Of a DNA stretch of 64,000 nucleotides, positions 1-64,000 are shown in pieces. Source of the stretch: Candidatus Omnitrophota bacterium (lineage in GTDB: Bacteria > Omnitrophota > Gorgyraeia > Zapsychrales > JANLHA01); the NCBI GenBank assembly GCA_029560465.1, contig JAKQKX010000063.1, positions 67,796-131,795 on the forward strand, in the 5' to 3' direction. The number at the start of each line of letters is the position of its first letter. The first letter of the stretch is position 1. The position numbers were made by a program, and so were the translations under genes. The notes below the pieces were generated by a model, which was not told the DNA's origin, did not search any database, and was given only the letters and a program-made list of their open reading frames with translations.

Positions 1-202
1 AAATGGAGGGGGTCATCCGGATGCGTTTGCGACAGTAACCTTTATAACTGCAAATTAAAAGCAGCGGGCGGATGCGTTTCCCGGGCCGGAGGATGAAGTC
101 CCGGATGCCATGAAAAAGGATGGGGTCAATCTGGTCGAGCCTATAATTTTGATAAGCCTTGCTTAAAAAGGTGTCTAAACTTTGGTCGATTTTTTTTCTC
201 AT
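1..202 (-). CDS. polyprenyl diphosphate synthase (IspA/IspB-type), N-terminal fragment running off the window start
   Basis: The reverse-complement translation from the ATG at 202..200 reads MRKKIDQSLDTFLSKAYQNYRLDQIDPILFHGIRDFILRPGKRIRPLLLICSYKGYCRK. GKRxRPLL is the characteristic N-terminal motif of trans-prenyltransferases. Confidence 0.55.
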   Translation of the reverse strand, partial: MRKKIDQSLDTFLSKAYQNYRLDQIDPILFHGIRDFILRPGKRIRPLLLICSYKGYCRKRIRMTPSI

Positions 203-342
203 TTGTGTTAACATGGGCATTATCCTAACATAGCTGGGGCACGGCTGCAACTTTTATGTCATTGGGGCCTGCTGTTGTCCTCAACCCGGCGTTGGTGTTT
301 TTAAATAACAGAAAAGGCATTTATTTTGAAAAGGAGTTTGTT

Positions 343-903
343 ATGAAGAATCGTTTTTGGGCGGGACTGCTGGTGCTGTTGTTATGTCCTGGTTCGCTTT
401 GGGCGGATGAGATTCTTTTAAAAAACGGGAATAAGATTGACGGAAAGATCCTGGAAGAGAGCAAGTATTCCATTAAGGTGCTGGTGGATAAAAAGATTCA
501 GACGTTTTACCTCTCGGAAATTGAGAAAATCACCCGGGACGAGGAAATCGCCAAAGAGAAAAAAGAGAAAAAAGAAGGGGATGCTAAGAAGAAAGAACTG
601 ATCCTGAATTTGCTGAAGGCCAATTTAGCCCGGGACAATATGCAGAAGATTTTCAATCAGATTATCGAACAGGCGCCGGAGGAAACCCAGTCGCGGCTGC
701 GTAAAATTTTGTTGCCGGATGAAATTATTGAAAGGCTTGTTCCGCTTTATTCTAAATACTATTCTTCCGAAGAACTACAGGATTTGATCAATTTTTATAC
801 CAGCCCAACCGGGAAAAAGCACCTTGAAAAGACCCCAGAGCTTCTGGAAGAAACGTTGGTGGAAGCCGTGAAATATTTTCAGGATAAAGTCGCGGAACAG
901 TAA
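343..903 (+). CDS. secreted protein: N-terminal beta-hairpin motif plus a Lys/Glu-rich linker plus a DUF2059-like helical C-terminus
   Basis: The internal ATG at 343 has an AAAGGAG RBS 9 nt upstream. A signal peptide (MKNRFWAGLLVLLLCPGSLWA) follows. The C-terminus (ILNLLKANLARDNMQKIFNQIIEQ...LQDLINFYTSPTGKKHLEK) resembles DUF2059. The 5' extension from 256 lacks an RBS. Confidence 0.4.
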   Translation: MKNRFWAGLLVLLLCPGSLWADEILLKNGNKIDGKILEESKYSIKVLVDKKIQTFYLSEIEKITRDEEIAKEKKEKKEGDAKKKELILNLLKANLARDNMQKIFNQIIEQAPEETQSRLRKILLPDEIIERLVPLYSKYYSSEELQDLINFYTSPTGKKHLEKTPELLEETLVEAVKYFQDKVAEQ

Positions 904-1008
904 CCCATCGGCCCCCTAAGCCCTATGTGAGGGGGGCTGATGTCCCGCTATGGGTTGCGTATATCACGTCCTGTTTCTTAAACAGCGGTAATTAATGCCG
1001 GAAAAATC

Positions 1009-1037
1009 TTGACCGCATTTTTTCTCTATGATATCAT
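1009..1037 (+). promoter_or_regulatory. sigma70-like promoter upstream of the GH94 gene (TTGACC-17-TATCAT)
   Basis: -35 TTGACC is at 1009..1014 and -10 TATCAT at 1032..1037, about 60 nt upstream of the ATG at 1100. Confidence 0.4.
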
Positions 1038-1099
1038 CCCACTTATTCTTGATTTAAAAAATAGGAAAATATTTTTACCTGGAAGAAAGGTTTACGCCC

Positions 1100-3517
1100 A
1101 TGAAGTACGGTTCTTTTTCAAAATCGGGGTTGGAATACGTGATTTCCACGCCGCTGACCCCCCGGCCCTGGATTAATTATCTTACGAATGAAAACTACTG
1201 CAGCATCATTTCCCATTGCGCGGGGGGATACAGTTTTTATAAAGACTGCCGCACAAACCGGATAACCCGTTGGGCGCCGGAAAACTGGCATTTTGACCGG
1301 CCTGGGAAATATATATTTATGAGGGATGGCGCAAAGGCGTGGTCCTTAACTTATCAGCCCCTGCGGGTTAAGCCCCAAAAATACGAATGCCGCCACGGAT
1401 TGGGTTATACAACAATTTCCGCGGTCAATAACGGCGTTCATTCGGAAGTGACCTATTTTGTCCCGGAACACGATTCCTGCGAGGTTTGGTTGGTCAAGAT
1501 TTCCAATCAGACCAAAAAGGAGAAGAAACTGGAAATTTATCCCTATGTAGAATTCCTGATCGGGGATTATCATGAGGAGATCCGGTACCGGAATATTATG
1601 AACCTGTACACGCGGGTCTGGTTTGATAAAGGACAGAAGGCTGTCTTTGCCCAAAAAACCGCGCAGTGGCAGGGGATGAATATCCAGCCGTTTGATTCGC
1701 TGATTTATTTTGCCTCGTCCCTGGCCGTGAAAGGATGCTGCACGCAAAAGGACGCTTTTCTCGGGCGGTATAATTCCGAGGAGAAGCCGGAAGCGGTTTT
1801 AGAAGGGCGTTTTAAGAATTTTCCTCTTTGTTCAGGGGAAGACGGCATTGGGTCTTTTAAGCATAGCGTGACTCTGAAGCCCGGGGAGACGAAAGAATTT
1901 TCAGTTATTTTGGGGCAGACGCCCGATGTCCCGGGTGTAGGGAAGCTGATTGCCAAGTACCGCGACCTGAAGCAGGCCAGAGCGGAATTTGAGAAGACCC
2001 GAGAGCTGTGGCGCAGGCGCGTCACGGAGAATATTGTTTTGGAGACCCCGGACAAGGATTTTAATACTTTATTTAATGTGTGGGTCAAGTATCAGTTATA
2101 TATTTGTAACCTGTGGTCGCGGTCTCCGAGTTTTTATCATGAAGGGTCCGGCGGCCGGGGGTACCGGGATTCGGCCCAGGATTCCGAAGCCGTTGTGTCC
2201 ATTAACGCGTCTTTAACCCGTCAAAAGATTTTGAAACTGGCCTCCTTGATCCGTCGTGATGGCACGTCTGCCCCAGGATGGTCGGAAACAGCGGGGCCGC
2301 ACAAATTCCTCCCGAATAAAGATCATCCCGTTTGGCTGACGACGACTGTCACGGCCTATATTAAGGAAACGGGCGACAAGGATATCTTGTGTGAATATGT
2401 CCCGTATTTGAAGGATAAATGGATCAACGGATGGGAGGTTGATCCGAATTATCACGGCGGCGCGCAGACGGACGGGGAAGGGACATTGCTGGAGCATTTG
2501 GAAAAGAACTTAAGTTTTTGTTTTAATGATGTCGGAGAGAAGGGCTTTCCACGGATCGGGCACGCCGACTGGAATGACGCGATTGACGCGGCGGGCATCA
2601 AGCACAGGGGGGAAAGCGTCTGGCTGGCGCAGGCCTTAGTCCGTTCTTTGAAAATGCTGGCCGAGCTCTGTCAGCTCGTGAATGAGGAACAGAAAAAATC
2701 CGAATACCTGCAGATGGCCAAAACCATGACGGAACGCATTAATAACGCCGGCTGGGACGGGGAATGGTATTCCCGCGGGTTTGATGACCAGGGGCAGGTT
2801 TACGGCAGCAAACAGGATAAAGAGGGCAAGATATTTTTAAACACGCAGGCCTGGGCGGTTCTTTCCGGAGTGGCCGAAGGCGAACGGTTGAAAAAGATTT
2901 TACAGTCCACGGATAAGCATTTGAACGGCCCGCACGGATTGGCGCTGTTCGCCCCGGCGTTTTCAGGCTGGGTTAAAAGGCTGGGCCGGATCAGCATGTT
3001 TTCAGAAGGAACGAAAGAAAATGCGGCGGTGTTCTGCCACGCGGCCACGTTCATGGCGGTGGGTTACGCCATGGCCGGGTACGGCGCGAAAGCTTACGAA
3101 GCGGTCTGCAAAATTATGCCTAATAAACAGAAAAATATGGACCTTTATAAAACTGAACCCTATGTGTTCGCGGAATATTTGGTCGGGCCGGATAATCCTT
3201 ACCGGTATGGGGAAGGTGCTTTTACCTGGATCACGGGAACATCGGGTTGGAATTTTATGCTGGCGACAGAGTGGATCTGCGGGGTCCGCCGGGATTTCCA
3301 GGGGCTCAAAATCGATCCATGCCTGCCTCCGCAGTGGAAGAAATGTTGTGTGCGCCGGCCTTTTAGGGGGGATATTTACGAGATTGAAATCCTCAACCCG
3401 AAAGGGAAAGAAAAGGGCGAGAAGACGATAACGGTAGACGGACAACGGATAGATGGGGACGTTATAGTTCCTTTTAAAGACGGCCAGGTCCACCGCGTTA
3501 AGGTGGTTCTGGGATAA
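1100..3517 (+). CDS. GH94 glycoside phosphorylase (cellobiose/cellodextrin/laminaribiose/chitobiose phosphorylase family)
   Basis: The 805-aa product has the N-terminus EYVISTPLTPRPWINYLTNENYCSIISHCAGGYSFYKDCRTNRITRW, which is collinear with the cellobiose phosphorylase N-terminal domain. The GHADWNDA motif matches the GH94 catalytic region (GRADWND), and the length is typical for GH94. Confidence 0.85.
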   Translation: MKYGSFSKSGLEYVISTPLTPRPWINYLTNENYCSIISHCAGGYSFYKDCRTNRITRWAPENWHFDRPGKYIFMRDGAKAWSLTYQPLRVKPQKYECRHGLGYTTISAVNNGVHSEVTYFVPEHDSCEVWLVKISNQTKKEKKLEIYPYVEFLIGDYHEEIRYRNIMNLYTRVWFDKGQKAVFAQKTAQWQGMNIQPFDSLIYFASSLAVKGCCTQKDAFLGRYNSEEKPEAVLEGRFKNFPLCSGEDGIGSFKHSVTLKPGETKEFSVILGQTPDVPGVGKLIAKYRDLKQARAEFEKTRELWRRRVTENIVLETPDKDFNTLFNVWVKYQLYICNLWSRSPSFYHEGSGGRGYRDSAQDSEAVVSINASLTRQKILKLASLIRRDGTSAPGWSETAGPHKFLPNKDHPVWLTTTVTAYIKETGDKDILCEYVPYLKDKWINGWEVDPNYHGGAQTDGEGTLLEHLEKNLSFCFNDVGEKGFPRIGHADWNDAIDAAGIKHRGESVWLAQALVRSLKMLAELCQLVNEEQKKSEYLQMAKTMTERINNAGWDGEWYSRGFDDQGQVYGSKQDKEGKIFLNTQAWAVLSGVAEGERLKKILQSTDKHLNGPHGLALFAPAFSGWVKRLGRISMFSEGTKENAAVFCHAATFMAVGYAMAGYGAKAYEAVCKIMPNKQKNMDLYKTEPYVFAEYLVGPDNPYRYGEGAFTWITGTSGWNFMLATEWICGVRRDFQGLKIDPCLPPQWKKCCVRRPFRGDIYEIEILNPKGKEKGEKTITVDGQRIDGDVIVPFKDGQVHRVKVVLG

Positions 3518-3556
3518 GAGCGGGTGGGGCTTGTGTGATATTAGAGAAACGCTTTT

Positions 3557-3585
3557 TTGACAAAGTAAAACATGCGTGATAGAAT
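3557..3585 (+). promoter_or_regulatory. near-consensus sigma70 promoter upstream of the ABC binding-protein gene (TTGACA-17-TAGAAT)
   Basis: -35 TTGACA is at 3557..3562 and -10 TAGAAT at 3580..3585, in the 200-bp gap before the ATG at 3721. Confidence 0.5.
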
Positions 3586-3720
3586 ACGCCGTTATCTATT
3601 CTTATATTAAAGACATAATGTTTAATTTAATCATCCCAATGATTTAAAGCTCATCCCCGAAGTCGTCGTTTTCAATATGAATTTGTTCTACTCATTGGGG
3701 CCTCATTTAAAGGAGCGGGT

Positions 3721-5031
3721 ATGAAAGGGAAATTGCTGTTGGTGATCGGGTTTTGTGCCTTGGCGACCATTATCTGGAGTTGTCAAAGTTGCGGGCCGGC
3801 TGTGCCTCCCAATAAAAATATGATTACGGTATGGCATTGGATGACCGATCGGCATGACGCTTTCAATGAATTGGCCAAGCGCTATCAGGCCGAAACGGGC
3901 GTGGAAGTGGTTTTTGAATTATACGCCCCGTCTGACGTTTATTCCCAAAAAATTATAGCCGCTGCCCAGGCGCATATCTTGCCGGATATTTTTGGCATCC
4001 TGGATAAAAAGGCCGTGTTCGCAACGTTTATTGAAAGCGGATTCATCGCCAATTTGACGGAGGAATTTCAGAAAGATGAGGCGGCATGGGAAAAAAGCCT
4101 TTTCCCAAAAGCCCTTTCCGCCAACCGTTTTGAAGAAGGCAATGTTTATAATATTAAACCGGGTATTTACGGGGTTCCGATTGATGTGACCAATATCCAG
4201 ATGCTTTATAACAAGAAGCTGCTGGAGAAAGCCGGGGTCGTGCGTGCTCCCCAGACGTTTGACGAGTTCCTGGCCGCGACCGAAGCCCTGAATCGGGTCG
4301 GCGTTTCCGGGCTGGTTTCCGGTTGGGGCGAGCTTTGGATGGCGGATTGCTTCGCGTCTAATTACGCGTTTAATATTATGGGAGAAGACAAGGTCATGAA
4401 CACGTTCCGCGGGAAAGTGCCGTACACTGACCCGGAATGGATTGAAGTGTTCCGGATTTTTGATATTTTACGGCAAAAAGGCGCTTTGGTGGAAGGGATT
4501 GTGACTAAAGCCAATAAGTACGCGGAACAGGACTTTGCCTTGGGCCGGGCCGCTTTCGCGTTTAACGGGTCCTGGTGCGTGAATGTGTACCATGAGATGA
4601 ACCCGGATTTGGAGTATGGGATTATCCTTCCTCCTAAATATAACACGAGTCTTCCCATGCGGATTTGGGGAGGCGCAGGATCATCGTTTGTTGTCAATAG
4701 CGCTTCTGAAAAACAGGATAAAGCCGTCGCTTTCCTGAAATGGCTTTCCGCAAAAGAACAACAGGCGTATTTGTCTCAGGAAACTTTGAACCTGCCGGCT
4801 AACCGGTATGCGCTGACCGATATCCCGGCTGTGCTTTCGGAATTCGCCCGGGCCATGGACGCGACCACCCATCCGACGATTTGGCCGTTGAATGAGGAAC
4901 CCTTGGTGATCGAGGCGTTTGACAAGGGGATTCAATCGATTATCATAGGAGAGAAAACTCCCGAACAAGTTGCCCAGGACGTGCAGAACGTGAAAGAGCG
5001 TGAGATGGCGAAAAAACAAAAACGGAAATAA
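3721..5031 (+). CDS. carbohydrate ABC transporter substrate-binding lipoprotein (family 1 SBP)
   Basis: A lipoprotein signal (LLLVIGFCALATIIWSCQSC) is present. The 436-aa size and sequence pattern fit sugar-binding SBPs. Two permease genes lie immediately downstream. Confidence 0.75.
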   Translation: MKGKLLLVIGFCALATIIWSCQSCGPAVPPNKNMITVWHWMTDRHDAFNELAKRYQAETGVEVVFELYAPSDVYSQKIIAAAQAHILPDIFGILDKKAVFATFIESGFIANLTEEFQKDEAAWEKSLFPKALSANRFEEGNVYNIKPGIYGVPIDVTNIQMLYNKKLLEKAGVVRAPQTFDEFLAATEALNRVGVSGLVSGWGELWMADCFASNYAFNIMGEDKVMNTFRGKVPYTDPEWIEVFRIFDILRQKGALVEGIVTKANKYAEQDFALGRAAFAFNGSWCVNVYHEMNPDLEYGIILPPKYNTSLPMRIWGGAGSSFVVNSASEKQDKAVAFLKWLSAKEQQAYLSQETLNLPANRYALTDIPAVLSEFARAMDATTHPTIWPLNEEPLVIEAFDKGIQSIIIGEKTPEQVAQDVQNVKEREMAKKQKRK

Positions 5032-5053
5032 CTTTTAAACGAAATTAATCATA

Positions 5054-5983
5054 ATGTCTTTGGCTCTCAAAAGCAAATTTTCACTTCCAAACCTTCGAGA
5101 TCACCTGGAGAGTTTCGCGTTTGTCCTGCCCGCCGTCCTTATTTTTTGTATATTTTATATCGTCCCATTTTACGAAATATTTAAACTGTCCCTGCAGGAA
5201 TGGGATGGCATCAGTTTATCCAGAAGTTATATTGGATTTGAGAATTTTAAAGAATTGTTGGTTGACCAGGGCTGGTGGAGGTCGATGTGGAATGCCGCCT
5301 ATATTACCCTGGTGGCCCTGACCTTTCAGAATGCGCTGGCCTTTGCTCTGGCCCTGGCCTGTGACCAGGAAATTTTTATGAAAGGGGTGTACCGGGTTAT
5401 TTTCTTTATCCCTCCGGTGCTTTCCGAAGTCGTGGTCGGGCTTATCTGGTCCTGGATTCTTTATTCCGGCATGCAGGACGGCCAGCATATCGGGTTGTTG
5501 AATACTGCTTTGGAAAAAATCGGTTTTTCGAACCTGATCACCAATTGGCTGTCCAATCCCAAGACGGTGTTGACCTGCATCGCCGTGGTCCATTCCTGGA
5601 AAGGGTTTGGGTGGGGCTTCATCATGTTTTTAGCCGGGTTGCAGACGATTGACCGCCAGCTATATGAGGCGGCGCGGGTGGATGGCGCCGGGTCGCTCAG
5701 TGTTTTTAAAAATGTGACGGTTCCCATGATGCTGCCGGTGATCGTGGTTGTGATGATTTTAACGATCCTGGGGGCGATGCAGGCTTTTGTCCTTATCCTG
5801 ACGTTGGCGGGCAGTTCGGGGCTGGGGGATTATACCGCCGTCCCGGTGACCAAGATCTTGGCGGCCATGACCGGGCAGAACCGCTACGGTTATGCCTGCG
5901 CCATGGGGGTTAATTTCGGGATGATTTTAATAGCCGTGTCTTTTGTCCTCAAGAAAATGTCCGAACAGATGAAACAGGCTTAA
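5054..5983 (+). CDS. sugar ABC transporter permease (MalF/UgpA-like)
   Basis: Six predicted TM helices with an EAA-type loop (LYEAARVDGAGSLSVFKNVTVP). Confidence 0.8.
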   Translation: MSLALKSKFSLPNLRDHLESFAFVLPAVLIFCIFYIVPFYEIFKLSLQEWDGISLSRSYIGFENFKELLVDQGWWRSMWNAAYITLVALTFQNALAFALALACDQEIFMKGVYRVIFFIPPVLSEVVVGLIWSWILYSGMQDGQHIGLLNTALEKIGFSNLITNWLSNPKTVLTCIAVVHSWKGFGWGFIMFLAGLQTIDRQLYEAARVDGAGSLSVFKNVTVPMMLPVIVVVMILTILGAMQAFVLILTLAGSSGLGDYTAVPVTKILAAMTGQNRYGYACAMGVNFGMILIAVSFVLKKMSEQMKQA

Positions 5984-5997
5984 AAAGAGGAATACAT

Positions 5998-6870
5998 ATG
6001 ATCAGCAAATACAGGGTGATCCGGGCTGTTAAGGCGACATTGATCCATATTTTTCTTTTGACCGTGACCATAACGTGCTTGTTCCCGTTGTTTTGGATGG
6101 CCCGTTCGGCGCTGATGAGCAACAAAACGATTTTTACGGATAAATCCCTGATTCCGGCGGAGATTCATTTTGATAATTTCGTGAAGGCTTGGACGCAAGG
6201 ACAGTTCGGCATGTATTCGCTCAATAGCCTCATTTACACCTTTTCCGTTGTGATTGGGATCGTGGTGATTTCGTCTCTGGCGGCTTATGCTTTTTCCCGG
6301 CTGGAGTTCCCGGGCAAGAATTTCTTCTTTTACATGTTTGTCATGGCCATGATGATCCCGCTCCCCGGGAGTTTTGTCCCGTTAACGGTGTTGATGACGA
6401 AGTTGGGGTTCATCAATTCGTCGTACCCGTTTGTCCGGCAGCTGGGGTATGTGCTGTGTATGATCAACGTGGGCTTATCGCTCAGTATTCTGCTTTTAAA
6501 AACTTTTTTTGACAAGATGCCTCCGGACCTGGAAGACGCCGCCCGTATTGACGGTTGCTCGAAGCTGGGGATATGGAGGCATGTGGCTTTACCCTTGGCC
6601 CGGCCGGCCATTGCCGTTATCGTGATTTTTAACGCATTGAATGTTTGGAATGAGTATATCCTGGCGATGTTGTTGTTAAACGACATCCCGAATCATCCTA
6701 CCATCATGCCGATCCAAAGGGGCCTCATGGTTTTTCAGGGAACATACCTCGCGGACTATCCTCTTTTGATGGCTGGGTTGACCATCGCTGCCGTTCCAAT
6801 TATTTTGGTGTATCTTCTGATGCAAAAGCACATTATTAAAGGTTTGTCATCCGGCGCTGTCGTTGGATAA
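5998..6870 (+). CDS. sugar ABC transporter permease (MalG/UgpE-like)
   Basis: The EAA loop (LEDAARIDGCSKLGIWRHVALPLARPA) is typical of MalG-type permeases. Confidence 0.8.
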   Translation: MISKYRVIRAVKATLIHIFLLTVTITCLFPLFWMARSALMSNKTIFTDKSLIPAEIHFDNFVKAWTQGQFGMYSLNSLIYTFSVVIGIVVISSLAAYAFSRLEFPGKNFFFYMFVMAMMIPLPGSFVPLTVLMTKLGFINSSYPFVRQLGYVLCMINVGLSLSILLLKTFFDKMPPDLEDAARIDGCSKLGIWRHVALPLARPAIAVIVIFNALNVWNEYILAMLLLNDIPNHPTIMPIQRGLMVFQGTYLADYPLLMAGLTIAAVPIILVYLLMQKHIIKGLSSGAVVG

Positions 6871-6893
6871 TCAGAACTGGGAGGGTTTTTATT

Positions 6894-9506
6894 GTGAGAA
6901 AAAACAAACAAGGGGAAAAAACTGTATTAGGATTTTTATTCCTGGCCGGATTTCTTTCGCTGGGGTTGGTGACGTCGGGCTGGACGCAGGGTGCGGATGG
7001 CGAAAGCCTTGTTGTTGATAGGGCGGTTGAGGCGAAGCAGGCTACTGAAGCGGAGGGTTCTCTCGCGCCGAGCCCGGAAGAAGAGCTTTTGGCGGAACCC
7101 GAGGGCGTTGCTGTTGCGGAGGATCCCTCAGAGGAAACGGAAGCTCCGGAAGCGGGTGAGGGAAAGACGGAAGAGGAGAGTCCGGCCGAGGGTGCTGCCG
7201 TGGATGAGGTTTCTAAAGAAGAAATGAATATTACTTTGCCGGTGGGAGGGGAGGCTGTCCCTTACACGGACATCGAGCTTGAGGCGGGGGCGACCAAGGA
7301 TGATTTTGTCCGGAAATCCTGGGAACTGTCCAGCCAGAGGAAATTAGAGCAGCTGGATAAGCTGGTGGCGGTGGCGTTGGCACTTTTTGATGGGGAGGCC
7401 CGCAAAGAACAAGCGTCTTTGTCTGGATTCCCAGGGCGGGGTAAGGAAAAGGATTATGCTTATTTAAACACGGTGGCGACCATCCTGTTTGTGCAGGCGG
7501 AAGCGATGATGAATTATGGCCGTACGGAAGAGTCGATCGCGACATTCCAGAAAATTATTGATGAATATCCCTGGGCGCAAGCTTGGGATCCTTCTCGGGG
7601 GTCATACTGGTCTGTGGCGGAAAAGAGCCAGGCGAGCATTGATGTCATGACCGGGAAAGTCGAAGAAGAGCCGGACGAGCCGCCGACACGGTTGCGGACG
7701 CTGCCTTCCCTGGCCTTTCCCGGAACGGTCCAAGTGGTCGATTATCATAAATACGGGGAGTTTCTCGATGTGGGAACAGACCGGTATCATTATAAGATTA
7801 ATGACCTTAAAGGGTTGAAAGAGGCTGTGGGGGAAGGGGTTTATCCCAATACCGCGGATGTGTTTAAGGATCCGAAATATAAGCAGGCAAAAAAAGAAGG
7901 CCGCCTTGAAGGCAGCCACTGGGATTTTGTGCACAGCGATGACCTGGAAGCCGCTTTTTATAAATGGGCGACGGCCCCGGAACCCGGCGGCGTCAAGCTT
8001 TTTTACCTGGGTATGATTTTTGAAAAAGCGCAAATGTATTATGAGGCCATTAAAACTTACCAGGCCATTATCGTTCATTTTCCAAAGACGGTCGGGTGGA
8101 CGTATTGGCAGACGCCTTGGTATCCGGCTCAAGCCGCGGTTTCCAAGATTATTTATTTGGTGCGTTCCCACCCGGAATTAAATTTAAAAGTGAAATGGAT
8201 GAAAATAGAAGTTAAGAACGGTTTTGATAATGATGTCAGCAACGATGTTGTGGTTACGTATCCTGGTGTCATTCAGGAAAGAGGGTGGATGGATAAAGTT
8301 AAGGAAGGGCTGAACCTGGATAAAAAGAAGGTGCCTTTACGCAATGTCACGCGGCGTTTGGGGGAAGGCAAGGTTTCTCTGGTGCAGTATGATAACGGCC
8401 ACTGGCAGCTCCTGGTGGAAGGCAAGCCGTATGTTATTAAAGGAGTCACGTATGCTCCGACCAAAATCGGTCAGAGCCCGGATAAGGGGACCTTGGTGTC
8501 TTGGATGTATGAAGATACCAACAAGAACGGCAAGGCGGATGGACCGTTTGATGCCTGGGTGGACGCCAACGGTAATAATCAGCAGGACCCGGATGAATTG
8601 GTCGTCGGGGACTTTCAGTTGATCCAGGAGATGGGCGGCAATACCCTCCGGGAATACCACCAGCCGTTTAAACCGAACAAGGACGTTCTGAGGAAGCTTT
8701 ATGAGGAATATGGGATCCGGGTGATCCTGGGGGATTTCCTTGGGAAATACACTCTGGGGTCTGGGGCGTCCTGGTTTGAAGGGACCGATTATGAAAATCC
8801 GGAACATCAGAAGAATATGATGGAATCCGTCCGTCAAATGGTTATGGAACATAAGGATGAGCCTTATCTTTTGTTTTGGCTTTTAGGGAACGAGAACAAT
8901 TACGGAGTCGCCTCTAACGCAGATAAGAAGCCGGAGGCGTATTATAAATTCGCCAATGAGGTGGCTAAAATGATCAAAAGCATTGACCCTAACCATCCGG
9001 TGGCGTTATGTAACGGCGACACCCTGTATCTGGATATTTTCGCGAAGAACGCTCCGGATATTGATATGTTTGCGGCCAATGTTTATCGCGGTGATTATGG
9101 TTTCGGCGCTTTCTGGCAGCAGATTCAGGAGTCGACCGGGAAAGCGGCTTTTATTACCGAGTATGGCTGCCCGGCCTACGCCAAGCATCTCACGAAAGCG
9201 GAGGGGGAAGAAGCGCAGATGAACTATCACCGCGGCAACTGGCATGATATTGAAGCGAATATGGCGGGCCACCCGGAGGGCGCGGGGAACGCCATTGGGG
9301 GGGTTGTCTTTGAGTGGACGGATGAATGGTGGAAGAATTATGAGCCGTTTTATCATGACCGCCGGTCTGATGCGATCGGGCCTTTCCCCGGCGGATACTA
9401 TTATGAAGAATGGTTTGGTATTACAAGCCAGGGCAATGGAACGCACAGCCCCTTTATGCGCCAGTTGAGGAAAAGTTATAAATTTTATAAGGAAGCCTGG
9501 AATTAA
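6894..9506 (+). CDS. secreted multidomain clan GH-A enzyme, GH72-like (Gas/Gel/Phr-type glucanosyltransferase/glucanase fold) with an N-terminal acidic linker and two Trp-rich helical modules
   Basis: GTG start with a signal peptide. Residues ~30-110 form a low-complexity E/A/P-rich linker. Two copies of the ...DEYPWAQAWDPSRGSYW / ...HFPKTVGWTYWQTPWYPAQA module follow. The C-terminal TIM-barrel motif series is YVIKGVTYAP, GGNTLREYHQP, LFWLLGNENNYG (acid/base NE), DMFAANVYRGDYGF and FITEYGCPAY (nucleophile E). Confidence 0.7.
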   Translation: MRKNKQGEKTVLGFLFLAGFLSLGLVTSGWTQGADGESLVVDRAVEAKQATEAEGSLAPSPEEELLAEPEGVAVAEDPSEETEAPEAGEGKTEEESPAEGAAVDEVSKEEMNITLPVGGEAVPYTDIELEAGATKDDFVRKSWELSSQRKLEQLDKLVAVALALFDGEARKEQASLSGFPGRGKEKDYAYLNTVATILFVQAEAMMNYGRTEESIATFQKIIDEYPWAQAWDPSRGSYWSVAEKSQASIDVMTGKVEEEPDEPPTRLRTLPSLAFPGTVQVVDYHKYGEFLDVGTDRYHYKINDLKGLKEAVGEGVYPNTADVFKDPKYKQAKKEGRLEGSHWDFVHSDDLEAAFYKWATAPEPGGVKLFYLGMIFEKAQMYYEAIKTYQAIIVHFPKTVGWTYWQTPWYPAQAAVSKIIYLVRSHPELNLKVKWMKIEVKNGFDNDVSNDVVVTYPGVIQERGWMDKVKEGLNLDKKKVPLRNVTRRLGEGKVSLVQYDNGHWQLLVEGKPYVIKGVTYAPTKIGQSPDKGTLVSWMYEDTNKNGKADGPFDAWVDANGNNQQDPDELVVGDFQLIQEMGGNTLREYHQPFKPNKDVLRKLYEEYGIRVILGDFLGKYTLGSGASWFEGTDYENPEHQKNMMESVRQMVMEHKDEPYLLFWLLGNENNYGVASNADKKPEAYYKFANEVAKMIKSIDPNHPVALCNGDTLYLDIFAKNAPDIDMFAANVYRGDYGFGAFWQQIQESTGKAAFITEYGCPAYAKHLTKAEGEEAQMNYHRGNWHDIEANMAGHPEGAGNAIGGVVFEWTDEWWKNYEPFYHDRRSDAIGPFPGGYYYEEWFGITSQGNGTHSPFMRQLRKSYKFYKEAWN

Positions 9507-9534
9507 GGAGATACGGTTGTCCTCAATATAAAAT

Positions 9535-9564
9535 TTGCTAAATAACAGGTAAAAATGCTATAAT
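9535..9564 (+). promoter_or_regulatory. sigma70-like promoter (TTGCTA-18-TATAAT) upstream of the Trp-rich module gene
   Basis: -35 TTGCTA is at 9535..9540 and -10 TATAAT at 9559..9564, in an AT-rich 230-bp gap. Confidence 0.4.
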
Positions 9565-9740
9565 TACTCCATTGTTTTTAGTTTTATAATCTTAATAGGA
9601 GAGGGGGTGTGGAGAACGGATCTAGTTTTTATCACTACTATCTGACCGCAAGGTTAGATTTCCCCGGCAAGAGGCTGGGAACTGATATAAATAATTTATT
9701 TGAAGGAAATTGGGTTTAACAAATTGGAGGTAACTTAGAG

Positions 9741-10601
9741 ATGCACAAAAAGATTTTGTTATGCATGATGGCGGCCATCTTAGGCGTGTCCTTAGCCATT
9801 CCGGTGCCAGCGGCTGCTTATAATTTTGGAGATTACCGTTCCGTGACACTGATCACGAGTGCTTGGCAGGCCTTAGGGGAGAATGATTTGGAAGCCGTAT
9901 TGGCTTATACGAATAAATGTGTTGAATTATATTCTGAGCAGGCCAAAAAAATGCAGGCCAGCCTGACGGCTTATCCAACCGGCACTAATGATGAAATTTT
10001 CTCTTACTGGGCGTTAAACGATATCGCGACCGGTTTGTTTATTCAGGGTGAAGCGTACCGCAAGGCCAAAATGACAGACGAAGCGGTGAAAGCGTATCAG
10101 ACCGTTGTGGATGAGTATACCTATGGCCAGTGCTGGGATCCGAAGGGATGGTTCTGGAAACCGGCGGAAGCCGCGAAAGAGAAAATTGCTATGATCGAAT
10201 CCGGATCAAATCTGGATTTTGGCGACTATACCTCCATGACTTTAACGGTTAAAGCTTGGGAAGCCCTTGGCAACAAAGATCTGGACAGTGTCGTGGCCTA
10301 TACGAATAAGTGCCTGGAGCTTTATGAAGCGAAAGCTAAAGAGATGCAGGAATCCATGACCGAATATGCTTGGGAATCCAAAGACAAGATTTTCTCTTAC
10401 TGGGCGCTCAATGACGTTGGAACCTGCTATTTTATCAGAGGCGAAGCTTATTTGAACGCCGGGAAGAAAGAAGAAGCGAAGAAAAACTTCAAGAAACTGG
10501 TAGACGAATATTATTTCTCGCAGTGCTGGGATCCGAAGGGCTGGTTCTGGAAGCCGGCAGAAGGCGCCCAGCAGAAACTAGAGGCTCTGGAGGAAGAATA
10601 A
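9741..10601 (+). CDS. secreted protein made of two tandem copies of a Trp-rich helical module of unknown function
   Basis: A signal peptide precedes residues 28-147 and 158-277, which are about 55% identical to each other. Both copies end in YGQCWDPKGWFWKPAE / FSQCWDPKGWFWKPAE. Confidence 0.75.
   Translation: MHKKILLCMMAAILGVSLAIPVPAAAYNFGDYRSVTLITSAWQALGENDLEAVLAYTNKCVELYSEQAKKMQASLTAYPTGTNDEIFSYWALNDIATGLFIQGEAYRKAKMTDEAVKAYQTVVDEYTYGQCWDPKGWFWKPAEAAKEKIAMIESGSNLDFGDYTSMTLTVKAWEALGNKDLDSVVAYTNKCLELYEAKAKEMQESMTEYAWESKDKIFSYWALNDVGTCYFIRGEAYLNAGKKEEAKKNFKKLVDEYYFSQCWDPKGWFWKPAEGAQQKLEALEEE
9822..10571 (+). repeat. intragenic tandem duplication (2 x ~390 nt) encoding the Trp-rich module
   Basis: The DNA and protein self-similarity is visible by eye: FGDYRSVTLITSAWQALGENDLEAVLAYTNKC versus FGDYTSMTLTVKAWEALGNKDLDSVVAYTNKC. 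Confidence 0.7.
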
Positions 10602-10640
10602 TCCCGTCCGCGGGCCTTTGGTGTTGATCCGTATTTCTTA

Positions 10641-10690
10641 AACAGGATCCTCAAGGGTGTTTCCTCAACTTGAGGATCCTGTTTTTCTTT
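10641..10690 (+). terminator. rho-independent terminator
   Basis: A perfect 15-bp stem (AACAGGATCCTCAAG ... CTTGAGGATCCTGTT) is followed by TTTCTTT, directly after the stop at 10601. Confidence 0.8.
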
Positions 10691-10756
10691 ATCATCCTGC
10701 AGTCAATTTAATATTAGGTTATGGGTGTTGATTTACATGAAAGGGCGAGATGTCTT

Positions 10757-11398
10757 ATGAACAAAATTGTCTTTTTCTGGGGGCTGTGTTTCCTGGTAAT
10801 ATGCGGCTGCAACCGGAGCAGTTCCAGCCTGACATCACAGGGAAATTCGAACCGGAATGTTGAACAGGAAGAAACCAATTTCCAGCCGTTCCTTGTTTAT
10901 AAAGACAAAGGGTCCAGGGGAAATCATTTTGTCCCTTCCGGTTTTATGCCGAACGGGAAATGTATTAATTTTAACGACGCCTGGCAGGAAAATTGTTATG
11001 ACGGCAAAACCTGTATTCGTGTGGAGTATGACGTGGCTTGCTCGAAAGATGATCAGAAATGGGCCGGCATTTATTGGCTGAACCCGGCGAATAACTGGGG
11101 CAGCCGTAAGGGCGGGTTTAACCTCGCGGGCGCCAGGGAGTTGAGCTTTTGGGCCAAGGGCGAAAAAGGCGGCGAACGTATTGAGGAATTCAAGATGGGC
11201 GGGATTACCGGGGATTTTCCGGATTCCGACATGGCGATCATCGGGCCGGTGATCCTGACGAACGAGTGGCGCAAATACACGATCGATTTGAGGGGCCGCG
11301 ATTTGTCTTACGTGAGCGGCGGCTTTTCTTGGTCGACGAATGTCGACGTAAATCCCGACGCCTGCACGTTTTACCTGGATAATATCCAATATCAATAG
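10757..11398 (+). CDS. lipoprotein with a possible carbohydrate-binding-module-like beta-sandwich domain
   Basis: The internal ATG at 10757 gives the lipobox FLVICGC. The body is rich in aromatic/Gly/Asn residues (GIYWLNPANNWGSRKGGFNLAGARELSFWAKGEKGGERI), typical of CBM-like folds. Confidence 0.45.
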   Translation: MNKIVFFWGLCFLVICGCNRSSSSLTSQGNSNRNVEQEETNFQPFLVYKDKGSRGNHFVPSGFMPNGKCINFNDAWQENCYDGKTCIRVEYDVACSKDDQKWAGIYWLNPANNWGSRKGGFNLAGARELSFWAKGEKGGERIEEFKMGGITGDFPDSDMAIIGPVILTNEWRKYTIDLRGRDLSYVSGGFSWSTNVDVNPDACTFYLDNIQYQ

Positions 11399-11423
11399 TA
11401 GTCGCTATTCACGGTCTTTATGA

Positions 11424-11456
11424 AGGGGGGGCGGGTTACCGTTCCCCCGTTTTTTT
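11424..11456 (+). terminator. rho-independent terminator
   Basis: The GGGGGGGCGG ... CCGTTCCCCC stem contains two G-U pairs and is followed by TTTTTTT. Confidence 0.6.
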
Positions 11457-11659
11457 GTCCCGGCAGCCCCGCATTGATATCACGAACCCGCCGCTGTCGT
11501 CGCTCGACTTGCCCGCCCGGCGAGCCCCTCCTTAAAAATCGAAAGGGCTCTCCGAGAGTTGTTCTTCTTTGCATTTTGTTTCTTTTTTTCTTGTACTCCC
11601 TTATATCCTTTGTTATATTCATATCAAGCTTATAAATATTATTATCATAAGGAGATGAT

Positions 11660-12982
11660 ATGTCGAGAGCTGCAAAGTCTATTTTAGTGTTTTTGCTCTT
11701 ATTGCTTTTTGTCTCCGTCGGAGTACTGACGTATGTCGCTTTTCAGAAGCAAGAGTCCGATAAATCAAAATTATCCCTGGAAAAGCAGATGGATGATTTT
11801 CAGCAGAGGGAGAAAAAATATATCCTTGAGAATAAAGATTTGCAGGAGAAGTTGAAGGATGTTGAAAAGAAGAAAGCCGAACTTGAAGAACGCTTGAGTT
11901 CTTTTGGCGGTGATATGGAGTCCCTCAACAAGCAGATCGCGGATTTAACCAGTGAACGGGAAGTTTTGCAGGAAAAAATCGCGGAGCTGGAAAAGGAACG
12001 GAACACCTTATTGACCAGGGTTAAAGAAAAGCCGGAGCCGCAGATTGTTTATAAATACGTGGACCGGGAAACCGGCGCGCCGGTGGAGTCCCCGGGGGCG
12101 GCCTCTCCCGCGGCGGGGAAGAAGCCGGAAGAACCGGTGATCAGCAAAGAAATCCCGGCGGTGAGGGTTCCGGAGATATCTCCTGACAACGAAACATATT
12201 GGGCTCAGGTCATCCGGGAAAAAACTTCCCTTGAGCTGGAGGTGAACACTTTAAAAAAGAAATTGGATGCCAATATGCTCGAACTGGAAGCCTTAAAAAA
12301 ATCCAATTCCGACTTGGAATTAGAAATCGCCGAGTTAGCGAATACCAAAGATTCCATCGAGAGAGAGATCAAACATGGCAAAGATCTGGCGGATAATTTG
12401 TCTTTGGCTTTAGCACGGGCGGAGAATGATAAGGAATTCTTAAACGGCCGGTTTGCAAAACTCAACGATGAAAATTCATCCTTGAGGGTCCAGATTAAAG
12501 ATTTGACATCAACCAAGATCGCCCTGGAAAAAAGTATTGTCCGCTTGCAGGATGAGAAGAAGGACGTGGAGCGGAAATTGATGGAAACCGAGCATGTCAT
12601 TCAAAACCGCATTGATGAAATCTGGCAGATTAAGGACAGCCTAGAGAAGAATTTTCAGATGTCCGGAGCCTCGTCAAAGGCGGTCGAGTTGCCGCCAATT
12701 GTTGTTTCTGGCGCTGGAGAAACGTCGACAAGGGCCGCCCCGGAGGTTATTTTGACCGTCCCGGGGTTTAACGGCAACATCGTTTCTGTGAATGATGAAA
12801 ATAATTTTGTTATCGTTGATTTAGGGCAGAATGATGGCATCAAGCTTGGGGATAACATGAGCGTTTACCGGGGCGCGGAATATGTCGCGGCCCTGGAAGT
12901 GATCCAGGTGCGCAAAGATATAGCCGCCGCGGACATTAAAAACAAAGTCACCACAATCCGTGTCGGTGACGCCGTACGATAA
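11660..12982 (+). CDS. membrane-anchored long coiled-coil protein with a C-terminal beta-rich (SAF/FlgA-like) domain
   Basis: An N-terminal TM helix is followed by ~300 aa of heptad-repeat K/E/L-rich sequence. The C-terminus reads NIVSVNDENNFVIVDLGQNDGIKLGDNMSVY. Confidence 0.5.
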   Translation: MSRAAKSILVFLLLLLFVSVGVLTYVAFQKQESDKSKLSLEKQMDDFQQREKKYILENKDLQEKLKDVEKKKAELEERLSSFGGDMESLNKQIADLTSEREVLQEKIAELEKERNTLLTRVKEKPEPQIVYKYVDRETGAPVESPGAASPAAGKKPEEPVISKEIPAVRVPEISPDNETYWAQVIREKTSLELEVNTLKKKLDANMLELEALKKSNSDLELEIAELANTKDSIEREIKHGKDLADNLSLALARAENDKEFLNGRFAKLNDENSSLRVQIKDLTSTKIALEKSIVRLQDEKKDVERKLMETEHVIQNRIDEIWQIKDSLEKNFQMSGASSKAVELPPIVVSGAGETSTRAAPEVILTVPGFNGNIVSVNDENNFVIVDLGQNDGIKLGDNMSVYRGAEYVAALEVIQVRKDIAAADIKNKVTTIRVGDAVR

Positions 12983-12993
12983 TTCAGGACAAC

Positions 12994-13998
12994 GTGACCA
13001 GGAAACGTAAAGTCAGCATAGAGGATGTCGCCCGCCGCGCCAAGGTTTCCATTACAACCGTTTCGCGTGTTATCAACAATGTTCCCACCGTCAGCCAGCA
13101 AAATCGTTCTAAAGTTGAAGAAGCGATCACCGCTTTGAAATATAAGCCGGATGTCAGCGCCCAGCGTTTGGCCAGCGGCACCAATAATGCCATCGGCTTG
13201 GTCATGCCCGGCTATCCGGGGATTTTTTATTCTTTTTACGCCATCGAAATTATCCGGGGGGTGGGGCATGCCTGTGAGACCCTGCGCCTGGATTTGGTGT
13301 TTCATATCACCAACGGGTTTAATCCGCTGAATACTAATAGCGTTGGAGGCGTCATTTTTGCCGATATCATTGAGAACCGGAAACAGGTTGAAGAAGCGTT
13401 ATCCGCCGATATACCTTGCATGGTCATTAATAATGTCGTGGATGACCTGGATGTGAATTATATCGGGATCGATAACGTCGCCGGAGGCCGTATTGCCGCC
13501 GATTATCTTGTCAGCCTGGGGCACCAGCGTGTCGCTATGATTACCGGAAAATTACAGACACAAGCCGGGTTTCAGCGCTTTGAAGGTTTTCAGCAGGGGC
13601 TTCAGAAGGAAAACATAGCTTTGAAGGATGAATATGTGGTTGAGGGGGATTATTCCCGCCGCAGCGCCCGGAATGCGACGGAGAAACTTCTCGCGCTTCC
13701 TCAGCCGCCGACCGCTATATTTGCGGCAAGCGATGATATGGCTTTGGAGGTCATTACCGTGATACAGGAAAGAGGGATGAAGGTCCCTGATGATATTTCG
13801 GTGATCGGGTTTGACGATAATCCCGCCAGCCTTTATGGCGCTATTGCTTTGACCACGATCCGGCAGTCTTTGTTCCAGATGGCCGAATACGCCGTGAAAT
13901 ACCTGCAGAACATAATGTCCGGGAAAAAGAAATCCGCTGTCCAGATGGTTTTAACTCCGCAGCTTGTTGTCCGCGATTCCTGCCGTGCCCTGAAGTAG
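12994..13998 (+). CDS. LacI-family transcriptional regulator
   Basis: GTG start. The N-terminal HTH (VSIEDVARRAKVSITTVSRVINN) is followed by a periplasmic-binding-fold sugar sensor domain. Confidence 0.85.
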   Translation: MTRKRKVSIEDVARRAKVSITTVSRVINNVPTVSQQNRSKVEEAITALKYKPDVSAQRLASGTNNAIGLVMPGYPGIFYSFYAIEIIRGVGHACETLRLDLVFHITNGFNPLNTNSVGGVIFADIIENRKQVEEALSADIPCMVINNVVDDLDVNYIGIDNVAGGRIAADYLVSLGHQRVAMITGKLQTQAGFQRFEGFQQGLQKENIALKDEYVVEGDYSRRSARNATEKLLALPQPPTAIFAASDDMALEVITVIQERGMKVPDDISVIGFDDNPASLYGAIALTTIRQSLFQMAEYAVKYLQNIMSGKKKSAVQMVLTPQLVVRDSCRALK

Positions 13999-14178
13999 AC
14001 AGACCCTTCCTTCAAAAGCAGCCTTGTCTGGCCACAGATTTTCATTATCTTATTAAGATGGGGCCTTGAAAAATTTAACCTGGCCAGGGACGGCCTGGCA
14101 GCATGAAAACATTGACAAATCAATGATTTAGCGCTAGTTTAATAATTCAAGAACAGGGGACGGACGCGAGGAAATTGT

Positions 14179-14352
14179 ATGCACAAAACCATAACCATCT
14201 TTATGTACTTGTTGTGGGGATTGACTATTCTGGCGGTCTTTGCGGCGACTTTTAAAGATTTTCAGTATGAAGATCTGAACCTGATCGCACTGGTGTCGTT
14301 TGTTTTCGCGGTTCTTAATTCCATCCTGGCATTAACAATGAATAAAAAGTAA
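14179..14352 (+). CDS. small (57 aa) two-TM membrane protein
   Basis: ATG with a GAGGA RBS 6 nt upstream. The product MHKTITIFMYLLWGLTILAVFAATFKDFQYEDLNLIALVSFVFAVLNSILALTMNKK is below the ORF-track length cutoff. Confidence 0.35.
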   Translation: MHKTITIFMYLLWGLTILAVFAATFKDFQYEDLNLIALVSFVFAVLNSILALTMNKK

Positions 14353-14367
14353 TGGATAATAAACAGT

Positions 14368-16254
14368 ATGTTTGATAGAGAATATCAATGTGTCGTGATT
14401 GGGGGAGGACATGCGGGGGTCGAAGCGGCCTTGGCTGCGAGCCGTATGGGCTGCGAAACGCTCTTGGTGACGTTGTCTTTCCCAACGATCGGGCAGATGA
14501 GCTGTAATCCGGCGGTCGGGGGCGTGGGGAAGGGGCAGCTTGTCAAAGAAATCGACTGCCTTGGCGGGGAAATGGCTTTGGCCGCTGACCGCACGGGCAT
14601 CCAGTTCCGGCGGCTTAATGCTTCGAAAGGACAGGCGGTCCGTTCGAGCCGGTGTCAGAGTGACCGCAAACAATACAGGGAATATATGCAGGACGTTATC
14701 CGTCGGCAGGCGCGGCTCACGGTCTTGGAAGACGAAGCCTGCGCGTTGCTAGTCCGTCATTCTCAAATAACAGGTGTCAGGACGAGCCAGGGATTAACCC
14801 TGGGTGCCCGGGCGGTGGTGATCGCTGGCGGGACATTTTTAAACGGTCGGATCCATATCGGAAAGACAATCGTCCCGGGCGGACGCATTGATGAGCCGGC
14901 GTGCGTGCGGCTTGCCGCCAGTTTGTCGGAATTGGGTTTTGAAGTCCTGTCGTTTAAGACCGGAACCCCGCCAAGGCTCGACGGGAAGACCATAGACTTT
15001 TCCTCTTTGGAAGAGCAGCATTCGGATAACCCGCCTTTGCCGTTTTCATTCCGGACGCCGTCGATCCCTCCGGGGCAGGCCCTCCGACCGTGTTACATCA
15101 CCCGGACATGTGAGAAGACGCATGATATCATCCGGGCGAATATGCATTTATCTCCCATGTATTCGGGGCAGATTCATTCCACAGGGGTCCGGTATTGCCC
15201 TTCGATTGAAGATAAATTAAAGAAATTCAGTGACAAATTGTCTCACCACGTGTTTTTAGAGCCGGAGGGGCTGGAGACTGATGAATATTATCCCAATGGG
15301 ATTTCGACCGGCTTGCCTGCCGAGGTCCAGGAGGCCTTTGTGCGTTCTATCCCGGGGCTCGAACGGGTTAAAATTAACCGTTACGGGTACTCTATTGAAC
15401 ACGGCGTTATTCGTCCGACGGAACTTAAAGCTACGCTGGAAACGAAAAGGATCAGGGGGCTTTATTGCGCGGGACAGGTTAACGGCACCACCGGATACGA
15501 AGAAGCGGCGGCGCAGGGGATTGTGGCCGGGATCAATGCGGCTTGCGCCGTGCTGGGCAAGGAACCGCTTATTTTAGGCCGTGATGAATCGTATATCGGT
15601 GTTTTGATTGACGACCTGACCACCAAGGGGACCGAAGAACCTTACCGGATGTTCACCTCCCGGGTGGAATACCGGCTGATTATCCGGGAGGATAACGCGG
15701 ATAAACGTTTGATGAAATACGGGTATGAACTTGGCCTGCTCCCGGGCGCGGATTATGACGGGATGTTGCGCAAATATGAGCTTATCGATAAGGAGATTTT
15801 TCACCTACAGTCAACGGTTGTTAGTCCCGGCCCGGACATTGACCGGGTTTTAGAAAAGAATAACAGCAGCCCTTTGCGGCAGCCGACCCCCTTGAGCCTG
15901 ATTTTAAAACGGCCGGAGATGACTTACGCGATGATCGCCCCGTTTAACGGGAATTTAAAGGATCAAGCTCTCCCGGTCATTGAACAGGTCGAGTATGAGA
16001 TCAAATATGAAGGGTTTATCAAGCGGCAGCTCAAGGATGTGGAGAAGTTCCGGCATATTGAAAATATTAAGATCCCGGGAAACATTGATTACTCCCGTAT
16101 TCCCGGGCTTTCAATAGAGATTCAACAGAAGCTTCTTTCATTCCGTCCGTTAACGTTGGGGCAGGCTAACCGTATCTCCGGAGTTACTCCGGCGGCCATT
16201 TCCATCTTGATGATTTACCTGAAAAAATTAAGCCTGGAACGGGCCCGCGGTTAA
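14368..16254 (+). CDS. mnmG: tRNA uridine-5-carboxymethylaminomethyl modification enzyme MnmG (GidA)
   Basis: An FAD-binding N-terminus (CVVIGGGHAGVEAALAASRMG) and a 628-aa length fit MnmG. Confidence 0.9.
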   Translation: MFDREYQCVVIGGGHAGVEAALAASRMGCETLLVTLSFPTIGQMSCNPAVGGVGKGQLVKEIDCLGGEMALAADRTGIQFRRLNASKGQAVRSSRCQSDRKQYREYMQDVIRRQARLTVLEDEACALLVRHSQITGVRTSQGLTLGARAVVIAGGTFLNGRIHIGKTIVPGGRIDEPACVRLAASLSELGFEVLSFKTGTPPRLDGKTIDFSSLEEQHSDNPPLPFSFRTPSIPPGQALRPCYITRTCEKTHDIIRANMHLSPMYSGQIHSTGVRYCPSIEDKLKKFSDKLSHHVFLEPEGLETDEYYPNGISTGLPAEVQEAFVRSIPGLERVKINRYGYSIEHGVIRPTELKATLETKRIRGLYCAGQVNGTTGYEEAAAQGIVAGINAACAVLGKEPLILGRDESYIGVLIDDLTTKGTEEPYRMFTSRVEYRLIIREDNADKRLMKYGYELGLLPGADYDGMLRKYELIDKEIFHLQSTVVSPGPDIDRVLEKNNSSPLRQPTPLSLILKRPEMTYAMIAPFNGNLKDQALPVIEQVEYEIKYEGFIKRQLKDVEKFRHIENIKIPGNIDYSRIPGLSIEIQQKLLSFRPLTLGQANRISGVTPAAISILMIYLKKLSLERARG

Positions 16255-16276
16255 GGACCCTGTTTTTGTTGTTATT

Positions 16277-16957
16277 ATGATGCCGCGCAAGAACACTCAA
16301 CAAATCCGCTTCTTGATATTCCTCCTGCTGGCAGCCTTTTTCCTGGCTTTGAGTCCGTTTATCCATTTTGATCAACAGGCCGTTCAGGATTACCTGAAAC
16401 GGTTTCCCGTATTCTGGTCGGCCTTGGTCTTTATTTTTTTGTACGTTGGTTTGACCTTTTTCGTCTGGGTAGGCCCTAAAGATGTCCTGCGGATCGCGGG
16501 GGCGTTCTTGTTCGGCCCGTACCTCAGTACGGTGATCGTTTGGTTCGGCGAGATGGGAAACGCGTGCGTGATGTTTTCTTTAAGCCACCATTTCGGCCGA
16601 GGATATGTCGCCGAACGGATGCCGGGGCAAATGGAGCGCCTGGATCACATGATGGCGGGAAAAAGTTCCTGGGGGATTTTTTTCGCGAAATTTTTTCCGG
16701 TGATCCCGTTCCGGTTTCTGGACCTTGCTTGTGGCCTCACCCGGATTTCGTTGAAGAAATATCTCCTGATTTCGGCAGTCGCGTCGCCTTTAAGGATTTT
16801 TGTGATCCAGTTTTTTGTCGCTTTGGGCGTGGACACAATCCTTAACCCCGCCAAATTGTCTGTGTACCTGGAACAACACCCAGCCATATTTCTCGCCGTC
16901 GCCTCTTATGTGATTGGCGCATTTGTCATGGTCGTTGTTTTTAAGAAAAAGCCGTGA
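16277..16957 (+). CDS. TVP38/TMEM64 (DedA-like) family membrane protein
   Basis: A multi-TM protein containing the characteristic FGPYLSTVIVWFGEMGNACVMFSLSHHFGR region. Confidence 0.6.
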   Translation: MMPRKNTQQIRFLIFLLLAAFFLALSPFIHFDQQAVQDYLKRFPVFWSALVFIFLYVGLTFFVWVGPKDVLRIAGAFLFGPYLSTVIVWFGEMGNACVMFSLSHHFGRGYVAERMPGQMERLDHMMAGKSSWGIFFAKFFPVIPFRFLDLACGLTRISLKKYLLISAVASPLRIFVIQFFVALGVDTILNPAKLSVYLEQHPAIFLAVASYVIGAFVMVVVFKKKP

Positions 16958-17591
16958 GGCTCCTTGCGCCGGTGCGTGGCGTCGTCCCGCAGGTTAAATC
17001 AAGGATGATTTCCGCCATCATGGCCGCGCAAGCCGTCACGCGGGGGGCCAGGGGAGGGTGACCTTGTGCGGTGTCGGTGGTCAAGTCTCCGACCAGGTAA
17101 ATGTTATTCATTTTTTTGACGGCAAGCGGCTGCTTTTCCAATAAGCCGGCCATGCCGACCCCGCTCACCACAACCGGCGCCCGGTTGTGGTAGAACGAAA
17201 CAAACGCGTGTTTAGATTCAACACGGTCAAAAGCCTCCACGATAAAATCGCAGCCGTTAAAGAATTGTTCCCCTTGGGCCGGGGCCCAGGATACCGTAAA
17301 AAGCCGCACGGCGCAGTCCGGGTTAATGGCCAGCAGGCGTTGGCGCAGCGTTTCGGTTTTCATCCGGCCGACTTCATCAAGATAGTAGTGTTGACGGTTG
17401 AGGTTGGAGTAATCAACCTTATCTGCATCCAGAATCTCAAAGTTTTTGAATCCGCAGCGGGTCAGGATGACCGCGACATTGGAGCCCAGCCCTCCGGCGC
17501 CCCCGATGCCGATCTTTTTCGACTGGATCCTTCGGAGCTGATCAGGCCGGAGATATTTGAGAAGGTTGTCTTCAAAAGGGTTCATGTCCAT
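16941..17591 (-). CDS. thiF: ThiF/MoeB-family adenylyltransferase (ThiS-activating E1-like)
   Basis: A Rossmann motif (KIGIGGAGGLGSNVAVIL) lies in the thiS-G-H context. The start is uncertain: I chose the internal ATG at 17591, and the ORF extends to 17666. Confidence 0.75.
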   Translation of the reverse strand: MDMNPFEDNLLKYLRPDQLRRIQSKKIGIGGAGGLGSNVAVILTRCGFKNFEILDADKVDYSNLNRQHYYLDEVGRMKTETLRQRLLAINPDCAVRLFTVSWAPAQGEQFFNGCDFIVEAFDRVESKHAFVSFYHNRAPVVVSGVGMAGLLEKQPLAVKKMNNIYLVGDLTTDTAQGHPPLAPRVTACAAMMAEIILDLTCGTTPRTGARSLTAFS

Positions 17592-17728
17592 TGACGGTAT
17601 GAATGAAATTTCCGCGGTTTTTCCCGCTAGGGGTGTGCCCCAATCATAACATAAACACAACGGCAACGGAAGTAATTCGTCAGGGCCTCGATGGCGCTGA
17701 ACGTCTCCCGGTTCGAAGGGAGAGGGGG

Positions 17729-17962
17729 TTAATAACGGCTGGAGGGGCGAGCTTCGATCAGCAGGATCTGGGTGATGCGTTTGGCGATTTTCACGAATGA
17801 GTAGCCGGTGATAACCACGTAGATGCTGATTTGAATGTGTCCCAGATCTTTGTTCAGGGCGTCAAAAAACGTTAAGGTGAGTCCGATAAAAACAGAAAAT
17901 ATCCCGGTCATGTGGCAAAACAGGCTAAGCCGCTCTAAGGCATATGTGTTTTCTGCTTTCAT
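17729..17962 (-). CDS. small (77 aa) two-TM membrane protein
   Basis: An AAGGAG RBS lies 6 nt upstream on the - strand. It sits in the 448-bp gap between thiH and thiF. Confidence 0.35.
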   Translation of the reverse strand: MKAENTYALERLSLFCHMTGIFSVFIGLTLTFFDALNKDLGHIQISIYVVITGYSFVKIAKRITQILLIEARPSSRY

Positions 17963-18114
17963 GTTGTTTCTCCTTGTTTTTCATTCCCGTTTACGGCGGG
18001 TTTGCTGGCGGAAGACATGACCTAACAGCCTATTAAATAAAGACTTTGGTGAAAGTATAACATATTTTTCCGTTGAAAAGAACAATATTCCTGGACCTGA
18101 CGGGATAATTGCTT

Positions 18115-19140
18115 TTAGATGTTGGGGATCGGCCGCCAGTCTGTAAAGACCGGATCAAAGTCACGCTGTTTTAGCATCTTTAAGATGTCGTCCACGCTGC
18201 GGTTATCCTGAATATCAAACTGGGGGTCCTGCGCGGAAGGATCCGCAAGGGTGTACCCGCCCACCGAGGTTTTTGACCCCGCTGACATCCGTGTCACGCC
18301 GCATTCAATGAGATGGTCACGCAGCCGGGGTGGTTCACGCGTGGACAGGTTTATGCCGACCCTGGGGAAAAATATCCGCGCCAGGCAAATGATTTTTGTG
18401 AATGCGATATCGTCGATTGTCTGGGGGGCGAGGCCCTGTCCTTTAATTTGCCTTAGGCGGGGGAAGGACAAGCTGTATTCAACAGCCGGGTAATTTTTTT
18501 CCAGGGAGCGCAGGTGCTGAAACAACGCGAGGAGATCCTCGGCCGTGTCCCCTAAGCCGAGCAGAATCCCCAGGGAGATCGACCGCATCCCGGCGCGGGC
18601 GGCCCGCTCCGGAGTCCCCAGGCGGTAATCATAATTTTTCTTTTTCCCGCCCAGATGGACCTCCTGGTAGCGTTTCCGGTTATAGGTTTCCTGATAAACC
18701 GTGATCCCGTCAACGCCCTGCCGGTAGAGCGCGCGGTATTCGTCGGTTTCCATGGGATGCACTTCCAGGCTGATCCCCGTGAAATGTCCCCTGGCAGCCT
18801 CGACCGCGTCCTGAAGATAGGAGATCGGAGTCATGGCGTAAGATTCTCCAGTCAGCAGCAGAATATTCTCAATCCCGGTTTGCGAAACCTGCCGCATTTC
18901 GTTTTGGATTTCCGTCAGGGAGAGCTTGATCCGTTTAATTTTTTGCCGGTTGTTAAACCCGCAGTAGGTGCAGAAGCTGCTGCAGTGGTTGGAAAGATAA
19001 ATCGGCGCGTAGAGCGACATGGTCCGGCCGAAGTACTGCCGGGTTAAAGCGGCCGCTTCCTGGGCCAACGCTTCTGTTGTGCCCGGGGATGTATCCTTAA
19101 GGACGGATTGAATGGACTCATAGGACAGTAAAGGTTTCAT
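18115..19140 (-). CDS. thiH: 2-iminoacetate synthase ThiH (radical SAM tyrosine lyase)
   Basis: The CSSFCTYCGF radical-SAM Cys triad, the 341-aa length and a position between thiG and thiF all fit ThiH. Confidence 0.85.
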   Translation of the reverse strand: MKPLLSYESIQSVLKDTSPGTTEALAQEAAALTRQYFGRTMSLYAPIYLSNHCSSFCTYCGFNNRQKIKRIKLSLTEIQNEMRQVSQTGIENILLLTGESYAMTPISYLQDAVEAARGHFTGISLEVHPMETDEYRALYRQGVDGITVYQETYNRKRYQEVHLGGKKKNYDYRLGTPERAARAGMRSISLGILLGLGDTAEDLLALFQHLRSLEKNYPAVEYSLSFPRLRQIKGQGLAPQTIDDIAFTKIICLARIFFPRVGINLSTREPPRLRDHLIECGVTRMSAGSKTSVGGYTLADPSAQDPQFDIQDNRSVDDILKMLKQRDFDPVFTDWRPIPNI

Positions 19141-19166
19141 GATTTTGATCTTTCGTCGCGGGTGTT

Positions 19167-20000
19167 TCAGGACGCCGTTGATTCATTATAAAGAAATTCT
19201 GTTAAGGGAGAGGACGCTTTGGCAAACGGGCGTGGTCCCGGCGGCTGGCTGAGATACGCCTGGCGTCCGGCCTGGATAGCCAGGGCGAAAGCTTGGGCCA
19301 ATCCGGCTGGGTTCCCGGCGGTGGCCACGGCTGTGTTTACCAGAACGGCGTCCGCCCCCATTTCCATGGCTTCACAGGCCTGCGAGGGCGAGCCGATCCC
19401 GGCGTCAACCACGACAGGGATATCTATTTCTGCAATCAGGATTTGAATTAGGTCTTTAACCCGCAGTCCTTGGTTACTCCCGATGAGAGACCCCAAAGGC
19501 ATGACTGTGGCAGCTCCGGCCTGAACCAGAGCCCGGGCGATGTTTAAATCCGGGAGAATATACGGCAGGACCGTAAATCCCTCCTTCGCAAGAATTTCTG
19601 TGGCTTTGACGGTTTCCGCGTTGTCGGGGAGCAGGTATTTGCTGTCGTTGATCACTTCTATTTTGACCCAGGTCCCGTATCCGGCTTCCCGGGCTAACCG
19701 TGCCAGCCGGACGGCCTCAGCCGCGTTCCTTGCTCCCGAGGTGTTTGTTAATAATGTGATATCCGGCGGGAGATATTCGAGGATATTGTCTTCATGCCGG
19801 GTAAGGTCAATGCGCCGTAACGCCACGGTAACGACCTGTGTTCCGGAGGCCCGGATACAATCCCTGACTTCGGCCTTATTCTTGAATTTGCCTGTTCCCA
19901 TCAGGAACCGGGAAGATAAAACTTTTCCGCCGACCATGAAAGGGTCTGTCTGGCCTGCACGGTTGACAGTGTCAGCGAGTCGTTCTGATTTTATATTCAT
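19167..20000 (-). CDS. thiG: thiazole synthase ThiG
   Basis: The 277-aa product has the ThiG-typical N-terminus (MGTGKFKN...[15 protein letters not shown]) and a C-terminal extension. Confidence 0.85.
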
Positions 20001-20017
20001 GTTTTCTCCTGCGACAC

Positions 20018-20218
20018 CTATCCTCCACCGACAAAACTCACAAGTTCGATACGGTCCCCTTCACAGAGTTGGACGCTTTGCCAGAGGTCTTTATGAATGA
20101 TATCCCCGTTGAGTTCGACAATAACATACGGGTTATTTTTACAGAGGCCTTGAATGACCCTTGATAAAGGCTGGGGGCCGGTCAAGGCGTGTGTTTTTCC
20201 GTTAATGGAAATTTTCAT
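20018..20218 (-). CDS. thiS: sulfur-carrier protein ThiS
   Basis: A 66-aa ubiquitin-like protein ending in the GG dipeptide. Confidence 0.85.
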   Translation of the reverse strand: MKISINGKTHALTGPQPLSRVIQGLCKNNPYVIVELNGDIIHKDLWQSVQLCEGDRIELVSFVGGG

Positions 20219-20457
20219 ATTCTTTTAAGTGTTGTGGGTTATCCGCGGTCATGCGCGATATTGAGCCATTTTAGAATATTTTTGAATAATTTGCAAATAG
20301 ATAAAAGGCGGTGCGCCCGGAGCAGGATATATGGGGCCTGTCCGGGAGTTTTAAAAAGAAGATTATTTTTTGACTTTATAGAATAGGAGTGAGATAATAA
20401 CACTTCAAATGATGGCGTTTAGGCCAAGAGACGCCGGAGACGTGCTATTCGTATCTT

Positions 20458-20652
20458 ATGCCTGAATATATTTGCCCTTACTGCAAAAATCCGATTTACG
20501 ATGACGACGCGTTGTTATGTCATTTTTGTGGTGGAAGTTTGCATCGGGCCGGGGATGGTGTTTTTAGTAAGATGAAGTACAAGTGGTCTTTCTTGGCTAT
20601 CATAATAACCGTTTTGATTGTGGCGTTTTTTTTGTTTCTGGGGAGGCTTTGA
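20458..20652 (+). CDS. zinc-ribbon small membrane protein
   Basis: A CxxC-17-CxxC motif (CPYCKN...CHFCGG) is followed by a C-terminal TM helix. Confidence 0.4.
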   Translation: MPEYICPYCKNPIYDDDALLCHFCGGSLHRAGDGVFSKMKYKWSFLAIIITVLIVAFFLFLGRL

Positions 20653-20662
20653 AGAAAAAATT

Positions 20663-21091
20663 ATGAGCCATGTTGATTTAAAAAGATATCCCGAAGGGGA
20701 GATAAAGCAGGAAACGGAAGTGTTTGGATATCAGCTTCTGTTGGACCTTTACAGTTGCCAGCCAGGCGCGTGTGATGATTTAACATTGAATTACCGGTTT
20801 CTGGATGAAATGGTTGATGCTTTGGGGATGCAAAAACAGACCCCGCCCAATATTTTCAGGAGTGACGCGACCCGTTTCCCGGAAAAAGCGGGTTTGTCCG
20901 GCTGGGTCCCGTTGATCGAGAGTTCGATCGTGATCCATACGTTATCGGTCAAGAATTTCATTAGCGTGGATATTTATTGCTGCCGGAAATTTGATGTCGT
21001 GTTTGCCGAAAAATTTTGCCGAGAATACTTCAAGCCCCAGCGTCTGGAAGCGCAGTATCTTCTTCGGGGCACGGATTATTATAAAGAGTAA
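20663..21091 (+). CDS. S-adenosylmethionine decarboxylase-like pyruvoyl-enzyme proenzyme (SpeH/class 1b fold), divergent
   Basis: The internal ATG at 20663 starts a protein with LYSCQPGACDD (compare LYGCDPELLDD), the ES self-cleavage site context IESSIVIHT (compare ISESHLAIHTWPE), and VDIYCC (compare VDVFTCG). Confidence 0.55.
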   Translation: MSHVDLKRYPEGEIKQETEVFGYQLLLDLYSCQPGACDDLTLNYRFLDEMVDALGMQKQTPPNIFRSDATRFPEKAGLSGWVPLIESSIVIHTLSVKNFISVDIYCCRKFDVVFAEKFCREYFKPQRLEAQYLLRGTDYYKE

Positions 21092-21169
21092 GGGATTACA
21101 GCAAGAGCACCCAAGAGGGAATGGCCGGGCACGGGGTTCCCTCGTTTTCTTTCTGGAGAGGTAAATGAC

Positions 21170-23650
21170 ATGCTCCCGTACAATACAAATGAAATAGCCC
21201 GTATTGAAAAGAAATGGCAGGGACTCTGGGACGAACGCCAGATTTTTAAAACCCCGGAAGACAGCCGGCGGCCGAAATTTTATTGCCTGGAAATGTTCCC
21301 GTATCCTTCGGGGAAAATTCACATGGGCCATGTCCGAAATTACACGATTGCCGACGTTGTCGCCAGGTTTAAGCTCATGCAGGGTTTTAACGTTTTGCAT
21401 CCCATGGGGTATGACGCTTTTGGCCAGCCGGCGGAAAACGCCGCCATTAAGCATAAAACACATCCCGCCCAGTGGACGTACGCTTGCATTGACCAGATGC
21501 GCGGGAACTTAAAACGCATGGGTTTTTCTTACGATTGGAGCCGGGAGCTGGCGACCTGTCATAAGGACTATTACCGCTGGAATCAGTGGATTTTTTTGAA
21601 GATGTTCGAGAAAGGGCTGGCTTATAAAAAGAGTTCTTCCGTTAACTGGTGTCCCAGTTGCGAAACAACCCTGGCGAATGAGGAGGTCATCCAGGGGCAG
21701 TGCTGGCGCTGCAAGAATGACGTCGTTCAAAAAGACCTGGAACAATGGTATTTGAAAATTACCCATTATGCGGGAGCCTTGCTGGAGGATTTGAAAAAAC
21801 TGGACAATTGGCCGTCGAGGGTCGTGGCCATGCAGGAGAACTGGATCGGCAAAAGTTACGGGGTGGAGATCTATTTCAAATGGCAGAAGACCGGAGAAAT
21901 CCTTCGCGTGTTTACCACCCGCCCGGACACGATTTTTGGTGCGACTTATGTCGTCCTGGCCCCGGAACACCCGTTCGTGAAACCGTTGGTCGCTGGCACG
22001 GGTTACGAACAGGCCGTTATGGATTTTGTGGCCAAGGTCGGACAGATGAGCAAGAGCATGCGGGTGTCTGGCGATGATCGGAAAGAGGGGGTCTTTACCG
22101 GCCAATACGCCGTGAATCCTGTTAATGGAGAGCCTATTCCGGTTTGGGTGGCGGATTATGTCCTCATGGAATACGGGACCGGCGCGATTATGGCGGTCCC
22201 GACGCATGACCAAAGAGATTTTTTATTCGCTAAAGAGCACTGCCTTCCCATGCGCATTGTGATTCAGGACCCGGTGCGGCCGGAGATGTCGGTGGAAGAG
22301 ATGACGGAGGCGTATGAGGGGGAGGGCCGGCAGGTGCGTTCCGGGGCGTTCGATGGCCTCCCCAATGAGGAAGGGAAGAAACAGATCGCACGCTGGATGG
22401 AAGCCGAAGGCAAGGGGAAGATCGCCGTTTATTGGCGGTTAAGGGATTGGCTGATTTCCCGGCAGCGTTATTGGGGTACGCCGATTCCGATGATTTATTG
22501 CCCGGCTTGCGGGGTTGTCCCTGTCCCGGAGAAGGATCTTCCTGTTGAGCTTCCGGAAGACGTGCGGTTTACCGGCGAGGGAGGGAGCCCGTTAAGCCAG
22601 AGTGACAGTTTTGTGCGCGTGGCGTGCCCGGCCTGCGGGAAAGACGCCCGGCGGGAAACGGATACGATGGCGACATTTTTTGATTCCTCGTGGTATTATC
22701 TGCGGTATATCTCCCCCTGCGATGATAAGCAGGCCTTTCATCCCGGGCAGGCGGCTTATTGGATGCCGGTGGACCAGTATATCGGGGGCATTGAACACGC
22801 GATCCTGCATTTACTTTATTCCCGTTTTTTTACCAAGTTTCTCAAGGATTTGGGGCTCGTGAACGTCGATGAGCCGTTTACCCGGCTTCTCACGCAGGGC
22901 ATGGTGCTTAAGGACGGCGAAGTCATGTCTAAATCTAAGGGGAACACCGTAGACCCGGACGCGGTCATCGCCAAATACGGGGCGGATACGTTGCGCTTGT
23001 TTATCCTTTTCGCCGCCCCGCCTGAAGACCAGCTTGAATGGAATGATAATGCGATCGACGGGTCCTGGAAATTTTTAAGCCGGGTTTGGAATTGCGTCCA
23101 GCAGAAATACCGTCCGGCCGATCAAGCATACGCGTATGAAAATTTAACCGGGGACGCCAAGGATCTGGAGCGGGAAAGGAATTTTGTGGTTAAGAAAGTG
23201 ACGGAAGATCTATCCAACGGCTTTAAGTTTAATACGGCCATTAGCCAGGTTATGATTCTTATGAACCGGATAGATAAGTTCAGCGCAGACGGGGATCCCC
23301 TGAGGCAGGCTGTTTTTAATCAGGCGGTCCGTACCGTGGTTTTGCTTCTGTCCCCCCTGACTCCGCATATGTGTGAGGAGCTCTGGCAGATGATGGGGAA
23401 CCGAGAAGAGAGCGTCAGCCGGGTTCCTTGGCCGGGTTATAAAGAGAACGCCCTTGAGAAGGATGTTGTGTTGATGGTGGTTCAGATTAACGGGAAACTC
23501 CGCAGTAAGCTGGAAGTGCCTGTGAACATTCCTGAAAATGAATTGCGAGACCGAGTGCTGTCTGATGAAAATATTCAGCGTCATCTGGAAGGAAAGCAGG
23601 TCAAAAAATTTATTGTAGTGCCGCAAAAACTTGTGAACATTGTCGTGTAA
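21170..23650 (+). CDS. leuS: leucyl-tRNA synthetase
   Basis: HMGH is present in [14 protein letters not shown], as is the KMSKS motif; the product is 826 aa. Confidence 0.95.
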
Positions 23651-23776
23651 TATGAGATACGGTTTTCTCCGCAGGGTTCCTTTCGCTTGTTTTCAGCCCG
23701 ATTTTTAATATTTTTGATATAGAATTATTGATTTCTAGCTTTTTTTAGCATTTTTAAAAAAATGAAGAATTCCCTC

Positions 23777-23805
23777 TTGACTTTTAGTGTACTATGTAAC
23801 ATAAT
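23777..23805 (+). promoter_or_regulatory. sigma70-like promoter (TTGACT-17-CATAAT) overlapping a palindrome ATGTAACAT; candidate GntR auto-operator
   Basis: -35 is at 23777..23782 and -10 at 23800..23805. The palindrome ATGT-A-ACAT at 23795..23803 overlaps the -10. Confidence 0.4.
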
Positions 23806-23847
23806 ACAGTTAGGTCAGCAATCCATTGACCTTTATTTTATAGGCCT

Positions 23848-24240
23848 ATGATTAATTTTGACATTACATTTAAACCAGGCGTGCCGATTTACGAACAGGT
23901 CATTTTCGCTGTGAAAAAATCTATCGTTGCCGGCCACCTGAAGCCGGGAGACCGGTTCCCCTCGGTTCGCGAAATGAGCCGGGAATTGCGCATTAATCCT
24001 AATACGGCGCAGAAAGTGGTTTCTCACCTGGTGAATGAACGGTTGCTTCAGGTAAAACCCGGGATCGGCAGTGTTGTATCAGAGTTAAGCCTGGCGAACC
24101 AGGAACAGAGGGGGGAAGTTCTTCAGAACGAAGTTGAACGGCTCGTTGTGGAAGCCAAGCGGCTTTCCATTGCCAAAAAGGAGCTGCTGGACGCGGTTCA
24201 GCGCCAGTGGGACAATAACAACACGAAAGAGACGCTATGA
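23848..24240 (+). CDS. GntR-family (YtrA-like, short) transcriptional regulator
   Basis: A winged-HTH N-terminus (IYEQVIFAVKKSIVAGHLKPGDRFPSVREMSRELRINPNTAQKV) in a 130-aa protein. Confidence 0.8.
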   Translation: MINFDITFKPGVPIYEQVIFAVKKSIVAGHLKPGDRFPSVREMSRELRINPNTAQKVVSHLVNERLLQVKPGIGSVVSELSLANQEQRGEVLQNEVERLVVEAKRLSIAKKELLDAVQRQWDNNNTKETL

Positions 24241-25145
24241 AGACCGTTATAGAAACCAGAAGCTTAACGAAGAAATTCGGAGCTAAAACCATTTTGGCGC
24301 AAATTGATCTGGATGTGCCGGCAGGAAGCATTTACGCGTATTTGGGGCCGAACGGGGCCGGAAAGACGACCACCATCAAAACCATGGTCAATATCCTGCG
24401 GCCGACCAGGGGCACAGTAAAAATTTTGGGGGTGGATTCCACGGCTCTGGACGCGAAAGAGTTTCGGCAGATCGGGTATGTTTCGGAAAATCAGGTGCTG
24501 CCGGAAGGGATGACGGCAAACGCGCTTTTTGATTATTGCCGGCCCATGTACCCACAGTGGGATGAAGGATTCTGCCAGTCTTTGACCCGGCAGTTTGACC
24601 TCCCTTGTGATGAACCCATTGAGAAATTATCCCGGGGCATGAAAATGAAAGCGGCGCTCATTGCGTCTTTGGCCTATCGTCCTAAGCTGCTGATCTTAGA
24701 TGAGCCTTTCAGCGGCCTGGATCCGGTGGCACGCAAGGATTTGATGGACGGGATCATGGAATTGACCGGAACGGAGGAGTGGACGATTTTTATATCATCG
24801 CATGATATAGAGGAAGTGGAACACTTGGCGGACTGGGTCGGGTTTCTGCATAAAGGGCAGTTGAAACTAAGCGAAACCACCGAATCCCTGCAAGCCCGGT
24901 TTAAAAGGATCAATATTACCCTGAAAAACCCGCTGGAATCGGAGGTGCCTTTTCCTGCGAACTGGCTGTTGCCCCAGCAGGAGGGCCGGTTTCTGTGTTT
25001 TGTGGACAATTCTTTCCAGCCCGGGGAGAGCGAAAAGCAGTACAGAAAAGGATTGCCGGCGGTTTCCACGATTGAAATCCAGGGGATGTCTCTGAAAGAA
25101 ATATTTTTGATTCAGGCCAGGCAGTTAAAAATGTTGAATATATAG
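24237..25145 (+). CDS. ABC transporter ATP-binding protein with a C-terminal extension
   Basis: Walker A (GPNGAGKTT), the signature LSRGMKMK and Walker B (LLILDEP) are present. Start and stop overlap the neighbouring genes. Confidence 0.85.
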   Translation: MKTVIETRSLTKKFGAKTILAQIDLDVPAGSIYAYLGPNGAGKTTTIKTMVNILRPTRGTVKILGVDSTALDAKEFRQIGYVSENQVLPEGMTANALFDYCRPMYPQWDEGFCQSLTRQFDLPCDEPIEKLSRGMKMKAALIASLAYRPKLLILDEPFSGLDPVARKDLMDGIMELTGTEEWTIFISSHDIEEVEHLADWVGFLHKGQLKLSETTESLQARFKRINITLKNPLESEVPFPANWLLPQQEGRFLCFVDNSFQPGESEKQYRKGLPAVSTIEIQGMSLKEIFLIQARQLKMLNI

Positions 25146-25156
25146 GAGAAAAACAT

Positions 25157-26815
25157 ATGCCACATGCGTATTTAGTCTTTGAGAAAGATCTCAGGCAATT
25201 TCGTTTGATCCTGTTGTCGTGGTTGGGCGCTGTCGGTGTAACCCACGGGGTCGCCTTGCTCGGAGGGATGTTGCTAAATACCCATTTTATGTTCAGGATC
25301 ACGCAACCCCTGGTTTTACAATGGCTGTCGGCCTTGCAGGCAGTCTTGATTCTTATCTTTGTGCCGTTGATTGTCCAGTCCGATCCGATGGTTGGGACAA
25401 CAGCGTTTTGGTTAACCCGTCCGATTTCCCGCCTTTCTCTCCTCCGGGCGAAGGCCGTGCTTGTGGGAAGCGTCTTTGTCGGGATCCCGTTGTTGCTGGA
25501 GATCGCGGTCCTGGCGCTCAACGGGCTTGCCTGGAAAGATGTTTTACCGGCGGCCTTGCTGATCGCGCTGGAAAAAAGCGCTTTTATCGTTCCGGTTTTC
25601 TTGGTGGCCAGCCTCACGGGAAAATTTCATGAATTTTTTATAGCGGGGATAGCCGCGGTTTTAGGGTGTGTTGCCGCATGGACTCTTCTTCCTGCCTTGG
25701 TCCCGGGGTTGTGCTTCAGCGGGGCCCCGGGGACGGCGTTGGGATCACTTCAACAGCAAATGTTAATTGTTTTTGTGAGCGTGCTTTTGATAGGCCATCA
25801 GTATAAAACCCGTCGGACACAAAGGACGATTGTGGGTGTCTTGGCCGGGGCGCTGTTCATCCCTTGGGCCCTGTGTGTCCTGCCGCAGGGCGTGTTGCAA
25901 CAGGAGGTCTGCCGGATTAACCCGCCGCAGGTGGTCATTCAGACAGGCCAGGCCGTGGTTGCCGAGGATATGGTTTCCGGGAACCGCCTGGCACGGGACC
26001 GCATCGTGTCGATTCCAATCCACGTGCGTGGGCTTCGCTCCGGCCAATTCGCCGTGCTCCTCCGGGTATCCGGCCCATTGATCGCTTATGGCCCGGATGT
26101 TCAACTCCGTTCTTCCGGGCCTTTAAGGTCTCCTGCCGTATTGCTCTCGAGTCGCGAGTTACAGGATCCGATCCAGCATGCCCTTAAAGATTTTATCGTG
26201 ATGAATCCTTATCAGGGGGCCGACAACAGGTATCCTGTTTTTCGGCTGCCGGAAACAGTGTACGATCAATATCAGAAACAGAGCGGGGTATACGAGGGCT
26301 TGGGGGCGTTTGATATTTATGAGTACCGGATTGGGGCGAGGATGCCTTTGGTCCGCGGGGCTAAACGTTTTTCGGGGAGGACGGAAAGCGTTGTTCTTGA
26401 TGTCATTGAAAAGCCTTCCGGGGTCGCAGTGATTGTTGGAGAAAAGACCCTGAATGTGTCCTCGGCCTTCTCGAAGGGGGGGGCTCCTGCCGGAGGCGAT
26501 ACGTCCTTAGATTTTTCCGGGACGTATGTGTTGGTCCATCCTGGGCGCAAGGAAGCGTTTTTGGTTGATATCCTTGATCAGCCGGGGATAAGAATAGACC
26601 TGGCTTGGCCGGTAAGGGCGGACCGGCTGGGTTTTAAGGTTAAGCGGTATGATTTTCCCGGGCTTAACGTCGGTGGGTCTGTTACCGGTGTTCAGAAGTC
26701 ATGGCTGAAGGAGGCGGAACTGATCCGTTTGGAGGCACGGGAACTCGGTGTTTTTGAGAGAAACTTGCGTTTTTCCGATTTTGTCCTTCCTGAAGTCGGG
26801 GAGTTAAGAAAGTGA
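25157..26815 (+). CDS. ABC-2-like membrane permease fused to a large (~330 aa) extracytoplasmic domain of unknown function
   Basis: Six N-terminal TM helices are followed by a soluble domain with no motif I recognise. The arrangement is GntR-ATPase-permease. Confidence 0.5.
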   Translation: MPHAYLVFEKDLRQFRLILLSWLGAVGVTHGVALLGGMLLNTHFMFRITQPLVLQWLSALQAVLILIFVPLIVQSDPMVGTTAFWLTRPISRLSLLRAKAVLVGSVFVGIPLLLEIAVLALNGLAWKDVLPAALLIALEKSAFIVPVFLVASLTGKFHEFFIAGIAAVLGCVAAWTLLPALVPGLCFSGAPGTALGSLQQQMLIVFVSVLLIGHQYKTRRTQRTIVGVLAGALFIPWALCVLPQGVLQQEVCRINPPQVVIQTGQAVVAEDMVSGNRLARDRIVSIPIHVRGLRSGQFAVLLRVSGPLIAYGPDVQLRSSGPLRSPAVLLSSRELQDPIQHALKDFIVMNPYQGADNRYPVFRLPETVYDQYQKQSGVYEGLGAFDIYEYRIGARMPLVRGAKRFSGRTESVVLDVIEKPSGVAVIVGEKTLNVSSAFSKGGAPAGGDTSLDFSGTYVLVHPGRKEAFLVDILDQPGIRIDLAWPVRADRLGFKVKRYDFPGLNVGGSVTGVQKSWLKEAELIRLEARELGVFERNLRFSDFVLPEVGELRK

Positions 26816-26883
26816 TCGTCGCCACGCTTTCCCGGACAACCGGGGAACGCGAGGGTTCTTTTCTTAAAAGATAGATAGAGGAG

Positions 26884-28890
26884 ATGATTATGAATAACGG
26901 AGTCAAACGGGTTTCTGCGGTGGTTATATTAGGGAGTGTCCTGCTCTGGACGGCCTGGGCGTACGCATACCAGCATGTCAGGATGGAAGGATATCAGCTG
27001 GTCACTGATTACGATCAGGACGGGACATACACGCCTTTTTTTGTCAAGGGGGTCGGGTACAACGCTATCCCCACCGGGGCTTTCCCGAGTGAATACGGAA
27101 TATGTTGGTATAAAGGCATTATTAACGGAAAACCCCAATTCGACTGCCCGGGGGTTCAAGAATATGAAGACCCGGTGATGATGGAAAGGGACCTGGCTAT
27201 TATCAAATCCATGAACGCCAACACAATCCGGACCTGGGGCAAGGTGACGCCGCAGTTGATGGATCAGGCCCAGGCTATGGGATTGAAGGTTATCGCCGGC
27301 TATTGGCTGGATCATAATCTGGATTTTATGAAGAGGGACCTCTCCGGCGTGGAGAAGGATTTTCTGCAGTATGTCCGGGCTTTTAAGGATCATCCGGCGC
27401 TCTTGATGTGGGTCGTGGGGTATCAGAATGAAACAGACCTTTGTAATTTCCAGGGAGCTCAAAGCGATTGCAGCCGGGCGGAGCAGGCCAAGGCCTATTA
27501 TGATTTTGTGAATGCTTTGGCCCGCCAGATCAAGACGCTGGAGGGGGATTCTTTTCATCCCGTGATGATGATCTCCGCGGACCTGGGGGATATCGGCCAG
27601 ATTGCGACCGATGAAAGGCTGAAGGACGTTGATATTCACGGATGCAATGTTTACCGGGGGCCGGACTTCAGTAATTTCTTTGAGTTGTACGCCAACCGTT
27701 CGGCCAAGCCGCTTTTGATTTCGGAATTCGGTTCAGACGCGTGGTTTGTTTTGGACGGTAAACGGCCGGAGAAAGGGGTTGAGAGGCAGGATCTCCAGGC
27801 TTCTTTCCTGGCTGAAGAGTGGGATACTTTGCTGAAATATTCGGGTGGGCGCGGCGGGTTTGTTCTGGGCGGGGTTGTCTCCCCTTTTGCCGACAGCTGG
27901 TGGCAGTATAAAGGCGAGTGGTCGCCCACATGCGCGACGCATGACCGTAATTATATCGTCGGTTTTTATTCCGGACCGGACGGGTTTACTAACCCGGAGT
28001 GGTTCGGCCTCGTGGCCTTGAAACGCCCGGAGGAAGGCCAAAAGTACGACTGGGTTAAGCCCAGGCTCGCCTATACCGTCATGCAGCAGAAATTTACGGA
28101 CCGGCCTCCGGAGCGGCCTTGGCAGGGTTTTGGCAAAGGGACGCTGAGGACGGACGTGTCCTGGAATTACACCGCCGGGTATCATTTTACGCCCCTTCAA
28201 CCGGGGCAGGTTACTCAACTGGGCGGCTTGTTTAACGGGACCAAAATGGTGTCCCTGTGGAACAAGACGACGGGGGTGCTGCTGGCGAAGGCGAAGGTGG
28301 CGTCGGCCAACACGTGGTCTTACAGTGATATCTCTCCGGTAGAGGTTATTCCGAGTTACACGTATACCGTCGCGGTGACATTGGACGGGAGCGGGGGCAG
28401 CCACACCTATGATATCCCCGCCCTGCCGCTGACATGCGGGGATATTCGGATCGAAGGTTCGACATTCGCTTACGGAAGTGCCCGGCCGGTTTCGACAGTG
28501 TTGCCGCAGATGTACGGGCAGGCTGATATTAATTTTGTCCCTCAACGGAAAGGGAACAACCGCGCGCCGATTCTCCTTTCTTCACCGGTGATTTCTCCGC
28601 GCTCCATCTCGGAGAATAAGAAGGGGACGCTGACGGTGCAAGCCAAAGATGAAGACGGGGACACTTTGGTTTACCGGTGGCTCCCCAGTGTCGGGAGCAT
28701 TGAGGGCGACGGGCCCCAGGTGACGTATATCCCGCCGGATGTCTCAGAAAAGACGTTGGAAAACGTCGTCAGCCTTATCAGCGACGGCCGGGGGGGGATT
28801 GTATACGGGAATGTCCTTTTTGAAGTTTTTCCGGTATTTGATCAAACGGCCCCGGAGGAGACAACGAGCCATGAAACGACAGGTCTTTAA
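26884..28890 (+). CDS. secreted GH72-like clan GH-A enzyme (paralog 2) with a DUF4082-like and Ig/PKD-like C-terminal extension
   Basis: A signal peptide is followed by FFVKGVGYNAIP, DLAIIKSMNANTIRTWGKV, LMWVVGYQNETD, VDIHGCNVYRGPDF and LISEFGSDAWF. These are collinear with the 30144..31382 and 6894..9506 proteins. Confidence 0.7.
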   Translation: MIMNNGVKRVSAVVILGSVLLWTAWAYAYQHVRMEGYQLVTDYDQDGTYTPFFVKGVGYNAIPTGAFPSEYGICWYKGIINGKPQFDCPGVQEYEDPVMMERDLAIIKSMNANTIRTWGKVTPQLMDQAQAMGLKVIAGYWLDHNLDFMKRDLSGVEKDFLQYVRAFKDHPALLMWVVGYQNETDLCNFQGAQSDCSRAEQAKAYYDFVNALARQIKTLEGDSFHPVMMISADLGDIGQIATDERLKDVDIHGCNVYRGPDFSNFFELYANRSAKPLLISEFGSDAWFVLDGKRPEKGVERQDLQASFLAEEWDTLLKYSGGRGGFVLGGVVSPFADSWWQYKGEWSPTCATHDRNYIVGFYSGPDGFTNPEWFGLVALKRPEEGQKYDWVKPRLAYTVMQQKFTDRPPERPWQGFGKGTLRTDVSWNYTAGYHFTPLQPGQVTQLGGLFNGTKMVSLWNKTTGVLLAKAKVASANTWSYSDISPVEVIPSYTYTVAVTLDGSGGSHTYDIPALPLTCGDIRIEGSTFAYGSARPVSTVLPQMYGQADINFVPQRKGNNRAPILLSSPVISPRSISENKKGTLTVQAKDEDGDTLVYRWLPSVGSIEGDGPQVTYIPPDVSEKTLENVVSLISDGRGGIVYGNVLFEVFPVFDQTAPEETTSHETTGL

Positions 28891-29914
28891 AATGGGTGTT
28901 TTGTGTGCGGCGCTTCTGGCGTGGCCGGACTCGGCCGCCGGAGATACGTTTTACCTGCGGTCCGGGAGAATTATTGAAGGAACGGTTGTCGAAGAAACGG
29001 ACGATGCCTTGAAAATTAAGACCGAACGGAGGATTTTCTCCCTGCAGAAGCGCCTGATCCAGAGGGTGGAAACATCGAGCCCCGTCGTCACCAAAGTCGG
29101 CACACGGAACCCCTATCCTTCCCGCGCGCCCCAACCGGGAAGCCCGGGAAGGCCGTTTACGCCGGTTGACATTGAAATCCTCTCGGAAGGGCATACCCTT
29201 TCGCCCGCCGTTCGGGAAGAGATCGTGTATGTGATCTCCAAGATGTTCGTGGTTTTCGAAGATGTGTTGGGCCTTGATTTTAACCGGGAGCGCATGTTCA
29301 AAGCCCGCGTCTTCGGGGATTTCGCCGCGTATCAATCCTATCAGGCACAGGTATCGACGTCCCGGTCGGACACGGGCTTTTATTCAATACAAAATAAAGA
29401 AATGGTCCTCTGGAAAAATGACAGCGGCCGTAAAATGTTGCGTATCCTTTATCACGAAGCCAGCCGCGCGATTTTGCACAGACAAATCCCACGGTGTCCG
29501 CCTTGGATCGACGAGGGATTAGCGGAGTTTTTTGAGTATGGGGCCATGGAAGAGGATTCTGTGGTCGTGCAGCCGCAGATGCACAAGGATGAACGGGTGA
29601 AAGCATGGCTGCGGGCTGGAACGCTTATGCCTCTGGAACCGTATCTCCGTTTGCCGGACGCGGAATGGCGGCAGCGCAATGAACGGCAGGACGCCCCGAT
29701 GAGCACCATGGCCTGGTCCCTGATAACGTTTTTACTGTCAACGGAAAAAGGCCGGGCCGCATTTTCCGGGGTGGTCCATGAACTCAGGCGGTTTAATCAT
29801 AAGAATTTTCCAAGTTACCGGGCGATCGAGCATTATTATCCGGGGGGGCTTAAGGCAATGGAGGCGGAATGGCGCGCCTGGATTCCGCGGCCGAGAAAAG
29901 AGAGCAGCTTTTGA
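28871..29914 (+). CDS. secreted protein, DUF1570-like putative peptidase-type domain with an N-terminal beta-hairpin motif
   Basis: I chose the ATG at 28871 (MKRQVFKMGVLCAALLAWPDSAAG) because it gives a clean signal peptide. The product has a conserved LYHEASRAILH segment. Its N-terminal motif TFYLRSGRIIEGTVVEETDDALKIKT is shared with the 343..903 protein. Confidence 0.45.
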   Translation: MKRQVFKMGVLCAALLAWPDSAAGDTFYLRSGRIIEGTVVEETDDALKIKTERRIFSLQKRLIQRVETSSPVVTKVGTRNPYPSRAPQPGSPGRPFTPVDIEILSEGHTLSPAVREEIVYVISKMFVVFEDVLGLDFNRERMFKARVFGDFAAYQSYQAQVSTSRSDTGFYSIQNKEMVLWKNDSGRKMLRILYHEASRAILHRQIPRCPPWIDEGLAEFFEYGAMEEDSVVVQPQMHKDERVKAWLRAGTLMPLEPYLRLPDAEWRQRNERQDAPMSTMAWSLITFLLSTEKGRAAFSGVVHELRRFNHKNFPSYRAIEHYYPGGLKAMEAEWRAWIPRPRKESSF

Positions 29915-30143
29915 TCAGCGTTTGGCTGTTGTTCTGAAGAAAAAAACGGCGTGCGGGCGGCCACCCACACACCGTAAGTAACCCGAGGATAGCATAGGAG
30001 CCAGTCCTCAGTCCTGTGTTGCGTTCTTAGTATAGCAAGGCACTGTCTCCTTGGCAATCGTCATCTTAAAGGAGGTGGTGCTTTTTTTATGGCCGGGAGG
30101 GAATTTTGACGGGAACCAGGTTAAAACTTGAAAGGAGGATAAT

Positions 30144-31382
30144 ATGAACAGGACAGGGATCAAATACGGGCTGGCGACGGGGGTCATCATGGCGGTTATC
30201 CTGTTAGGGATTTCACCTTGTTGGGCGTATCCTTATGTCAGGGTGGACGGGCGGCGATTATTGACGGATTTTGACCGGGACGGGCGGTATGAGCCGTTTC
30301 TTGTGAAAGGGATGGGGTATTCCAACACCCCGATCGGGTCGTTCCCGTCCCAGTACGGGTTATGCTGGTACCGCGGCACGTCCGACGGGCAGCCGCAGTT
30401 TGAATGCCCAGGGGATCAGGAGTATGACAATCCGCTTCTTCTGGACCAGGACCTTCCGTTGATTAAAGACATGAATGCCAACACGATTCGGACTTGGGGG
30501 AAGGTCACGCCGGAACTTCTTAAGAAAGCTAATGAGCTGGGGCTGAAGGTCATTGCCGGTTACTGGATTCCTCATCAGCTGGATTATGTGAACGGGGACC
30601 TGGCCGCGTTGGAGAAGGACATCCTTGACTATGTCGCGGAATTCAAGGATGACCCGGCGATTTTAATGTGGGGAATTTCCAACGAGAATGAAGTGGCCTT
30701 TTGCACCTTCAAAGATGCGGGCCCCTCTTGCCGGCGGGAGGATCAGGCGGCCGCTTTTTACAAGCTTATGAATACGATTGCCCGTAAAATCAAGGAGCTG
30801 GAAGGGGAGTCGTTTCATCCGGTGATGATGGTTTCCGCTGACCTCGGGGACATCGGGGTCCATGCGGGGGATGAGGCGCTGCCTGACGTGGATGTCCACG
30901 GATGCAATGTTTATCGCGGCGGGGACTTCGGCCCCAAAGCGAACAATTTCTTCCAGCAGTATGAAAAGCGCTCCCGAAAACCGGTTTTAATCACCGAATT
31001 CGGAACGGACGCCTGGTTTGTCCTGGGAGCGGATCACCCGGAGAGAGGGAAAGAACGGCCGGACATGCAGGCTAAGTATATCGCGGAGTCTTGGGACACG
31101 ATTATGGCGTATCACGTGACCCGTGGCGGGCCGAACATCGGCGGCGTGGTGTTTCAGTATGCCGATGGATGGTGGAAATATAAAGGGGATTGGGATCCTT
31201 CTGCGGCCACGCATGATTGCGGATATACGCCGGATGTTCACGCGGGGCCGGACGGGTACATGAATGAAGAATGGTTTGGGGTGATGGCTTTGGAGCCGAA
31301 TCCTGTTCCTGGGCAACTGGACATCCTGCACCCTCGGCCGGCGTATGACGTGATCAAGGAAAAGTTTGCCGGCGAGCTTTAA
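30144..31382 (+). CDS. secreted GH72-like clan GH-A enzyme (paralog 3, catalytic domain only)
   Basis: A 412-aa product with a signal peptide. The motif series is FLVKGMGYSN, CPGDQEYDNPLLLDQDLPLIKDMNANTIRTWGKV, LMWGISNENEV, VDVHGCNVYRGGDF and LITEFGTDAW. It parallels yeast Gas1: [44 protein letters not shown] and FFSEYGCN. Confidence 0.7.
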   Translation: MNRTGIKYGLATGVIMAVILLGISPCWAYPYVRVDGRRLLTDFDRDGRYEPFLVKGMGYSNTPIGSFPSQYGLCWYRGTSDGQPQFECPGDQEYDNPLLLDQDLPLIKDMNANTIRTWGKVTPELLKKANELGLKVIAGYWIPHQLDYVNGDLAALEKDILDYVAEFKDDPAILMWGISNENEVAFCTFKDAGPSCRREDQAAAFYKLMNTIARKIKELEGESFHPVMMVSADLGDIGVHAGDEALPDVDVHGCNVYRGGDFGPKANNFFQQYEKRSRKPVLITEFGTDAWFVLGADHPERGKERPDMQAKYIAESWDTIMAYHVTRGGPNIGGVVFQYADGWWKYKGDWDPSAATHDCGYTPDVHAGPDGYMNEEWFGVMALEPNPVPGQLDILHPRPAYDVIKEKFAGEL

Positions 31383-31446
31383 ATCCGGGGCCGGTCTGTT
31401 TAAAACAAGAAGGGTTCTGGTCAGAAACATTAAACGAGAGGAGATC

Positions 31447-31911
31447 ATGATGAAACGGTATTTAATTCTTTTAACGGCCGTGTTGGGTTTGTTTGCCGTA
31501 TCGACGGCCGCGCTGGCGCTGGATTTCGGTGATTATAAATCATCCACGCTCACGGCCAAAGCCTGGGGCGCGCTGAACAGCAAAGATTACAAGGAAGCGA
31601 TTATTTACACGGACAAATGCATTGAACTGTATTCGGATAAAGCTCGGGAGATGCAGGCTAAGATGAACGAATACCCGTCCGGGGCGACGGAGGAGATTCA
31701 CACGAATTACTGGGCGCTGAACGACGTGGCGACAAGTTTGTTCATAAAAGGGAAAGCTTTGCTTGAGCTGGGCCAGGAAGACCAAGCGAAGGATGTTTTT
31801 AAAACATTGATCGGGGAATTTACATACGGTCAATGCTGGGACCCGAATGGGCCGTGGTTCTGGGCTCCGGCCAGGGCGGCGAAAGATCAGTTGCTGGTCT
31901 TGGAAGGGTAG
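31447..31911 (+). CDS. secreted single-copy Trp-rich helical module protein
   Basis: The ATG at 31447 has a GAGAGGAG RBS. After a signal peptide the protein reads LDFGDYKSSTLTAKAW...TYGQCWDPNGPWFWAPARAAKDQL, which is the same module as in 9741..10601. Confidence 0.7.
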   Translation: MMKRYLILLTAVLGLFAVSTAALALDFGDYKSSTLTAKAWGALNSKDYKEAIIYTDKCIELYSDKAREMQAKMNEYPSGATEEIHTNYWALNDVATSLFIKGKALLELGQEDQAKDVFKTLIGEFTYGQCWDPNGPWFWAPARAAKDQLLVLEG

Positions 31912-31991
31912 ACAAGGGGGACGGGGGCTGATGGTGTTCAGGCGGATCCTGTTCGCGTTCGCGCCGTCAGCCCTCTGGCCTTTTTGTCGTT

Positions 31992-33968
31992 TTATGGCCC
32001 AGTGCCGTATCGTTTTATAAAATCCTCGAAATACGCCGCCACGGATGAGTTCCCGGGATACCGGCTCCGGGCCTCTTTTAACAGGGCTTCCGCCTCCTGT
32101 CCATAATGGTCTTTTTCGAGCATATGGATTAACTGAAGATATGTCCGCGGATCAGGATGGCGTTCCAGCAGTCCTTGAACAGCCCAACGATATTGTTCCA
32201 CGTTATTTTGTTTTAAATACAGCACCATCAGCCGGGTTTTTATATAAAACAGCTGGGTTGTATCCGGGTTTAATGTCAGGGCGGCTTCATAATGTTGGAT
32301 GGCTTTTTTATCTTCTCCCGAGGAACGATAAATATCAGCCAAATTTAATCTGGGGGAAAAGGATCGCGGGGCTTGTTTTATAGCTGCCAGAAAATCCTGT
32401 TGTGCAGTTTGGATGTCCCCTTCCTTAAGGTGGATGACACCGAGATTATTGAACAAATATGGCGAAGAAAAGCCTTCCTGCCGGGCCTGTGCGATCACTT
32501 CCTCCGCCTGCGCGTAATCCCCTTTTAAAGTTAAAAATGTGGCCAGGTTTTCGTATGTTCGGGGAACGCAATGATGGCCCAGCTTTAATGCGCGCCGCGC
32601 GAGATCCACCGCCTGGTCCAGCCGGCCTTCATCAGCGTAGAGCTTAGATAGGGTTATTAAAGGGATGAGGTTCTCGGGGCAAACTTTCAACCAATATTCA
32701 CAGTAACTTTTTTCTGACCTGGCTATCAAATGGTACGTCTGCGTCCAGAAAATAAAATACAGCGCCAGGAATCCCAAACACGCGTGTTTCACGAAAGGCC
32801 TTAATTTGTCAAGGACCCGGATAATCCCCGACGCGAAAAGCAAGAATAGCCCAATACTCGAAAAATACATCCAATGGGATTCAATCACCATCCCCATATA
32901 AGCATGGGTCAAACTGGCGGGAAAGACAAAAAGGCAGCCGATGCCAAACCATGCGATGGCCGGGGCGGTTATGCCCTTAGACGGTCTGTGGGTTAAGAAT
33001 AAGAAAAAGATCAATACAAGCGCGGCGAGACCGTTCCACATCCAAACACCTTGACGCATCAGAGGTACGTTGTAAATAAAGACAATTCCTTCCGGGTAAA
33101 TGAACCGTGAGATATACTGAAATATTAACTGGGTTATGGCGGCCAGATAGCTCGGGAAGGGGGGAGAAAGCAGGAGGATCCTTTGCATAAAATTTGATTC
33201 TCCCCGGCACAACCTTAGCCAGATGAACAGGTCTATCAATGAAAGGGTGAAAAAAGGAAGAAGGAATTTGACGTGAGATGCCCGGTGGTTTTTATTAATC
33301 AATTTTATAAAAATTAAAAGATAGAGGGGAAAAATGGCTGCGGCTTCAAAAAACAGGAGTCCGCAGAGAAAGGATAAAAGCCCCGCGAAGTAGTATCCCG
33401 GCTTTTTCACGGCGCTTGTCATATATTTCCAAACACATAATAAACTCGCTTGCAAGAACAGCGCGTAAAAAAACACAAAGCCGGCACTGGGCATATGGAT
33501 ATAAAACGCGTGAATGGGGTGGACGGCAAATAAGGCGGAAGCGAGAAACGCCGTTCTCCGGTCACGCGTGATAATGCCGATGAGTTTAAAGAATAAAAGC
33601 ACGTTCGCAAGAAACGCCAGCCAGATGAAGAACCGCAGCAAATGCGGGCGTGATTGAAAGCGGTGAAATAAGAACATGTTTGTCGAATAATAAAGAGGGG
33701 CGTAATGGTGCGTCTTAGGTGGGACTTGAATGAAAAAGTCTTGGGGCGTTTGAAAGACCGCCTGGTATTTCCGATCCAGAAAGTTATAATCATCAATTAA
33801 AAATTCATTGGAAAAACTGGGGGCATAAGAAAAGAAAGAAAGGGCGATCAGCAAAAGCGCCATCCCTTTCCAGGAGCACAGGGCCTGCCGTAATTTTTCA
33901 CCGATGTCCTTCATCACAGGCTTCATGGATATCCTTTTTATAAGACAAATTTTATGATAGGGTAACAC
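31992..33968 (-). CDS. TMTC/PMT_2-like multi-pass membrane protein with C-terminal TPR repeats (putative protein O-glycosyltransferase family)
   Basis: About 11 TM helices include an FSNEFLIDD motif of the NxFxxDD type. Around five C-terminal TPR repeats follow. The start may be one of the internal ATGs (MKPVMKD). Confidence 0.55.
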   Translation of the reverse strand: MLPYHKICLIKRISMKPVMKDIGEKLRQALCSWKGMALLLIALSFFSYAPSFSNEFLIDDYNFLDRKYQAVFQTPQDFFIQVPPKTHHYAPLYYSTNMFLFHRFQSRPHLLRFFIWLAFLANVLLFFKLIGIITRDRRTAFLASALFAVHPIHAFYIHMPSAGFVFFYALFLQASLLCVWKYMTSAVKKPGYYFAGLLSFLCGLLFFEAAAIFPLYLLIFIKLINKNHRASHVKFLLPFFTLSLIDLFIWLRLCRGESNFMQRILLLSPPFPSYLAAITQLIFQYISRFIYPEGIVFIYNVPLMRQGVWMWNGLAALVLIFFLFLTHRPSKGITAPAIAWFGIGCLFVFPASLTHAYMGMVIESHWMYFSSIGLFLLFASGIIRVLDKLRPFVKHACLGFLALYFIFWTQTYHLIARSEKSYCEYWLKVCPENLIPLITLSKLYADEGRLDQAVDLARRALKLGHHCVPRTYENLATFLTLKGDYAQAEEVIAQARQEGFSSPYLFNNLGVIHLKEGDIQTAQQDFLAAIKQAPRSFSPRLNLADIYRSSGEDKKAIQHYEAALTLNPDTTQLFYIKTRLMVLYLKQNNVEQYRWAVQGLLERHPDPRTYLQLIHMLEKDHYGQEAEALLKEARSRYPGNSSVAAYFEDFIKRYGTGP

Positions 33969-34095
33969 ACGGACTTAAGCAAGGGATTTTCAATCAGAGG
34001 GCCAGGCTCCTGGACGACCGGGACCCCCTGTTCTCTATTGGGTGAGCGGGCGGGCGCTTCGGGCGCGGGATAACTCCCCTGGGAGAATAATCATT

Positions 34096-34123
34096 TTGAC
34101 AGGCGGCGTTTTTTTGGTAATAT
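34096..34123 (+). promoter_or_regulatory. sigma70-like promoter (TTGACA-16-TAATAT) upstream of comEA
   Basis: -35 is at 34096..34101 and -10 at 34118..34123. Confidence 0.4.
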
Positions 34124-34210
34124 GAGAGAACCTTTCCTCAGGAAAACCTTTCCCCCGTTTCTTATATTCATTCATAATTTTATTTTCCCCCGCGGAATGG
34201 CGGAATATTT

Positions 34211-34564
34211 ATGGTCGTTCATCTGACAAGGCAGGAGCGTTTGGTTTTATGTTACCTGGTTGGCGTCCTGTCGGTGGGGACCGGGTTGCAGGGGCTGATC
34301 AAAGGACGCCCGGACACGTTGCCACGGGAACAAACTTTGCCGGGCAGGGAACCCGGTGGGAAATTGGATATTAACAGCGCGTCCGAGGAAGAGCTTGTCG
34401 GCTTGCCTTGTGTCGGCCCGGTCATGGCCCGGCGGATCATGGCTTACCGCAGGGAACACGGTCCGTTTCATGACCTTTCGCAATTAAAGGAGATTAAGGG
34501 GATCGGCCGGGTTACGTATTTCAAGCTGGGCGCGCACGTGACAATACCGGAGCCTAACCCATGA
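34211..34564 (+). CDS. comEA: ComEA-like helix-hairpin-helix DNA-binding competence protein
   Basis: The C-terminal tandem HhH reads DINSASEEELVGLPCVGPVMARRIMAYR...LSQLKEIKGIGRVTYFKL. Confidence 0.75.
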   Translation: MVVHLTRQERLVLCYLVGVLSVGTGLQGLIKGRPDTLPREQTLPGREPGGKLDINSASEEELVGLPCVGPVMARRIMAYRREHGPFHDLSQLKEIKGIGRVTYFKLGAHVTIPEPNP

Positions 34565-36168
34565 CAGCCCTTGTCTTTCCCCGGTGTCCTTTGCTGGGGG
34601 TCTGCGTGTGTTTTATCCTGGGGATTGTCTTGAATCAATCCTTTAAGGTCCCGTTTGCGGTTTTATTCCTGTTCACCGTGTTGTTTTTGTCCCTGAGCCT
34701 GCTCATCCGGAAGGCAACATTGGCGACTATTTTTATCCTGGTGGCTATTATTTTTTTGGGGGGGCTTTATTCCGGGAATTATCAGCTAGTCCCTTCCCGA
34801 CACGTGAGCCGTATGCCTTATAGGGATCGGGCGGGTCTTGTCATGGTGGAAGGGGTGGTGATCTCCGATGCGGAACTCAGGGGATTTTTCGGAAGGAAAA
34901 AGACCGTTTTTATTCTGGAGCTTAAACGAATTCGGTCGGAAGGGGGATGGAAAGAAACGGAGGGGCGGATCCTCGTTAATCTTTTTCGTGACGAAGACGT
35001 CCGGTATGGGGACGCCCTGCTCCTGGAGGGGGCTTTGCATCGGCCCTTTAATTTTTCTAAAAACGGCATTTTTTCTTACCGAGAGTATTTGCGGCGTCAA
35101 GGCATCCTGTTTATTTTAAGCGTTAAAAAGACGGGGCGCGTGGAGAAGTTGACGCCACGCCGGGGGCGCGTCATGACGGGGGGGATCCTTGGCCTCAAAC
35201 ACGCATTGAAGGGCATCCTTAGGAAGCATCTGCCGGACGATGAGGCCGGGATTATGCAGGCTTTCCTTTTGGGGGATCGCAGCGGCATTCCGAAAAACGT
35301 TTATGGCCTTTTTAAAGTCTCCGGGGTGGCCCACATTATCGCGATATCCGGGTTCAACATCGGCATCGTCGCGTCTGGGATATTGTTTTTCCTGAAAATG
35401 TTCCCCATTCCCCGGCGGGGGCAATATCTTTTAACCATAGCTTTGCTGATTTCCTACGCCTTCCTGACCGGCGGTCAGCCATCGGTTGTCCGGGCCACAA
35501 TTATGGCTGTTGTTTTCCTGCTTGGGTTTCTTGTTGAACGGGAGCCGGAGCCCATGAATTCTTTGGCGCTGGCCGCTTTAATCATTTTGCTGATGAATCC
35601 GTTGAATGTGTTTGATGCCGGGTTCCAGCTTTCTTTTCTCAGCGTCATCGCTATTTATCTTTTTTATTCAGGGACCCTGGATATTTTGTGCAAACTCTTT
35701 CATCGGATCGAGCCTTGGCTGGGCAACGGGAAGAAGCCGGGCGGGGCAGGGAAATTATGCGGTGTCCGGTGCTGGGTTCTGTACCATCTTCGGCAATCCC
35801 TCGCGCTTTCTTTGGCGGTCTACGCGGTGGTGGGCCCTTTGATTGCGTATTATTTCCGTTTAATAACGCCCATTGTCGTTTTTGCGAATATCGTGGTCGT
35901 TCCTTTAGCCTCGTTTTTGATATTTTTGGGGATGGGGCTTTTGCTGGTTGGTGTCCTTTTCCCGTTTGGGGCGGCCGCCTTTGCCAACTGCATTACGGTC
36001 CTGCTGAATCTTATGGTGGTGAGCGTGGGCTTCTGTGCACGGATTCCCGGGGCGTATATAGAGTTAAAAAGGGCCCCTTTGTGGGCGGTGATTGTCTATT
36101 ACGCGCTGGTGGCGTCGGTTTTCTTAACCACGCGCCTTCTTAAAAAAAAGGAGGGCCTGTCATTATAG
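34561..36168 (+). CDS. comEC: ComEC/Rec2 DNA-uptake channel (DUF4131 plus competence domain, no metallo-beta-lactamase domain)
   Basis: A polytopic membrane protein whose start overlaps the comEA stop. The competence-domain region reads GVAHIIAISGFNIGIV. At 535 aa it is too short to carry the usual C-terminal MBL nuclease domain. Confidence 0.7.
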   Translation: MTALVFPRCPLLGVCVCFILGIVLNQSFKVPFAVLFLFTVLFLSLSLLIRKATLATIFILVAIIFLGGLYSGNYQLVPSRHVSRMPYRDRAGLVMVEGVVISDAELRGFFGRKKTVFILELKRIRSEGGWKETEGRILVNLFRDEDVRYGDALLLEGALHRPFNFSKNGIFSYREYLRRQGILFILSVKKTGRVEKLTPRRGRVMTGGILGLKHALKGILRKHLPDDEAGIMQAFLLGDRSGIPKNVYGLFKVSGVAHIIAISGFNIGIVASGILFFLKMFPIPRRGQYLLTIALLISYAFLTGGQPSVVRATIMAVVFLLGFLVEREPEPMNSLALAALIILLMNPLNVFDAGFQLSFLSVIAIYLFYSGTLDILCKLFHRIEPWLGNGKKPGGAGKLCGVRCWVLYHLRQSLALSLAVYAVVGPLIAYYFRLITPIVVFANIVVVPLASFLIFLGMGLLLVGVLFPFGAAAFANCITVLLNLMVVSVGFCARIPGAYIELKRAPLWAVIVYYALVASVFLTTRLLKKKEGLSL

Positions 36169-36175
36169 ATTCCCC

Positions 36176-36203
36176 TTGTATTTCACAAGAATTGGTATAC
36201 AAT
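36176..36203 (+). promoter_or_regulatory. sigma70-like promoter (TTGTAT-16-TACAAT)
   Basis: -35 is at 36176..36181 and -10 at 36198..36203, upstream of the permease gene. Confidence 0.3.
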
Positions 36204-36322
36204 AAAACACAATTTTGCGAAGGAGCCCTTATGGATGTTTCTCTGGCACCGCAGATTTCATGCCTTCGCAGGATTCCCCGAGAGGCGTATTAGGATAAAG
36301 ATACCCGCAAAAAGATTGTGTT

Positions 36323-37594
36323 ATGTTTGAAGCCAAGTCTATCGCTTTAACGATATTTGTTGTTTCTTATGTCCTGTTCGCTTTCTTGAGCCACAGACGG
36401 GCCGCTGTTGCTGTTGTCGGCGCCGGTCTGCTCGTTTTATCGCGGGCCATCTCGCTGAAAGAAGCCTTTTTATCGGTCAATTGGAATGTCATGGGCATTT
36501 TTGTCGGCATGCTTGTCGTGGCGGACGTCTTTATGAAAAGCCGCGTCCCGGCCTATTTGGCGGAAGTTATTGTGGACAAGGCCAAGAGTACGGCGTGGGC
36601 CGTCTTGTCGATTTGTTTTATGACAAGTTTTATTTCCGCTTTCGTTGAGAATGTGGCCACGGTTTTGATCGTGGCTCCGGTCGCGCTGGCCTTGGCTGAA
36701 AAGCTCAAAATCAATCCCATGAATATGATGATCGCCATAGCCGTATCGAGTAATCTTCAGGGGGCGGCCACATTGATCGGGGACCCGCCCAGCATGCTTT
36801 TAGGCGGCTTTGCCAAGATGACCTTCTCGGACTTCTTTTTTTATAAGGGCAAACCGAGTATTTTTTTCGCCGTGGAATTGGGCGCGATTGTTTCTTTTTT
36901 TGTTCTTTATCATTTATTTAGGAACCATAAAGAAAAGGCGGAAAGTATCGCTCCAGAAAAAATCCAGTCTTGGGTGCCGACGTTTATTTTAGTCGCTGCT
37001 ATTTTTGTTTTAGCGGCCGCCTCTTTTTGGGACAAGGGGTTCTCTTATAGCGCCGCGGTCATATGCCTGTTCGCGGGCGCCGTGGCAATGTTATGGGAAA
37101 AATGCGTCAATAAAAGCCCTGTCATACAGGGGTTAAAATCCCTGGATTGGGACACCACCTTTTTTCTGATGGGGATTTTTATCCTGGTCGGCAGCCTGAC
37201 CTTAACGGGATGGATAGATCTTTTTTCTAATGTCTTGTCTCAACTGATCGGGGAAAGGATTTTTTTGGGTTACACCCTCATTGTGTTATTGTCGGTGGTG
37301 CTCTCGGCCTTTGTCGATAACGTTCCTTTCCTGGCGGCGATGCTTCCTGTCGCCCTCTCTGTGGCTGATAAGCTGCATAGACCCCCGGAGCTGTTCCTTT
37401 TCGGGCTGCTGATCGGAGCGAGTTTAGGCGGCAATATCACGCCCATTGGTGCTTCGGCTAATATCGTCGCCTGCGGGTTACTTAAGAAGGAGGGGTACGT
37501 CGTCAGTTTTAAAGATTTCTTAAAAATAGGGTTTCCCTTTACCATGGCGGCGGTGACAGCCGCTTATATATTTGTCTGGTTTGTTTGGAAATAA
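36323..37594 (+). CDS. ArsB/NhaD-superfamily (CitMHS/DASS-like) anion permease
   Basis: Twelve or more TM helices with an internally duplicated topology and GDPPSMLLGG / GGNITPIGASANIV hairpin motifs. Confidence 0.55.
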   Translation: MFEAKSIALTIFVVSYVLFAFLSHRRAAVAVVGAGLLVLSRAISLKEAFLSVNWNVMGIFVGMLVVADVFMKSRVPAYLAEVIVDKAKSTAWAVLSICFMTSFISAFVENVATVLIVAPVALALAEKLKINPMNMMIAIAVSSNLQGAATLIGDPPSMLLGGFAKMTFSDFFFYKGKPSIFFAVELGAIVSFFVLYHLFRNHKEKAESIAPEKIQSWVPTFILVAAIFVLAAASFWDKGFSYSAAVICLFAGAVAMLWEKCVNKSPVIQGLKSLDWDTTFFLMGIFILVGSLTLTGWIDLFSNVLSQLIGERIFLGYTLIVLLSVVLSAFVDNVPFLAAMLPVALSVADKLHRPPELFLFGLLIGASLGGNITPIGASANIVACGLLKKEGYVVSFKDFLKIGFPFTMAAVTAAYIFVWFVWK

Positions 37595-37669
37595 AAAATA
37601 ATCCAAATGCCAGGTTGTTTTCCCGTATTAAACAGTTTGTTTTTGTATTAAAAAAGGAGGTAGGAGAAA

Positions 37670-39769
37670 ATGAGCAGTTCTGGTTTTTTTATTTTAACGC
37701 CCATCTGTTCAATTGCGGCATTGGTGTTTGCGCTGTACCTTGCTTTTTCCATTATGCGCGAGGATGAGGGAAATGACAAGATGAAGGAGATCGCTTTGGC
37801 CGTGCGGCTGGGGGCGCGGGCATATCTCAAGCGCCAATATCTAGGAGTGTCCCTGTTTTTTATCGTCATGTTTATTATTTTGCTGTGGATGGCTTTTAAG
37901 AATTATGTGGTCATCTTTGTGCCTTTCGCGTTCTTAACCGGCGGATTCTTTTCAGGGCTGTCCGGATTCATCGGCATGTCGGTGGCCACGCAATCGTCCA
38001 ACCGCACCGCCGCGGCGGCCATGAAGAGCCTGAACTCGGGATTACGGGTGGCTTTCTCCAGCGGGGCGGTCATGGGATTAACCGTTGTCGGCCTGGGCCT
38101 GCTTCACCTGACGGCATGGTATTATTTTCTGGATTGGTTTTATTCCGGCCATCCGCTTCCCGCAAATATGGATAAAATTACCGCGATCACGTCAGCGATG
38201 CTGACCTTCAGCATGGGCGCCAGTTCTCTGGCGCTTTTCGCCCGGGTCGGCGGAGGGATTTTTACCAAGGCCGCGGATGTCGGCGCCGATTTGGTCGGGA
38301 AAGTCGAGGCGGGGATCCCGGAAGACGACCCGCGCAATCCTGCGGTTATCGCCGATAATGTTGGGGATAATGTCGGTGACGTCGCGGGGATGGGGGCGGA
38401 CCTCTTTGAATCTTATGTCGGGTCCATTGTCGCGACAAGCGCCCTGGGCGTTGCGGCTGGTTTAGGCGTGGCCGGAGTCACGGTCCCCATGGTCATGGCG
38501 GCCGTTGGGATCGTCGCCTCGATCATCGGCACGTTTTTCGTGAGTACAAAAGAGGACGCGACGCAACAGGCGTTGTTGGCCGCGTTGAGGAAAGGGGTTT
38601 GGGGCAGCTCCATCATAATGGCCATTGCGTCCTATTTCCTTATCCGGTGGATTTTAGGGGTGGAGCATATGGGAGTTTATTGGTCGGTTTTGGCGGGCCT
38701 TCTGGCAGGGGTCATCATCGGAGTCGTAACAGAATATTACACGTCCAGCAATTTTAAACCGACAAAATATATCGCCGAGCAATCTTTAACCGGCCCGGCA
38801 ACGGTCATCATCGCGGGTCTTTCTGTCGGGATGATGTCTACGGCGATTCCCGTTCTTGTGGTGGGAGCCGCGATCCTGGCCAGTTACTTCCTTGCCGGCG
38901 GCGCCACAAATTTTAATTCCGGCCTCTATGGTATTGCTATTTCAGGGGTTGGGATGCTTTCCACATTAGGGATTACTTTGGCCACGGACGCTTACGGGCC
39001 GGTTGCGGACAATGCCGGCGGAAACGCGGAAATGGCCGGGTTGCCTCCCGAAGTCAGGAAGAGAACGGATGCTCTGGATTCCCTGGGCAATACGACCGCA
39101 GCCACAGGAAAAGGATTTGCCATCGGATCCGCGGCGTTAACCGCTTTGGGGCTGATCGCCGCTTTTAACAGCCAGGTTGTTTTGCTGGGCAAAACAATGA
39201 ATCTTAGCTTGCTGAATCCTAACTTGCTGGTTGGTTTATTCATCGGAGGCATGCTCCCGTTTTTATTCTGTTCCATGACGATGCGTGCGGTTGGCCGGGC
39301 CGCCGGACTGATTGTCGTCGAAGTGCGCCGGCAATTTAAGGAAATCGCCGGTTTGATGCAGGGGAAGGCCAAACCTGATTATGCCCGGTGTGTGACCATC
39401 GCCACGGCTGCTGCGCAGAAGGAAATGGTTCTTCCTTCATTGCTGGCCATTGTCGCGCCTATTTTAACCGGGGTCCTGATCGGCCTGGAAGCTGAAATGG
39501 GGCTGCTGGCCGGCGCCACGGTGAGCGGCTTTGTCCTGGCCATCATGATGGCCAACTCCGGCGGGTCCTGGGATAACGCGAAAAAATATATTGAGGAAGG
39601 ACATCACGGCGGCAAAGGCTCTCAGGCTCACAAGGCCGCTGTTGTGGGAGACACGGTGGGAGATCCGTTTAAGGACACTTCGGGGCCGAGTTTGAATGTC
39701 CTTATTAAACTCATGTCGATTGTCGCGATCGTCTTTGCCTCGTTTGTTATGAGCGTCTCGTTGTTTTAA
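37670..39769 (+). CDS. hppA: membrane-bound K+/H+(Na+)-translocating pyrophosphatase
   Basis: [22 protein letters not shown] and [18 protein letters not shown] are signature motifs of this family; the product is 699 aa. Confidence 0.95.
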
Positions 39770-39954
39770 ATACGGGCCGTTGGATAACAACGGAAGGCTA
39801 CGAATTTTTGCGGCGGGGAAAACGTGCCTGCCAAACGGTAAGCGTTTGGCTTGACTGGGTGGAAGGGTTGTTTTATAATCTTTCCAGCTACTCTTCTTCA
39901 ATCCCTTGAAAAGCGCCCGCGGGGTGGGTCTATAAAGGATCACGGATTTTCTGT

Positions 39955-41526
39955 ATGGCCGTTCAAAAACCACAGAGAGAAACCTGGTCTTCTAAAATAG
40001 GCATTATTCTGGCTGTTGCCGGGTCAGCGGTCGGACTAGGGAATTTCTTGCGTTTCCCGGCCAAAGCCGTGGCTAACGGCGGCGGCGCTTTCATGATCCC
40101 GTACTTTGTTTCGCTGCTGTTGATCGGGATCCCTCTTATGTGGATCGAATGGACTTTAGGCCGGTTCGGGGGCGGGTTCGGGCACGGAACGGCCCCGGGC
40201 ATTTTCCATAGCATTGCCAGGAAAAACCGCTTCATCAAATATTTCGGCGTTATCGGCATTTTTGGCCCGCTCGTCATTTTCATGTATTATCTTTATATTG
40301 AGTCGTGGTCTTTGGCCTACAGTTTTTTTGCCATAACCGGCAAGTTAAGCCAGGCCACTGATCAGATCCAAATGCGGGGATTCCTTCAGGGCTTTCAGGG
40401 GCTAACCTCAAACCAGTTCTTTTCAAGCCTTGCCCCGGCCTACACGTTTTTTTTAATTACTTTTGTTTTGAATATTTTTGTCATTTATCACGGGATTAAA
40501 GGCGGGATAGAACGGCTTTGTAAATGGGCCATGCCGTCATTATTTTTATGCGGATTGGTGCTGATGATCAGGGTCATGACCCTGGGGGCTCCTGATCCCA
40601 GCCGGCCGGATTGGAACGTTTTGAACGGGTTTGGGTTCCTGTGGAATCCTGACTTAAGCGCGCTTAAATCCGCCCAGGTCTGGCTGGAGGCGGCCGGACA
40701 GATCCTGTTCACCTTGAGCGTCGGGATCGGGGTTATCCTCACGTATGCGAGTTATTTATCGAAGACGGATGACATTGTTTTATCCGGTCTTACAGCGGCC
40801 AGCATGAACGAAATCGCGGAGATCATCATCGGCGGGAGCATAGTCGTGCCCGCCGCTTTTGTGTTTTTCGGGCCGGTGGATATCCGCGCCGTGGCGGATT
40901 CCGGCGTGTTTAACCTGAGCTATGTCACCATGCCGCTTATTTTACAGCACCTGCCTTTAGCGGACATCCTGAGTTTCCTCTGGTTTTTGCTGCTGTTCAT
41001 CGCAGGCATCACCTCTTCAGTTTCCTTGGCGCAACCGGTGATCGCTTTCATGGAAGATGAATTTAACCTTTCCAGGAGGAAGACGGTCGCGATTTTTGCC
41101 GTCGCAACTTTTATTTTATGCCAGCCTGCCGTGCTGTTTCTTGGGAGAGGGGTTGTGGATGAACTGGATTTCTGGGGAGGCACGTTTTTCCTGGTTATCT
41201 TCGCGACGATCGAAGCCATCTTGTTCAGCTGGGTTTTGGGCATGGAAGCCGCTTGGGACGAGATCCATTTAGGGTCGGAGATGGCGGTCCCCCGCGTTTA
41301 TAAATTTATTATAAAGTATGTGACCCCCCTGTTTCTATTAGTTATTCTCGGGACGTGGTTTTTTCAGAAATGGCTCCCGGTTATCTTGATGGAAGACGTG
41401 GCTCCAGAGAATAAAATTTATATTTTGGCAACAAGAGTGGGGTTGTTCCTGATTTTTTCTATGATCGCCCTCATGGTGAAGGTGGCATGGAGAAGAAAAA
41501 GGCAAACAGCGGGGGGGGCGCAATGA
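39955..41526 (+). CDS. neurotransmitter:sodium symporter (NSS/SNF) family transporter
   Basis: The NSS N-terminus reads AVAGSAVGLGNFLRFPAKAVANGGGAFMIPYFVSLLLIGIPLMWIEWTLGR. Confidence 0.9.
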   Translation: MAVQKPQRETWSSKIGIILAVAGSAVGLGNFLRFPAKAVANGGGAFMIPYFVSLLLIGIPLMWIEWTLGRFGGGFGHGTAPGIFHSIARKNRFIKYFGVIGIFGPLVIFMYYLYIESWSLAYSFFAITGKLSQATDQIQMRGFLQGFQGLTSNQFFSSLAPAYTFFLITFVLNIFVIYHGIKGGIERLCKWAMPSLFLCGLVLMIRVMTLGAPDPSRPDWNVLNGFGFLWNPDLSALKSAQVWLEAAGQILFTLSVGIGVILTYASYLSKTDDIVLSGLTAASMNEIAEIIIGGSIVVPAAFVFFGPVDIRAVADSGVFNLSYVTMPLILQHLPLADILSFLWFLLLFIAGITSSVSLAQPVIAFMEDEFNLSRRKTVAIFAVATFILCQPAVLFLGRGVVDELDFWGGTFFLVIFATIEAILFSWVLGMEAAWDEIHLGSEMAVPRVYKFIIKYVTPLFLLVILGTWFFQKWLPVILMEDVAPENKIYILATRVGLFLIFSMIALMVKVAWRRKRQTAGGAQ

Positions 41527-41823
41527 CCTTTGGCGGGTGGTTTTCCTTGATCCTTTCCTGGACCGGGATATTGACCCTGGCCGGGTTCTGCTTTTTTTGT
41601 GTTTTCAGGAAGGATTCCGGGCTTGATTGATTCATGGCGCGGGATGGTCCCCCGCCGGATGTCCGCTTGTTTTAGGCCCTTGGCCCATTTAAAATCCTAG
41701 AAATATTCCTGCCTATTCTCGATGGATGTGTTTTTTGGGTATTAGAGATGGACTATTTTTATTAATAATATTAGAATACAAATAGCTTTATAATTGCCAG
41801 AGATTTAAACGGGAGGGCGAAGA

Positions 41824-41852
41824 TTGACAAAAAAGATATCCTGTGATAAATT
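41824..41852 (+). promoter_or_regulatory. sigma70-like promoter (TTGACA-16-ATAAAT, TG-extended) upstream of bamD
   Basis: -35 is at 41824..41829. The extended -10 is TGTGATAAATT at 41842..41852. Confidence 0.4.
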
Positions 41853-41885
41853 GGCGCAGTATTTAACTCTTTACAAGAAGAAAAT

Positions 41886-42845
41886 ATGATAAAAAAAATT
41901 TTTTTCCCCGCGTTTTTCCTTCTAACATGGTTGGCGTTTCCTGTTCCTTCCGAAGCGTTGTGGGTGTGGACCCCGCAGACGAATAAGTGGGAAAACCCCA
42001 AACTGACGGTGAAGGGCACTCCGGCTGAACAGCTTGAATTTTCCATCGAATTGTACCATGCCAAACAATTTGAGAAAGCCGTAGCCGAGTTGAAAAAACT
42101 CATTAAATATTATCCCCGCGCCCGGGAAGCGGCCGAGGCGCAGTTTTATCTTGGAGTCATAGAAGAGGAAGAGGGCAATTATTCAAAAGCGTTTAAAAAT
42201 TATCAAACGGTGGTGGATAAATATCCCTTTTCCGAGCGTTTCGGCGAAATCATTCAGCGGCAGTATAACATTGGTGTAAAATTGCTTGAAGGAAAAGCGA
42301 AAAAACGTTTTTTTCAGGGGGGGATGGGAACGGAAGCATTGGTTGTGGACATTTTCCGGACAGTCATTAAGAATTCGCCTTACGGCCCTTATGCCGCTCC
42401 GTCACAGTATAATATAGCGTTGTATTTGCAGGGGGAAGGCCTTTTGCCGGAGGCCAGGGACGAGTTCGAGAAAACCCTCAACGATTATCCGGAAAGCGCG
42501 TGGGCCCAAAAAGCCCGGTACCAGATTGCGCTAGCCGACGCGAAGAGGTCTTCAGCCCCGCCGTATGAACAGAAGGTCACCCAGGTCGCTATTCAGGAAT
42601 TGGAGGGCGTCCTGAAAGACTCTTCTGACGCGGCGCTCTCCAAGGAAGCGAATGAGCAGATTAAAGCTTTGAAGGATAAAGAGGCCCAGCAGAATTTCCT
42701 GATCGCGGAGTTTTACGAAAAAAGGAAAGAATACCGGGCCGCTAAAATTTATTACGGTAAGATTGTAGAAAATTACAAGGATACCACGTGGGCTTCCAGG
42801 GCGTTGAGTAAAATTAGAGGCCTGAACGATTTCGAGCAGCCATGA
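41886..42845 (+). CDS. bamD: outer-membrane protein assembly factor BamD-like TPR lipoprotein
   Basis: A signal peptide is followed by TPR helices (LEFSIELYHAKQFEKAVAELKKLIKYYPRAREAAEAQFYLG). YfiO/BamD-like architecture. Confidence 0.6.
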   Translation: MIKKIFFPAFFLLTWLAFPVPSEALWVWTPQTNKWENPKLTVKGTPAEQLEFSIELYHAKQFEKAVAELKKLIKYYPRAREAAEAQFYLGVIEEEEGNYSKAFKNYQTVVDKYPFSERFGEIIQRQYNIGVKLLEGKAKKRFFQGGMGTEALVVDIFRTVIKNSPYGPYAAPSQYNIALYLQGEGLLPEARDEFEKTLNDYPESAWAQKARYQIALADAKRSSAPPYEQKVTQVAIQELEGVLKDSSDAALSKEANEQIKALKDKEAQQNFLIAEFYEKRKEYRAAKIYYGKIVENYKDTTWASRALSKIRGLNDFEQP

Positions 42846-43378
42846 AATTATTTTTAAGTTTCCGTTTTTGGTTTATAACCGCGGTTTTGTTTGGAATGGC
42901 CGGGTGCGGCTACACGACGCAGTCCGCGCTGCCAGCCCGTTTAAAAACGATTTTTGTCGAACCGTTCATTAACAGTATTGACTACACGGCTGACGGCGAC
43001 CGGCAGATCTATTTCCCTCTCCTGGAAGTCAAGGTGCGCAACGCCGTTATCGATCGTTTTTTATTTGACGGGAATCTTCGGGTAACGGAGAAAGACCAGG
43101 CCGACCTTGTTTTAAGCGGGGAACTGGTCCGTTACGAGCGGTACGCTCTCCGTTATACTGATAATGATGATGTCCAAGAATACCGGGTGCATGTGATTGT
43201 TAATTTGGTCATGAAAGACCGCCGGCATAATGAAGTGCTTTGGGAAGAATCCGGGTTCGCCGGGGAAGCGACATATTTTGTTTCCGGGGCCTTGGCGACA
43301 ACGGAAAGCTCGGCTCTGGAGGAGGCGACGGTGGATTTGGCTAGGCGGGTTGTTGAACGGACGATTGAAAATTGGTAA
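42842..43378 (+). CDS. lptE: LptE-like LPS-assembly lipoprotein
   Basis: The lipobox reads FGMAGCGY and the product is 178 aa. The gene lies immediately upstream of a holA-like gene, matching the conserved lptE-holA neighbourhood. Confidence 0.45.
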   Translation: MKLFLSFRFWFITAVLFGMAGCGYTTQSALPARLKTIFVEPFINSIDYTADGDRQIYFPLLEVKVRNAVIDRFLFDGNLRVTEKDQADLVLSGELVRYERYALRYTDNDDVQEYRVHVIVNLVMKDRRHNEVLWEESGFAGEATYFVSGALATTESSALEEATVDLARRVVERTIENW

Positions 43379-43423
43379 GGAGGCGCGCCCGAGAGAGGGA
43401 GCTTTGCCGTCGATATTTTACCT

Positions 43424-44113
43424 GTGCCGGGCATCAGAGAGAGACCCATGAGCGAAGCGATCATCATGATTCTGGGGGACGACCCCAGTCCGAAGGAAAA
43501 GAAGCTGGCCGCCTTGAAAGAGCAATGCCTGACATCAGCTGACGCGTTAAAATTGGACTATGATAGTTTGGACGCTTACAAGTTGTCTCCCCGGGTGTTG
43601 CAGGAAACCCTTCTGGCTTTGCCGGCTGTGGCTGGCCGGCGGTTGGTGATCGTCAGGAATTGCCAGCATTTGACCAAGCCGGTGAAAGATGTTTTGGCCG
43701 CGTATGCCGCCGCTCCTTTCGAGCATTTGATGCTGGTTCTGGAAGCCGCCCGGATTCCCGCATCAGACCCTTTCGTCAAGAAATTCCATAAGAAAGCGGA
43801 AATCTTTGATTTTTCCAAAGGCGGGAAACAGAATGTTTTTGATATGACCAAGGCCATCTCGGCCCGGCAGACGGCTGAGGCGCTGCGAATTCTTTCGGAA
43901 TTGTTAAAGGAAGGGGATCAGCCGCTGCAGATTATGGGGGCGCTGGTATGGTTTTGGCGTGAAATACAGAATCGTTTATCCCAGGCCCGCTATGTAAAAG
44001 GGTTACAGTTTTTGCAGGAAGCGGATTTGAATATTAAACGCAGTCGTTTATATCCGGATTATGCGTTGGAATTGGTCGTCGTGCAACTGACCGGCCTTTT
44101 GGCACATGGATAA
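43424..44113 (+). CDS. holA: DNA polymerase III delta-subunit (HolA)-like, short form
   Basis: The clamp-loader delta N-domain pattern (IIMILGDDP...RRLVIVRNCQHL...LMLVLEAARIP) is present, as is the conserved lptE-holA synteny. Confidence 0.5.
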   Translation: MPGIRERPMSEAIIMILGDDPSPKEKKLAALKEQCLTSADALKLDYDSLDAYKLSPRVLQETLLALPAVAGRRLVIVRNCQHLTKPVKDVLAAYAAAPFEHLMLVLEAARIPASDPFVKKFHKKAEIFDFSKGGKQNVFDMTKAISARQTAEALRILSELLKEGDQPLQIMGALVWFWREIQNRLSQARYVKGLQFLQEADLNIKRSRLYPDYALELVVVQLTGLLAHG

Positions 44114-44141
44114 AGCGGAATAATATCAGGACAGCGGAGCT

Positions 44142-44417
44142 TTACGAGGCGATTTTATTGGCCATCGTGCTGAAACGGGATTTACGCCGTGCGACGGTAT
44201 TCTTATGGATAAGGTTGCGTTTGGCGGCCTTATCCAGTTTTTTGTAAACTGATTTTAACTGAGTTGTGGCTTCGGTTTTGTTGTTGCTGGTGACCGAAAC
44301 GAGAAATTTCTTAATCGTTTTCTTCAATTCAGTTTTAACATCAAGATTACGCATCCGATTTTTATGATTTTTTCGCAGTTCTTTAATACCTGATCTTCTT
44401 TGTGGCAACTTACTCAC
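44142..44417 (-). CDS. rpsT: 30S ribosomal protein S20
   Basis: A 91-aa basic protein with a C-terminal ...RNLIHKNTVARRKSRFSTMANKIAS signature (K/R-rich). Confidence 0.9.
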   Translation of the reverse strand: MSKLPQRRSGIKELRKNHKNRMRNLDVKTELKKTIKKFLVSVTSNNKTEATTQLKSVYKKLDKAAKRNLIHKNTVARRKSRFSTMANKIAS

Positions 44418-44459
44418 TCCTTTCTTTTGAATTTTATACTATAGCAGAGAGGCTTTTGA

Positions 44460-46052
44460 ATGTCAAATGATAATTCCGGACAACCTGATTCTCACGGGTC
44501 CCTCATCAAATCCACATCTATTATTTCAGTTGGAACGTTAGCGTCTCGGGTGCTTGGGTTTGTCCGGGATGTGATTTTAGCCAGATTTTTCGGCACGGGA
44601 TTTCAGGCCGACGCGTTTTTTGTGGCTTTTAAAATCCCAAACCTTTTTCGTGATTTTGTGGGTGAAGGTGCGGCTAATGCCGCTGTGGTCCCGGTGTTTT
44701 CAGAATATCTTATCCAGAAAAACCGCGAGGAATTCTGGCATTTTGTGAGCGTCATTCTGGCTTTGGCCCTGATTTCATTAACTTCGTTGACTTTGTTGGG
44801 CATCCTCCTGGCGCCGCATATTGTGCGGCTCCTCGCCCCCGGGTTTATGGCCCATCCGGAAAAATTGGCTCTCACGATTCATCTCACCAAGATCATGTTC
44901 CCGTACCTCATTTTAATCGGGTTAACCGCTTATTCCATGGCCGTTCTTTACGCCTTCCGTTCGTTCGCCGTCCCGGCGTTTAGCCCCTGCCTGCTCAACA
45001 TCGCAATCATTATAAGCGCGCTTTTATCCTCCCGTTTCTTGACGGAACCTGTGTATGGCCTGGCCGCCGGGGTTTTGATCGGAGGTCTTCTGCAACTGGT
45101 GATGCAGATCCGGCCGATGTTAAAAACTGGTATCAAAATTTATAAGCCGTTGCCGTTGAACCACCCCGCCGCGATCCGGGTGGGGCACCTGCTCTTACCG
45201 CGGGTGATCGGAGCCGGCGTGTATCAGTTGAATATTTTTATCGACACATTTTGTGCGTCCCTTTCCACAATCGTTGGGGCGGGCGGGATATCCGCCATCT
45301 ATTATTCGAACCGGATTATCCAGTTCCCGATGGGGATTTTTGGCTTCGCGCTCGCTTCAGCCATGCTGCCCACGCTGTCCAGCCTGGCCACCCAGAACAA
45401 TCTGGCACAGCTTAAAAAAACCCTGGTTTTTATCCTGGAGAACATCTTTTTTGTTATGGTCCCTTTTAGCGTTGTCCTGATGCTGCTGGCCAACCCGATT
45501 ATCCGGATTTTGTTTCAGCGCGGCGAGTTCAACCAGTATTCGACAACGATCACATCCTGGGCACTGTTGTTTTATGCGATCGGGCTGTTCAGTTTTGGGG
45601 GGATCAAGATTCTGGTCACCGCTTTTTACGCCCTGCAGGATACGAAAACTCCTGTAAAAATCGCTGCGGTTTGCTTGGTGATTAACGCGGCCTTGAACAT
45701 CGTGCTGATGATCCCGTTAAAAGTGGGAGGCATCGCTTTAGCCAGTTCCGTCTCGGCCTCGATTGATTTTATCTGGCTTTTTTATTGTTTGAATAAACGG
45801 TTGGGGGGGCTTAACGGCGGGTTTAGAATTTTTATCGTCAAGGTGCTGGCGGCCGGTGTTGTCGCCGGAGGAGCGGTTATCCGGATATGGAACACCGCGT
45901 GCATCCCGAACGAAATGATACGGCTTTCTTTGGCGATAGTCCTGGGGTTCATGTTTTACGGGGTGTTGTGCTTTATATTAAGGATCGAACAAGCCCGGAA
46001 TATTTACCGCTGGTTGCAGAATTTCGGGATGAAAAGCCGGATGAAAACATAA
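44460..46052 (+). CDS. murJ: lipid II flippase MurJ (MviN)
   Basis: The N-terminus ARFFGTGFQADAFFVAFKIPNLFRDFVGEGAANAAVVPVFSEY is typical of MurJ. The divergent rpsT-murJ arrangement is common. Confidence 0.9.
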   Translation: MSNDNSGQPDSHGSLIKSTSIISVGTLASRVLGFVRDVILARFFGTGFQADAFFVAFKIPNLFRDFVGEGAANAAVVPVFSEYLIQKNREEFWHFVSVILALALISLTSLTLLGILLAPHIVRLLAPGFMAHPEKLALTIHLTKIMFPYLILIGLTAYSMAVLYAFRSFAVPAFSPCLLNIAIIISALLSSRFLTEPVYGLAAGVLIGGLLQLVMQIRPMLKTGIKIYKPLPLNHPAAIRVGHLLLPRVIGAGVYQLNIFIDTFCASLSTIVGAGGISAIYYSNRIIQFPMGIFGFALASAMLPTLSSLATQNNLAQLKKTLVFILENIFFVMVPFSVVLMLLANPIIRILFQRGEFNQYSTTITSWALLFYAIGLFSFGGIKILVTAFYALQDTKTPVKIAAVCLVINAALNIVLMIPLKVGGIALASSVSASIDFIWLFYCLNKRLGGLNGGFRIFIVKVLAAGVVAGGAVIRIWNTACIPNEMIRLSLAIVLGFMFYGVLCFILRIEQARNIYRWLQNFGMKSRMKT

Positions 46053-46104
46053 TGAACTGCGGCCGAATTTATCCTGTTCTCTTTCCGGGTTCCCGGGGTT
46101 TGTC

Positions 46105-47346
46105 ATGGACTTAAAAGAAAAAGTCAAGAATTTGCCTTTGACAAGCGGTGTTTATTTGATGAAAAACAGCGCCGGGGAGGTCATCTATGTGGGCAAGGCG
46201 GTGAGCCTTAGGAAGCGGGTGCAGTCGTATTTCCGGAAAAAACATGTGATCTCCAAAGTGGATTCCCTGGTGGGGGAGATCTCTGACATCGACTGGCTCA
46301 CGACACAGTCCGAAGCGGAAGCGCTTATTTTGGAAGCCAGCTTGATCAAGAATTTCCAGCCCAAGTATAATGTGGACCTGCGTGACGACAAGACCTATCC
46401 GCTCATTGAGGTGACCGGAGACCCGTTCCCGGGAATTTTTGTGGTGAGGCCGCGGATCATGAATCCGGCGTCACGTTATTACGGCCCGTACGTAAGCCCC
46501 AAATTGATCCGTGAAGCGCTGACTTTTATCCGACGGATCTTTCATTTCCGGACTTGCGACCCGTTCCCGGACAAACCGTGCCTGGATTATCATCTTGGCC
46601 TGTGCGCCGCGCCCTGTTGCGGAAAGATCAGCCGCCGGGATTATGCGGCCGTTATTCGTCATGTCTGCCAGATTTTGGAAGGAGAGAAGAACGAACTGTT
46701 CCGTGACCTTGAGCGGGAGATGGAGGGCCTTTCTCAAACCCGCCGTTTTGAGCAGGCCGCGAAAGTGCGCGACCAGGTATACGCTTTGGGCGCACTGTAC
46801 TCCGGGACCAAGGAACTGAATTTTTATAAAGAGGCAGAGCAGCTCCAGCGCGCCCTGGGACTGCCGCGCCGGCCGGACCGGATTGAAGCGTTTGATATTT
46901 CCAATATCATGGGCCACCATAGCGTTGGGTCTATGGTGTCGTTTCTAAACGGGAAGGCGGATAAAAGCAATTACCGGCGGTTCCGAATTAAAGAGGTGAA
47001 GGGAATTGATGACTTCAGGATGATGGCCGAGGTGGTTCGCCGGCGTTACGCGCGGCTTAAAGCGGAACAAAGGCTTTTCCCGGACTTAATCTTGATCGAC
47101 GGCGGCAAAGGTCAGCTTTCGGCGGCCCAGCAAGAGCTGGTCGCCTTGGAGCTGGATATCCCGATGGTATCTTTGGCCAAAAGGGAAGAAGAAATATTCT
47201 TGCCGGGCCGGAGAAAAGCTGTTATTCTTTCCAAAGATTCTTTAGGGCTGATGCTTCTGCAGAGGATTCGCGATGAGGCGCACCGGTTCGCGGTTGCGTA
47301 TCACCGGAAGGTGCGAGGGAAGAGTGTTTTTTTAAGAAAGCAGTAA
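46105..47346 (+). CDS. uvrC: excinuclease ABC subunit C, short form (GIY-YIG, Cys-rich, UVR and RNaseH-like domains; no C-terminal HhH)
   Basis: The GIY-YIG motif (GVYLMKNSAGEVIYVGKA), the Cys motif (CLDYHLGLCAAPCCG), a UVR motif and the EndoV-like segment (EAFDISNIMG) are all present. At 413 aa the product is about 200 aa shorter than canonical UvrC. Confidence 0.7.
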   Translation: MDLKEKVKNLPLTSGVYLMKNSAGEVIYVGKAVSLRKRVQSYFRKKHVISKVDSLVGEISDIDWLTTQSEAEALILEASLIKNFQPKYNVDLRDDKTYPLIEVTGDPFPGIFVVRPRIMNPASRYYGPYVSPKLIREALTFIRRIFHFRTCDPFPDKPCLDYHLGLCAAPCCGKISRRDYAAVIRHVCQILEGEKNELFRDLEREMEGLSQTRRFEQAAKVRDQVYALGALYSGTKELNFYKEAEQLQRALGLPRRPDRIEAFDISNIMGHHSVGSMVSFLNGKADKSNYRRFRIKEVKGIDDFRMMAEVVRRRYARLKAEQRLFPDLILIDGGKGQLSAAQQELVALELDIPMVSLAKREEEIFLPGRRKAVILSKDSLGLMLLQRIRDEAHRFAVAYHRKVRGKSVFLRKQ

Positions 47347-47354
47347 GTTGGAAT

Positions 47355-47726
47355 TTGGGACGGGATGATTTTGGGTTTCCGGGACGCGGGGGCATAAGGG
47401 TGAGTGGGAAATTTTCAAAAGGCCTCACGGATTTTGAGTGGGCGGTTTTAAAAGCGACACTGGAAATCCCATTGGGGGAGACCCGGTCGTACAAATGGGT
47501 CGCGGAGAGAATCGGCCGGCCGCAGGCGGCGCGGGCGGTGGGGCAGGCTTTACGAAAGAATCCGTACCCGATTATTATTCCCTGCCACCGGGTTATCAAG
47601 GCCAACGGGGATCCGGGCGGTTACGGCGGCAAACAAGACCCGCGGAAAGCGCGTCTGCTAGCGCAAGAAAGGGATATCGCCGCGAGGATACGGCTCCTCG
47701 GGGCAAGGGGAGGGGGTGGCGCCTGA
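47355..47726 (+). CDS. ogt: methylated-DNA--protein-cysteine methyltransferase (Ogt/MGMT) DNA-binding/active-site domain
   Basis: The PCHRV active-site motif and the upstream RSYKWVAERIGRPQAARAVGQALRKNP helix are present. Confidence 0.8.
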   Translation: MGRDDFGFPGRGGIRVSGKFSKGLTDFEWAVLKATLEIPLGETRSYKWVAERIGRPQAARAVGQALRKNPYPIIIPCHRVIKANGDPGGYGGKQDPRKARLLAQERDIAARIRLLGARGGGGA

Positions 47727-47853
47727 AGGGCGGGATGAAAGAACGTTTAATTGTTCCCAGGGCGCTTGTCCGGATGTACAATAGGAACATATAATATTTT
47801 TTGGGATGGAAAGAATCCGTTTGGGGGATCATTAAAAAGAAAGAGGTTAGCTC

Positions 47854-48933
47854 ATGGATATTAAACAACTGTTCAGGATCATGATTGACAAAAAGGCATC
47901 GGATTTATTCGTGAGCGCGAAATCCCTGCCGCGGGCCAGAATCAACGGGGTCGTTAAGATTATTTCTGAAGAGATGATCAGCGAGGAGCAAATGGACCAG
48001 ATCGCCGCGACGGTGTTGAATAATGAAGAGCGGAAAAAGTTGTTCCATTTTAACAAAGATATTGATTTTATCTATAACGAACCGGAGGTGGGGCGGTTCC
48101 GCATTAACCTTTCCATCGAGCGGGGGCACCCGGCGGTGGTGGCCCGCCATATTAAGACGAGCGTGGAGTCTTTTGAATACCTCAAACTGCCGGTTGACCT
48201 GCTGAAGACGTTTTGCGAGGAATCTTCTGGGCTGGTGATCCTTTCGGGCCCGGCGGGCAGCGGAAAGTCCACGACCATCGCCAGCATGATCGATTATATC
48301 AACAATAACAGCGAGAAGCATATCGTAACGATCGAGGACCCCATCGAGTTTATTTTCGCGGATAAAAAGAGCATGATTAACCAGCGTGAACTCGGAACGG
48401 ACGTCCATTCCTACCCGGCGGCCCTGAAACACGTCACGCAGCAGAGCGCGGATATTATTTATATCGGCACGATACGCGACGTCGACACCATGCGCGCGGC
48501 CATCACCGCAACCGAGCTGGGGAGTTTTGTCCTGACCACCTTTCACACGGTCAACGCGGTCCAGGCCATCACCCGCATCGTCAATTTTTTCCCCCCGTAC
48601 CTGCACGAAGAATTGCGCATGCAGTTGGCCATTATTTTAAAAGGCGTGATCTCCCTGCGGCTGATCCCCTTAAAAGACGGGTCGGGCCGGGTGCCGGCGT
48701 ACGAAACCATGGTCGTCACCCCGACCATCTCCCGCCTGATCCGGGAAGGGAAGATTAATGAAATTCAGAAATTTATCGATGAAGGCGAATTATACGGGAT
48801 GCAGTCGTTTAAGAAATCCCTCGTGCACCTGGTTAAAGAGGAATATGTTGACGAAGAGGACGCCCGCCGTTTCGCCGACAGCAAAGACGAATTTAACCTG
48901 GAGCTGAAGGGGTTGAAACGGTACCATAAATAA
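47854..48933 (+). CDS. pilT: type IV pilus retraction ATPase PilT/PilU family
   Basis: Walker A (GPAGSGKSTT), the IVTIEDPIEF Asp box and the His box (FHTVNAVQA) are present; the product is 359 aa. Confidence 0.85.
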   Translation: MDIKQLFRIMIDKKASDLFVSAKSLPRARINGVVKIISEEMISEEQMDQIAATVLNNEERKKLFHFNKDIDFIYNEPEVGRFRINLSIERGHPAVVARHIKTSVESFEYLKLPVDLLKTFCEESSGLVILSGPAGSGKSTTIASMIDYINNNSEKHIVTIEDPIEFIFADKKSMINQRELGTDVHSYPAALKHVTQQSADIIYIGTIRDVDTMRAAITATELGSFVLTTFHTVNAVQAITRIVNFFPPYLHEELRMQLAIILKGVISLRLIPLKDGSGRVPAYETMVVTPTISRLIREGKINEIQKFIDEGELYGMQSFKKSLVHLVKEEYVDEEDARRFADSKDEFNLELKGLKRYHK

Positions 48934-49384
48934 AACGGCAGGCCATGATTATCAGGCATCTGGCAACCCATCCGGGGCTTTGATGTTGCGCGTTTGCCAG
49001 TAAGCGACACGTTGAATTTTAAAACTTTTCTTCCCACAGGCAGGGACTCCTCCCAGGCCTTCTTGAAATCTTTTGCTATACGCGACAGCCGCATTGTCCA
49101 CAAGAGAAATCCGCTATCAGAGCACATCCAACATCTTTGAACGCAAGCAGGATTGGTTCGCCTGGCCAGGAAATTTTTCAATTATACATTTATTGAGAAT
49201 TTTAATCGTGTTATAGTACGCAGAGTATTTGCTTGTTATTATTGAACTTACCTAAAGGGGCCCTTTTCCGTTTGGGTCATGGCTTGGGTGGCTACCCCAT
49301 GAAGTTTTGCATGAGAAAGGATTCAAGAGAAATGGAACGATGGTCGCGCCCTGGCGGGATACGGCAAAGGGTGCAGGAGGTGTT

Positions 49385-49894
49385 ATGATTCGAAGAAGTT
49401 GTGGTGTCGTGTTCGTTTTGTTTTTCTTGACCGCTATAATAATGACACGCGCATACGCCATCCAAGCTGATGATTTGAAGGTGGCGTTTTTATACAATTT
49501 TGCTAAATATGTTGAATGGCCTGTCAATACCCCCGAGGGGACGATAAGTATATGCACGTATGGTTCGCCTCCCGGCGCTTTGAAAACCATTGAGCAAAAG
49601 AATGTTAAAGGCAAAACGGTCCAAACAAAATATTTAAGCGATGCCGGGGCGGCGACGAGTTGTCAGATCGTGTTTGTCAGATCAGGCCCCCAAGCCGCCA
49701 GGATTCTTGCTGCGGTGAAGGGGGCGAGTGTTTTAACCGTTGGGGAAGAGGAAGGGTTCCTTGATAACGGAGGAATTATTAATTTTAAGCTAACGGGGGA
49801 AAAAATCGGGTTTGATATTAACGCGACTTTGGCGCGTGCTAACGGATTAACGATCAGTTCGCAACTTCTTAAATTGGCGGATGAGGTCAGATAA
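49385..49894 (+). CDS. DUF4154/YfiR-like periplasmic protein
   Basis: The internal ATG at 49385 has an AGGAGG RBS. A signal peptide is followed by DLKVAFLYNFAKYVEWP and a C-terminal GFDINATLARANGLTISSQLLKLA, as in YfiR-family repressors. Confidence 0.6.
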   Translation: MIRRSCGVVFVLFFLTAIIMTRAYAIQADDLKVAFLYNFAKYVEWPVNTPEGTISICTYGSPPGALKTIEQKNVKGKTVQTKYLSDAGAATSCQIVFVRSGPQAARILAAVKGASVLTVGEEEGFLDNGGIINFKLTGEKIGFDINATLARANGLTISSQLLKLADEVR

Positions 49895-51311
49895 AATGAA
49901 ATTTTTCCGGGATATTTCAATCAAATACATGATCGCCATCATTATTACGCTCACGTGTGAATCCGTGTTATTTATCGCCTGTTTGGCATATGTTATAAAT
50001 GATGTTAAAAGTTTCCGTCAGGAAATACCCAAAAATATCGGGACATTGGCGCAAGTGTTGGGCCAAAACAGTGTTTCAGCCATCATGTTTAAAGACGCGG
50101 ATAGCGCTAAAGATGTTCTGAACGCCCTGAGCACCAATTCCCACATAATTTCGGCAGCCATATATGTTGGGGATGGAAATCTCTTCGCGACCTACGTTAG
50201 AGATAATGCCCGTGTTGTTTTTCCAGAAAACATTTTAGAGAATGATTATGTTTTTGCCGAAAACACCTTGAATTTTTTCCAGGAAATTGTTTCCGATGAT
50301 GAAAAGGTGGGCACAATTTTTATCCAAACCGACCTTTTGGAAATGAGCACGCGCCTAAAAAAATTTATTGTTATTTCATTGTTAATTATGTTTTTGTTAT
50401 TACTGTTGTCTTTGGCCATGGGAATTTATATGGGGGGGAAGATTTTATATGTCATTGAGCACCTCATTCAGCTGTTTACAAGAATCGGTGAAGGCAATTT
50501 AACGCAACGCGTATCTTTTGAGTCGCGCAACGAAATCGGTAAATTAGCCCAATTTTTTAATACTTTTATCGGTAATATTGAAACAATGGTGAGTCAGGTC
50601 AAACAATGCGCGGAGAAGGTATCAACGGCGGCAAAGGCTTTTAAAGGAAACTCCAAAGGCATTTTAGAGGGTACCGAACAGCAATCCGCGGGGTTTGAAG
50701 AATTGTCGGCTTCCGTGCAGGATACGGCGGCAGATGCTAACAGGGTTAATGAAATTACGCAAGAAACGGCAAGGAGTGCTGAAGTCATGAAGGGAAGCAT
50801 GTCCGTTACCATTGAAGCCATGGATAGTATCGAGAAAAGTTCAACCCAGATTAAAGAGGCGGTTTTTATCATAACCAATATAGCGGATCAGATAAACCTG
50901 TTGGCTCTTAATGCGGCTATTGAAGCGGCACGAGCCGGTGAGCATGGCAGAGGCTTTGCCGTTGTCGCTGACGAAGTTCGGAAACTTGCCGAGCAAAGCT
51001 CATCTTCCGCCAATGATATTGATAAGATGGTGAATGGCAGCTCGCAACAAGTAGCCCATGGTGTTCAATTGGCCCAGAAATTGGGAGAAGAGCTTAATAA
51101 AATAGTAGCCAATATGAATCAAGTTGCCAATCATGTCGCCGGCATTTCTACAAAAGTTCAATCCCAGGCAGCGACGATGGAACAAAACACTTCTATAACG
51201 GACGCTAACGCTACCAACGCGAAAGAATTGCAAGAAGTTGCTGTGAAAGTGTTTGAATATGCCGATACTTTGCATACCTTAATTGCAAAATTTATCGTTG
51301 GGAATCATTAA
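49881..51311 (+). CDS. methyl-accepting chemotaxis protein (TM plus ~170-aa periplasmic sensor plus TM plus HAMP plus MCP signalling domain)
   Basis: The start overlaps the upstream stop by 14 nt. The signalling-domain core reads [34 protein letters not shown]. Confidence 0.85.
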
Positions 51312-51368
51312 TGTCCCCGGTTATTGAACTTGGGGTGTCATGCCTAAATTTTAAAATAGGGCGGACCG

Positions 51369-52199
51369 GTGGATAAGAAAAAAATCCTTATTATTGATGA
51401 TGAACAAACCCAGAGGGTCCTGTTATCCAGGATATTTGAAGGGGCCGGCCATGCCGTGATGCAGGCGGAAGACGGGCAAAAAGGTCTTCAGATGACCCGG
51501 GATATTAAGCCTGATCTTATTGTCACCGATGTCCTTATGCCCAAGATGGACGGCTTTACCTTTTTCAAGGAGCTCAAAACCAGCGACCTCACAGCCCATA
51601 TTCCTGTCCTGATTATAACGGGAAGGGCGAAAATGGAGGAGACGTTTAAAGTCATGGGGGCCGATGACTTTATCCTTAAACCCGTCCAGGCCGAAGACTT
51701 GGTGGCAAAGGTGGATCGGTTGCTGGGCTGCTCCAAGACGGCAGATGCGCCCCCGCGGGGCCGCAAAAGAGTCTTGGTTGCGGGAGAGGACGGTGAAACG
51801 GCCCGGAACATCGCGTTGCTTTTGGATCGGGAAGGTTGTCACACGGATATGGTCACCTTGGACGCCCAGGTTATCTCACGGGCGCTTATGTTCCTTCCGG
51901 ATATCATTGTGATTGATATTTTGATGGAAGGGTTGCCGTCTTACACCATTATTAAGGTTTTGCGCCAGATGTCCGAATTTGAAAATATCCCCATGATCGG
52001 GTACTGTTTTTACAGATTACCCGGCCTTCAAAGCGAAGGGGGGCAACAAAAGGCCCTGAATGAGGATGCCGCGGCAGAGGCGTGCCGGAAAGCGGGGCTC
52101 ACTGACTATTTGGGGCGGTGGCATGAAAGCACTTTTATCAAGAGTATCGTTCAATATTTAGAAGGGCCTCCTGGTGACGAAACTGACGTTGATTTTTAA
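51369..52199 (+). CDS. response regulator with one canonical and one degenerate receiver domain (CheY-like)
   Basis: REC1 has KILIIDDE...DLIVTDVLMPKMDG...K. The second REC-like domain (KRVLVAGED...DIIVIDILMEG) lacks some acidic-pocket residues. Confidence 0.7.
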   Translation: MDKKKILIIDDEQTQRVLLSRIFEGAGHAVMQAEDGQKGLQMTRDIKPDLIVTDVLMPKMDGFTFFKELKTSDLTAHIPVLIITGRAKMEETFKVMGADDFILKPVQAEDLVAKVDRLLGCSKTADAPPRGRKRVLVAGEDGETARNIALLLDREGCHTDMVTLDAQVISRALMFLPDIIVIDILMEGLPSYTIIKVLRQMSEFENIPMIGYCFYRLPGLQSEGGQQKALNEDAAAEACRKAGLTDYLGRWHESTFIKSIVQYLEGPPGDETDVDF

Positions 52200-52458
52200 A
52201 ATAGAAGACGAGCAGGAGCGCAGAAAAGCCTTGCTGGAATACGCCAAGACGTTAAAAGTTAATTTTCTTCACGCGCAAAGAACAGGGGGCGAATACAGCG
52301 AGAATGAACTGGCTGTCTTTATATACAATGCTGAACGGGCTTTGAAAAAATTTTCGGCTTTTGAGGTCAATTTTTTTGTGGCCGCCTTTGCTGTGTTGGT
52401 GTCCCTGGTGGCAATGATATTTTTTCTTGTTGGCCTTTTCATGCCTAAGGTGCCGTAA
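52174..52458 (+). CDS. hypothetical 94-aa protein with a C-terminal TM helix
   Basis: The ORF overlaps the upstream stop. I see no recognisable motif, so this is only weakly supported. Confidence 0.25.
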   Translation: MTKLTLIFKIEDEQERRKALLEYAKTLKVNFLHAQRTGGEYSENELAVFIYNAERALKKFSAFEVNFFVAAFAVLVSLVAMIFFLVGLFMPKVP

Positions 52459-52524
52459 AAAATGATCTGTTTCCTCTCGCCTGCCCTTGGGTCGGAGGGT
52501 GCGTTTCTTTCCGTATTTCTTTCG

Positions 52525-52552
52525 TTGTTTTTCGGACGTGTTATGTTATAAT
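52525..52552 (+). promoter_or_regulatory. sigma70-like promoter (TTGTTT-16-TATAAT) upstream of prfB
   Basis: -35 is at 52525..52530 and -10 at 52547..52552, which is 40 nt before the ATG at 52592. Confidence 0.4.
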
Positions 52553-52591
52553 ATCCTCCAATCCTTAACTCTAAATATTATAAATATTTAT

Positions 52592-53692
52592 ATGTCTAAT
52601 AATACTATCATACAGCTTAAAATGCTCAGGGAAAAAGTCTGCCAGCTGACAGGTTTTCTGGACCTTTCCAAAAAACAGGAAGAAATAGTGGCGATTCAAC
52701 AAAAAATGTCTCAGCCGAATTTTTGGGATGATAATGAGGCCGCTAATAAAATTATGCAGAATCTGAAATTCCTGAAATCCTGCGTTGAACCTTTTGAGGA
52801 GATTACCGGTAAGTTGAATGATTTAGGAGAGTTGGCCGAGTTGTCGGAAGGGGAAGAGTCATCCCTACAGGAAATCGAACAAGACCTGGCGGGACTGCAG
52901 AAGGATATTGCGGATTTAGAAACCAAGTCCCTTCTGTCCGGTCCGTTCGACCGCAATAACGCGATCCTCAGTATTAACGCCGGGGCCGGCGGGACTGAGT
53001 CGTGTGACTGGTCCAATATGCTTTTGAGGATGTATATGCGCTGGGTTGAAAATATGAGGTACAAATTGTCCACCACGGACATCCTTCCGGGGGAAGAAGC
53101 CGGCATCAAGAATGTGACCCTGCGCATTGAGGGCCCGATGGCGTACGGGTACCTTAAAGGGGAAAAAGGGGTTCACCGGCTGGTCCGGATATCGCCGTTT
53201 GACGCCAATAAACGGCGGCACACGTCTTTTGCGTCTGTTGACGTGATCCCTGAAATCGAGGATGATATTGAGGTGGAGATCAACCTCGATGACCTGAGGA
53301 TTGATATTTTCCGTTCATCCGGGCCGGGCGGGCAGAGCGTTAACACGACCGACTCGGCGGTGCGGATCACCCATGCTCCTTCCGGAATCGTCGTCCAGTG
53401 CCAGAACGAGCGTTCTCAGTTGCAGAATAAGCAGATGGCGATGCGTATCCTCAAGGCCAGGCTGTATGAAAAAAAACAGAAAGAACAGGAAGATCGGATG
53501 GCCAAGGAATACGGCCAGAAACAAAAAATCGAATGGGGCAGCCAGATCCGTTCTTATGTCATGCATCCGTATAATATGGTGAAAGACCACCGGACCGACG
53601 CGGAAACCGGGAACGTGTCCCGGGTTATGGACGGCGACTTGAGTTTGTTTATTGACGCGTTCTTGCGCTGGAAGCCGGAAAGCGCGGTCTGA
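52592..53692 (+). CDS. prfB: peptide chain release factor 2, encoded in a single frame (no programmed +1 frameshift site)
   Basis: The SPF tripeptide (RISPFDANKRRHTSF) and the GGQ motif are present. The N-terminal region GFLDLSKKQEE is continuous where frameshifting genes carry CTT TGA C. Confidence 0.9.
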   Translation: MSNNTIIQLKMLREKVCQLTGFLDLSKKQEEIVAIQQKMSQPNFWDDNEAANKIMQNLKFLKSCVEPFEEITGKLNDLGELAELSEGEESSLQEIEQDLAGLQKDIADLETKSLLSGPFDRNNAILSINAGAGGTESCDWSNMLLRMYMRWVENMRYKLSTTDILPGEEAGIKNVTLRIEGPMAYGYLKGEKGVHRLVRISPFDANKRRHTSFASVDVIPEIEDDIEVEINLDDLRIDIFRSSGPGGQSVNTTDSAVRITHAPSGIVVQCQNERSQLQNKQMAMRILKARLYEKKQKEQEDRMAKEYGQKQKIEWGSQIRSYVMHPYNMVKDHRTDAETGNVSRVMDGDLSLFIDAFLRWKPESAV

Positions 53693-53766
53693 AGGCGTGG
53701 GGGTACAGGGCCGTTTGATGAAGAATTTTTGATAAAACAAATAACGTTGAGGAGGCAGCGGTTCTC

Positions 53767-56751
53767 ATGTTCGGATTTTTTATAGGAAAATTTATCGTGC
53801 GGCGCGCGCAAGCGGCGATCAACGCGCTGGAACCGAAAGTTCATATTTATCTGCCGCCGGATCTTCCTTTGCCATCGATAGCCACCATCAAGAGGATGAG
53901 TAAGGCCGTTTCCAGGATCAACGCGCTGGAGCCGCAGTTTGAAAAATACACGGACGGGGAGCTGAAAGCCAAGACAGAGGAATTTCGTGCCCGGTACCGG
54001 CAGGCGACGGAGGCCCCCAAGAAAGATTTTCTTCAGATTGAACAAAGCCTCCGGGAAGCCGCGTCGAATGAAGAGCGGGACGACCTGAATATCCGGCTGG
54101 CCGCATTTAAGGAAGAATTGAAGAAGGCCCGGCAGGCGGCGTTGACGGATATTTTGCCGGAAGCGTTCGCGGCGGTCCGGGAGGCGGCCAAACGCACGCT
54201 GGGCATGCGGCATTACGATATCCAGCTTTTGGGTGGGATGGTTTTGCATGAAGGGCGGATCGCCGAAATGGCGACCGGAGAAGGGAAGACGCTGGTGGCC
54301 ACGCTGCCGGCGTATTTGAATGGCTTGACCGGGGAAGGGGTGCATGTGGTGACGGTCAATGATTATCTCGCCCGCCGCGACCGGGAATGGATGGGCCCGG
54401 TTTATGAATTCCTTGGCTTGAGCGTCGGTGTGATTCTGCATGAGCTTAACGCGAACGAGCGTCAGGACGCGTATGCCTGTGATATCACCTACGGGACGAA
54501 TAATGAGTTCGGGTTTGATTATTTGCGGGATAACATGGTGATTGCCAGGGAAGAAATGGTGCAGGCCCAGCATTATTTTGCCATTGTCGACGAAGTCGAC
54601 AGTATTCTTGTGGATGAGGCGCGCACGCCGCTGATCATTTCCGGGCCGGCCGAAGAATCAACGGATAAATATTACACGGCGAATACCATCGCGCAATCCT
54701 TGAAAGGGCGGCGAATCACGGAACAGGAAGAGATCGACGCCAAGTACCGGAACATCGACTTGTCGGCGGGATATGACTATGTCGCGGATGAAAAAAACCG
54801 GTCTATTTCCATGACAGAACAGGGGGAGGAAAAGGCGGCCAGGATGTTCGGCATTGACAACCTCCATGATATGGAAACAATCGAATACCGGCATCATATC
54901 CTGCAGAGCCTGAAGGCCAAAGAATTTTTTAAGCGCGACGTGGATTACGTCGTCCGCGATGGGGAAGTCCTGATCGTGGATGAGTTCACCGGGCGTCTCA
55001 TGCCGGGGCGGCGGTGGTCGGACGGCCTGCACCAGGCGGTTGAGGCCAAGGAAGGCATCAAGATCGAACGGGAAAATCAGACTTTGGCGACCATCACATT
55101 CCAAAATTATTTTCGCATGTATGAAAAACTTTCCGGAATGACCGGGACCGCTTACACCGAAGCCAACGAGTTCAGCCAGATTTATAAGCTGGATTGCGTG
55201 GTTATGCCGACGAACCGGCCGTTAAAGCGCGAGAACTATTCGGACTGCGTCTACAAGAGCGTCCGGGAGAAATTCGACGCCGTGGTGGAAGAAATTGCCG
55301 GCTGTTATCAAAAAGGCCAGCCGGTTCTTGTGGGTACGATTTCCATCGAGAAATCCGAATACCTGTCCGCTTTGCTGAAGCAGCGCGGCATTCCACACCA
55401 GGTGTTGAACGCGAAATACCATGAGTTGGAAGCGCAGATCGTTGCCCAGGCCGGCCGTTATCAGGCCGTGACGATCGCCACCAATATGGCTGGGCGGGGG
55501 ACGGATATTGTCTTGGGCGGCAACGCAGAATTCCTGGCGAGGAGCTTAGCTGAACAGGAAGTCCAAGAGGGCGAGGAGGAAAGCGAGAAAGAAATCCGTG
55601 TTAAAAAATTTTTGGCGCAGTTCCGGGAGCAGGTGAAAAATGAGCACCAGCGGGTGATTGATGTCGGGGGGCTGCATGTGATCGGAACTGAGCGGCACGA
55701 AGCCCGGCGTATCGATAACCAGTTGCGCGGCCGGTCCGGCCGTCAGGGCGACCCGGGGGCCTCGCGTTTTTTTGTTTCCCTGGAGGATGACCTCATGCGG
55801 CTTTTTGCTTCCGACCGGATCGTGTCCCTTATGGAGAAGCTGGGGATGGAGGAGGGGCAGGTCATTGAGCATCCCTGGGTGACGCGGGCGATTGAAGTGG
55901 CGCAAAAGCGGGTGGAAACTCAGAATTTTGAATTCCGCAAACAGCTTCTGGAATATGACAATGTGATGAACAAGCAACGGGAAGCTATCTACGGTTTGCG
56001 CCGGAGCATCCTGGAAAGCACCAATGTCAGAGACCGGGTGATGGAAGCGATAGAAGATGTCCTGTCTTCCCTCGTGGATCAATGTCTTTTTAACGGCCAG
56101 GATGAAGCGTCCTGGGACCTGGACGGCCTTCAGGTGTCCTTGCATTCAAAATTCCATTATGATTTGTCCCAGGTTCGGGGCCAGCTGGCGGACATGAAAC
56201 CCGAAGAGATCAAAGACCTGATTATCCGCGGCGTCAAAGAACTTTATCAGCAGAAGGAGCGCGAGATCGGGGTCGAAAATATGCGCGGTCTTGAGAAAGT
56301 GGTGCTCCTCAATACCCTGGACGCGAAATGGAAAGATCATTTGTACGCCATGGATCAGCTTAAAGGCGGCGTGGGCTTGCGTTCGTACGGGCAAAGGGAC
56401 CCGCTGATTGAATATAAGAGAGAAGGCTATGAAATGTTTCAGATGATGTTCGCTTCCATCAGCGATGAGGTGGCGGAGATTATTTTTAAAGTGCAGCCCC
56501 TGCCGGGGTCGGCGCGTATGCGTGGCGTGTTTGACTCCCTTCCGCAGAATTTTGTGCACGATGAGGTTTCGAGTTTTTCCGGGGATACCGCCCCGCAGCC
56601 CGGCGCCCAGGAACCGCCTCAACCGCAACGGCCGCAGAATCCGCCCCCGCCGGCTTCCCAGCCGTATCATAAAAGCGGGCCCAAGGTTGGGCGGAACGAC
56701 CCCTGCCCCTGCGGGAGCGGCAAGAAGTATAAGAAATGCTGCGGTTCATAG
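53767..56751 (+). CDS. secA: preprotein translocase ATPase SecA
   Basis: DEAD-like motor motifs and the C-terminal zinc finger [14 protein letters not shown] are present; the product is 994 aa. Confidence 0.95.
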
Positions 56752-56770
56752 CTGGCAAAAGGTGAATGAT

Positions 56771-58453
56771 ATGGGCCAGGAAGAACATACTTTAGAAAAA
56801 CTCCTGCAGCTGGCTGCGGAGAACAAAGAAACAAGTTTTTTTGAGTTCCTTTGCAGTTATTCCGCGATCCTCTGTTTTTTGTCCGCCATTTTGCTTATCT
56901 TATCTTATCCATGTTTTGATTTTTGGCCGCTTGTCTGGGTGGCCCTGATCCCCATGATGTGGGCTTTTGAAGATAAGCTCCCCGCAGAGGCTTTCCGGCT
57001 GGCTTATTACGCGGGGGTTGTTTTTTTCGCGGGGATGTTTTATTGGTTTATTTCCATGCACGTCACGGCGGGTATCCCGCTGTTCCTGGCGATATTGGCC
57101 GTGGGGGGGATGGTGGGGTATTTATCCCTTTATTTTGGGTTTTTTGGCTACGGCTACGCGCTTGTGCGTAAACGGATCCCGGTTTTCCGGTACATCTTTG
57201 TCCCTTCGCTCTGGGTGGGGCTTGAGTTTATCCGGGACAGGTTGTTCACCGGGTTTGGGTGGGCGAGCCTGGGCCATTCTCAATATAAATTTTTGCCGGT
57301 CATCCAGATCGCGGACATCACCGGCGTCTTCGGCGTGTCGTTTTTTATTGTTTTGATAAACCTTGTTTTGCTGGATACGCTCAAGAATTTTTTCGTTGAA
57401 GACAAGTCTTTTAAACACCGGGTTATGTGGGTCCCGCTTGTGAGTGCCGCGTTGATGTCCGCCCTTGTCCTTGGATACGGGGGCTGGCGTTGCCGCGCCG
57501 GAGCCTATGCCGGCGAGAAAACAGATATCACGGTAGCCGTCGTGCAGGGGAACATCCCTCAGCAGATGAAATGGATCCCGTTGAACTGGCCGGAAATCAT
57601 GGAGAGGTACTTATCTTTGTCCAAATCGGTGCTGAAGGCCAAGCCGGATTTGATCATATGGCCGGAAACATCTTTCCCGGGGTATTTGTGGGAGTCCATT
57701 CATATGTTCACTGATATGCAGGAGGCGGTGCGGTTTTGGATCCGTACGCCGATTTTGTTCGGCGCCGTGCATCAGGAGGGGGAGAGGTATTATAATTCCG
57801 CGTTTTTAATGACCGCGGAAGGGCAGGTGCGCAAGAAACATGATAAGCTGCACCTGGTCCCTTTTGGAGAATATGTCCCTTTCCGGGAACAGCTTCCCGC
57901 AGTGGCGGCGTTGATCCCGATCCTTGACTTTCAATGGGGCCAGGTTCCGACGCTTTTCCCTGTGACGCGCCGGGTCAAGGAGGCGGCCTCTGTTCCTGGG
58001 GCCGGGGGCAGGTCCGGGGAACGGTTTGAAACTGTGCCGGCATATTATTCGGTTCTGATTTGTTTTGAAGATACCGTGACATCGGTGGCCAGGGCGTTGG
58101 TTTTAAACGGCGCTAACCTTTTGGTGAACATCACTAATGACGCCTGGTTTCTGGCTGAAAAAGCTCCCTGGCTGCACCTTCAGGCCTCCGTCTTTCAGGC
58201 GGTCGCGCACCGCCGCTTTCTTGTCCGCGCGGCGAACACCGGCGTCACGTGTTTTATCTCGTCCACGGGAGAGGTGATCAAGTATGTTCAGGATCACAAG
58301 CACAAAAAAGTTTTTGTGGAAGGCGTTGCGACGGCCGGGGTACGCCTTCTTAACCACAGATCTTTCTATACCGTCCATGGAGATGTGTTCGCTTATCTTT
58401 GCCTGGTTTTAACAGCTTGGGGAATAATAATATTAAAAAGGAGTGTACGGTAA
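56771..58453 (+). CDS. lnt: apolipoprotein N-acyltransferase
   Basis: The internal ATG at 56771 avoids overlap with secA. Membrane helices are followed by a CN-hydrolase domain (VVQGNIPQQMKW ... FEDT...). Confidence 0.8.
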   Translation: MGQEEHTLEKLLQLAAENKETSFFEFLCSYSAILCFLSAILLILSYPCFDFWPLVWVALIPMMWAFEDKLPAEAFRLAYYAGVVFFAGMFYWFISMHVTAGIPLFLAILAVGGMVGYLSLYFGFFGYGYALVRKRIPVFRYIFVPSLWVGLEFIRDRLFTGFGWASLGHSQYKFLPVIQIADITGVFGVSFFIVLINLVLLDTLKNFFVEDKSFKHRVMWVPLVSAALMSALVLGYGGWRCRAGAYAGEKTDITVAVVQGNIPQQMKWIPLNWPEIMERYLSLSKSVLKAKPDLIIWPETSFPGYLWESIHMFTDMQEAVRFWIRTPILFGAVHQEGERYYNSAFLMTAEGQVRKKHDKLHLVPFGEYVPFREQLPAVAALIPILDFQWGQVPTLFPVTRRVKEAASVPGAGGRSGERFETVPAYYSVLICFEDTVTSVARALVLNGANLLVNITNDAWFLAEKAPWLHLQASVFQAVAHRRFLVRAANTGVTCFISSTGEVIKYVQDHKHKKVFVEGVATAGVRLLNHRSFYTVHGDVFAYLCLVLTAWGIIILKRSVR

Positions 58454-58540
58454 TAGTTGTTCTTGTATAATAAAAAACAATAAGTTAAAGCCCGCTTAGA
58501 AAATCGGAATAATTTTATTTCATTTAAAAATCCTGCCGCG

Positions 58541-58927
58541 ATGAAACAGGGGCCAAAATTTTATTTCAGCATGGCTTGGGCCGAAATCATGGTGGCCGCG
58601 GCGGTCCTGGTTTCCGCCTTGCCGGTTTTGGGGGGCAAGAGGATCGCGCCGGCGGGCGCGTTGTCTGTCGATGAATGGTTCCTGTTGTCCTGCGCGATTT
58701 CGTCGGGGTTCCTTTTCTTCGTGGCTGTCCTCACTCTGGCAGGCAACACGATGTGGAAACTTTTGCATTTTGTTGTGGCGGGAATCACAGCGGTTATGAG
58801 CGTGGCGTTTTTGATGATGGTGTTTCGGACCCGGAGCCCGTTCCAGGGAGCCTATCTTGTTCCTCTGGCGGTCGCGGCGCTGATTGCCGGGAATTTGCTT
58901 AAGATGAAGAAGTGTGATTGTCCTTAG
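58541..58927 (+). CDS. hypothetical 4-TM membrane protein
   Basis: The product is hydrophobic throughout and I see no motif in it. Confidence 0.4.
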   Translation: MKQGPKFYFSMAWAEIMVAAAVLVSALPVLGGKRIAPAGALSVDEWFLLSCAISSGFLFFVAVLTLAGNTMWKLLHFVVAGITAVMSVAFLMMVFRTRSPFQGAYLVPLAVAALIAGNLLKMKKCDCP

Positions 58928-58963
58928 AATTCAGTCAAGGCAATAGAAATCCAGGAGGGGCCC

Positions 58964-59701
58964 ATGACGAGGGATAAAAAATCCGTTGCTGTCATTATTT
59001 GTTTGTGTGTTGTCGTGTATGGGACGGGCCTGTTATCTTTACGGGCCAATCCGGATGTGTTCGGGAACGTCCCATTATCCCTGCACCGCCAGGTGTTGGT
59101 TTTATTGTTTCTCACGCTGTCGCTGTCTTCGCTGGTGATGCTGCTGTTTAAAGAATGGGGGAGGAAAATATTCCTGGGGGCTAACGCGCTTCTGTGCCTT
59201 TATCTGTCCTGGATCGGGATGAGGTTTGCTGCGCAGGATGTTTTGCCGTTTATTTTGCTTAATATCGTTGTGCTTTTGTTTTTCAGCCAGGGGAAGATTA
59301 AGCTGGCGTTCGCGCGGAAATGGGAATACGCCCGCAAGAGCGTTTTAATCGTCGATGACGATGAGGGTATCATTAAAACGGTTAAGGGGATCCTTCTTCC
59401 CAACGGATTCAGCGTCCTGACGGCGGTGTCCGGAGAGAAAGGGATACAGGTCGCTAAAAGGCAGAAACCGGATTTAATTATCCTGGATGTTATTCTGCCT
59501 GGCATTAAGGGCCGGGAGGTCTGCGCCACACTGAAACAGGCCGAAGAAACCAAGAACATCCCGGTGCTTTTTTTAACGGCCAAAGATTCTATGGATGATA
59601 TTCACGCGGAATTGGCTGCCGGAGCGACCTCTCATTTGACAAAACCTGTCCACGCCAAGACCCTTCTGGCGGAAGTGCGGCGTATTTTTGAACAGCATTA
59701 A
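58964..59701 (+). CDS. membrane-anchored stand-alone receiver (3-4 TM helices plus a C-terminal REC domain)
   Basis: The N-terminus is hydrophobic. The REC domain reads VLIVDDDEGIIKTVKGIL...DLIILDVILPGIKG...LFLTAK and has no output domain. Confidence 0.65.
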   Translation: MTRDKKSVAVIICLCVVVYGTGLLSLRANPDVFGNVPLSLHRQVLVLLFLTLSLSSLVMLLFKEWGRKIFLGANALLCLYLSWIGMRFAAQDVLPFILLNIVVLLFFSQGKIKLAFARKWEYARKSVLIVDDDEGIIKTVKGILLPNGFSVLTAVSGEKGIQVAKRQKPDLIILDVILPGIKGREVCATLKQAEETKNIPVLFLTAKDSMDDIHAELAAGATSHLTKPVHAKTLLAEVRRIFEQH

Positions 59702-59839
59702 TTTGATCACGGACATATCAGGGGGAGGGCGCCCAGGTTGCCCGCGGGAGCGCAGTGTCCTGCCGGGATGCGGGATTTTGTGGGCAAGAGCCTATAACCG
59801 ATAGGCGGTTAACGAGGCGACCCGTTTGAAGGAGGTCTT

Positions 59840-60322
59840 ATGGACATTATCAGCGTGCCAGTCCGGAAACCGGATGATGTGAATGTGGTCTTGGGGCAGA
59901 CTCATTTTATCAAGACCGTGGAAGATTTGTATGAGGCCATTGTGTCTTCCGCTCCCGGGTTGAAGTTTGGTGTCGCATTTTGCGAGGCGTCGGGCGCGTG
60001 CAAAGTGAGGGTGGAAGGCAATGATGAGGGGATGAAGGCCTTGGCCGCGGAGAACGCGCTCGGGATCGGGGCGGGGCACACGTTTATCATCTGCATGCAG
60101 AACGGGTTCCCGATCAATATTTTAAACGCCGTTAAAAGTGTTTGCGAGGTTTGTTCTGTCTTTGCCGCCACCGCGAATCCTCTGGAAGTGATTGTGGCGG
60201 ATAACGGGACCGGCCGGGGGGTCCTGGGCGTGATCGACGGGATGAAATCGGCCGGAGTCGAGGATGAGCAGGATATCGCCTGGAGGAAGGATTTTCTAAG
60301 AAAAATCGGGTATAAACGATAA
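59840..60322 (+). CDS. adenosine-specific-kinase-like (PF04008-type) small protein
   Basis: A 160-aa product. KFGVAFCEASGACKVRVEGND...HTFIICMQNGFPINILNAV...VFAATANPLEVIV resembles that family, but this rests on memory-level recognition only. Confidence 0.35.
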   Translation: MDIISVPVRKPDDVNVVLGQTHFIKTVEDLYEAIVSSAPGLKFGVAFCEASGACKVRVEGNDEGMKALAAENALGIGAGHTFIICMQNGFPINILNAVKSVCEVCSVFAATANPLEVIVADNGTGRGVLGVIDGMKSAGVEDEQDIAWRKDFLRKIGYKR

Positions 60323-61309
60323 ATGGATTTTCGCACATTACAAAAAAAGACATCCAGGGCGGCGGCCCGTTATGGCATGCTGTTTGCCTGTTTTCTGGTT
60401 GAGCACCTGCCCTTCCTCCTTGTGAAAGGGCTGCTGACCGTTATGCTGTCCGCCGCGTTCCGGTTGACGTTCCGCCTCAAGCGGATCGCCCGGGAGAGCC
60501 TGAAGATCGCGTTTGGCCAGGAGAAATCGGAAGAGCAGATCGAGCAAATTATCCATGACTGTTTCAAGACGATCCGTAAAGGGAGTATCGAGCTGTTGTA
60601 TTTCTCCCGTTACCCAGAAAGAGTGGGCACGCTGTTTACCATGGAAGGGAAAGAGCACCTGGATGCGGCGCTCAAAAAAGGGAAAGGCGCGATCATGGTC
60701 ACCGCCCATTTCGGGAATTTTCCTCTTATGATGCTGCAGATGGCGCAGAGCGGGTATGCCGTGAACGTGATCATGCGCCGCGCCAGGGATAAAAAGCTCG
60801 CGGATGTGATTTTAAAGATGATGAACCGGGAAAAGGTGCATACGATTTACACCCAGCCTCGCCGGGAATGTGTCCTGGAGTCTTTGAGGGTTTTGCGGAA
60901 TAATGAACTGTTGTTTATTTTGATGGACCAGCATTTCGGCAGCGAAGGTGGTGTTTTGGTGGACTTTTTCGGGCAGCAGGCAGCAACCGCTACGGGGCCC
61001 ATTGTGATCGCCAACCGCACCGGAGCCCCGGTCCTGCCGATTTTTAACGTCCGGCAGGAAGGCCACCAGCAGAAGATCTTTATCGAACCGGAGATGCCTT
61101 TGCAAGAATGCGAATCCGCCGAGGAGGCGGTCCGGGTGAATGTCATGGCCCTGACGAAAATTATTGAGCAGTATATCCGCCGGTACCCCCATGAATGGGG
61201 CTGGATGCATAAGCGCTGGAAAAAAATCCAGGATGACCCGGCCGGCGTGTCTGACCTGTTTGCCGAGAGAGAAGCGTTTTCCCGGGTGTCCTGCGGGAAA
61301 AGCGCTTAA
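60323..61309 (+). CDS. lipid A biosynthesis (Kdo)2-lipid IVA acyltransferase family (LpxL/HtrB-like LPLAT)
   Basis: An N-terminal TM anchor, the acyltransferase H-box region (AIMVTAHFGNFPLM), a 328-aa length and a C-terminal HEWGWMHKRWK are typical of this family. Confidence 0.65.
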   Translation: MDFRTLQKKTSRAAARYGMLFACFLVEHLPFLLVKGLLTVMLSAAFRLTFRLKRIARESLKIAFGQEKSEEQIEQIIHDCFKTIRKGSIELLYFSRYPERVGTLFTMEGKEHLDAALKKGKGAIMVTAHFGNFPLMMLQMAQSGYAVNVIMRRARDKKLADVILKMMNREKVHTIYTQPRRECVLESLRVLRNNELLFILMDQHFGSEGGVLVDFFGQQAATATGPIVIANRTGAPVLPIFNVRQEGHQQKIFIEPEMPLQECESAEEAVRVNVMALTKIIEQYIRRYPHEWGWMHKRWKKIQDDPAGVSDLFAEREAFSRVSCGKSA

Positions 61310-61318
61310 GGAGGAAGG

Positions 61319-61504
61319 ATGTCTTTGGATAAAAAAATCAAGTCTAACAAGGCGGCGTTACTCGTGACGGGGTTTGCGGTCTTGATCGCGGGCATCATTA
61401 TGATTCTTGTCTGGTGGCAGGATGTGGTGAGCCTTTTTAAAGGGGCCGTCGGGATGGGGGTCGCCTTGGGGGGCCTGCTTCTTTTGTATATGGTGAAGGA
61501 ATAG
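61319..61504 (+). CDS. small (61 aa) two-TM membrane protein
   Basis: Tightly spaced between the lpxL-like gene and the HAD gene. Confidence 0.4.
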   Translation: MSLDKKIKSNKAALLVTGFAVLIAGIIMILVWWQDVVSLFKGAVGMGVALGGLLLLYMVKE

Positions 61505-61560
61505 GGAACCACGCGTTTTGCCGCCGGCGCCAGGAAAGTCTTTTGAGGAGAAACAAAATC

Positions 61561-62220
61561 ATGATGACGATTAAATTGGTAATTTTTGATTTGGATGGGA
61601 CGCTGATCGACGCTTATAAACCCGTGGAACGCAGCATTAATTATACGATGAAGCAGTTTGGGTTCCCTCCGGTCAGCGCCGAGACGATCAAAAGGACCGT
61701 GGGCTGGGGGGACAGGCACCTTTTGCAAAATTTTATCGGAGAGAAGGACCTGGACACCGTTCTGGCGGTATACCGCAAACATCACCAAACGTCTTTAAAA
61801 AAGGGGTCTAAAACGATTCCGGGTGCCAAACGCGTTTTGAATTATCTCAAGCAACGGGGATATAAAATCGCGGTGGCGAGCAACAGGCCGACGGCCTTTT
61901 CCGATATCGTTATCCGGCACCTGGAATTGAAAGAGTATTTTGACTATGTCCTGTGCGGGGACCGGGTCCATCGGCCTAAGCCGTACCCGGACATATTAAA
62001 AACGATCATGCTGAAATTTGATATTTGTCCGGCAGAGTGCCTTTATGTGGGGGATATGACGATTGATATCCAGACGGGGCAAAGAGCCGGCGTGAAGACC
62101 GTTGCCGTGATCACCGGATCTTCGACCAAAGAGGAGCTGCAGGAATTAAAGCCGTATGCTCTGATCAAGGATATCCGGGAACTCATAGAGATATTGGAAG
62201 ATATTCACGGGACGGGTTGA
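61561..62220 (+). CDS. HAD-superfamily phosphatase (phosphoglycolate-phosphatase-like)
   Basis: The ATG at 61561 has a GAGGAG RBS. Motif I (IFDLDGTLID) is present, with motifs II-IV (VASNRP, K..., GDMTIDIQTG). Confidence 0.75.
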   Translation: MMTIKLVIFDLDGTLIDAYKPVERSINYTMKQFGFPPVSAETIKRTVGWGDRHLLQNFIGEKDLDTVLAVYRKHHQTSLKKGSKTIPGAKRVLNYLKQRGYKIAVASNRPTAFSDIVIRHLELKEYFDYVLCGDRVHRPKPYPDILKTIMLKFDICPAECLYVGDMTIDIQTGQRAGVKTVAVITGSSTKEELQELKPYALIKDIRELIEILEDIHGTG

Positions 62221-62345
62221 TGGGTGTGGGGGCAGGAGTTTTTTGTTGCTTTTTTTTGTATTCCTGCTATAAATGTAACTTTAAATAACTATTTAAGTTA
62301 AGAGTAAATCCTGCGCGCGGTATGACAGAGGAGGTGTTTTGAACG

Positions 62346-62426
62346 ATGAGCAAGAAAAAACGAAGAGGCAAGCTGAATTGGCGCTCTAAAAAAGCGAATC
62401 ACGGTACCAAACCCAATAAAGGATAG
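62346..62426 (+). CDS. 26-codon highly basic ORF, possible ribosomal protein bTHX-like
   Basis: MSKKKRRGKLNWRSKKANHGTKPNKG. A GAGGAGGTG RBS lies 9 nt upstream. It resembles Thermus Thx (GKGDRRTRRGKIWRGTYGK). Confidence 0.3.
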   Translation: MSKKKRRGKLNWRSKKANHGTKPNKG

Positions 62427-62550
62427 TTGGCAGCCATTTTGACGGGATATCTGACTCTTCTTGAAGACTCTTTATTAAAATAATAAGGATGTCATTTTTA
62501 AAATAGATTTAAGCTTTTAGGAAACCGGTCAATTTTTATCAGGAAGGAAT

Positions 62551-62958
62551 GTGGTCATGTCTTTTAGTCTGGGCGTCAAAAAGACTGTTTCCGGAATTCT
62601 TCTGTGTTTCTTGAGTGTTTCGTTATACGGCTGTATTTATCTGGTCGTGGGGGGCGTTGGAGCCCTTGGCGGGTACGTTGTGAGCCCTGATACCGTGGAA
62701 GGCGTGATGAGCGGGGATTTCACGGAAGTCTGGGACCGGACGCTGGAGGTGGTTTCTGTTATGGGCATCATTCAGGAACAGAATGAACCCGGCGGGATTA
62801 TTATTGTGAATATTCAGGGGACCCGGGTTACCATCACTCTTTACAGCGTTTCGAATTCCCTGGTCAAGATGTCGGTCAAGGCCCGCAAAGCCTTTTTGCC
62901 GCGTGTCCGTGTTGCGCAAGATGTTTATGTGAAGATAGAGAAGTCCCTTTACGAATAA
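62551..62958 (+). CDS. DUF3568-like small lipoprotein
   Basis: The lipobox reads SLYGC and the body is beta-rich; the product is 135 aa. Confidence 0.5.
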   Translation: MVMSFSLGVKKTVSGILLCFLSVSLYGCIYLVVGGVGALGGYVVSPDTVEGVMSGDFTEVWDRTLEVVSVMGIIQEQNEPGGIIIVNIQGTRVTITLYSVSNSLVKMSVKARKAFLPRVRVAQDVYVKIEKSLYE

Positions 62959-62981
62959 TTACCGTTCCTTGATAAGAATTG

Positions 62982-63010
62982 TTGACAATTAGGTCACTCT
63001 TATTTAAAAT
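62982..63010 (+). promoter_or_regulatory. sigma70-like promoter (TTGACA-17-TAAAAT) for tRNA-Phe
   Basis: -35 is at 62982..62987 and -10 at 63005..63010, which is 14 nt upstream of the mature tRNA 5' end. Confidence 0.5.
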
Positions 63011-63024
63011 GTTGAAACTTGTGT

Positions 63025-63100
63025 GCCGAGATAGCTCAGTTGGTAGAGCGAAGGCCTGAAAAGCCTTGCGTCCCCAGTTCAATTCTGGGTCTCGGCACCA
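63025..63100 (+). tRNA. tRNA-Phe (anticodon GAA), CCA encoded
   Basis: It folds by hand into a cloverleaf with acceptor arms GCCGAGA/TCTCGGC, D-arm GCTCAGTTGGTAGAGC, anticodon stem AAGGC/GCCTT with loop CTGAAAA, and T-arm CCCAGTTCAATTCTGGG. It ends in ACCA. Confidence 0.9.
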
Positions 63101-63113
63101 TCTTTTTTATGAG

Positions 63114-63162
63114 CCGTCTTGTTATGCGGGAGGATTGAGCGCTTTGACAAGACGGTTTTTTT
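63114..63162 (+). terminator. rho-independent terminator after tRNA-Phe
   Basis: A 9-bp stem (CCGTCTTGT ... ACAAGACGG) is followed by seven T residues. Confidence 0.6.
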
Positions 63163-63315
63163 ATCCCACCCGGACCTCGGCCCTTGGGGGTGGCATGGCG
63201 GAGATTTATTCCTTAATGATTGTTTCCTGCCAGCTCATCCATTACAATACAGGCAGGCGTTAGAAGTGGTCCCCTGCGCCCGTTGGCGTTTTTTTCTAAC
63301 CGAGGAAGCTTTCTA

Positions 63316-64000
63316 ATGCAGAACCAAGAAAGAAAGTCTTTGTTTGTTGACCGGGCCCGCGTGGTCGCCTTCGCCCTCATCGTCCTTTGGGGCGGGGCGG
63401 TTTATTCCAATTCGCTTCACAACAGTTTCCACCTAGATGACGATATTTTTATTGTCCATAATCCTGCTGTCCGTTCTTTGTGGAACTGGCCGGCGCTTTG
63501 GTCGAGTTTTAACACCCGTTTTATGACGGGATTAAGCTTCGCTTTCAATTACCGGGTGGGCGGGTATAAGGTCGTTGGGTACCATGTCGTTAGCCTTCTG
63601 CTCCATTTTATGAACGCGTTTTTGGTTTTCGTGTTCGTGCGCAAGCTGTTACAGACGCCTTTCTTTGAAGGCCGGGAATCGGCCGGCGCCAGCCCGCCGG
63701 CGGCTGTCACCGCCGTGTTGACCGCCTTGGTTTTTTTGATTCATCCCCTGCAAACCCAGGCGGTTAATTATATTTCGCAACGGGCGACGCTTTTGGCCGC
63801 GTTTTTTTACTTGCTTTCTCTCGCGTTTTATCTGAAATGGGCCGGGGCCGCTCACCGGGATTATTATTTCGCTTCCTTGACCGCGGCGGTTCTCGCGATG
63901 TTTTCCAAAGAACTTGCGTTTACCCTGCCATTGATGCTTTTTATTATCAACATGTTTTTTCTCCGCCGGCCGTATGAAAGCCTCCTGGGGGTTTTGAGGC
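63316..64000 (+). CDS. TMTC/PMT_2-like membrane protein (N-terminal part; continues past the window end)
   Basis: The ATG at 63316 has a GAGGAAG RBS. TM helices contain an NSFHLDDD motif of the NxFxxDD type. This is a paralog of the 31992..33968 protein. Confidence 0.55.
   Translation, partial: MQNQERKSLFVDRARVVAFALIVLWGGAVYSNSLHNSFHLDDDIFIVHNPAVRSLWNWPALWSSFNTRFMTGLSFAFNYRVGGYKVVGYHVVSLLLHFMNAFLVFVFVRKLLQTPFFEGRESAGASPPAAVTAVLTALVFLIHPLQTQAVNYISQRATLLAAFFYLLSLAFYLKWAGAAHRDYYFASLTAAVLAMFSKELAFTLPLMLFIINMFFLRRPYESLLGVLR

Follow-up and report, generated by a model that had tools for sequence, protein, structure and literature searches.

The window analysed here is a 64,000-nucleotide stretch of DNA from an uncultured Omnitrophota bacterium. 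It carries four open reading frames on the + strand, referred to as genes A (26884–28890), B (28871–29914), C (30144–31382) and D (31447–31911). The frames lie where the preliminary description placed them. A and C encode related glycoside hydrolases (GH), B a DUF1570-like protein, and D a small helical module previously described as a Trp module. The A-B-C-D order was kept in the related Omnitrophota assemblies L001, L002, L012 and L013, and the B-C-D order in L092. The synteny with D genes put forward in the preliminary description thus extends to at least five related assemblies, and its view of the cluster as paralogous to a first sub-locus also held, with GH and D paralogues located at 6894–9506 and 9741–10601. 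Signal peptides of all four proteins were judged by eye, and on this basis the cluster proteins may be extracellular.

Gene C encodes 412 residues comprising a signal peptide and a clan GH-A barrel, bare of extra domains as described earlier. The acid/base dyad is Asn180-Glu181 (Glu at nt 30684–30686, + strand) and the nucleophile is Glu285 (nt 30996–30998); of A and C, only C retains both catalytic glutamates. The paralogues had been called GH72-like, but by profile and fold their nearest relatives are GH158, GH157 and then GH2. The Pfam scan gave no GH72 match for A or C at E < 0.1, and GH72 was absent among the 60 listed sequence/profile matches and the best 50 fold matches. Weak PF03198 matches occurred in 4 of the 32 GH family members (best 2e-5), and several Bacteroidota homologues carry precomputed ones. 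The GH family profile matched GH158(Pro) at 2e-21, BuGH158 (6PAL) at 9e-18 and GH157 at 1e-15, followed by GH2, and the A barrel was most similar in Foldseek to the LaGH157 laminaritriose complex (3e-18), with GH158 next. In C, the catalytic motifs line up with the acid/base and nucleophile of GH158 and with E224 of LaGH157. Both GH157 and GH158 are endo-β-1,3-glucanases (PMC10229575, PMC13195107). Moreover, Bacteroidota homologues with ~30% identity, some of them fused to GH16, lie in laminarin-type loci of the order SusC/SusD-GH16-[family GH]-GH17-GH30-MFS. On the basis of homology (roughly 15–25% identity) and the intact catalytic residues, we infer that C would be a working hydrolase, namely a retaining clan GH-A endo-glucanase related to GH157/GH158. 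The low identity to characterised GH157/GH158 enzymes, and GH158 alignments that span only β2–β7, count against the glucanase reading.

The 668-residue product of gene A comprises a signal peptide, a clan GH-A (β/α)8 barrel (residues ~30–405, nt 26971–28098, + strand), a DUF4082-like β sandwich (residues 427–502, nt 28162–28389) and an Ig-like Big_9 domain (residues 546–648, nt 28519–28827). The 258 residues past the barrel agree with the ~250 extra residues first noted. With this tail scanned alone, DUF4082 matched residues 428–508 at E 1.2e-4 (22.5 bits, short of the cut-off of 28.4) and Big_9 matched residues 560–644 at E 1e-5 (26.7 bits, exceeding the cut-off of 23.6), and one family member in the GH alignment reached DUF4082 at 4.2e-8. 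The AF2 model also contains two β domains in the C-terminal part, in agreement with the succession of domains initially proposed. As the same architecture (643–666 residues) recurs in independent assemblies, the C-terminal domains are not a product of misassembly.

A and C are 55% identical (tblastn E 1e-146 to 1e-150), and in the neighbour-joining tree, a phylogeny that the preliminary description had called for, they fall into two sister clades, with four genomes contributing orthologues to each. The A barrel retains the nucleophile Glu281 (nt 27724–27726) and the NTIR, NVYRG, DxWW, HD and EWFG motifs. In A and all of its orthologues, however, Tyr-Gln (Tyr180-Gln181 in A, nt 27421–27426) replaces the Asn-Glu acid/base dyad, so that A probably either lacks hydrolytic activity or has a changed mechanism. 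Glu183, two residues downstream of the lost position, could conceivably act as a substitute acid/base; GH158 also has Glu at the matching +2 position, where it is not the acid/base. A second, independent inactive GH paralogue adjoins an intact one in L031/L034, which suggests that inactive copies are functional partners.

Gene B (347 residues) encodes a signal peptide, an N-terminal small β domain that matches NCBIfam Lepto_7_Nterm (E 5.7e-9, under that family's cut-off) and a zincin-type region resembling DUF1570. Its ATG at 28871 lies 20 nt inside A, as noted before, and the start Met is shared by the orthologues. The DUF1570 match of B (E 5e-4, 20.8 bits) falls slightly below the 22-bit cut-off; all six B homologues found, orthologues of which some are named "DUF1570 domain-containing" by NCBI, match at E ≤ 0.01 (best 1.4e-6). 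The H-E segment considered conserved in the preliminary description turned out to vary: the HEXXH motif reads HEASH in four orthologues, with acidic residues ~16–23 positions downstream of the second His, HEASR in the window (residues 195–199, nt 29453–29467, + strand) and NEASR in others. Of the putative DUF1570-like peptidase, therefore, the weak family match stands, whereas the zinc motif is degenerate in this genome. The search by sequence found no PDB relative of B, and we know of no DUF1570 protein with known function. B is probably a DUF1570 zincin-like accessory protein, with a metal site decaying in this sub-clade, and would be non-proteolytic here.

The gap between B and C holds a strongly conserved block (29935–30090, − strand), a candidate ~85-nt antisense small RNA. 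It comprises a sigma-70-like promoter (30057–30029), a hairpin and a 13-bp terminator hairpin (29975–29946) with U7 after it. Read on the + strand, the right end of the block (30038–30088) could terminate the A-B transcript.

The features of A and B raise the question of whether the four genes form one system at all. C-D might be the functional unit, with A and B drifting toward function loss and held together only by the recent common ancestry of the few carrier genomes. Consistent with such drift, A lacks the acid/base residue, the HEXXH histidines of B are lost stepwise from HEASH through HEASR to NEASR, B is confined to close relatives, and the + strand terminator-like hairpin and antisense RNA candidate part A-B from C-D. 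We nevertheless regard this explanation as unlikely: A and B are full-length and free of frameshifts in genomes whose proteins differ by 13–46%, A retains the other barrel motifs and two extra domains, the set of GH, D, Ig and DUF4082 is fused in one polypeptide (P0241), and the inactive paralogue of L031/L034, also next to an intact one, arose independently.

Gene D, after C as described earlier, encodes 154 residues, i.e. a signal peptide and a ~125-residue TPR-like six-helix domain. The domain ends in a Trp-rich β hairpin, GQCWDPxGxWFW, and five of its Trp and two of its Cys are conserved. D carries TPR matches, and its structural matches are generic TPR (best Foldseek E 0.02). TPRs usually bind proteins; the conserved surface of this TPR-derived helical domain is rich in Trp, Asn and Asp. 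D is 46–53% identical to two tandem copies in the frame at 9741–10601 and 25% identical to a copy within an 870-residue protein.

The module has ~1,500 cluster representatives and forms tandem arrays of up to seven. Among 80 D-containing loci sampled from species-representative GTDB genomes, 58 had a family GH within 6 kb on the same strand as D, arranged as a D-GH fusion followed by a 2×D protein, GH then D, D then GH, or GH...D...GH; in some of the other 22, D stood alone among housekeeping genes. Fusions include GH + 4×D + Ig + DUF4082 (P0241), D-GH-D (P0286) and 2×D with a PF11790 glycoside-hydrolase core (P0222); D also occurs in fusions with GT2 synthases, kinases and RHS proteins, and a Chlorohelix plasmid encodes a D-bearing protein in the vicinity of a GH17 gene. 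In the search for the triad of GH, D and DUF1570, the GH-D pairing proved widespread, whereas the full triad occurred in 2 of the 80 loci and only in close relatives. Judging from neighbourhood and fusions, D, the conserved partner module of the GH family, most likely binds the glucan or anchors the enzyme on a surface that carries glycans. The generic TPR matches, the loci with D among housekeeping genes and the fusions to GT2 synthases, kinases and RHS proteins count against the glucan-capture reading. The module is found with such enzymes in several phyla and is not known to have been characterised.

The first sub-locus provides the metabolic context. Its paralogue P1 (6894–9506, + strand, 870 residues) joins a D-like module (nt 7206–7655) to an intact GH barrel (nt 8397–9503), a third GH paralogue with 26–30% identity to A/C; such a D-GH fusion is the predominant arrangement across Omnitrophota. 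A 286-residue protein with two tandem D modules follows (9741–10601, + strand), and a GH94 phosphorylase, an ABC sugar importer and LacI are encoded in the sub-locus as well, as found beside the fusion gene in L008. The cultured Lentisphaera marina has a GH3-GH1-GH-D run. The earlier proposal of a dedicated glycan-processing system rather than a stray hydrolase therefore holds in part: synteny and the widespread GH-D pairing exclude the stray hydrolase, whereas the GH94/ABC/LacI genes, the Lentisphaera GH3 and GH1 and the Bacteroidota laminarin-type loci favour catabolism over glycan processing. The four-gene cluster probably captures and cuts β-1,3-glucan outside the cytoplasm, and we give a probability of about 0.55 to its being a catabolic β-glucan capture and hydrolysis set and not a glycan-remodelling system. 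Against a joint pathway, the two sub-loci are linked by co-occurrence in one genome only. We must also note that the GH94 resembles cellobiose phosphorylase (1e-147) much more strongly than laminaribiose phosphorylase (5e-43), so the true substrate could be a β-1,4 or mixed-linkage glucan.

Polysaccharide export and biosynthesis genes adjoin the D-GH pair in L009 and L014, which counts against catabolism. It bears on an alternative view, in line with the glycan processing proposed in the preliminary description, in which the cluster would remodel or process glucan that the cell itself has made, outside the cell or in the periplasm. The GH would then trim self-made β-glucan and D would be a periplasmic TPR scaffold as in the BcsC, AlgK and PelB systems, while the flanking genes would act in export or glycosylation. 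Those flanks include, as described, a GntR-ABC module upstream on the strand of A-D (23848–26815), consisting of a short GntR regulator (23848–24240), an ABC ATPase (24237–25145) and a 552-residue membrane protein without a family match (25157–26815); synteny of this module is limited to L001 and L002. Convergently downstream (31992–33968, − strand) lies a 658-residue polytopic membrane protein with C-terminal TPRs. Its earlier reading as a TMTC-like O-glycosyltransferase survives as architecture only: the family scans gave no PMT/TMTC or glycosyltransferase match, and the protein is at the matching position in L001 but absent there in L002. Both points speak against the own-glucan model. The own-glucan model also draws on the Bac_transf, Poly_export, Wzz and epimerase genes adjoining the D-GH pair in L009/L010/L014, and on P0234, which joins GH and 2×D to a GT2 cellulose-synthase-like domain. 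GH94 with a sugar ABC importer and LacI is, however, the predominant Omnitrophota context, the Lentisphaera and Bacteroidota contexts agree with it, and the window ORFs scanned near the two sub-loci included no glucan synthase. Remodelling of self-made glucan is thus doubtful, though the least improbable of the alternatives.

Omnitrophota have been proposed to live as epibionts or predators, and another possible role of the cluster is attack on other cells: the glucanase and D would bind and breach the glucan-containing envelope of prey or host, such as the walls of fungi or algae or curdlan-like capsules of bacteria. RHS-repeat proteins and giant proteins of 1,939–5,953 residues carry D modules, and in L009 the pair adjoins a 1,746-residue DUF2341 protein and pseudopilins. 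Giant genes of predatory bacteria, Omnitrophota included, are reported to be tied to cell-wall degradation (bioRxiv 10.1101/2023.11.21.568195). On the other hand, the adjacent genes for import and phosphorolysis are a sign of nutrition, the window ORFs scanned near the two sub-loci included neither secretion-system nor toxin genes, and the ~3.3 Mb genome of the lineage seems to us large for an Omnitrophota species that depends on a host. A weapon is accordingly the least probable of the explanations considered.

Under the catabolic reading, the cluster would be a lineage-specific elaboration of a secreted β-glucan capture-and-hydrolysis set, with β-1,3-glucan of the laminarin or curdlan type as the most likely substrate. 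All four proteins would be exported by Sec-type signal peptides, C would cut the glucan, and D would hold it or anchor the enzyme. A, apparently an old duplicate of C that kept the nucleophile, lost the acid/base dyad and has two β domains missing from C, would bind or present glucan without hydrolysis, or act by altered chemistry, with B as a probably non-proteolytic accessory. Import and phosphorolysis of the products would presumably fall to the ABC importer and GH94 enzyme encoded 20 kb away in the first sub-locus.

Among known systems, GH157 (LaGH157 from Labilibaculum antarcticum, PDB 9FZ9/9G4N/9G5G; BcellWH2_01931) is the best structural match to the A barrel, and relatives are found in β-glucan utilisation loci (PMC10229575). 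The alignment of LaGH157 with C covers residues 80–346, including the nucleophile motif TEFG and a DGWWK motif downstream. LaGH157 differs in having only about 15% identity to the A barrel (Foldseek), a length of 537 residues and extra domains; the Omnitrophota enzymes have their own Cys-containing insertion after β4 and a D partner instead of SusC/D. GH158, a family of endo/processive β-1,3-glucanases (BuGH158, PDB 6PAL; GH158(Pro), PDB 9ORO), is the best sequence/profile match (single sequence, 9e-11), its acid/base NE and nucleophile TEFG motifs align, and it uses the retaining clan GH-A mechanism predicted for C. In GH158, a C-terminal eight-stranded Ig-like domain packs on the barrel (PMC13195107). 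C lacks this domain, A carries extra domains of different kinds, and A has Gln in place of GH158 Glu143.

The fungal GH72 β-1,3-glucanosyltransferases (Gas/Gel) likewise combine a clan GH-A barrel with β-1,3-glucan, but their Cys-rich CBM43 domain and eukaryotic GPI context are missing from the Omnitrophota enzymes. The MA-clan-like peptidase family DUF1570 (PF07607) is matched by the B orthologues, whereas B of the window, with HEASR, stays below the Pfam cut-off. D resembles the SusD-like and surface glycan-binding proteins of Bacteroidota in being non-catalytic and encoded beside an endo-glucanase. A TPR scaffold likewise underlies SusD-like proteins; D matched SusD neither in sequence nor significantly in fold, and is only ~125 residues long, often in tandem arrays and often fused to the enzyme. 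Finally, A is comparable to inactive glycosidase-fold proteins such as the GH18 chi-lectins and the GH1-like KL domains of Klotho, in which the fold is kept and a catalytic carboxylate is lost; A belongs to a different family and similarly keeps the fold and most motifs without one catalytic carboxylate.

The second sub-locus, from an uncultured Candidatus Omnitrophota bacterium, consisted of four open reading frames on the plus strand, whose boundaries in the preliminary description held: gene A (26884-28890, 668 aa), gene B (28871-29914, 347 aa counted from the Met common to its orthologues, with a 20-nt overlap with A), gene C (30144-31382, 412 aa), and gene D (31447-31911, 154 aa), which encodes the Trp module. 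The N-termini of all four products, read by eye, were typical Sec signal peptides. The C protein was identical to HPN57387.1, which shares a 90% cluster with HOY10540.1, and the D protein was identical to HOY10541.1. The glycosidase paralogues A and C shared 55% identity (E about 1e-148), and both were 26-30% identical to the C-terminal part of the 870-aa product of ORF 6894-9506 in the first sub-locus, here P1, in which a D-like module is fused to a glycosidase barrel. D was 46-53% identical to the two tandem copies in ORF 9741-10601 (the double-D protein) and 25% identical to the copy within P1. Judging from these sequences, neither set of similarities is a matter of chance.

The cluster is real and conserved among close relatives. 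A short GntR regulator, an ABC ATPase and a 552-aa membrane protein (23848-26815, plus strand) preceded A, and the order from GntR through D was kept at L001 and L002, loci in two assemblies of ~3.35 Mb; A-B-C-D was kept at L012 and L013, and B-C-D at L092. Neighbour joining of 72 barrel domains placed A and C in sister clades, each with orthologues from L001, L002, L012 and L013. Their outgroup was a single gene with a D gene before it (L009/L014), and P1 fell in a separate large clade of D-glycosidase fusion proteins. This topology, which carries no branch support, dates the A/C duplication as older than the small A/C clade and younger than the split from the L014 lineage. More remotely related A/C-type glycosidases of Omnitrophota (L003, L005, L006) stood alone amid housekeeping genes, with neither D nor B nearby. 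The GntR-ABC module was adjacent in close relatives only, and by this gene-order evidence we would not count it in the system. The same would apply to the convergent 658-aa membrane protein with C-terminal TPRs downstream of D, which was absent from that position in L002 and showed no glycosyltransferase signature. Its earlier identification as a TMTC-like O-glycosyltransferase is not supported: the N-terminal 423 aa matched neither PMT, PMT_2 nor related models, gave one weak match, to DUF2231, and had no detectable relative in the PDB, so that the likeness to TMTC is confined to the membrane-plus-TPR architecture. The sole above-threshold Rfam match in the window was a tRNA gene at 63025-63097.

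A and C had been labelled GH72-like, which is appropriate as a distant resemblance only. Neither protein matched PF03198 (GH72) at E < 0.1, and in Pfam both gave weak Glyco_hydro_2_C matches only; among 32 family members, Glyco_hydro_2_C was found in 24 and PF03198, weakly, in four (best 2e-5). Compared with PDB sequences, C matched GH158(Pro) first (9e-11) and then a 537-aa protein (1e-8), identified through Foldseek as the Labilibaculum antarcticum GH157 whose structure includes laminaritriose. The GH158 match was significant but partial (residues 110-289 of C), and phmmer aligned C with LaGH157 across 267 residues (1e-8). The family profile ranked GH158 (2e-21), BuGH158 (9e-18) and GH157 (1e-15) first among PDB entries, followed by GH2 enzymes. 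For the AF2 model of A (pLDDT 75, with most of the barrel > 85), the best Foldseek match was GH157 (3e-18, TM 0.5 per target, ~15% identity), followed by GH158 and GH2. GH72 structures were absent from the profile matches listed and from the best 50 Foldseek matches. The nearest homologues outside Omnitrophota, at ~30% identity, belonged to Bacteroidota; some were fused to GH16, and their loci were of the laminarin type, with SusC, SusD, GH16, the homologue of this glycosidase, GH17, GH30, and MFS genes. On the evidence of PDB profiles, fold, and Bacteroidota loci, the family of A, C and P1 is best placed in clan GH-A, as a barrel related to GH157 and GH158, both endo-β-1,3-glucanases (PMC10229575; PMC13195107), so that the A/C-type enzymes add new members to a kind already known. 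GH72 membership was ruled out, given the missing PF03198 match and the GH157, GH158 and GH2 identity of the nearest solved structures. GH158 differs from both paralogues in having a C-terminal eight-stranded Ig-like domain after the barrel, whereas C is a bare barrel and A instead carries DUF4082-like and Big_9 domains beyond a disordered linker. A literature search on 9FZ9 and LaGH157 returned nothing.

In C and P1, a (β/α)8 barrel was accompanied by an acid/base Glu after β4 and a nucleophile Glu on β7, as expected of clan GH-A. The corresponding motifs were S-N-E181 and T-E285-FG in C, and GNE and TEYG in P1; almost all of the 72 domains had such motifs, and the GH158 catalytic residues, by PDB chain numbering, coincided with the aligned GNE and TEFG motifs. 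By analogy with the laminarin-type PULs of the Bacteroidota homologues, C is predicted to have endo-β-1,3-glucanase activity. The assumption that both paralogues are enzymes was overstated, as A has Tyr-Gln instead of the Asn-Glu dyad. In A and its orthologues (L001, L002, L012, L013, P0005, P0006, P0009) the segment reads G-Y180-Q181-N-E, and both MAFFT and HMMER aligned Q181 on the GH158 acid/base Glu; the acid/base site reads Y-E in P0007 and Y-Q-N-A in P0008. A retains the nucleophile E281 and the NTIR, NVYRG, DxWW, HD and EWFG motifs. In the AF2 model, a strand formed by residues 173-179 lies ahead of positions 180-181, and the strand 277-282 contains E281. Exchange of Glu for Gln at this position, combined with loss of the preceding Asn, is the classical crippling of a retaining glycosidase; A therefore probably either serves as a binding protein or uses an altered chemistry. 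Another Omnitrophota lineage has, by its motifs, a second and independent active/inactive pair: at L031 (687-1817) and L034 (682-1812), a paralogue with GNANN and ITSYG has lost both glutamates; its distance to a D gene is ~4 kb, and an intact paralogue is found ~6 kb away.

The C-terminal extension of A had been described correctly as a DUF4082-like domain followed by an Ig domain. When the last 258 aa were scanned alone, Big_9 (PF17963) scored 26.7 bits, above its threshold of 23.6, and DUF4082 (PF13313) scored 22.5 bits, below its threshold of 28.4; DUF4082 reached 4.2e-8 in one family member of alignment A3 and had precomputed matches in P0008 and P0009. The AF2 model contained a β sandwich at residues 427-502 and an Ig-like domain, also a β sandwich, at 546-648. 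Misassembly of this region was ruled out because the architecture recurs in independent assemblies, in the orthologues at L001, L002, L012 and L013 and in additional proteins from metagenomes (643-666 aa).

The secreted B protein had been taken for a putative peptidase, which also went too far, since the window copy has HEASR rather than HEXXH. It scored 20.8 bits against DUF1570 (PF07607), below the gathering cut-off of 22; all six B orthologues matched DUF1570 at E ≤ 0.01 (best 1.4e-6), and NCBI names some of them DUF1570 proteins. The true HEXXH form, HEASH, was present in L001, L002, P0171 and P0174, HEASR was shared by the window and L012, and NEASR occurred in L013 and P0172; the trailing His of HEASRAILH was found in the window only. 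Outside this motif the proteins were 55-79% identical over their full length, and the zinc site is, by this comparison, being lost within the sub-clade. No solved relative of B was found. A 215-aa ORF at 256-903, upstream of the GH94 gene of the first sub-locus, gave a weak match to the small N-terminal β domain of B (profile positions 13-74, E 1e-4). The proposal that glycosidase, Trp module and DUF1570-like protein form a triad to be sought in other genomes was not borne out, and its generality was ruled out: no B homologues were detected beyond the six, and B was present at two of the 80 D-containing GTDB loci. The decaying zinc site and the active/inactive glycosidase pairs offer a natural series in which the conversion of enzymes into binding proteins could be studied.

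D scored above the Pfam cut-offs for TPR_8 (27.8; cut-off 25.7) and TPR_2 (27.3; cut-off 27) and also matched TPR_6; the only solved relatives were generic TPR proteins, with weak matches. Its signature comprises DFGDxKSSTLTxKAW, KCxELY, YWALNDVAT and GQCWDPxGWFWKPAEAA; five Trp and two Cys residues are conserved. The AF2 model (pLDDT 88.5) shows six helices and a short hairpin that bears WDP...WFW. A word-indexed search returned 49 relatives and an exhaustive profile search 1,552 cluster representatives, of which 1,023 scored E ≤ 1e-10; the number of tandem copies ranged from one to seven. Species-representative genomes yielded 452 matches, mostly in Omnitrophota; other hosts were the cultured Lentisphaera marina, Lentisphaerales, Auribacterota, and Verrucomicrobiota. 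The Pfam and NCBIfam libraries searched held no dedicated model for D. NCBI names D (HOY10541.1) and relatives (MCD4782155.1) "beta-glucanase precursor", and D has no glycosidase domain.

The partnership between D and the glycosidases is real. A glycosidase of the A/C/P1 family was encoded within 6 kb on the same strand at 58 of the 80 D loci fetched. Because many of these loci are orthologous, the count exaggerates their independence; the range of arrangements and phyla is free of this bias. The predominant arrangement was that of the first sub-locus, a D-glycosidase fusion followed by a double-D protein. The glycosidase preceded D in the window (C-D) and at L070, L011, L067 and L068, followed it at L014 and L047, and lay on both sides of it at L031 and L034. 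In one Omnitrophota MAG (L009, 69-6944 / L014), the D-glycosidase pair had a 1,746-aa DUF2341 protein with pseudopilin-like genes to one side of it and Bac_transf, Poly_export, Wzz, and epimerase genes to the other. In Lentisphaera marina IMCC11369 (L067, NZ_JAQZZL010000002.1), GH3, GH1, the A/C-type glycosidase and D stood in a row at 962-6450, and at 8710-11923 another D gene preceded those for an ECF sigma factor and a Ser/Thr kinase; being cultured, this species is a tractable organism for the glycosidase-D pair. At D loci without such a glycosidase, the double-D gene was often amid unrelated genes, with GH116 nearby in one case; the giant proteins upstream were RHS, subtilase or Maf/ARMT1 fusions and were uninformative.

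Fusion proteins widen this picture. D modules were joined to the glycosidase with Ig and DUF4082 domains (four copies, P0241), flanked it on both sides (P0286), or accompanied a PF11790 glycoside-hydrolase core (two copies, P0222), the glycosidase with a cellulose-synthase-like GT2 (two copies, P0234), a Ser/Thr kinase (two copies, P0289), CHB_HEX_C (four copies, P0204), and RHS (one copy, P0258). D was also seen within giant proteins of 2,981 and 5,953 aa (P0273 and P0319). As the GT2, kinase, RHS, and giant-protein fusions show, the use of D goes well beyond glucanases. On a plasmid of Candidatus Chlorohelix allophototropha (L093, NZ_CP128401.1, 6768-12740), the gene for a 552-aa protein with two D modules at its end lay two genes upstream of that for a 1,115-aa GH17 protein, which brings Chloroflexota and another β-1,3-glucan enzyme family into the association of D with glucanases. 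The obvious alternative for D is a protein adaptor. We infer instead that D behaves like a ligand-binding module, because it occurs with three or four β-glucan enzyme families, in arrays, and as the extracytoplasmic part of a kinase; moreover, its set of conserved Trp, Asn and Asp residues is compatible with a glycan site. Knowing the binding target of D would add a new marker by which glucan users could be recognised among uncultured phyla.

Within the 229-nt spacer between B and C, a block of ~150 nt (29935-30090, read on the minus strand) showed, in each of the six genomes, much higher conservation than the genes beside it, with one copy per locus (L001 ~9593-9753, L002 ~13015-13175, L012 ~4482-4642, L013 ~4481-4641, L092 ~1508-1668). 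No Rfam family matched it, apart from one chance resemblance to a terminator, and a metagenome scan added one locus, giving six sequences, too few for covariation statistics. Folding was better for the minus strand (z = -3.8) than for the plus strand (z = -1.65). The minus strand carries a conserved promoter-like site (TTGCmA-17-TGnTATACT), a hairpin and, at its end, a 13-bp hairpin with U7, a strong intrinsic terminator. Invariant G-U pairs of the terminator stem on the minus strand would be A-C mismatches on the plus strand, and one stem pair varies among G-C, G-U, and A-U across genomes; these pairs point to a minus-strand RNA of ~85 nt. The block thus looks like a candidate antisense small RNA located between A-B and C-D, and its right end could serve as a plus-strand terminator after B.

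Laminarin and other β-1,3-glucans rank with the most abundant glycans of marine and fresh waters. To our knowledge, their use by PVC-group and candidate-phylum bacteria is poorly known. The first sub-locus (1100-13998), syntenic in L008, encodes a GH94 phosphorylase, an ABC sugar-binding protein, two permeases, the 870-aa D-glycosidase fusion, and the double-D protein, followed by a 225-aa unknown protein, a coiled-coil protein, and LacI. Together with the GH3-GH1 run in Lentisphaera and the laminarin-type loci of Bacteroidota, this gene context favours catabolism. C would cut β-glucan outside the cytoplasm, D and probably A would hold the polymer or the enzyme in place, and the products would be imported and then phosphorolysed. 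This catabolic scheme is weakened by the GH94 protein, which is nearest to cellobiose phosphorylase (3QDE, E 1e-147), much closer than to laminaribiose phosphorylase. In some lineages the glycosidase-D set may instead remodel self-made glucan, as suggested by the GT2 fusion and by the one locus where a D-glycosidase pair adjoins exopolysaccharide export genes. The A/C-type family offers a lead to the missing laminarinase of a Lentisphaerota isolate whose growth is restricted to laminarin, which has no GH16 and in which genes annotated as "GH2" are induced (PMC13526803), because Pfam flags the family as Glyco_hydro_2_C and because its neighbours in Lentisphaera marina are GH3, GH1 and D.

What is new in the cluster is the D module, the pairing of active and inactive glycosidases, and the small RNA candidate. 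We give roughly a one-in-four chance to a reading that joins them: D would represent a new, widespread class of β-1,3-glucan-binding module, an all-helical, TPR-derived CBM rather than a β sandwich; A would be a glycosidase-derived lectin that, with D and the active C, forms a glucan-harvesting complex in Omnitrophota and other PVC bacteria; and this complex would be under the control of the antisense small RNA in the B-C spacer. As part of the same tentative reading, the A/C/D apparatus would be analogous to the Sus-type utilisome of Bacteroidota and evolutionarily unrelated to it.

Follow-up and report, generated by a model that had tools for sequence, protein, structure and literature searches.

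A YfiR-like protein and a CHASE8 chemoreceptor encoded side by side in an Omnitrophota bacterium suggest a known switch module attached to a chemotaxis output

To our knowledge, work on YfiR/YfiN-type signalling has been confined to its role as a c-di-GMP/biofilm switch in a small number of proteobacterial pathogens. The Cys145–Cys152 disulphide is important for YfiR folding. YfiR acts as a repressor of YfiN, and HmsC attaches to HmsD at its periplasmic domain (PMC4887326, PMC5550408). HmsC cannot function without the cysteine pair that matches C57 and C93 of the YfiR-like protein described here, and loss of all four of its cysteines abolishes co-purification with HmsD (PMC4887326, PMC5550408). 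In YfiR crystals, vitamin B6 and L-Trp are bound in the L166/I169/V176/P178/L181 pocket (PMC4887326). We found no paper describing a YfiR-type regulator paired with a CHASE8 chemoreceptor, nor any on the triad of TOL_0244, TOL_0243 and a kinase to which we compare the locus below.

We analysed a 64-kb stretch of DNA (64,000 nucleotides, hereafter the window) from an uncultured Omnitrophota bacterium, in which a YfiR-like gene directly precedes the gene of a methyl-accepting chemotaxis protein (MCP). The features up to the junction of these two genes are:

49375–49380, + strand: Shine–Dalgarno sequence AGGAGG of the YfiR-like gene, 4 nt 5' of ATG 49385 (direct sequence reading)
49385–49894, + strand: gene of a YfiR-like (DUF4154) secreted protein of 169 aa (Pfam, NCBIfam and fold)
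49385–49459, + strand: predicted signal peptide of this protein, about residues 1–25
49892–49898, + strand: gene junction TAA-A-ATG, with the stop TAA at 49892–49894, one base and the MCP start at 49896

The YfiR-like gene lies in an open reading frame (ORF) at 49307–49894 on the + strand. Its start at ATG 49385, as given in the preliminary description, is correct: AGGAGG stands upstream, and a public homologue, P0122 (annotated 'YfiR family protein'), has the same length of 169 aa. The protein matches Pfam DUF4154 (PF13689) at 134.6 bits (E = 3.5e-39; cut-off 24.9). A hydrophobic segment covers N-terminal residues 1–28, ending AYA/IQ, and the predicted signal peptide suggests export to the periplasm. 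The family profile of the protein matches PDB YfiR (E = 6e-13), and all of the best 15 PDB fold matches to its AF2 model (pLDDT 87.4) are YfiR, with target-normalised TM-scores of 0.73–0.77 and an rmsd of ∼3 Å; the YfiR fold is thereby confirmed at the level of the predicted model. YfiBNR was the system first compared with the locus, but NCBIfam YfiR_like_TOL0243 (NF053591) is the best specific model with 109.3 bits, albeit below its cut-off of 125, compared with 31.3 bits for sequest_YfiR (NF053586; cut-off 85). Judged by such profile scores, the closest family is the NCBIfam triad NF053590/NF053591/NF053592.

Residues C57 and C93 match C71 and C110 of YfiR in the alignment, which correspond to HmsC C87 and C126, and both are kept in 97 of 121 homologues. 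At the positions of YfiR C145 and C152 the window protein has L126 and N133, and none of the 121 homologues has Cys at either position. The two-disulphide pattern of YfiR (C71–C110, C145–C152) is thus only half matched, and the redox switch proposed in the preliminary description keeps the first of its cysteine pairs and lacks the second. According to alignment mapping, the proposed YfiN-contact residues of YfiR are only loosely conserved (F151 to I, E163 to D and I169 to A).

The fold search also bears on a different explanation, in which the YfiR-like protein serves as a co-receptor that presents a ligand: it would take up a small molecule in a hydrophobic pocket, dock on CHASE8 only when so loaded, and make the pair a conventional attractant or repellent sensor. 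Maltose-binding protein on Tar and LuxP on LuxQ offer parallels. Substrate-binding proteins (8wgl, 6k1x, 3lkv and 3lft) rank next after YfiR as fold matches, YfiR crystals hold vitamin B6 and L-Trp (PMC4887326), and a conserved adjacency would suit ligand presentation as well as repression. However, the YfiR pocket residues are poorly kept in the window protein by alignment mapping, TOL_0243-type proteins have no known ligand, and all characterised family members (YfiR and HmsC) are repressors that get released. We therefore regard a co-receptor role as unlikely.

The chemoreceptor that follows has these features:

49896–51311, + strand: CHASE8-HAMP-MCP chemoreceptor gene, 471 aa (Pfam CHASE8, HAMP and MCPsignal)
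49998–50360, + strand: periplasmic CHASE8 sensor domain, about residues 35–155 of the 471-aa MCP, between TM1 and TM2
50454–50582, + strand: HAMP domain, residues 187–229 (Pfam HAMP 31.9 bits, cut-off 25)
50598–51308, + strand: cytoplasmic signalling hairpin (Pfam MCPsignal, PF00015, 142.3 bits, cut-off 34.6)

The chemoreceptor ORF occupies 49881–51311 on the + strand. The 14-nt overlap reported earlier between the two genes rests on ATG 49881, which has no Shine–Dalgarno sequence and is ACG in locus L002; the start that all four relatives retain is 49896, with GAGG at 49883–49886 ahead of it. Four loci of the Omnitrophota clade keep the TAA-A-ATG junction, L172, L002 and L092 among them. Also, the window MCP is 100% identical to the public protein P0001, annotated as a 'methyl-accepting chemotaxis protein' of Candidatus Omnitrophota bacterium, whose length of 471 aa is consistent with a start at 49896. 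This conserved start indicates that the YfiR-like and MCP genes are tightly coupled across a 1-nt spacer and probably do not overlap.

The MCP consists of TM1, CHASE8, TM2, HAMP and an MCP signalling domain in this order. Hydropathy analysis gives hydrophobic stretches at residues 7–37 and 150–187, from which the membrane helices can be placed at about 10–34 (TM1) and 157–182 (TM2). These helices leave ∼120 aa for the periplasmic domain, rather than the ∼170 aa first estimated. That this sensor is of the YfiN/CHASE8 type was earlier only inferred and is now borne out by Pfam CHASE8 (PF17152; 60.3 bits, cut-off 27) and by NCBIfam DgcN/YfiN (58.7 bits over residues 26–251). NCBIfam HK_near_YfiR_like (NF053592) gives 152 bits over residues 13–234, under its cut-off of 194. 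A sequence search retrieved no solved CHASE8 structure. The AF2 model of the domain (pLDDT 85.5) has a PAS/Cache-like fold, and its best PDB matches are the periplasmic domain of a LapD orthologue (CdgS9; 4u64) and the extracellular domain of WalK. LapD and WalK are sensors whose action depends on partner proteins located outside the cytoplasm.

The signalling domain comprises ∼17 heptads per arm (hand count). It aligns with the E. coli Tsr core free of gaps over 178 residues, including the 29-residue tip region, and with an aerotaxis-receptor chain in which the sole gaps are compensating ones of 1 residue, whereas 7- and 14-aa indels are required for a Thermotoga receptor. The hairpin tip GEHGRGF begins at residue 348, and Glx-pair motifs are present at 261–263 (EQQ) and 269–270 (EE). 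With a canonical tip and such motifs, the domain looks functional.

We then surveyed how general the pairing is, defining the sensor module by homology to MCP residues 1–235. A sensor-module protein directly follows the YfiR-like gene at 73 of 80 genome loci and at 56 of 69 assessable metagenome loci, so that the pairing is far above chance. Partner outputs are mostly histidine kinases and sometimes GGDEF-EAL, while MCPs are rare: the domains found among 64 partner proteins include 56 HisKA, 37 REC, 18 Hpt, five GGDEF+EAL and no MCP. Of the 150 nearest representatives of the sensor module, ∼10 are MCPs, which for the most part have non-MCP proteins as their closest relatives. The sensor module alone is found in 5147 representative clusters at E ≤ 1e-10 (exhaustive representative search). 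The pair of YfiR-like protein and CHASE8 sensor thus appears to behave as a portable module with interchangeable outputs. A gene for a TonB-dependent receptor lies directly 5' of the YfiR-like gene at 48 of 66 assessable genome loci, and these two genes often overlap by 4 or 13 nt.

Among nine CHASE8-MCP lineages examined, seven have an adjacent YfiR-like gene. Loci with such a gene are the window together with L172, the group L001/L002/L092, and L086, L090, L087 and L091; in L088 and L089 it is divergently oriented. Scanning metagenomes with the MCP alone gave no confirmed relative, and a scan with a three-sequence YfiR-like alignment gave one further locus of the window's own clade (L092). 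Like the window, the L086, L090, L087 and L091 pairs form a two-gene unit with an MCP output, although their sensor modules are only ∼30–40% identical to that of the window and closer to non-MCP modules; the L087 and L091 receptors are also longer (∼680 aa, compared with 471 aa). The YfiR-like partners in L009, L086, L087 and L091 exceed the NF053591 cut-off (136–172 bits). L087 and one related protein come from Deltaproteobacteria MAGs. The preliminary description had named beforehand two outcomes that would speak against it, a sensor unlike YfiN and an adjacency that is not conserved; we find a YfiN-type sensor and a DUF4154–MCP adjacency that recurs in independent lineages.

Two of the YfiR-like/CHASE8-MCP loci, L086 and L090, contain che genes. 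The order in L086 is cheA, cheW, TonB-dependent receptor, YfiR-like, CHASE8 MCP, cheY, cheB and cheR/cheX, and L090 repeats the downstream part of this arrangement. The absence of other che genes from the window, as first noted, holds up: CheA, CheW, CheR and CheB domains are missing among the ∼50 ORFs scanned across its 64 kb, and no che genes are found among those called in 9 kb further upstream on a public contig.

A CHASE8 receptor need not have a partner gene next to it. Two CHASE8-MCP lineages, P0060 (Cellvibrio type) and P0052 (Oceanicoccus type), which share the CHASE8-HAMP-MCPsignal architecture at 28–33% identity to the window MCP, have no DUF4154 gene beside them. This leaves room for the explanation that the adjacency has no functional meaning in this organism, the MCP sensing alone via CHASE8, as receptors of the Cellvibrio type may do, and the YfiR-like protein acting on another target. 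Such a coincidence is very improbable, because the 1-nt stop–start junction is kept down to 56% MCP identity, ∼80–90% of the surveyed YfiR-like genes directly precede such a sensor module, and the window has no second CHASE8 protein.

Downstream of the MCP gene, the window continues with:

51369–52199, + strand: REC-REC response regulator gene, 276 aa (Pfam Response_reg and residue reading)
51384–51713, + strand: REC1, intact, residues 6–115 (Pfam Response_reg 105 bits)
about 51771–51998, + strand: REC2, degenerate (C-terminal half scored alone)
52174–52458, + strand: small conserved ORF, 94 aa, with a hydrophobic C-terminus and a 26-nt overlap with the 3' end of the regulator gene

Two receiver domains, the second degenerate, had been recognized at the outset, and the Pfam scores agree. 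REC1 has a complete phospho-acceptor pocket (D10, D11, D54, T84 and K104). REC2 reaches only 20.3 bits (cut-off 30.2) and covers model positions 1–74 of 111, which marks it as degenerate. The gene is syntenic in L172, where the protein is 78% and the MCP 89% identical to those of the window, and is missing from the relatives with 56% MCP identity (L001, L002 and L092). With linkage in L172 only, the REC-REC protein was rejected as a conserved module member, and its membership of the YfiR–MCP unit is unsupported. The small ORF, 72% identical to the L172 ORF at the same position and matching no Pfam family, may form an operon with the REC-REC gene. Scans of 48800–52700 for promoter and terminator consensus sequences gave nothing above shuffled expectation and hence no operon boundaries, and an Rfam scan of 47500–53000, including the 451-nt spacer between pilT and the YfiR-like gene, gave no match.

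The block of YfiR-like, MCP, regulator and small-ORF genes is flanked by pilT and prfB. The PilT/PilU ATPase gene (375.8 bits) is 451 nt upstream of the YfiR-like gene and the receiver gene starts 57 nt 3' of the MCP gene, both being syntenic in L172. The receptor could accordingly serve not flagellar chemotaxis but a type IV pilus or another function, via REC-REC and PilT. We consider this quite doubtful: both neighbours are gone in L001, L002 and L092 (56% identity), REC1 shares only 30% identity with the L086 CheY, a generic level for receiver domains, and phosphorylation of the receiver by the MCP is impossible without CheA. The PilT link itself was discarded, as PilT is syntenic in L172 only and loci of the P0003 clade carry a divergent FUR gene upstream instead.

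Building on the domain identities, folds and gene coupling, the wide pairing with interchangeable outputs and the che-adjacent examples, we favour, with a probability of about 0.6, a two-protein chemoreceptor input unit in which the YfiR-like protein binds CHASE8 and sets the receptor state. We propose that (i) the exported YfiR-like protein would bind the PAS/Cache-like CHASE8 domain of the MCP in the periplasm; (ii) by analogy with YfiR/YfiN and HmsC/HmsD, it would probably hold the receptor in one state until release; (iii) release or rebinding would be relayed via TM2 and then HAMP to a Tsr-like hairpin of ordinary type; and (iv) the hairpin would control a CheA/CheW pathway presumably encoded elsewhere in the genome. 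In this receptor-less version, the best candidate trigger may be the redox state of the C57–C93 pair, while in most relatives the TonB-dependent receptor encoded just upstream would be the likely input. The adjacent REC-REC protein might conceivably have a role in the module.

Such an upstream receptor raises another explanation, in which the signal really enters through an outer-membrane partner whose gene lies elsewhere in the genome, either a TOL_0244-type receptor or a YfiB-like lipoprotein, that sequesters the YfiR-like protein, so that the window would hold two-thirds of a tripartite relay. The 48 of 66 genome loci with a TonB-dependent receptor directly upstream are in line with it, as are the consecutive NCBIfam families for the three genes and the TOL_0244-type receptors retained in the MCP-type loci L086 and L091. 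However, a search with a local profile of 46 triad receptors detects no TonB-dependent receptor in the window, the ∼50 scanned ORFs give no OmpA-family or YfiB match, and no triad-type receptor adjoins the pair in the Omnitrophota-clade relatives. The receptor beside the L001 pair was tried as a triad partner and rejected, being of the heme/B12 type (94 bits versus TOL_0244) and adjacent to CbiMQO, and L087 has no TonB-dependent receptor. A hidden outer-membrane partner therefore seems somewhat unlikely, and the envelope-stress relay of the preliminary description, which needs such a partner, is not shown in the window.

The two-protein input unit can be put in wider terms, which we hold tentatively and at slightly less than even odds: the chemoreceptor would be gated by capture and release of a YfiR-type protein instead of its own ligand, and would represent the receptor-less MCP branch of a very widespread, envelope-spanning cassette as yet untouched by experiment (TonB-dependent receptor, YfiR-like protein and CHASE8 sensor), in which kinases, c-di-GMP enzymes and MCPs have replaced one another as outputs many times. 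The pair mostly has a histidine-kinase output and a dedicated TonB-dependent receptor upstream. On several occasions it has become linked to chemoreceptors, two such loci being beside che genes, with cheA-cheW in one. This suggests that a known YfiR/CHASE8 switch module is attached to a chemotaxis output in Omnitrophota. If true, chemotaxis would gain a class of receptors gated by a partner protein, and the compact two-gene system, with a Tsr-like domain perhaps assayable in E. coli, could be used to ask what YfiR-type proteins sense. For the window, this is an annotation-level insight into an uncultured bacterium rather than a demonstrated new mechanism.

Sensors ruled by an extracytoplasmic partner are also known from LapD–LapG, WalK–YycH/YycI, Tar–MBP and LuxQ–LuxP. 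These systems have no sequence-family relationship to the window pair, and their partner proteins are unrelated to DUF4154. As in LapD and WalK, the PAS/Cache-like domain may be the partner docking site, a likeness at the level of fold and concept only.

YfiBNR (P. aeruginosa TpbB/YfiN, E. coli DgcN) and HmsCDE (Y. pestis) share with the window the neighbouring DUF4154 and TM-CHASE8-TM-HAMP proteins. The window differs from these gammaproteobacterial systems in its Omnitrophota host, in an MCP hairpin output in place of GGDEF, in the absence of a YfiB/HmsE OmpA-type lipoprotein gene, and in keeping the equivalent of C71/C110 without that of C145–C152. In the NCBIfam triad, the TOL_0244 TonB-dependent receptor, the TOL_0243 YfiR-like protein and the YfiR-like-associated histidine kinase form consecutive families. 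The window differs from it in having pilT, and no TonB-dependent receptor, upstream and an MCP in place of the (hybrid) histidine kinase, and both of its proteins score under the family cut-offs (109 versus 125 and 152 versus 194 bits). Yet the triad provides the best specific models for both window proteins, its gene order and tight spacing are shared, and it is widespread in the Acidobacteriota, Verrucomicrobiota, Nitrospirota, Desulfobacterota and Gammaproteobacteria.

The YfiR-like gene, the chemoreceptor (MCP) gene and the reading frames that follow them are:

49375–49380, forward strand: Shine-Dalgarno AGGAGG, strong, for the YfiR-like gene (read from the sequence)
49385–49894, forward strand: YfiR-like gene, 169 aa, Pfam DUF4154 (YfiR/HmsC-like), E=3.5e-39
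49881–51311, forward strand: ORF with Pfam CHASE8 (60.3 bits, cut-off 27), HAMP and MCPsignal (142.3 bits, cut-off 34.6)
51369–52199, forward strand: REC-REC gene, 276 aa, first receiver intact (D10, D11, D54, T84 and K104)
52174–52458, forward strand: 94-aa ORF with a hydrophobic C-terminus, overlapping the REC-REC 3' end by 26 nt

The preliminary description of a YfiR-type gene at 49385 is supported by both the DUF4154 match and protein fold. The protein has a hydrophobic N-terminus that ends AYA|IQ, and residues 26–169 would form the mature protein. A public homologue (P0122), likewise of 169 aa, is named 'YfiR family protein'. A profile of its family matches P. aeruginosa YfiR structures at E=6e-13, and the top 15 PDB fold matches of its AlphaFold model (pLDDT 87) are all YfiR, with target-normalised TM-scores of 0.73–0.77. 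Against NCBIfam models, it scores 31 bits for 'sequest_YfiR' (cut-off 85) and 109 bits for 'TOL_0243 family YfiR-like periplasmic protein' (cut-off 125); it is no YfiR orthologue. The 'GGIINF...SSQLLKLA' region makes up a conserved C-terminal face of the protein. Between pilT and this gene, the spacer (window:48934–49384) is unusually long (451 nt); neither an Rfam match nor an above-chance promoter signal lies in it.

The two genes were initially thought to overlap by 14 nt, a claim that rests on the ATG at 49881. This codon lacks a ribosome-binding site and is ACG in L002, a relative with 56% MCP identity. The start at 49896 is common to all four loci of the Omnitrophota clade, where a single base separates TAA from the start codon (ATG or TTG) and GAGG precedes that codon by nine bases. 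The YfiR-like and MCP genes are thus tightly coupled and probably do not overlap. The window MCP has an identical 471-aa counterpart in Candidatus Omnitrophota MAGs, named 'methyl-accepting chemotaxis protein' (HOY08934.1 and HPN55502.1). Its hydrophobic stretches lie at residues 7–37 and 150–187; with TM1 placed at ~10–34 and TM2 at ~157–182, the periplasmic sensor, at residues ~35–155, is about 120 aa long rather than the ~170 aa first proposed. Over its first 234 residues, the MCP reaches 152 bits with NCBIfam 'sensor histidine kinase, YfiR-like protein-associated' (cut-off 194) and 58.7 bits with DgcN/YfiN; therefore, together with the CHASE8 match, the earlier suggestion of a CHASE8/YfiN-type sensor was correct. 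In the predicted structure of the periplasmic domain (pLDDT 85.5), a long helix leads into a PAS/Cache-like fold of five strands. Among PDB entries it most resembles a LapD orthologue (periplasmic domain) and WalK (extracellular domain); a sequence search found no CHASE8 structure in the PDB. LapD-type and WalK sensors both act through extracytoplasmic partner proteins. The cytoplasmic part shows a canonical hairpin tip. It can be aligned to 178 residues of the E. coli Tsr core with no gaps and to an aerotaxis-receptor chain with just compensating 1-residue gaps, while a Thermotoga receptor requires 7- and 14-residue indels. In the Tsr alignment register, its EQQ and EE motifs fall at what we take to be the Tsr methylation positions.

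Pairing of a YfiR-like protein with this sensor module is widespread. With the YfiR-like protein as start, we collected 80 loci from genomes, most of them of Acidobacteriota, Verrucomicrobiota, Nitrospirota, Desulfobacterota and Gammaproteobacteria, and 80 from metagenomes. The gene directly downstream matches the MCP sensor-module profile in 73 of the 80 loci from genomes and in 56 of the 69 metagenome loci that could be assessed. Across L006–L171, over 130 adjacent pairs were gathered. Output domains of 64 such partners are HisKA (56), REC (37), Hpt (18) and GGDEF+EAL (5), with MCPsignal in none; the only MCP among the metagenome partners is L092, from the window's own clade. An exhaustive sensor-module search of 1.84 billion representatives gave 5147 matches at E<=1e-10; among the top 150 there are about 10 with an MCP signalling domain. 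The nearest neighbours of those CHASE8-MCPs are mostly non-MCP proteins, which indicates repeated output swaps of the sensor module. A word-indexed protein search with the module (window:49896–50600) returned no match despite the identical public protein (P0001) in the database, which looks like a sensitivity gap, not biology.

Adjacency of DUF4154 and MCP genes is also conserved elsewhere: seven of the nine CHASE8-MCP lineages examined have an adjacent YfiR-like gene, namely:

the window and its close relative L172
L001, L002 and L092, the relatives at 56% MCP identity
L086, L090, L087 and L091, four separate lineages
L088 and L089, with the genes divergently oriented

The YfiR-like gene is not adjacent in Cellvibrio-type and Oceanicoccus-type CHASE8-MCPs. 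L086 is the most telling locus. Its gene order (L086:1–8287) is cheA, cheW, TonB-dependent receptor, YfiR-like gene, CHASE8 MCP, cheY, cheB and a cheR-cheX fusion, and the sensory triad, with a TOL_0244-like receptor (428 bits), thus sits in the middle of a run of chemosensory genes. The downstream half of this arrangement is repeated in L090, where two tandem DUF4154 genes (L090:3–1050; 3–476, cut by the contig end, and 502–1050) precede the CHASE8-MCP. In the clade of 56% relatives, a divergent FUR-family regulator lies upstream of the pair (L001:1668–7597; L002:499–936; L092:2430–2867). L001 also has a heme/B12-type TonB-dependent receptor, and CbiM/CbiQ/ABC cobalt-transport genes downstream; these neighbours could hint at a metal-related context.

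The window itself has no other che genes, as noted from the start: Pfam scans of ~50 ORFs across 64 kb found no CheA, CheW, CheR, CheB, flagellar, OmpA or TonB-receptor domains, and no che domain turned up among the genes called in another 9 kb, upstream on a public contig. The downstream gene does encode two receivers of which the second is degenerate, as first described; the receiver model matches its second half at only 20.3 bits (cut-off 30.2), over 74 of the 111 positions of the model. The 94-aa ORF matches no Pfam family. Both are syntenic in L172 (78% and 72% identity), along with pilT, prfB and secA. Their membership in the module is unsupported because they are not adjacent in the 56% relatives and the 30% identity between REC1 and the CheY of L086 is at the generic level for receiver domains.

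Elsewhere in the window, a second response-regulator-like protein (window:58964–59701, 245 aa) has its receiver at the C-terminus (residues 127–238) and an N-terminal 126 aa that match no Pfam family. Four sizeable ORFs (552, 668, 412 and 181 aa; window:25157–28890 and 30144–31911) have no Pfam family at E<=1e-6. Nearly all long ORFs in window:1–64000 are on the forward strand and every 2-kb bin shows positive GC skew, which fits a single replichore arm.

Of 66 genome loci that could be assessed, 48 have a TonB-dependent receptor gene immediately before the YfiR-like gene, often overlapping it by 4 or 13 nt. Together with a gene for a CHASE8 (hybrid) histidine kinase, these two form a cassette that is widespread across several phyla (L006–L085; e.g. 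L009:1670–7239) and is represented by consecutive NCBIfam models, i.e. NF053590 (TOL_0244 receptor), NF053591 (TOL_0243 YfiR-like) and NF053592 (associated kinase). In L091, an MCP-type locus, the receptor exceeds the NF053590 cut-off (668 versus 645 bits). No triad-type receptor is present in the window, and the one beside L001 is rejected as a triad partner, being of the unrelated heme/B12 type; in the Omnitrophota version the cassette is therefore reduced to two genes. Another site in the same genome may encode an outer-membrane partner. Our literature search found no paper on the triad, 'YfiR-like' proteins, or DUF4154 plus chemotaxis.

YfiR of P. aeruginosa is a periplasmic repressor of YfiN, freed by YfiB or by reducing conditions, and the Y. 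pestis protein HmsC binds HmsD at its periplasmic domain (PMC4887326; PMC5550408). Likewise, the secreted YfiR-like protein would bind the CHASE8 domain of the MCP and gate the chemoreceptor. This is the most likely reading because of the homology and the conserved, output-independent pairing; we infer the binding, the sign of regulation and a downstream Che pathway in the window genome. Alternatively, the YfiR-like protein could be a ligand-presenting co-receptor, given that YfiR binds vitamin B6 and Trp (PMC4887326) and resembles substrate-binding proteins. As for the trigger of gating, the redox switch first suggested is only partly supported. C57 and C93 are kept and align with YfiR C71/C110, whose bond forms and breaks with redox state, and with HmsC C87/C126, which are essential for HmsC function; removal of all four cysteines abolishes the co-purification of HmsC with HmsD (PMC5550408). 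Both cysteines occur in 97 of 121 YfiR-like homologues, but the second YfiR pair (C145/C152) occurs in none of the 121. A redox trigger through C57/C93 is thus plausible but unproven.

The individual genes are already annotated publicly, while the pairing and the wider pattern appear to be undescribed. The pair in the window is best seen as a YfiR/CHASE8 input module in a new output variant, one with a chemoreceptor output and no outer-membrane partner. It is nearer to the uncharacterised TonB-receptor/YfiR-like/kinase triad than to YfiBNR.
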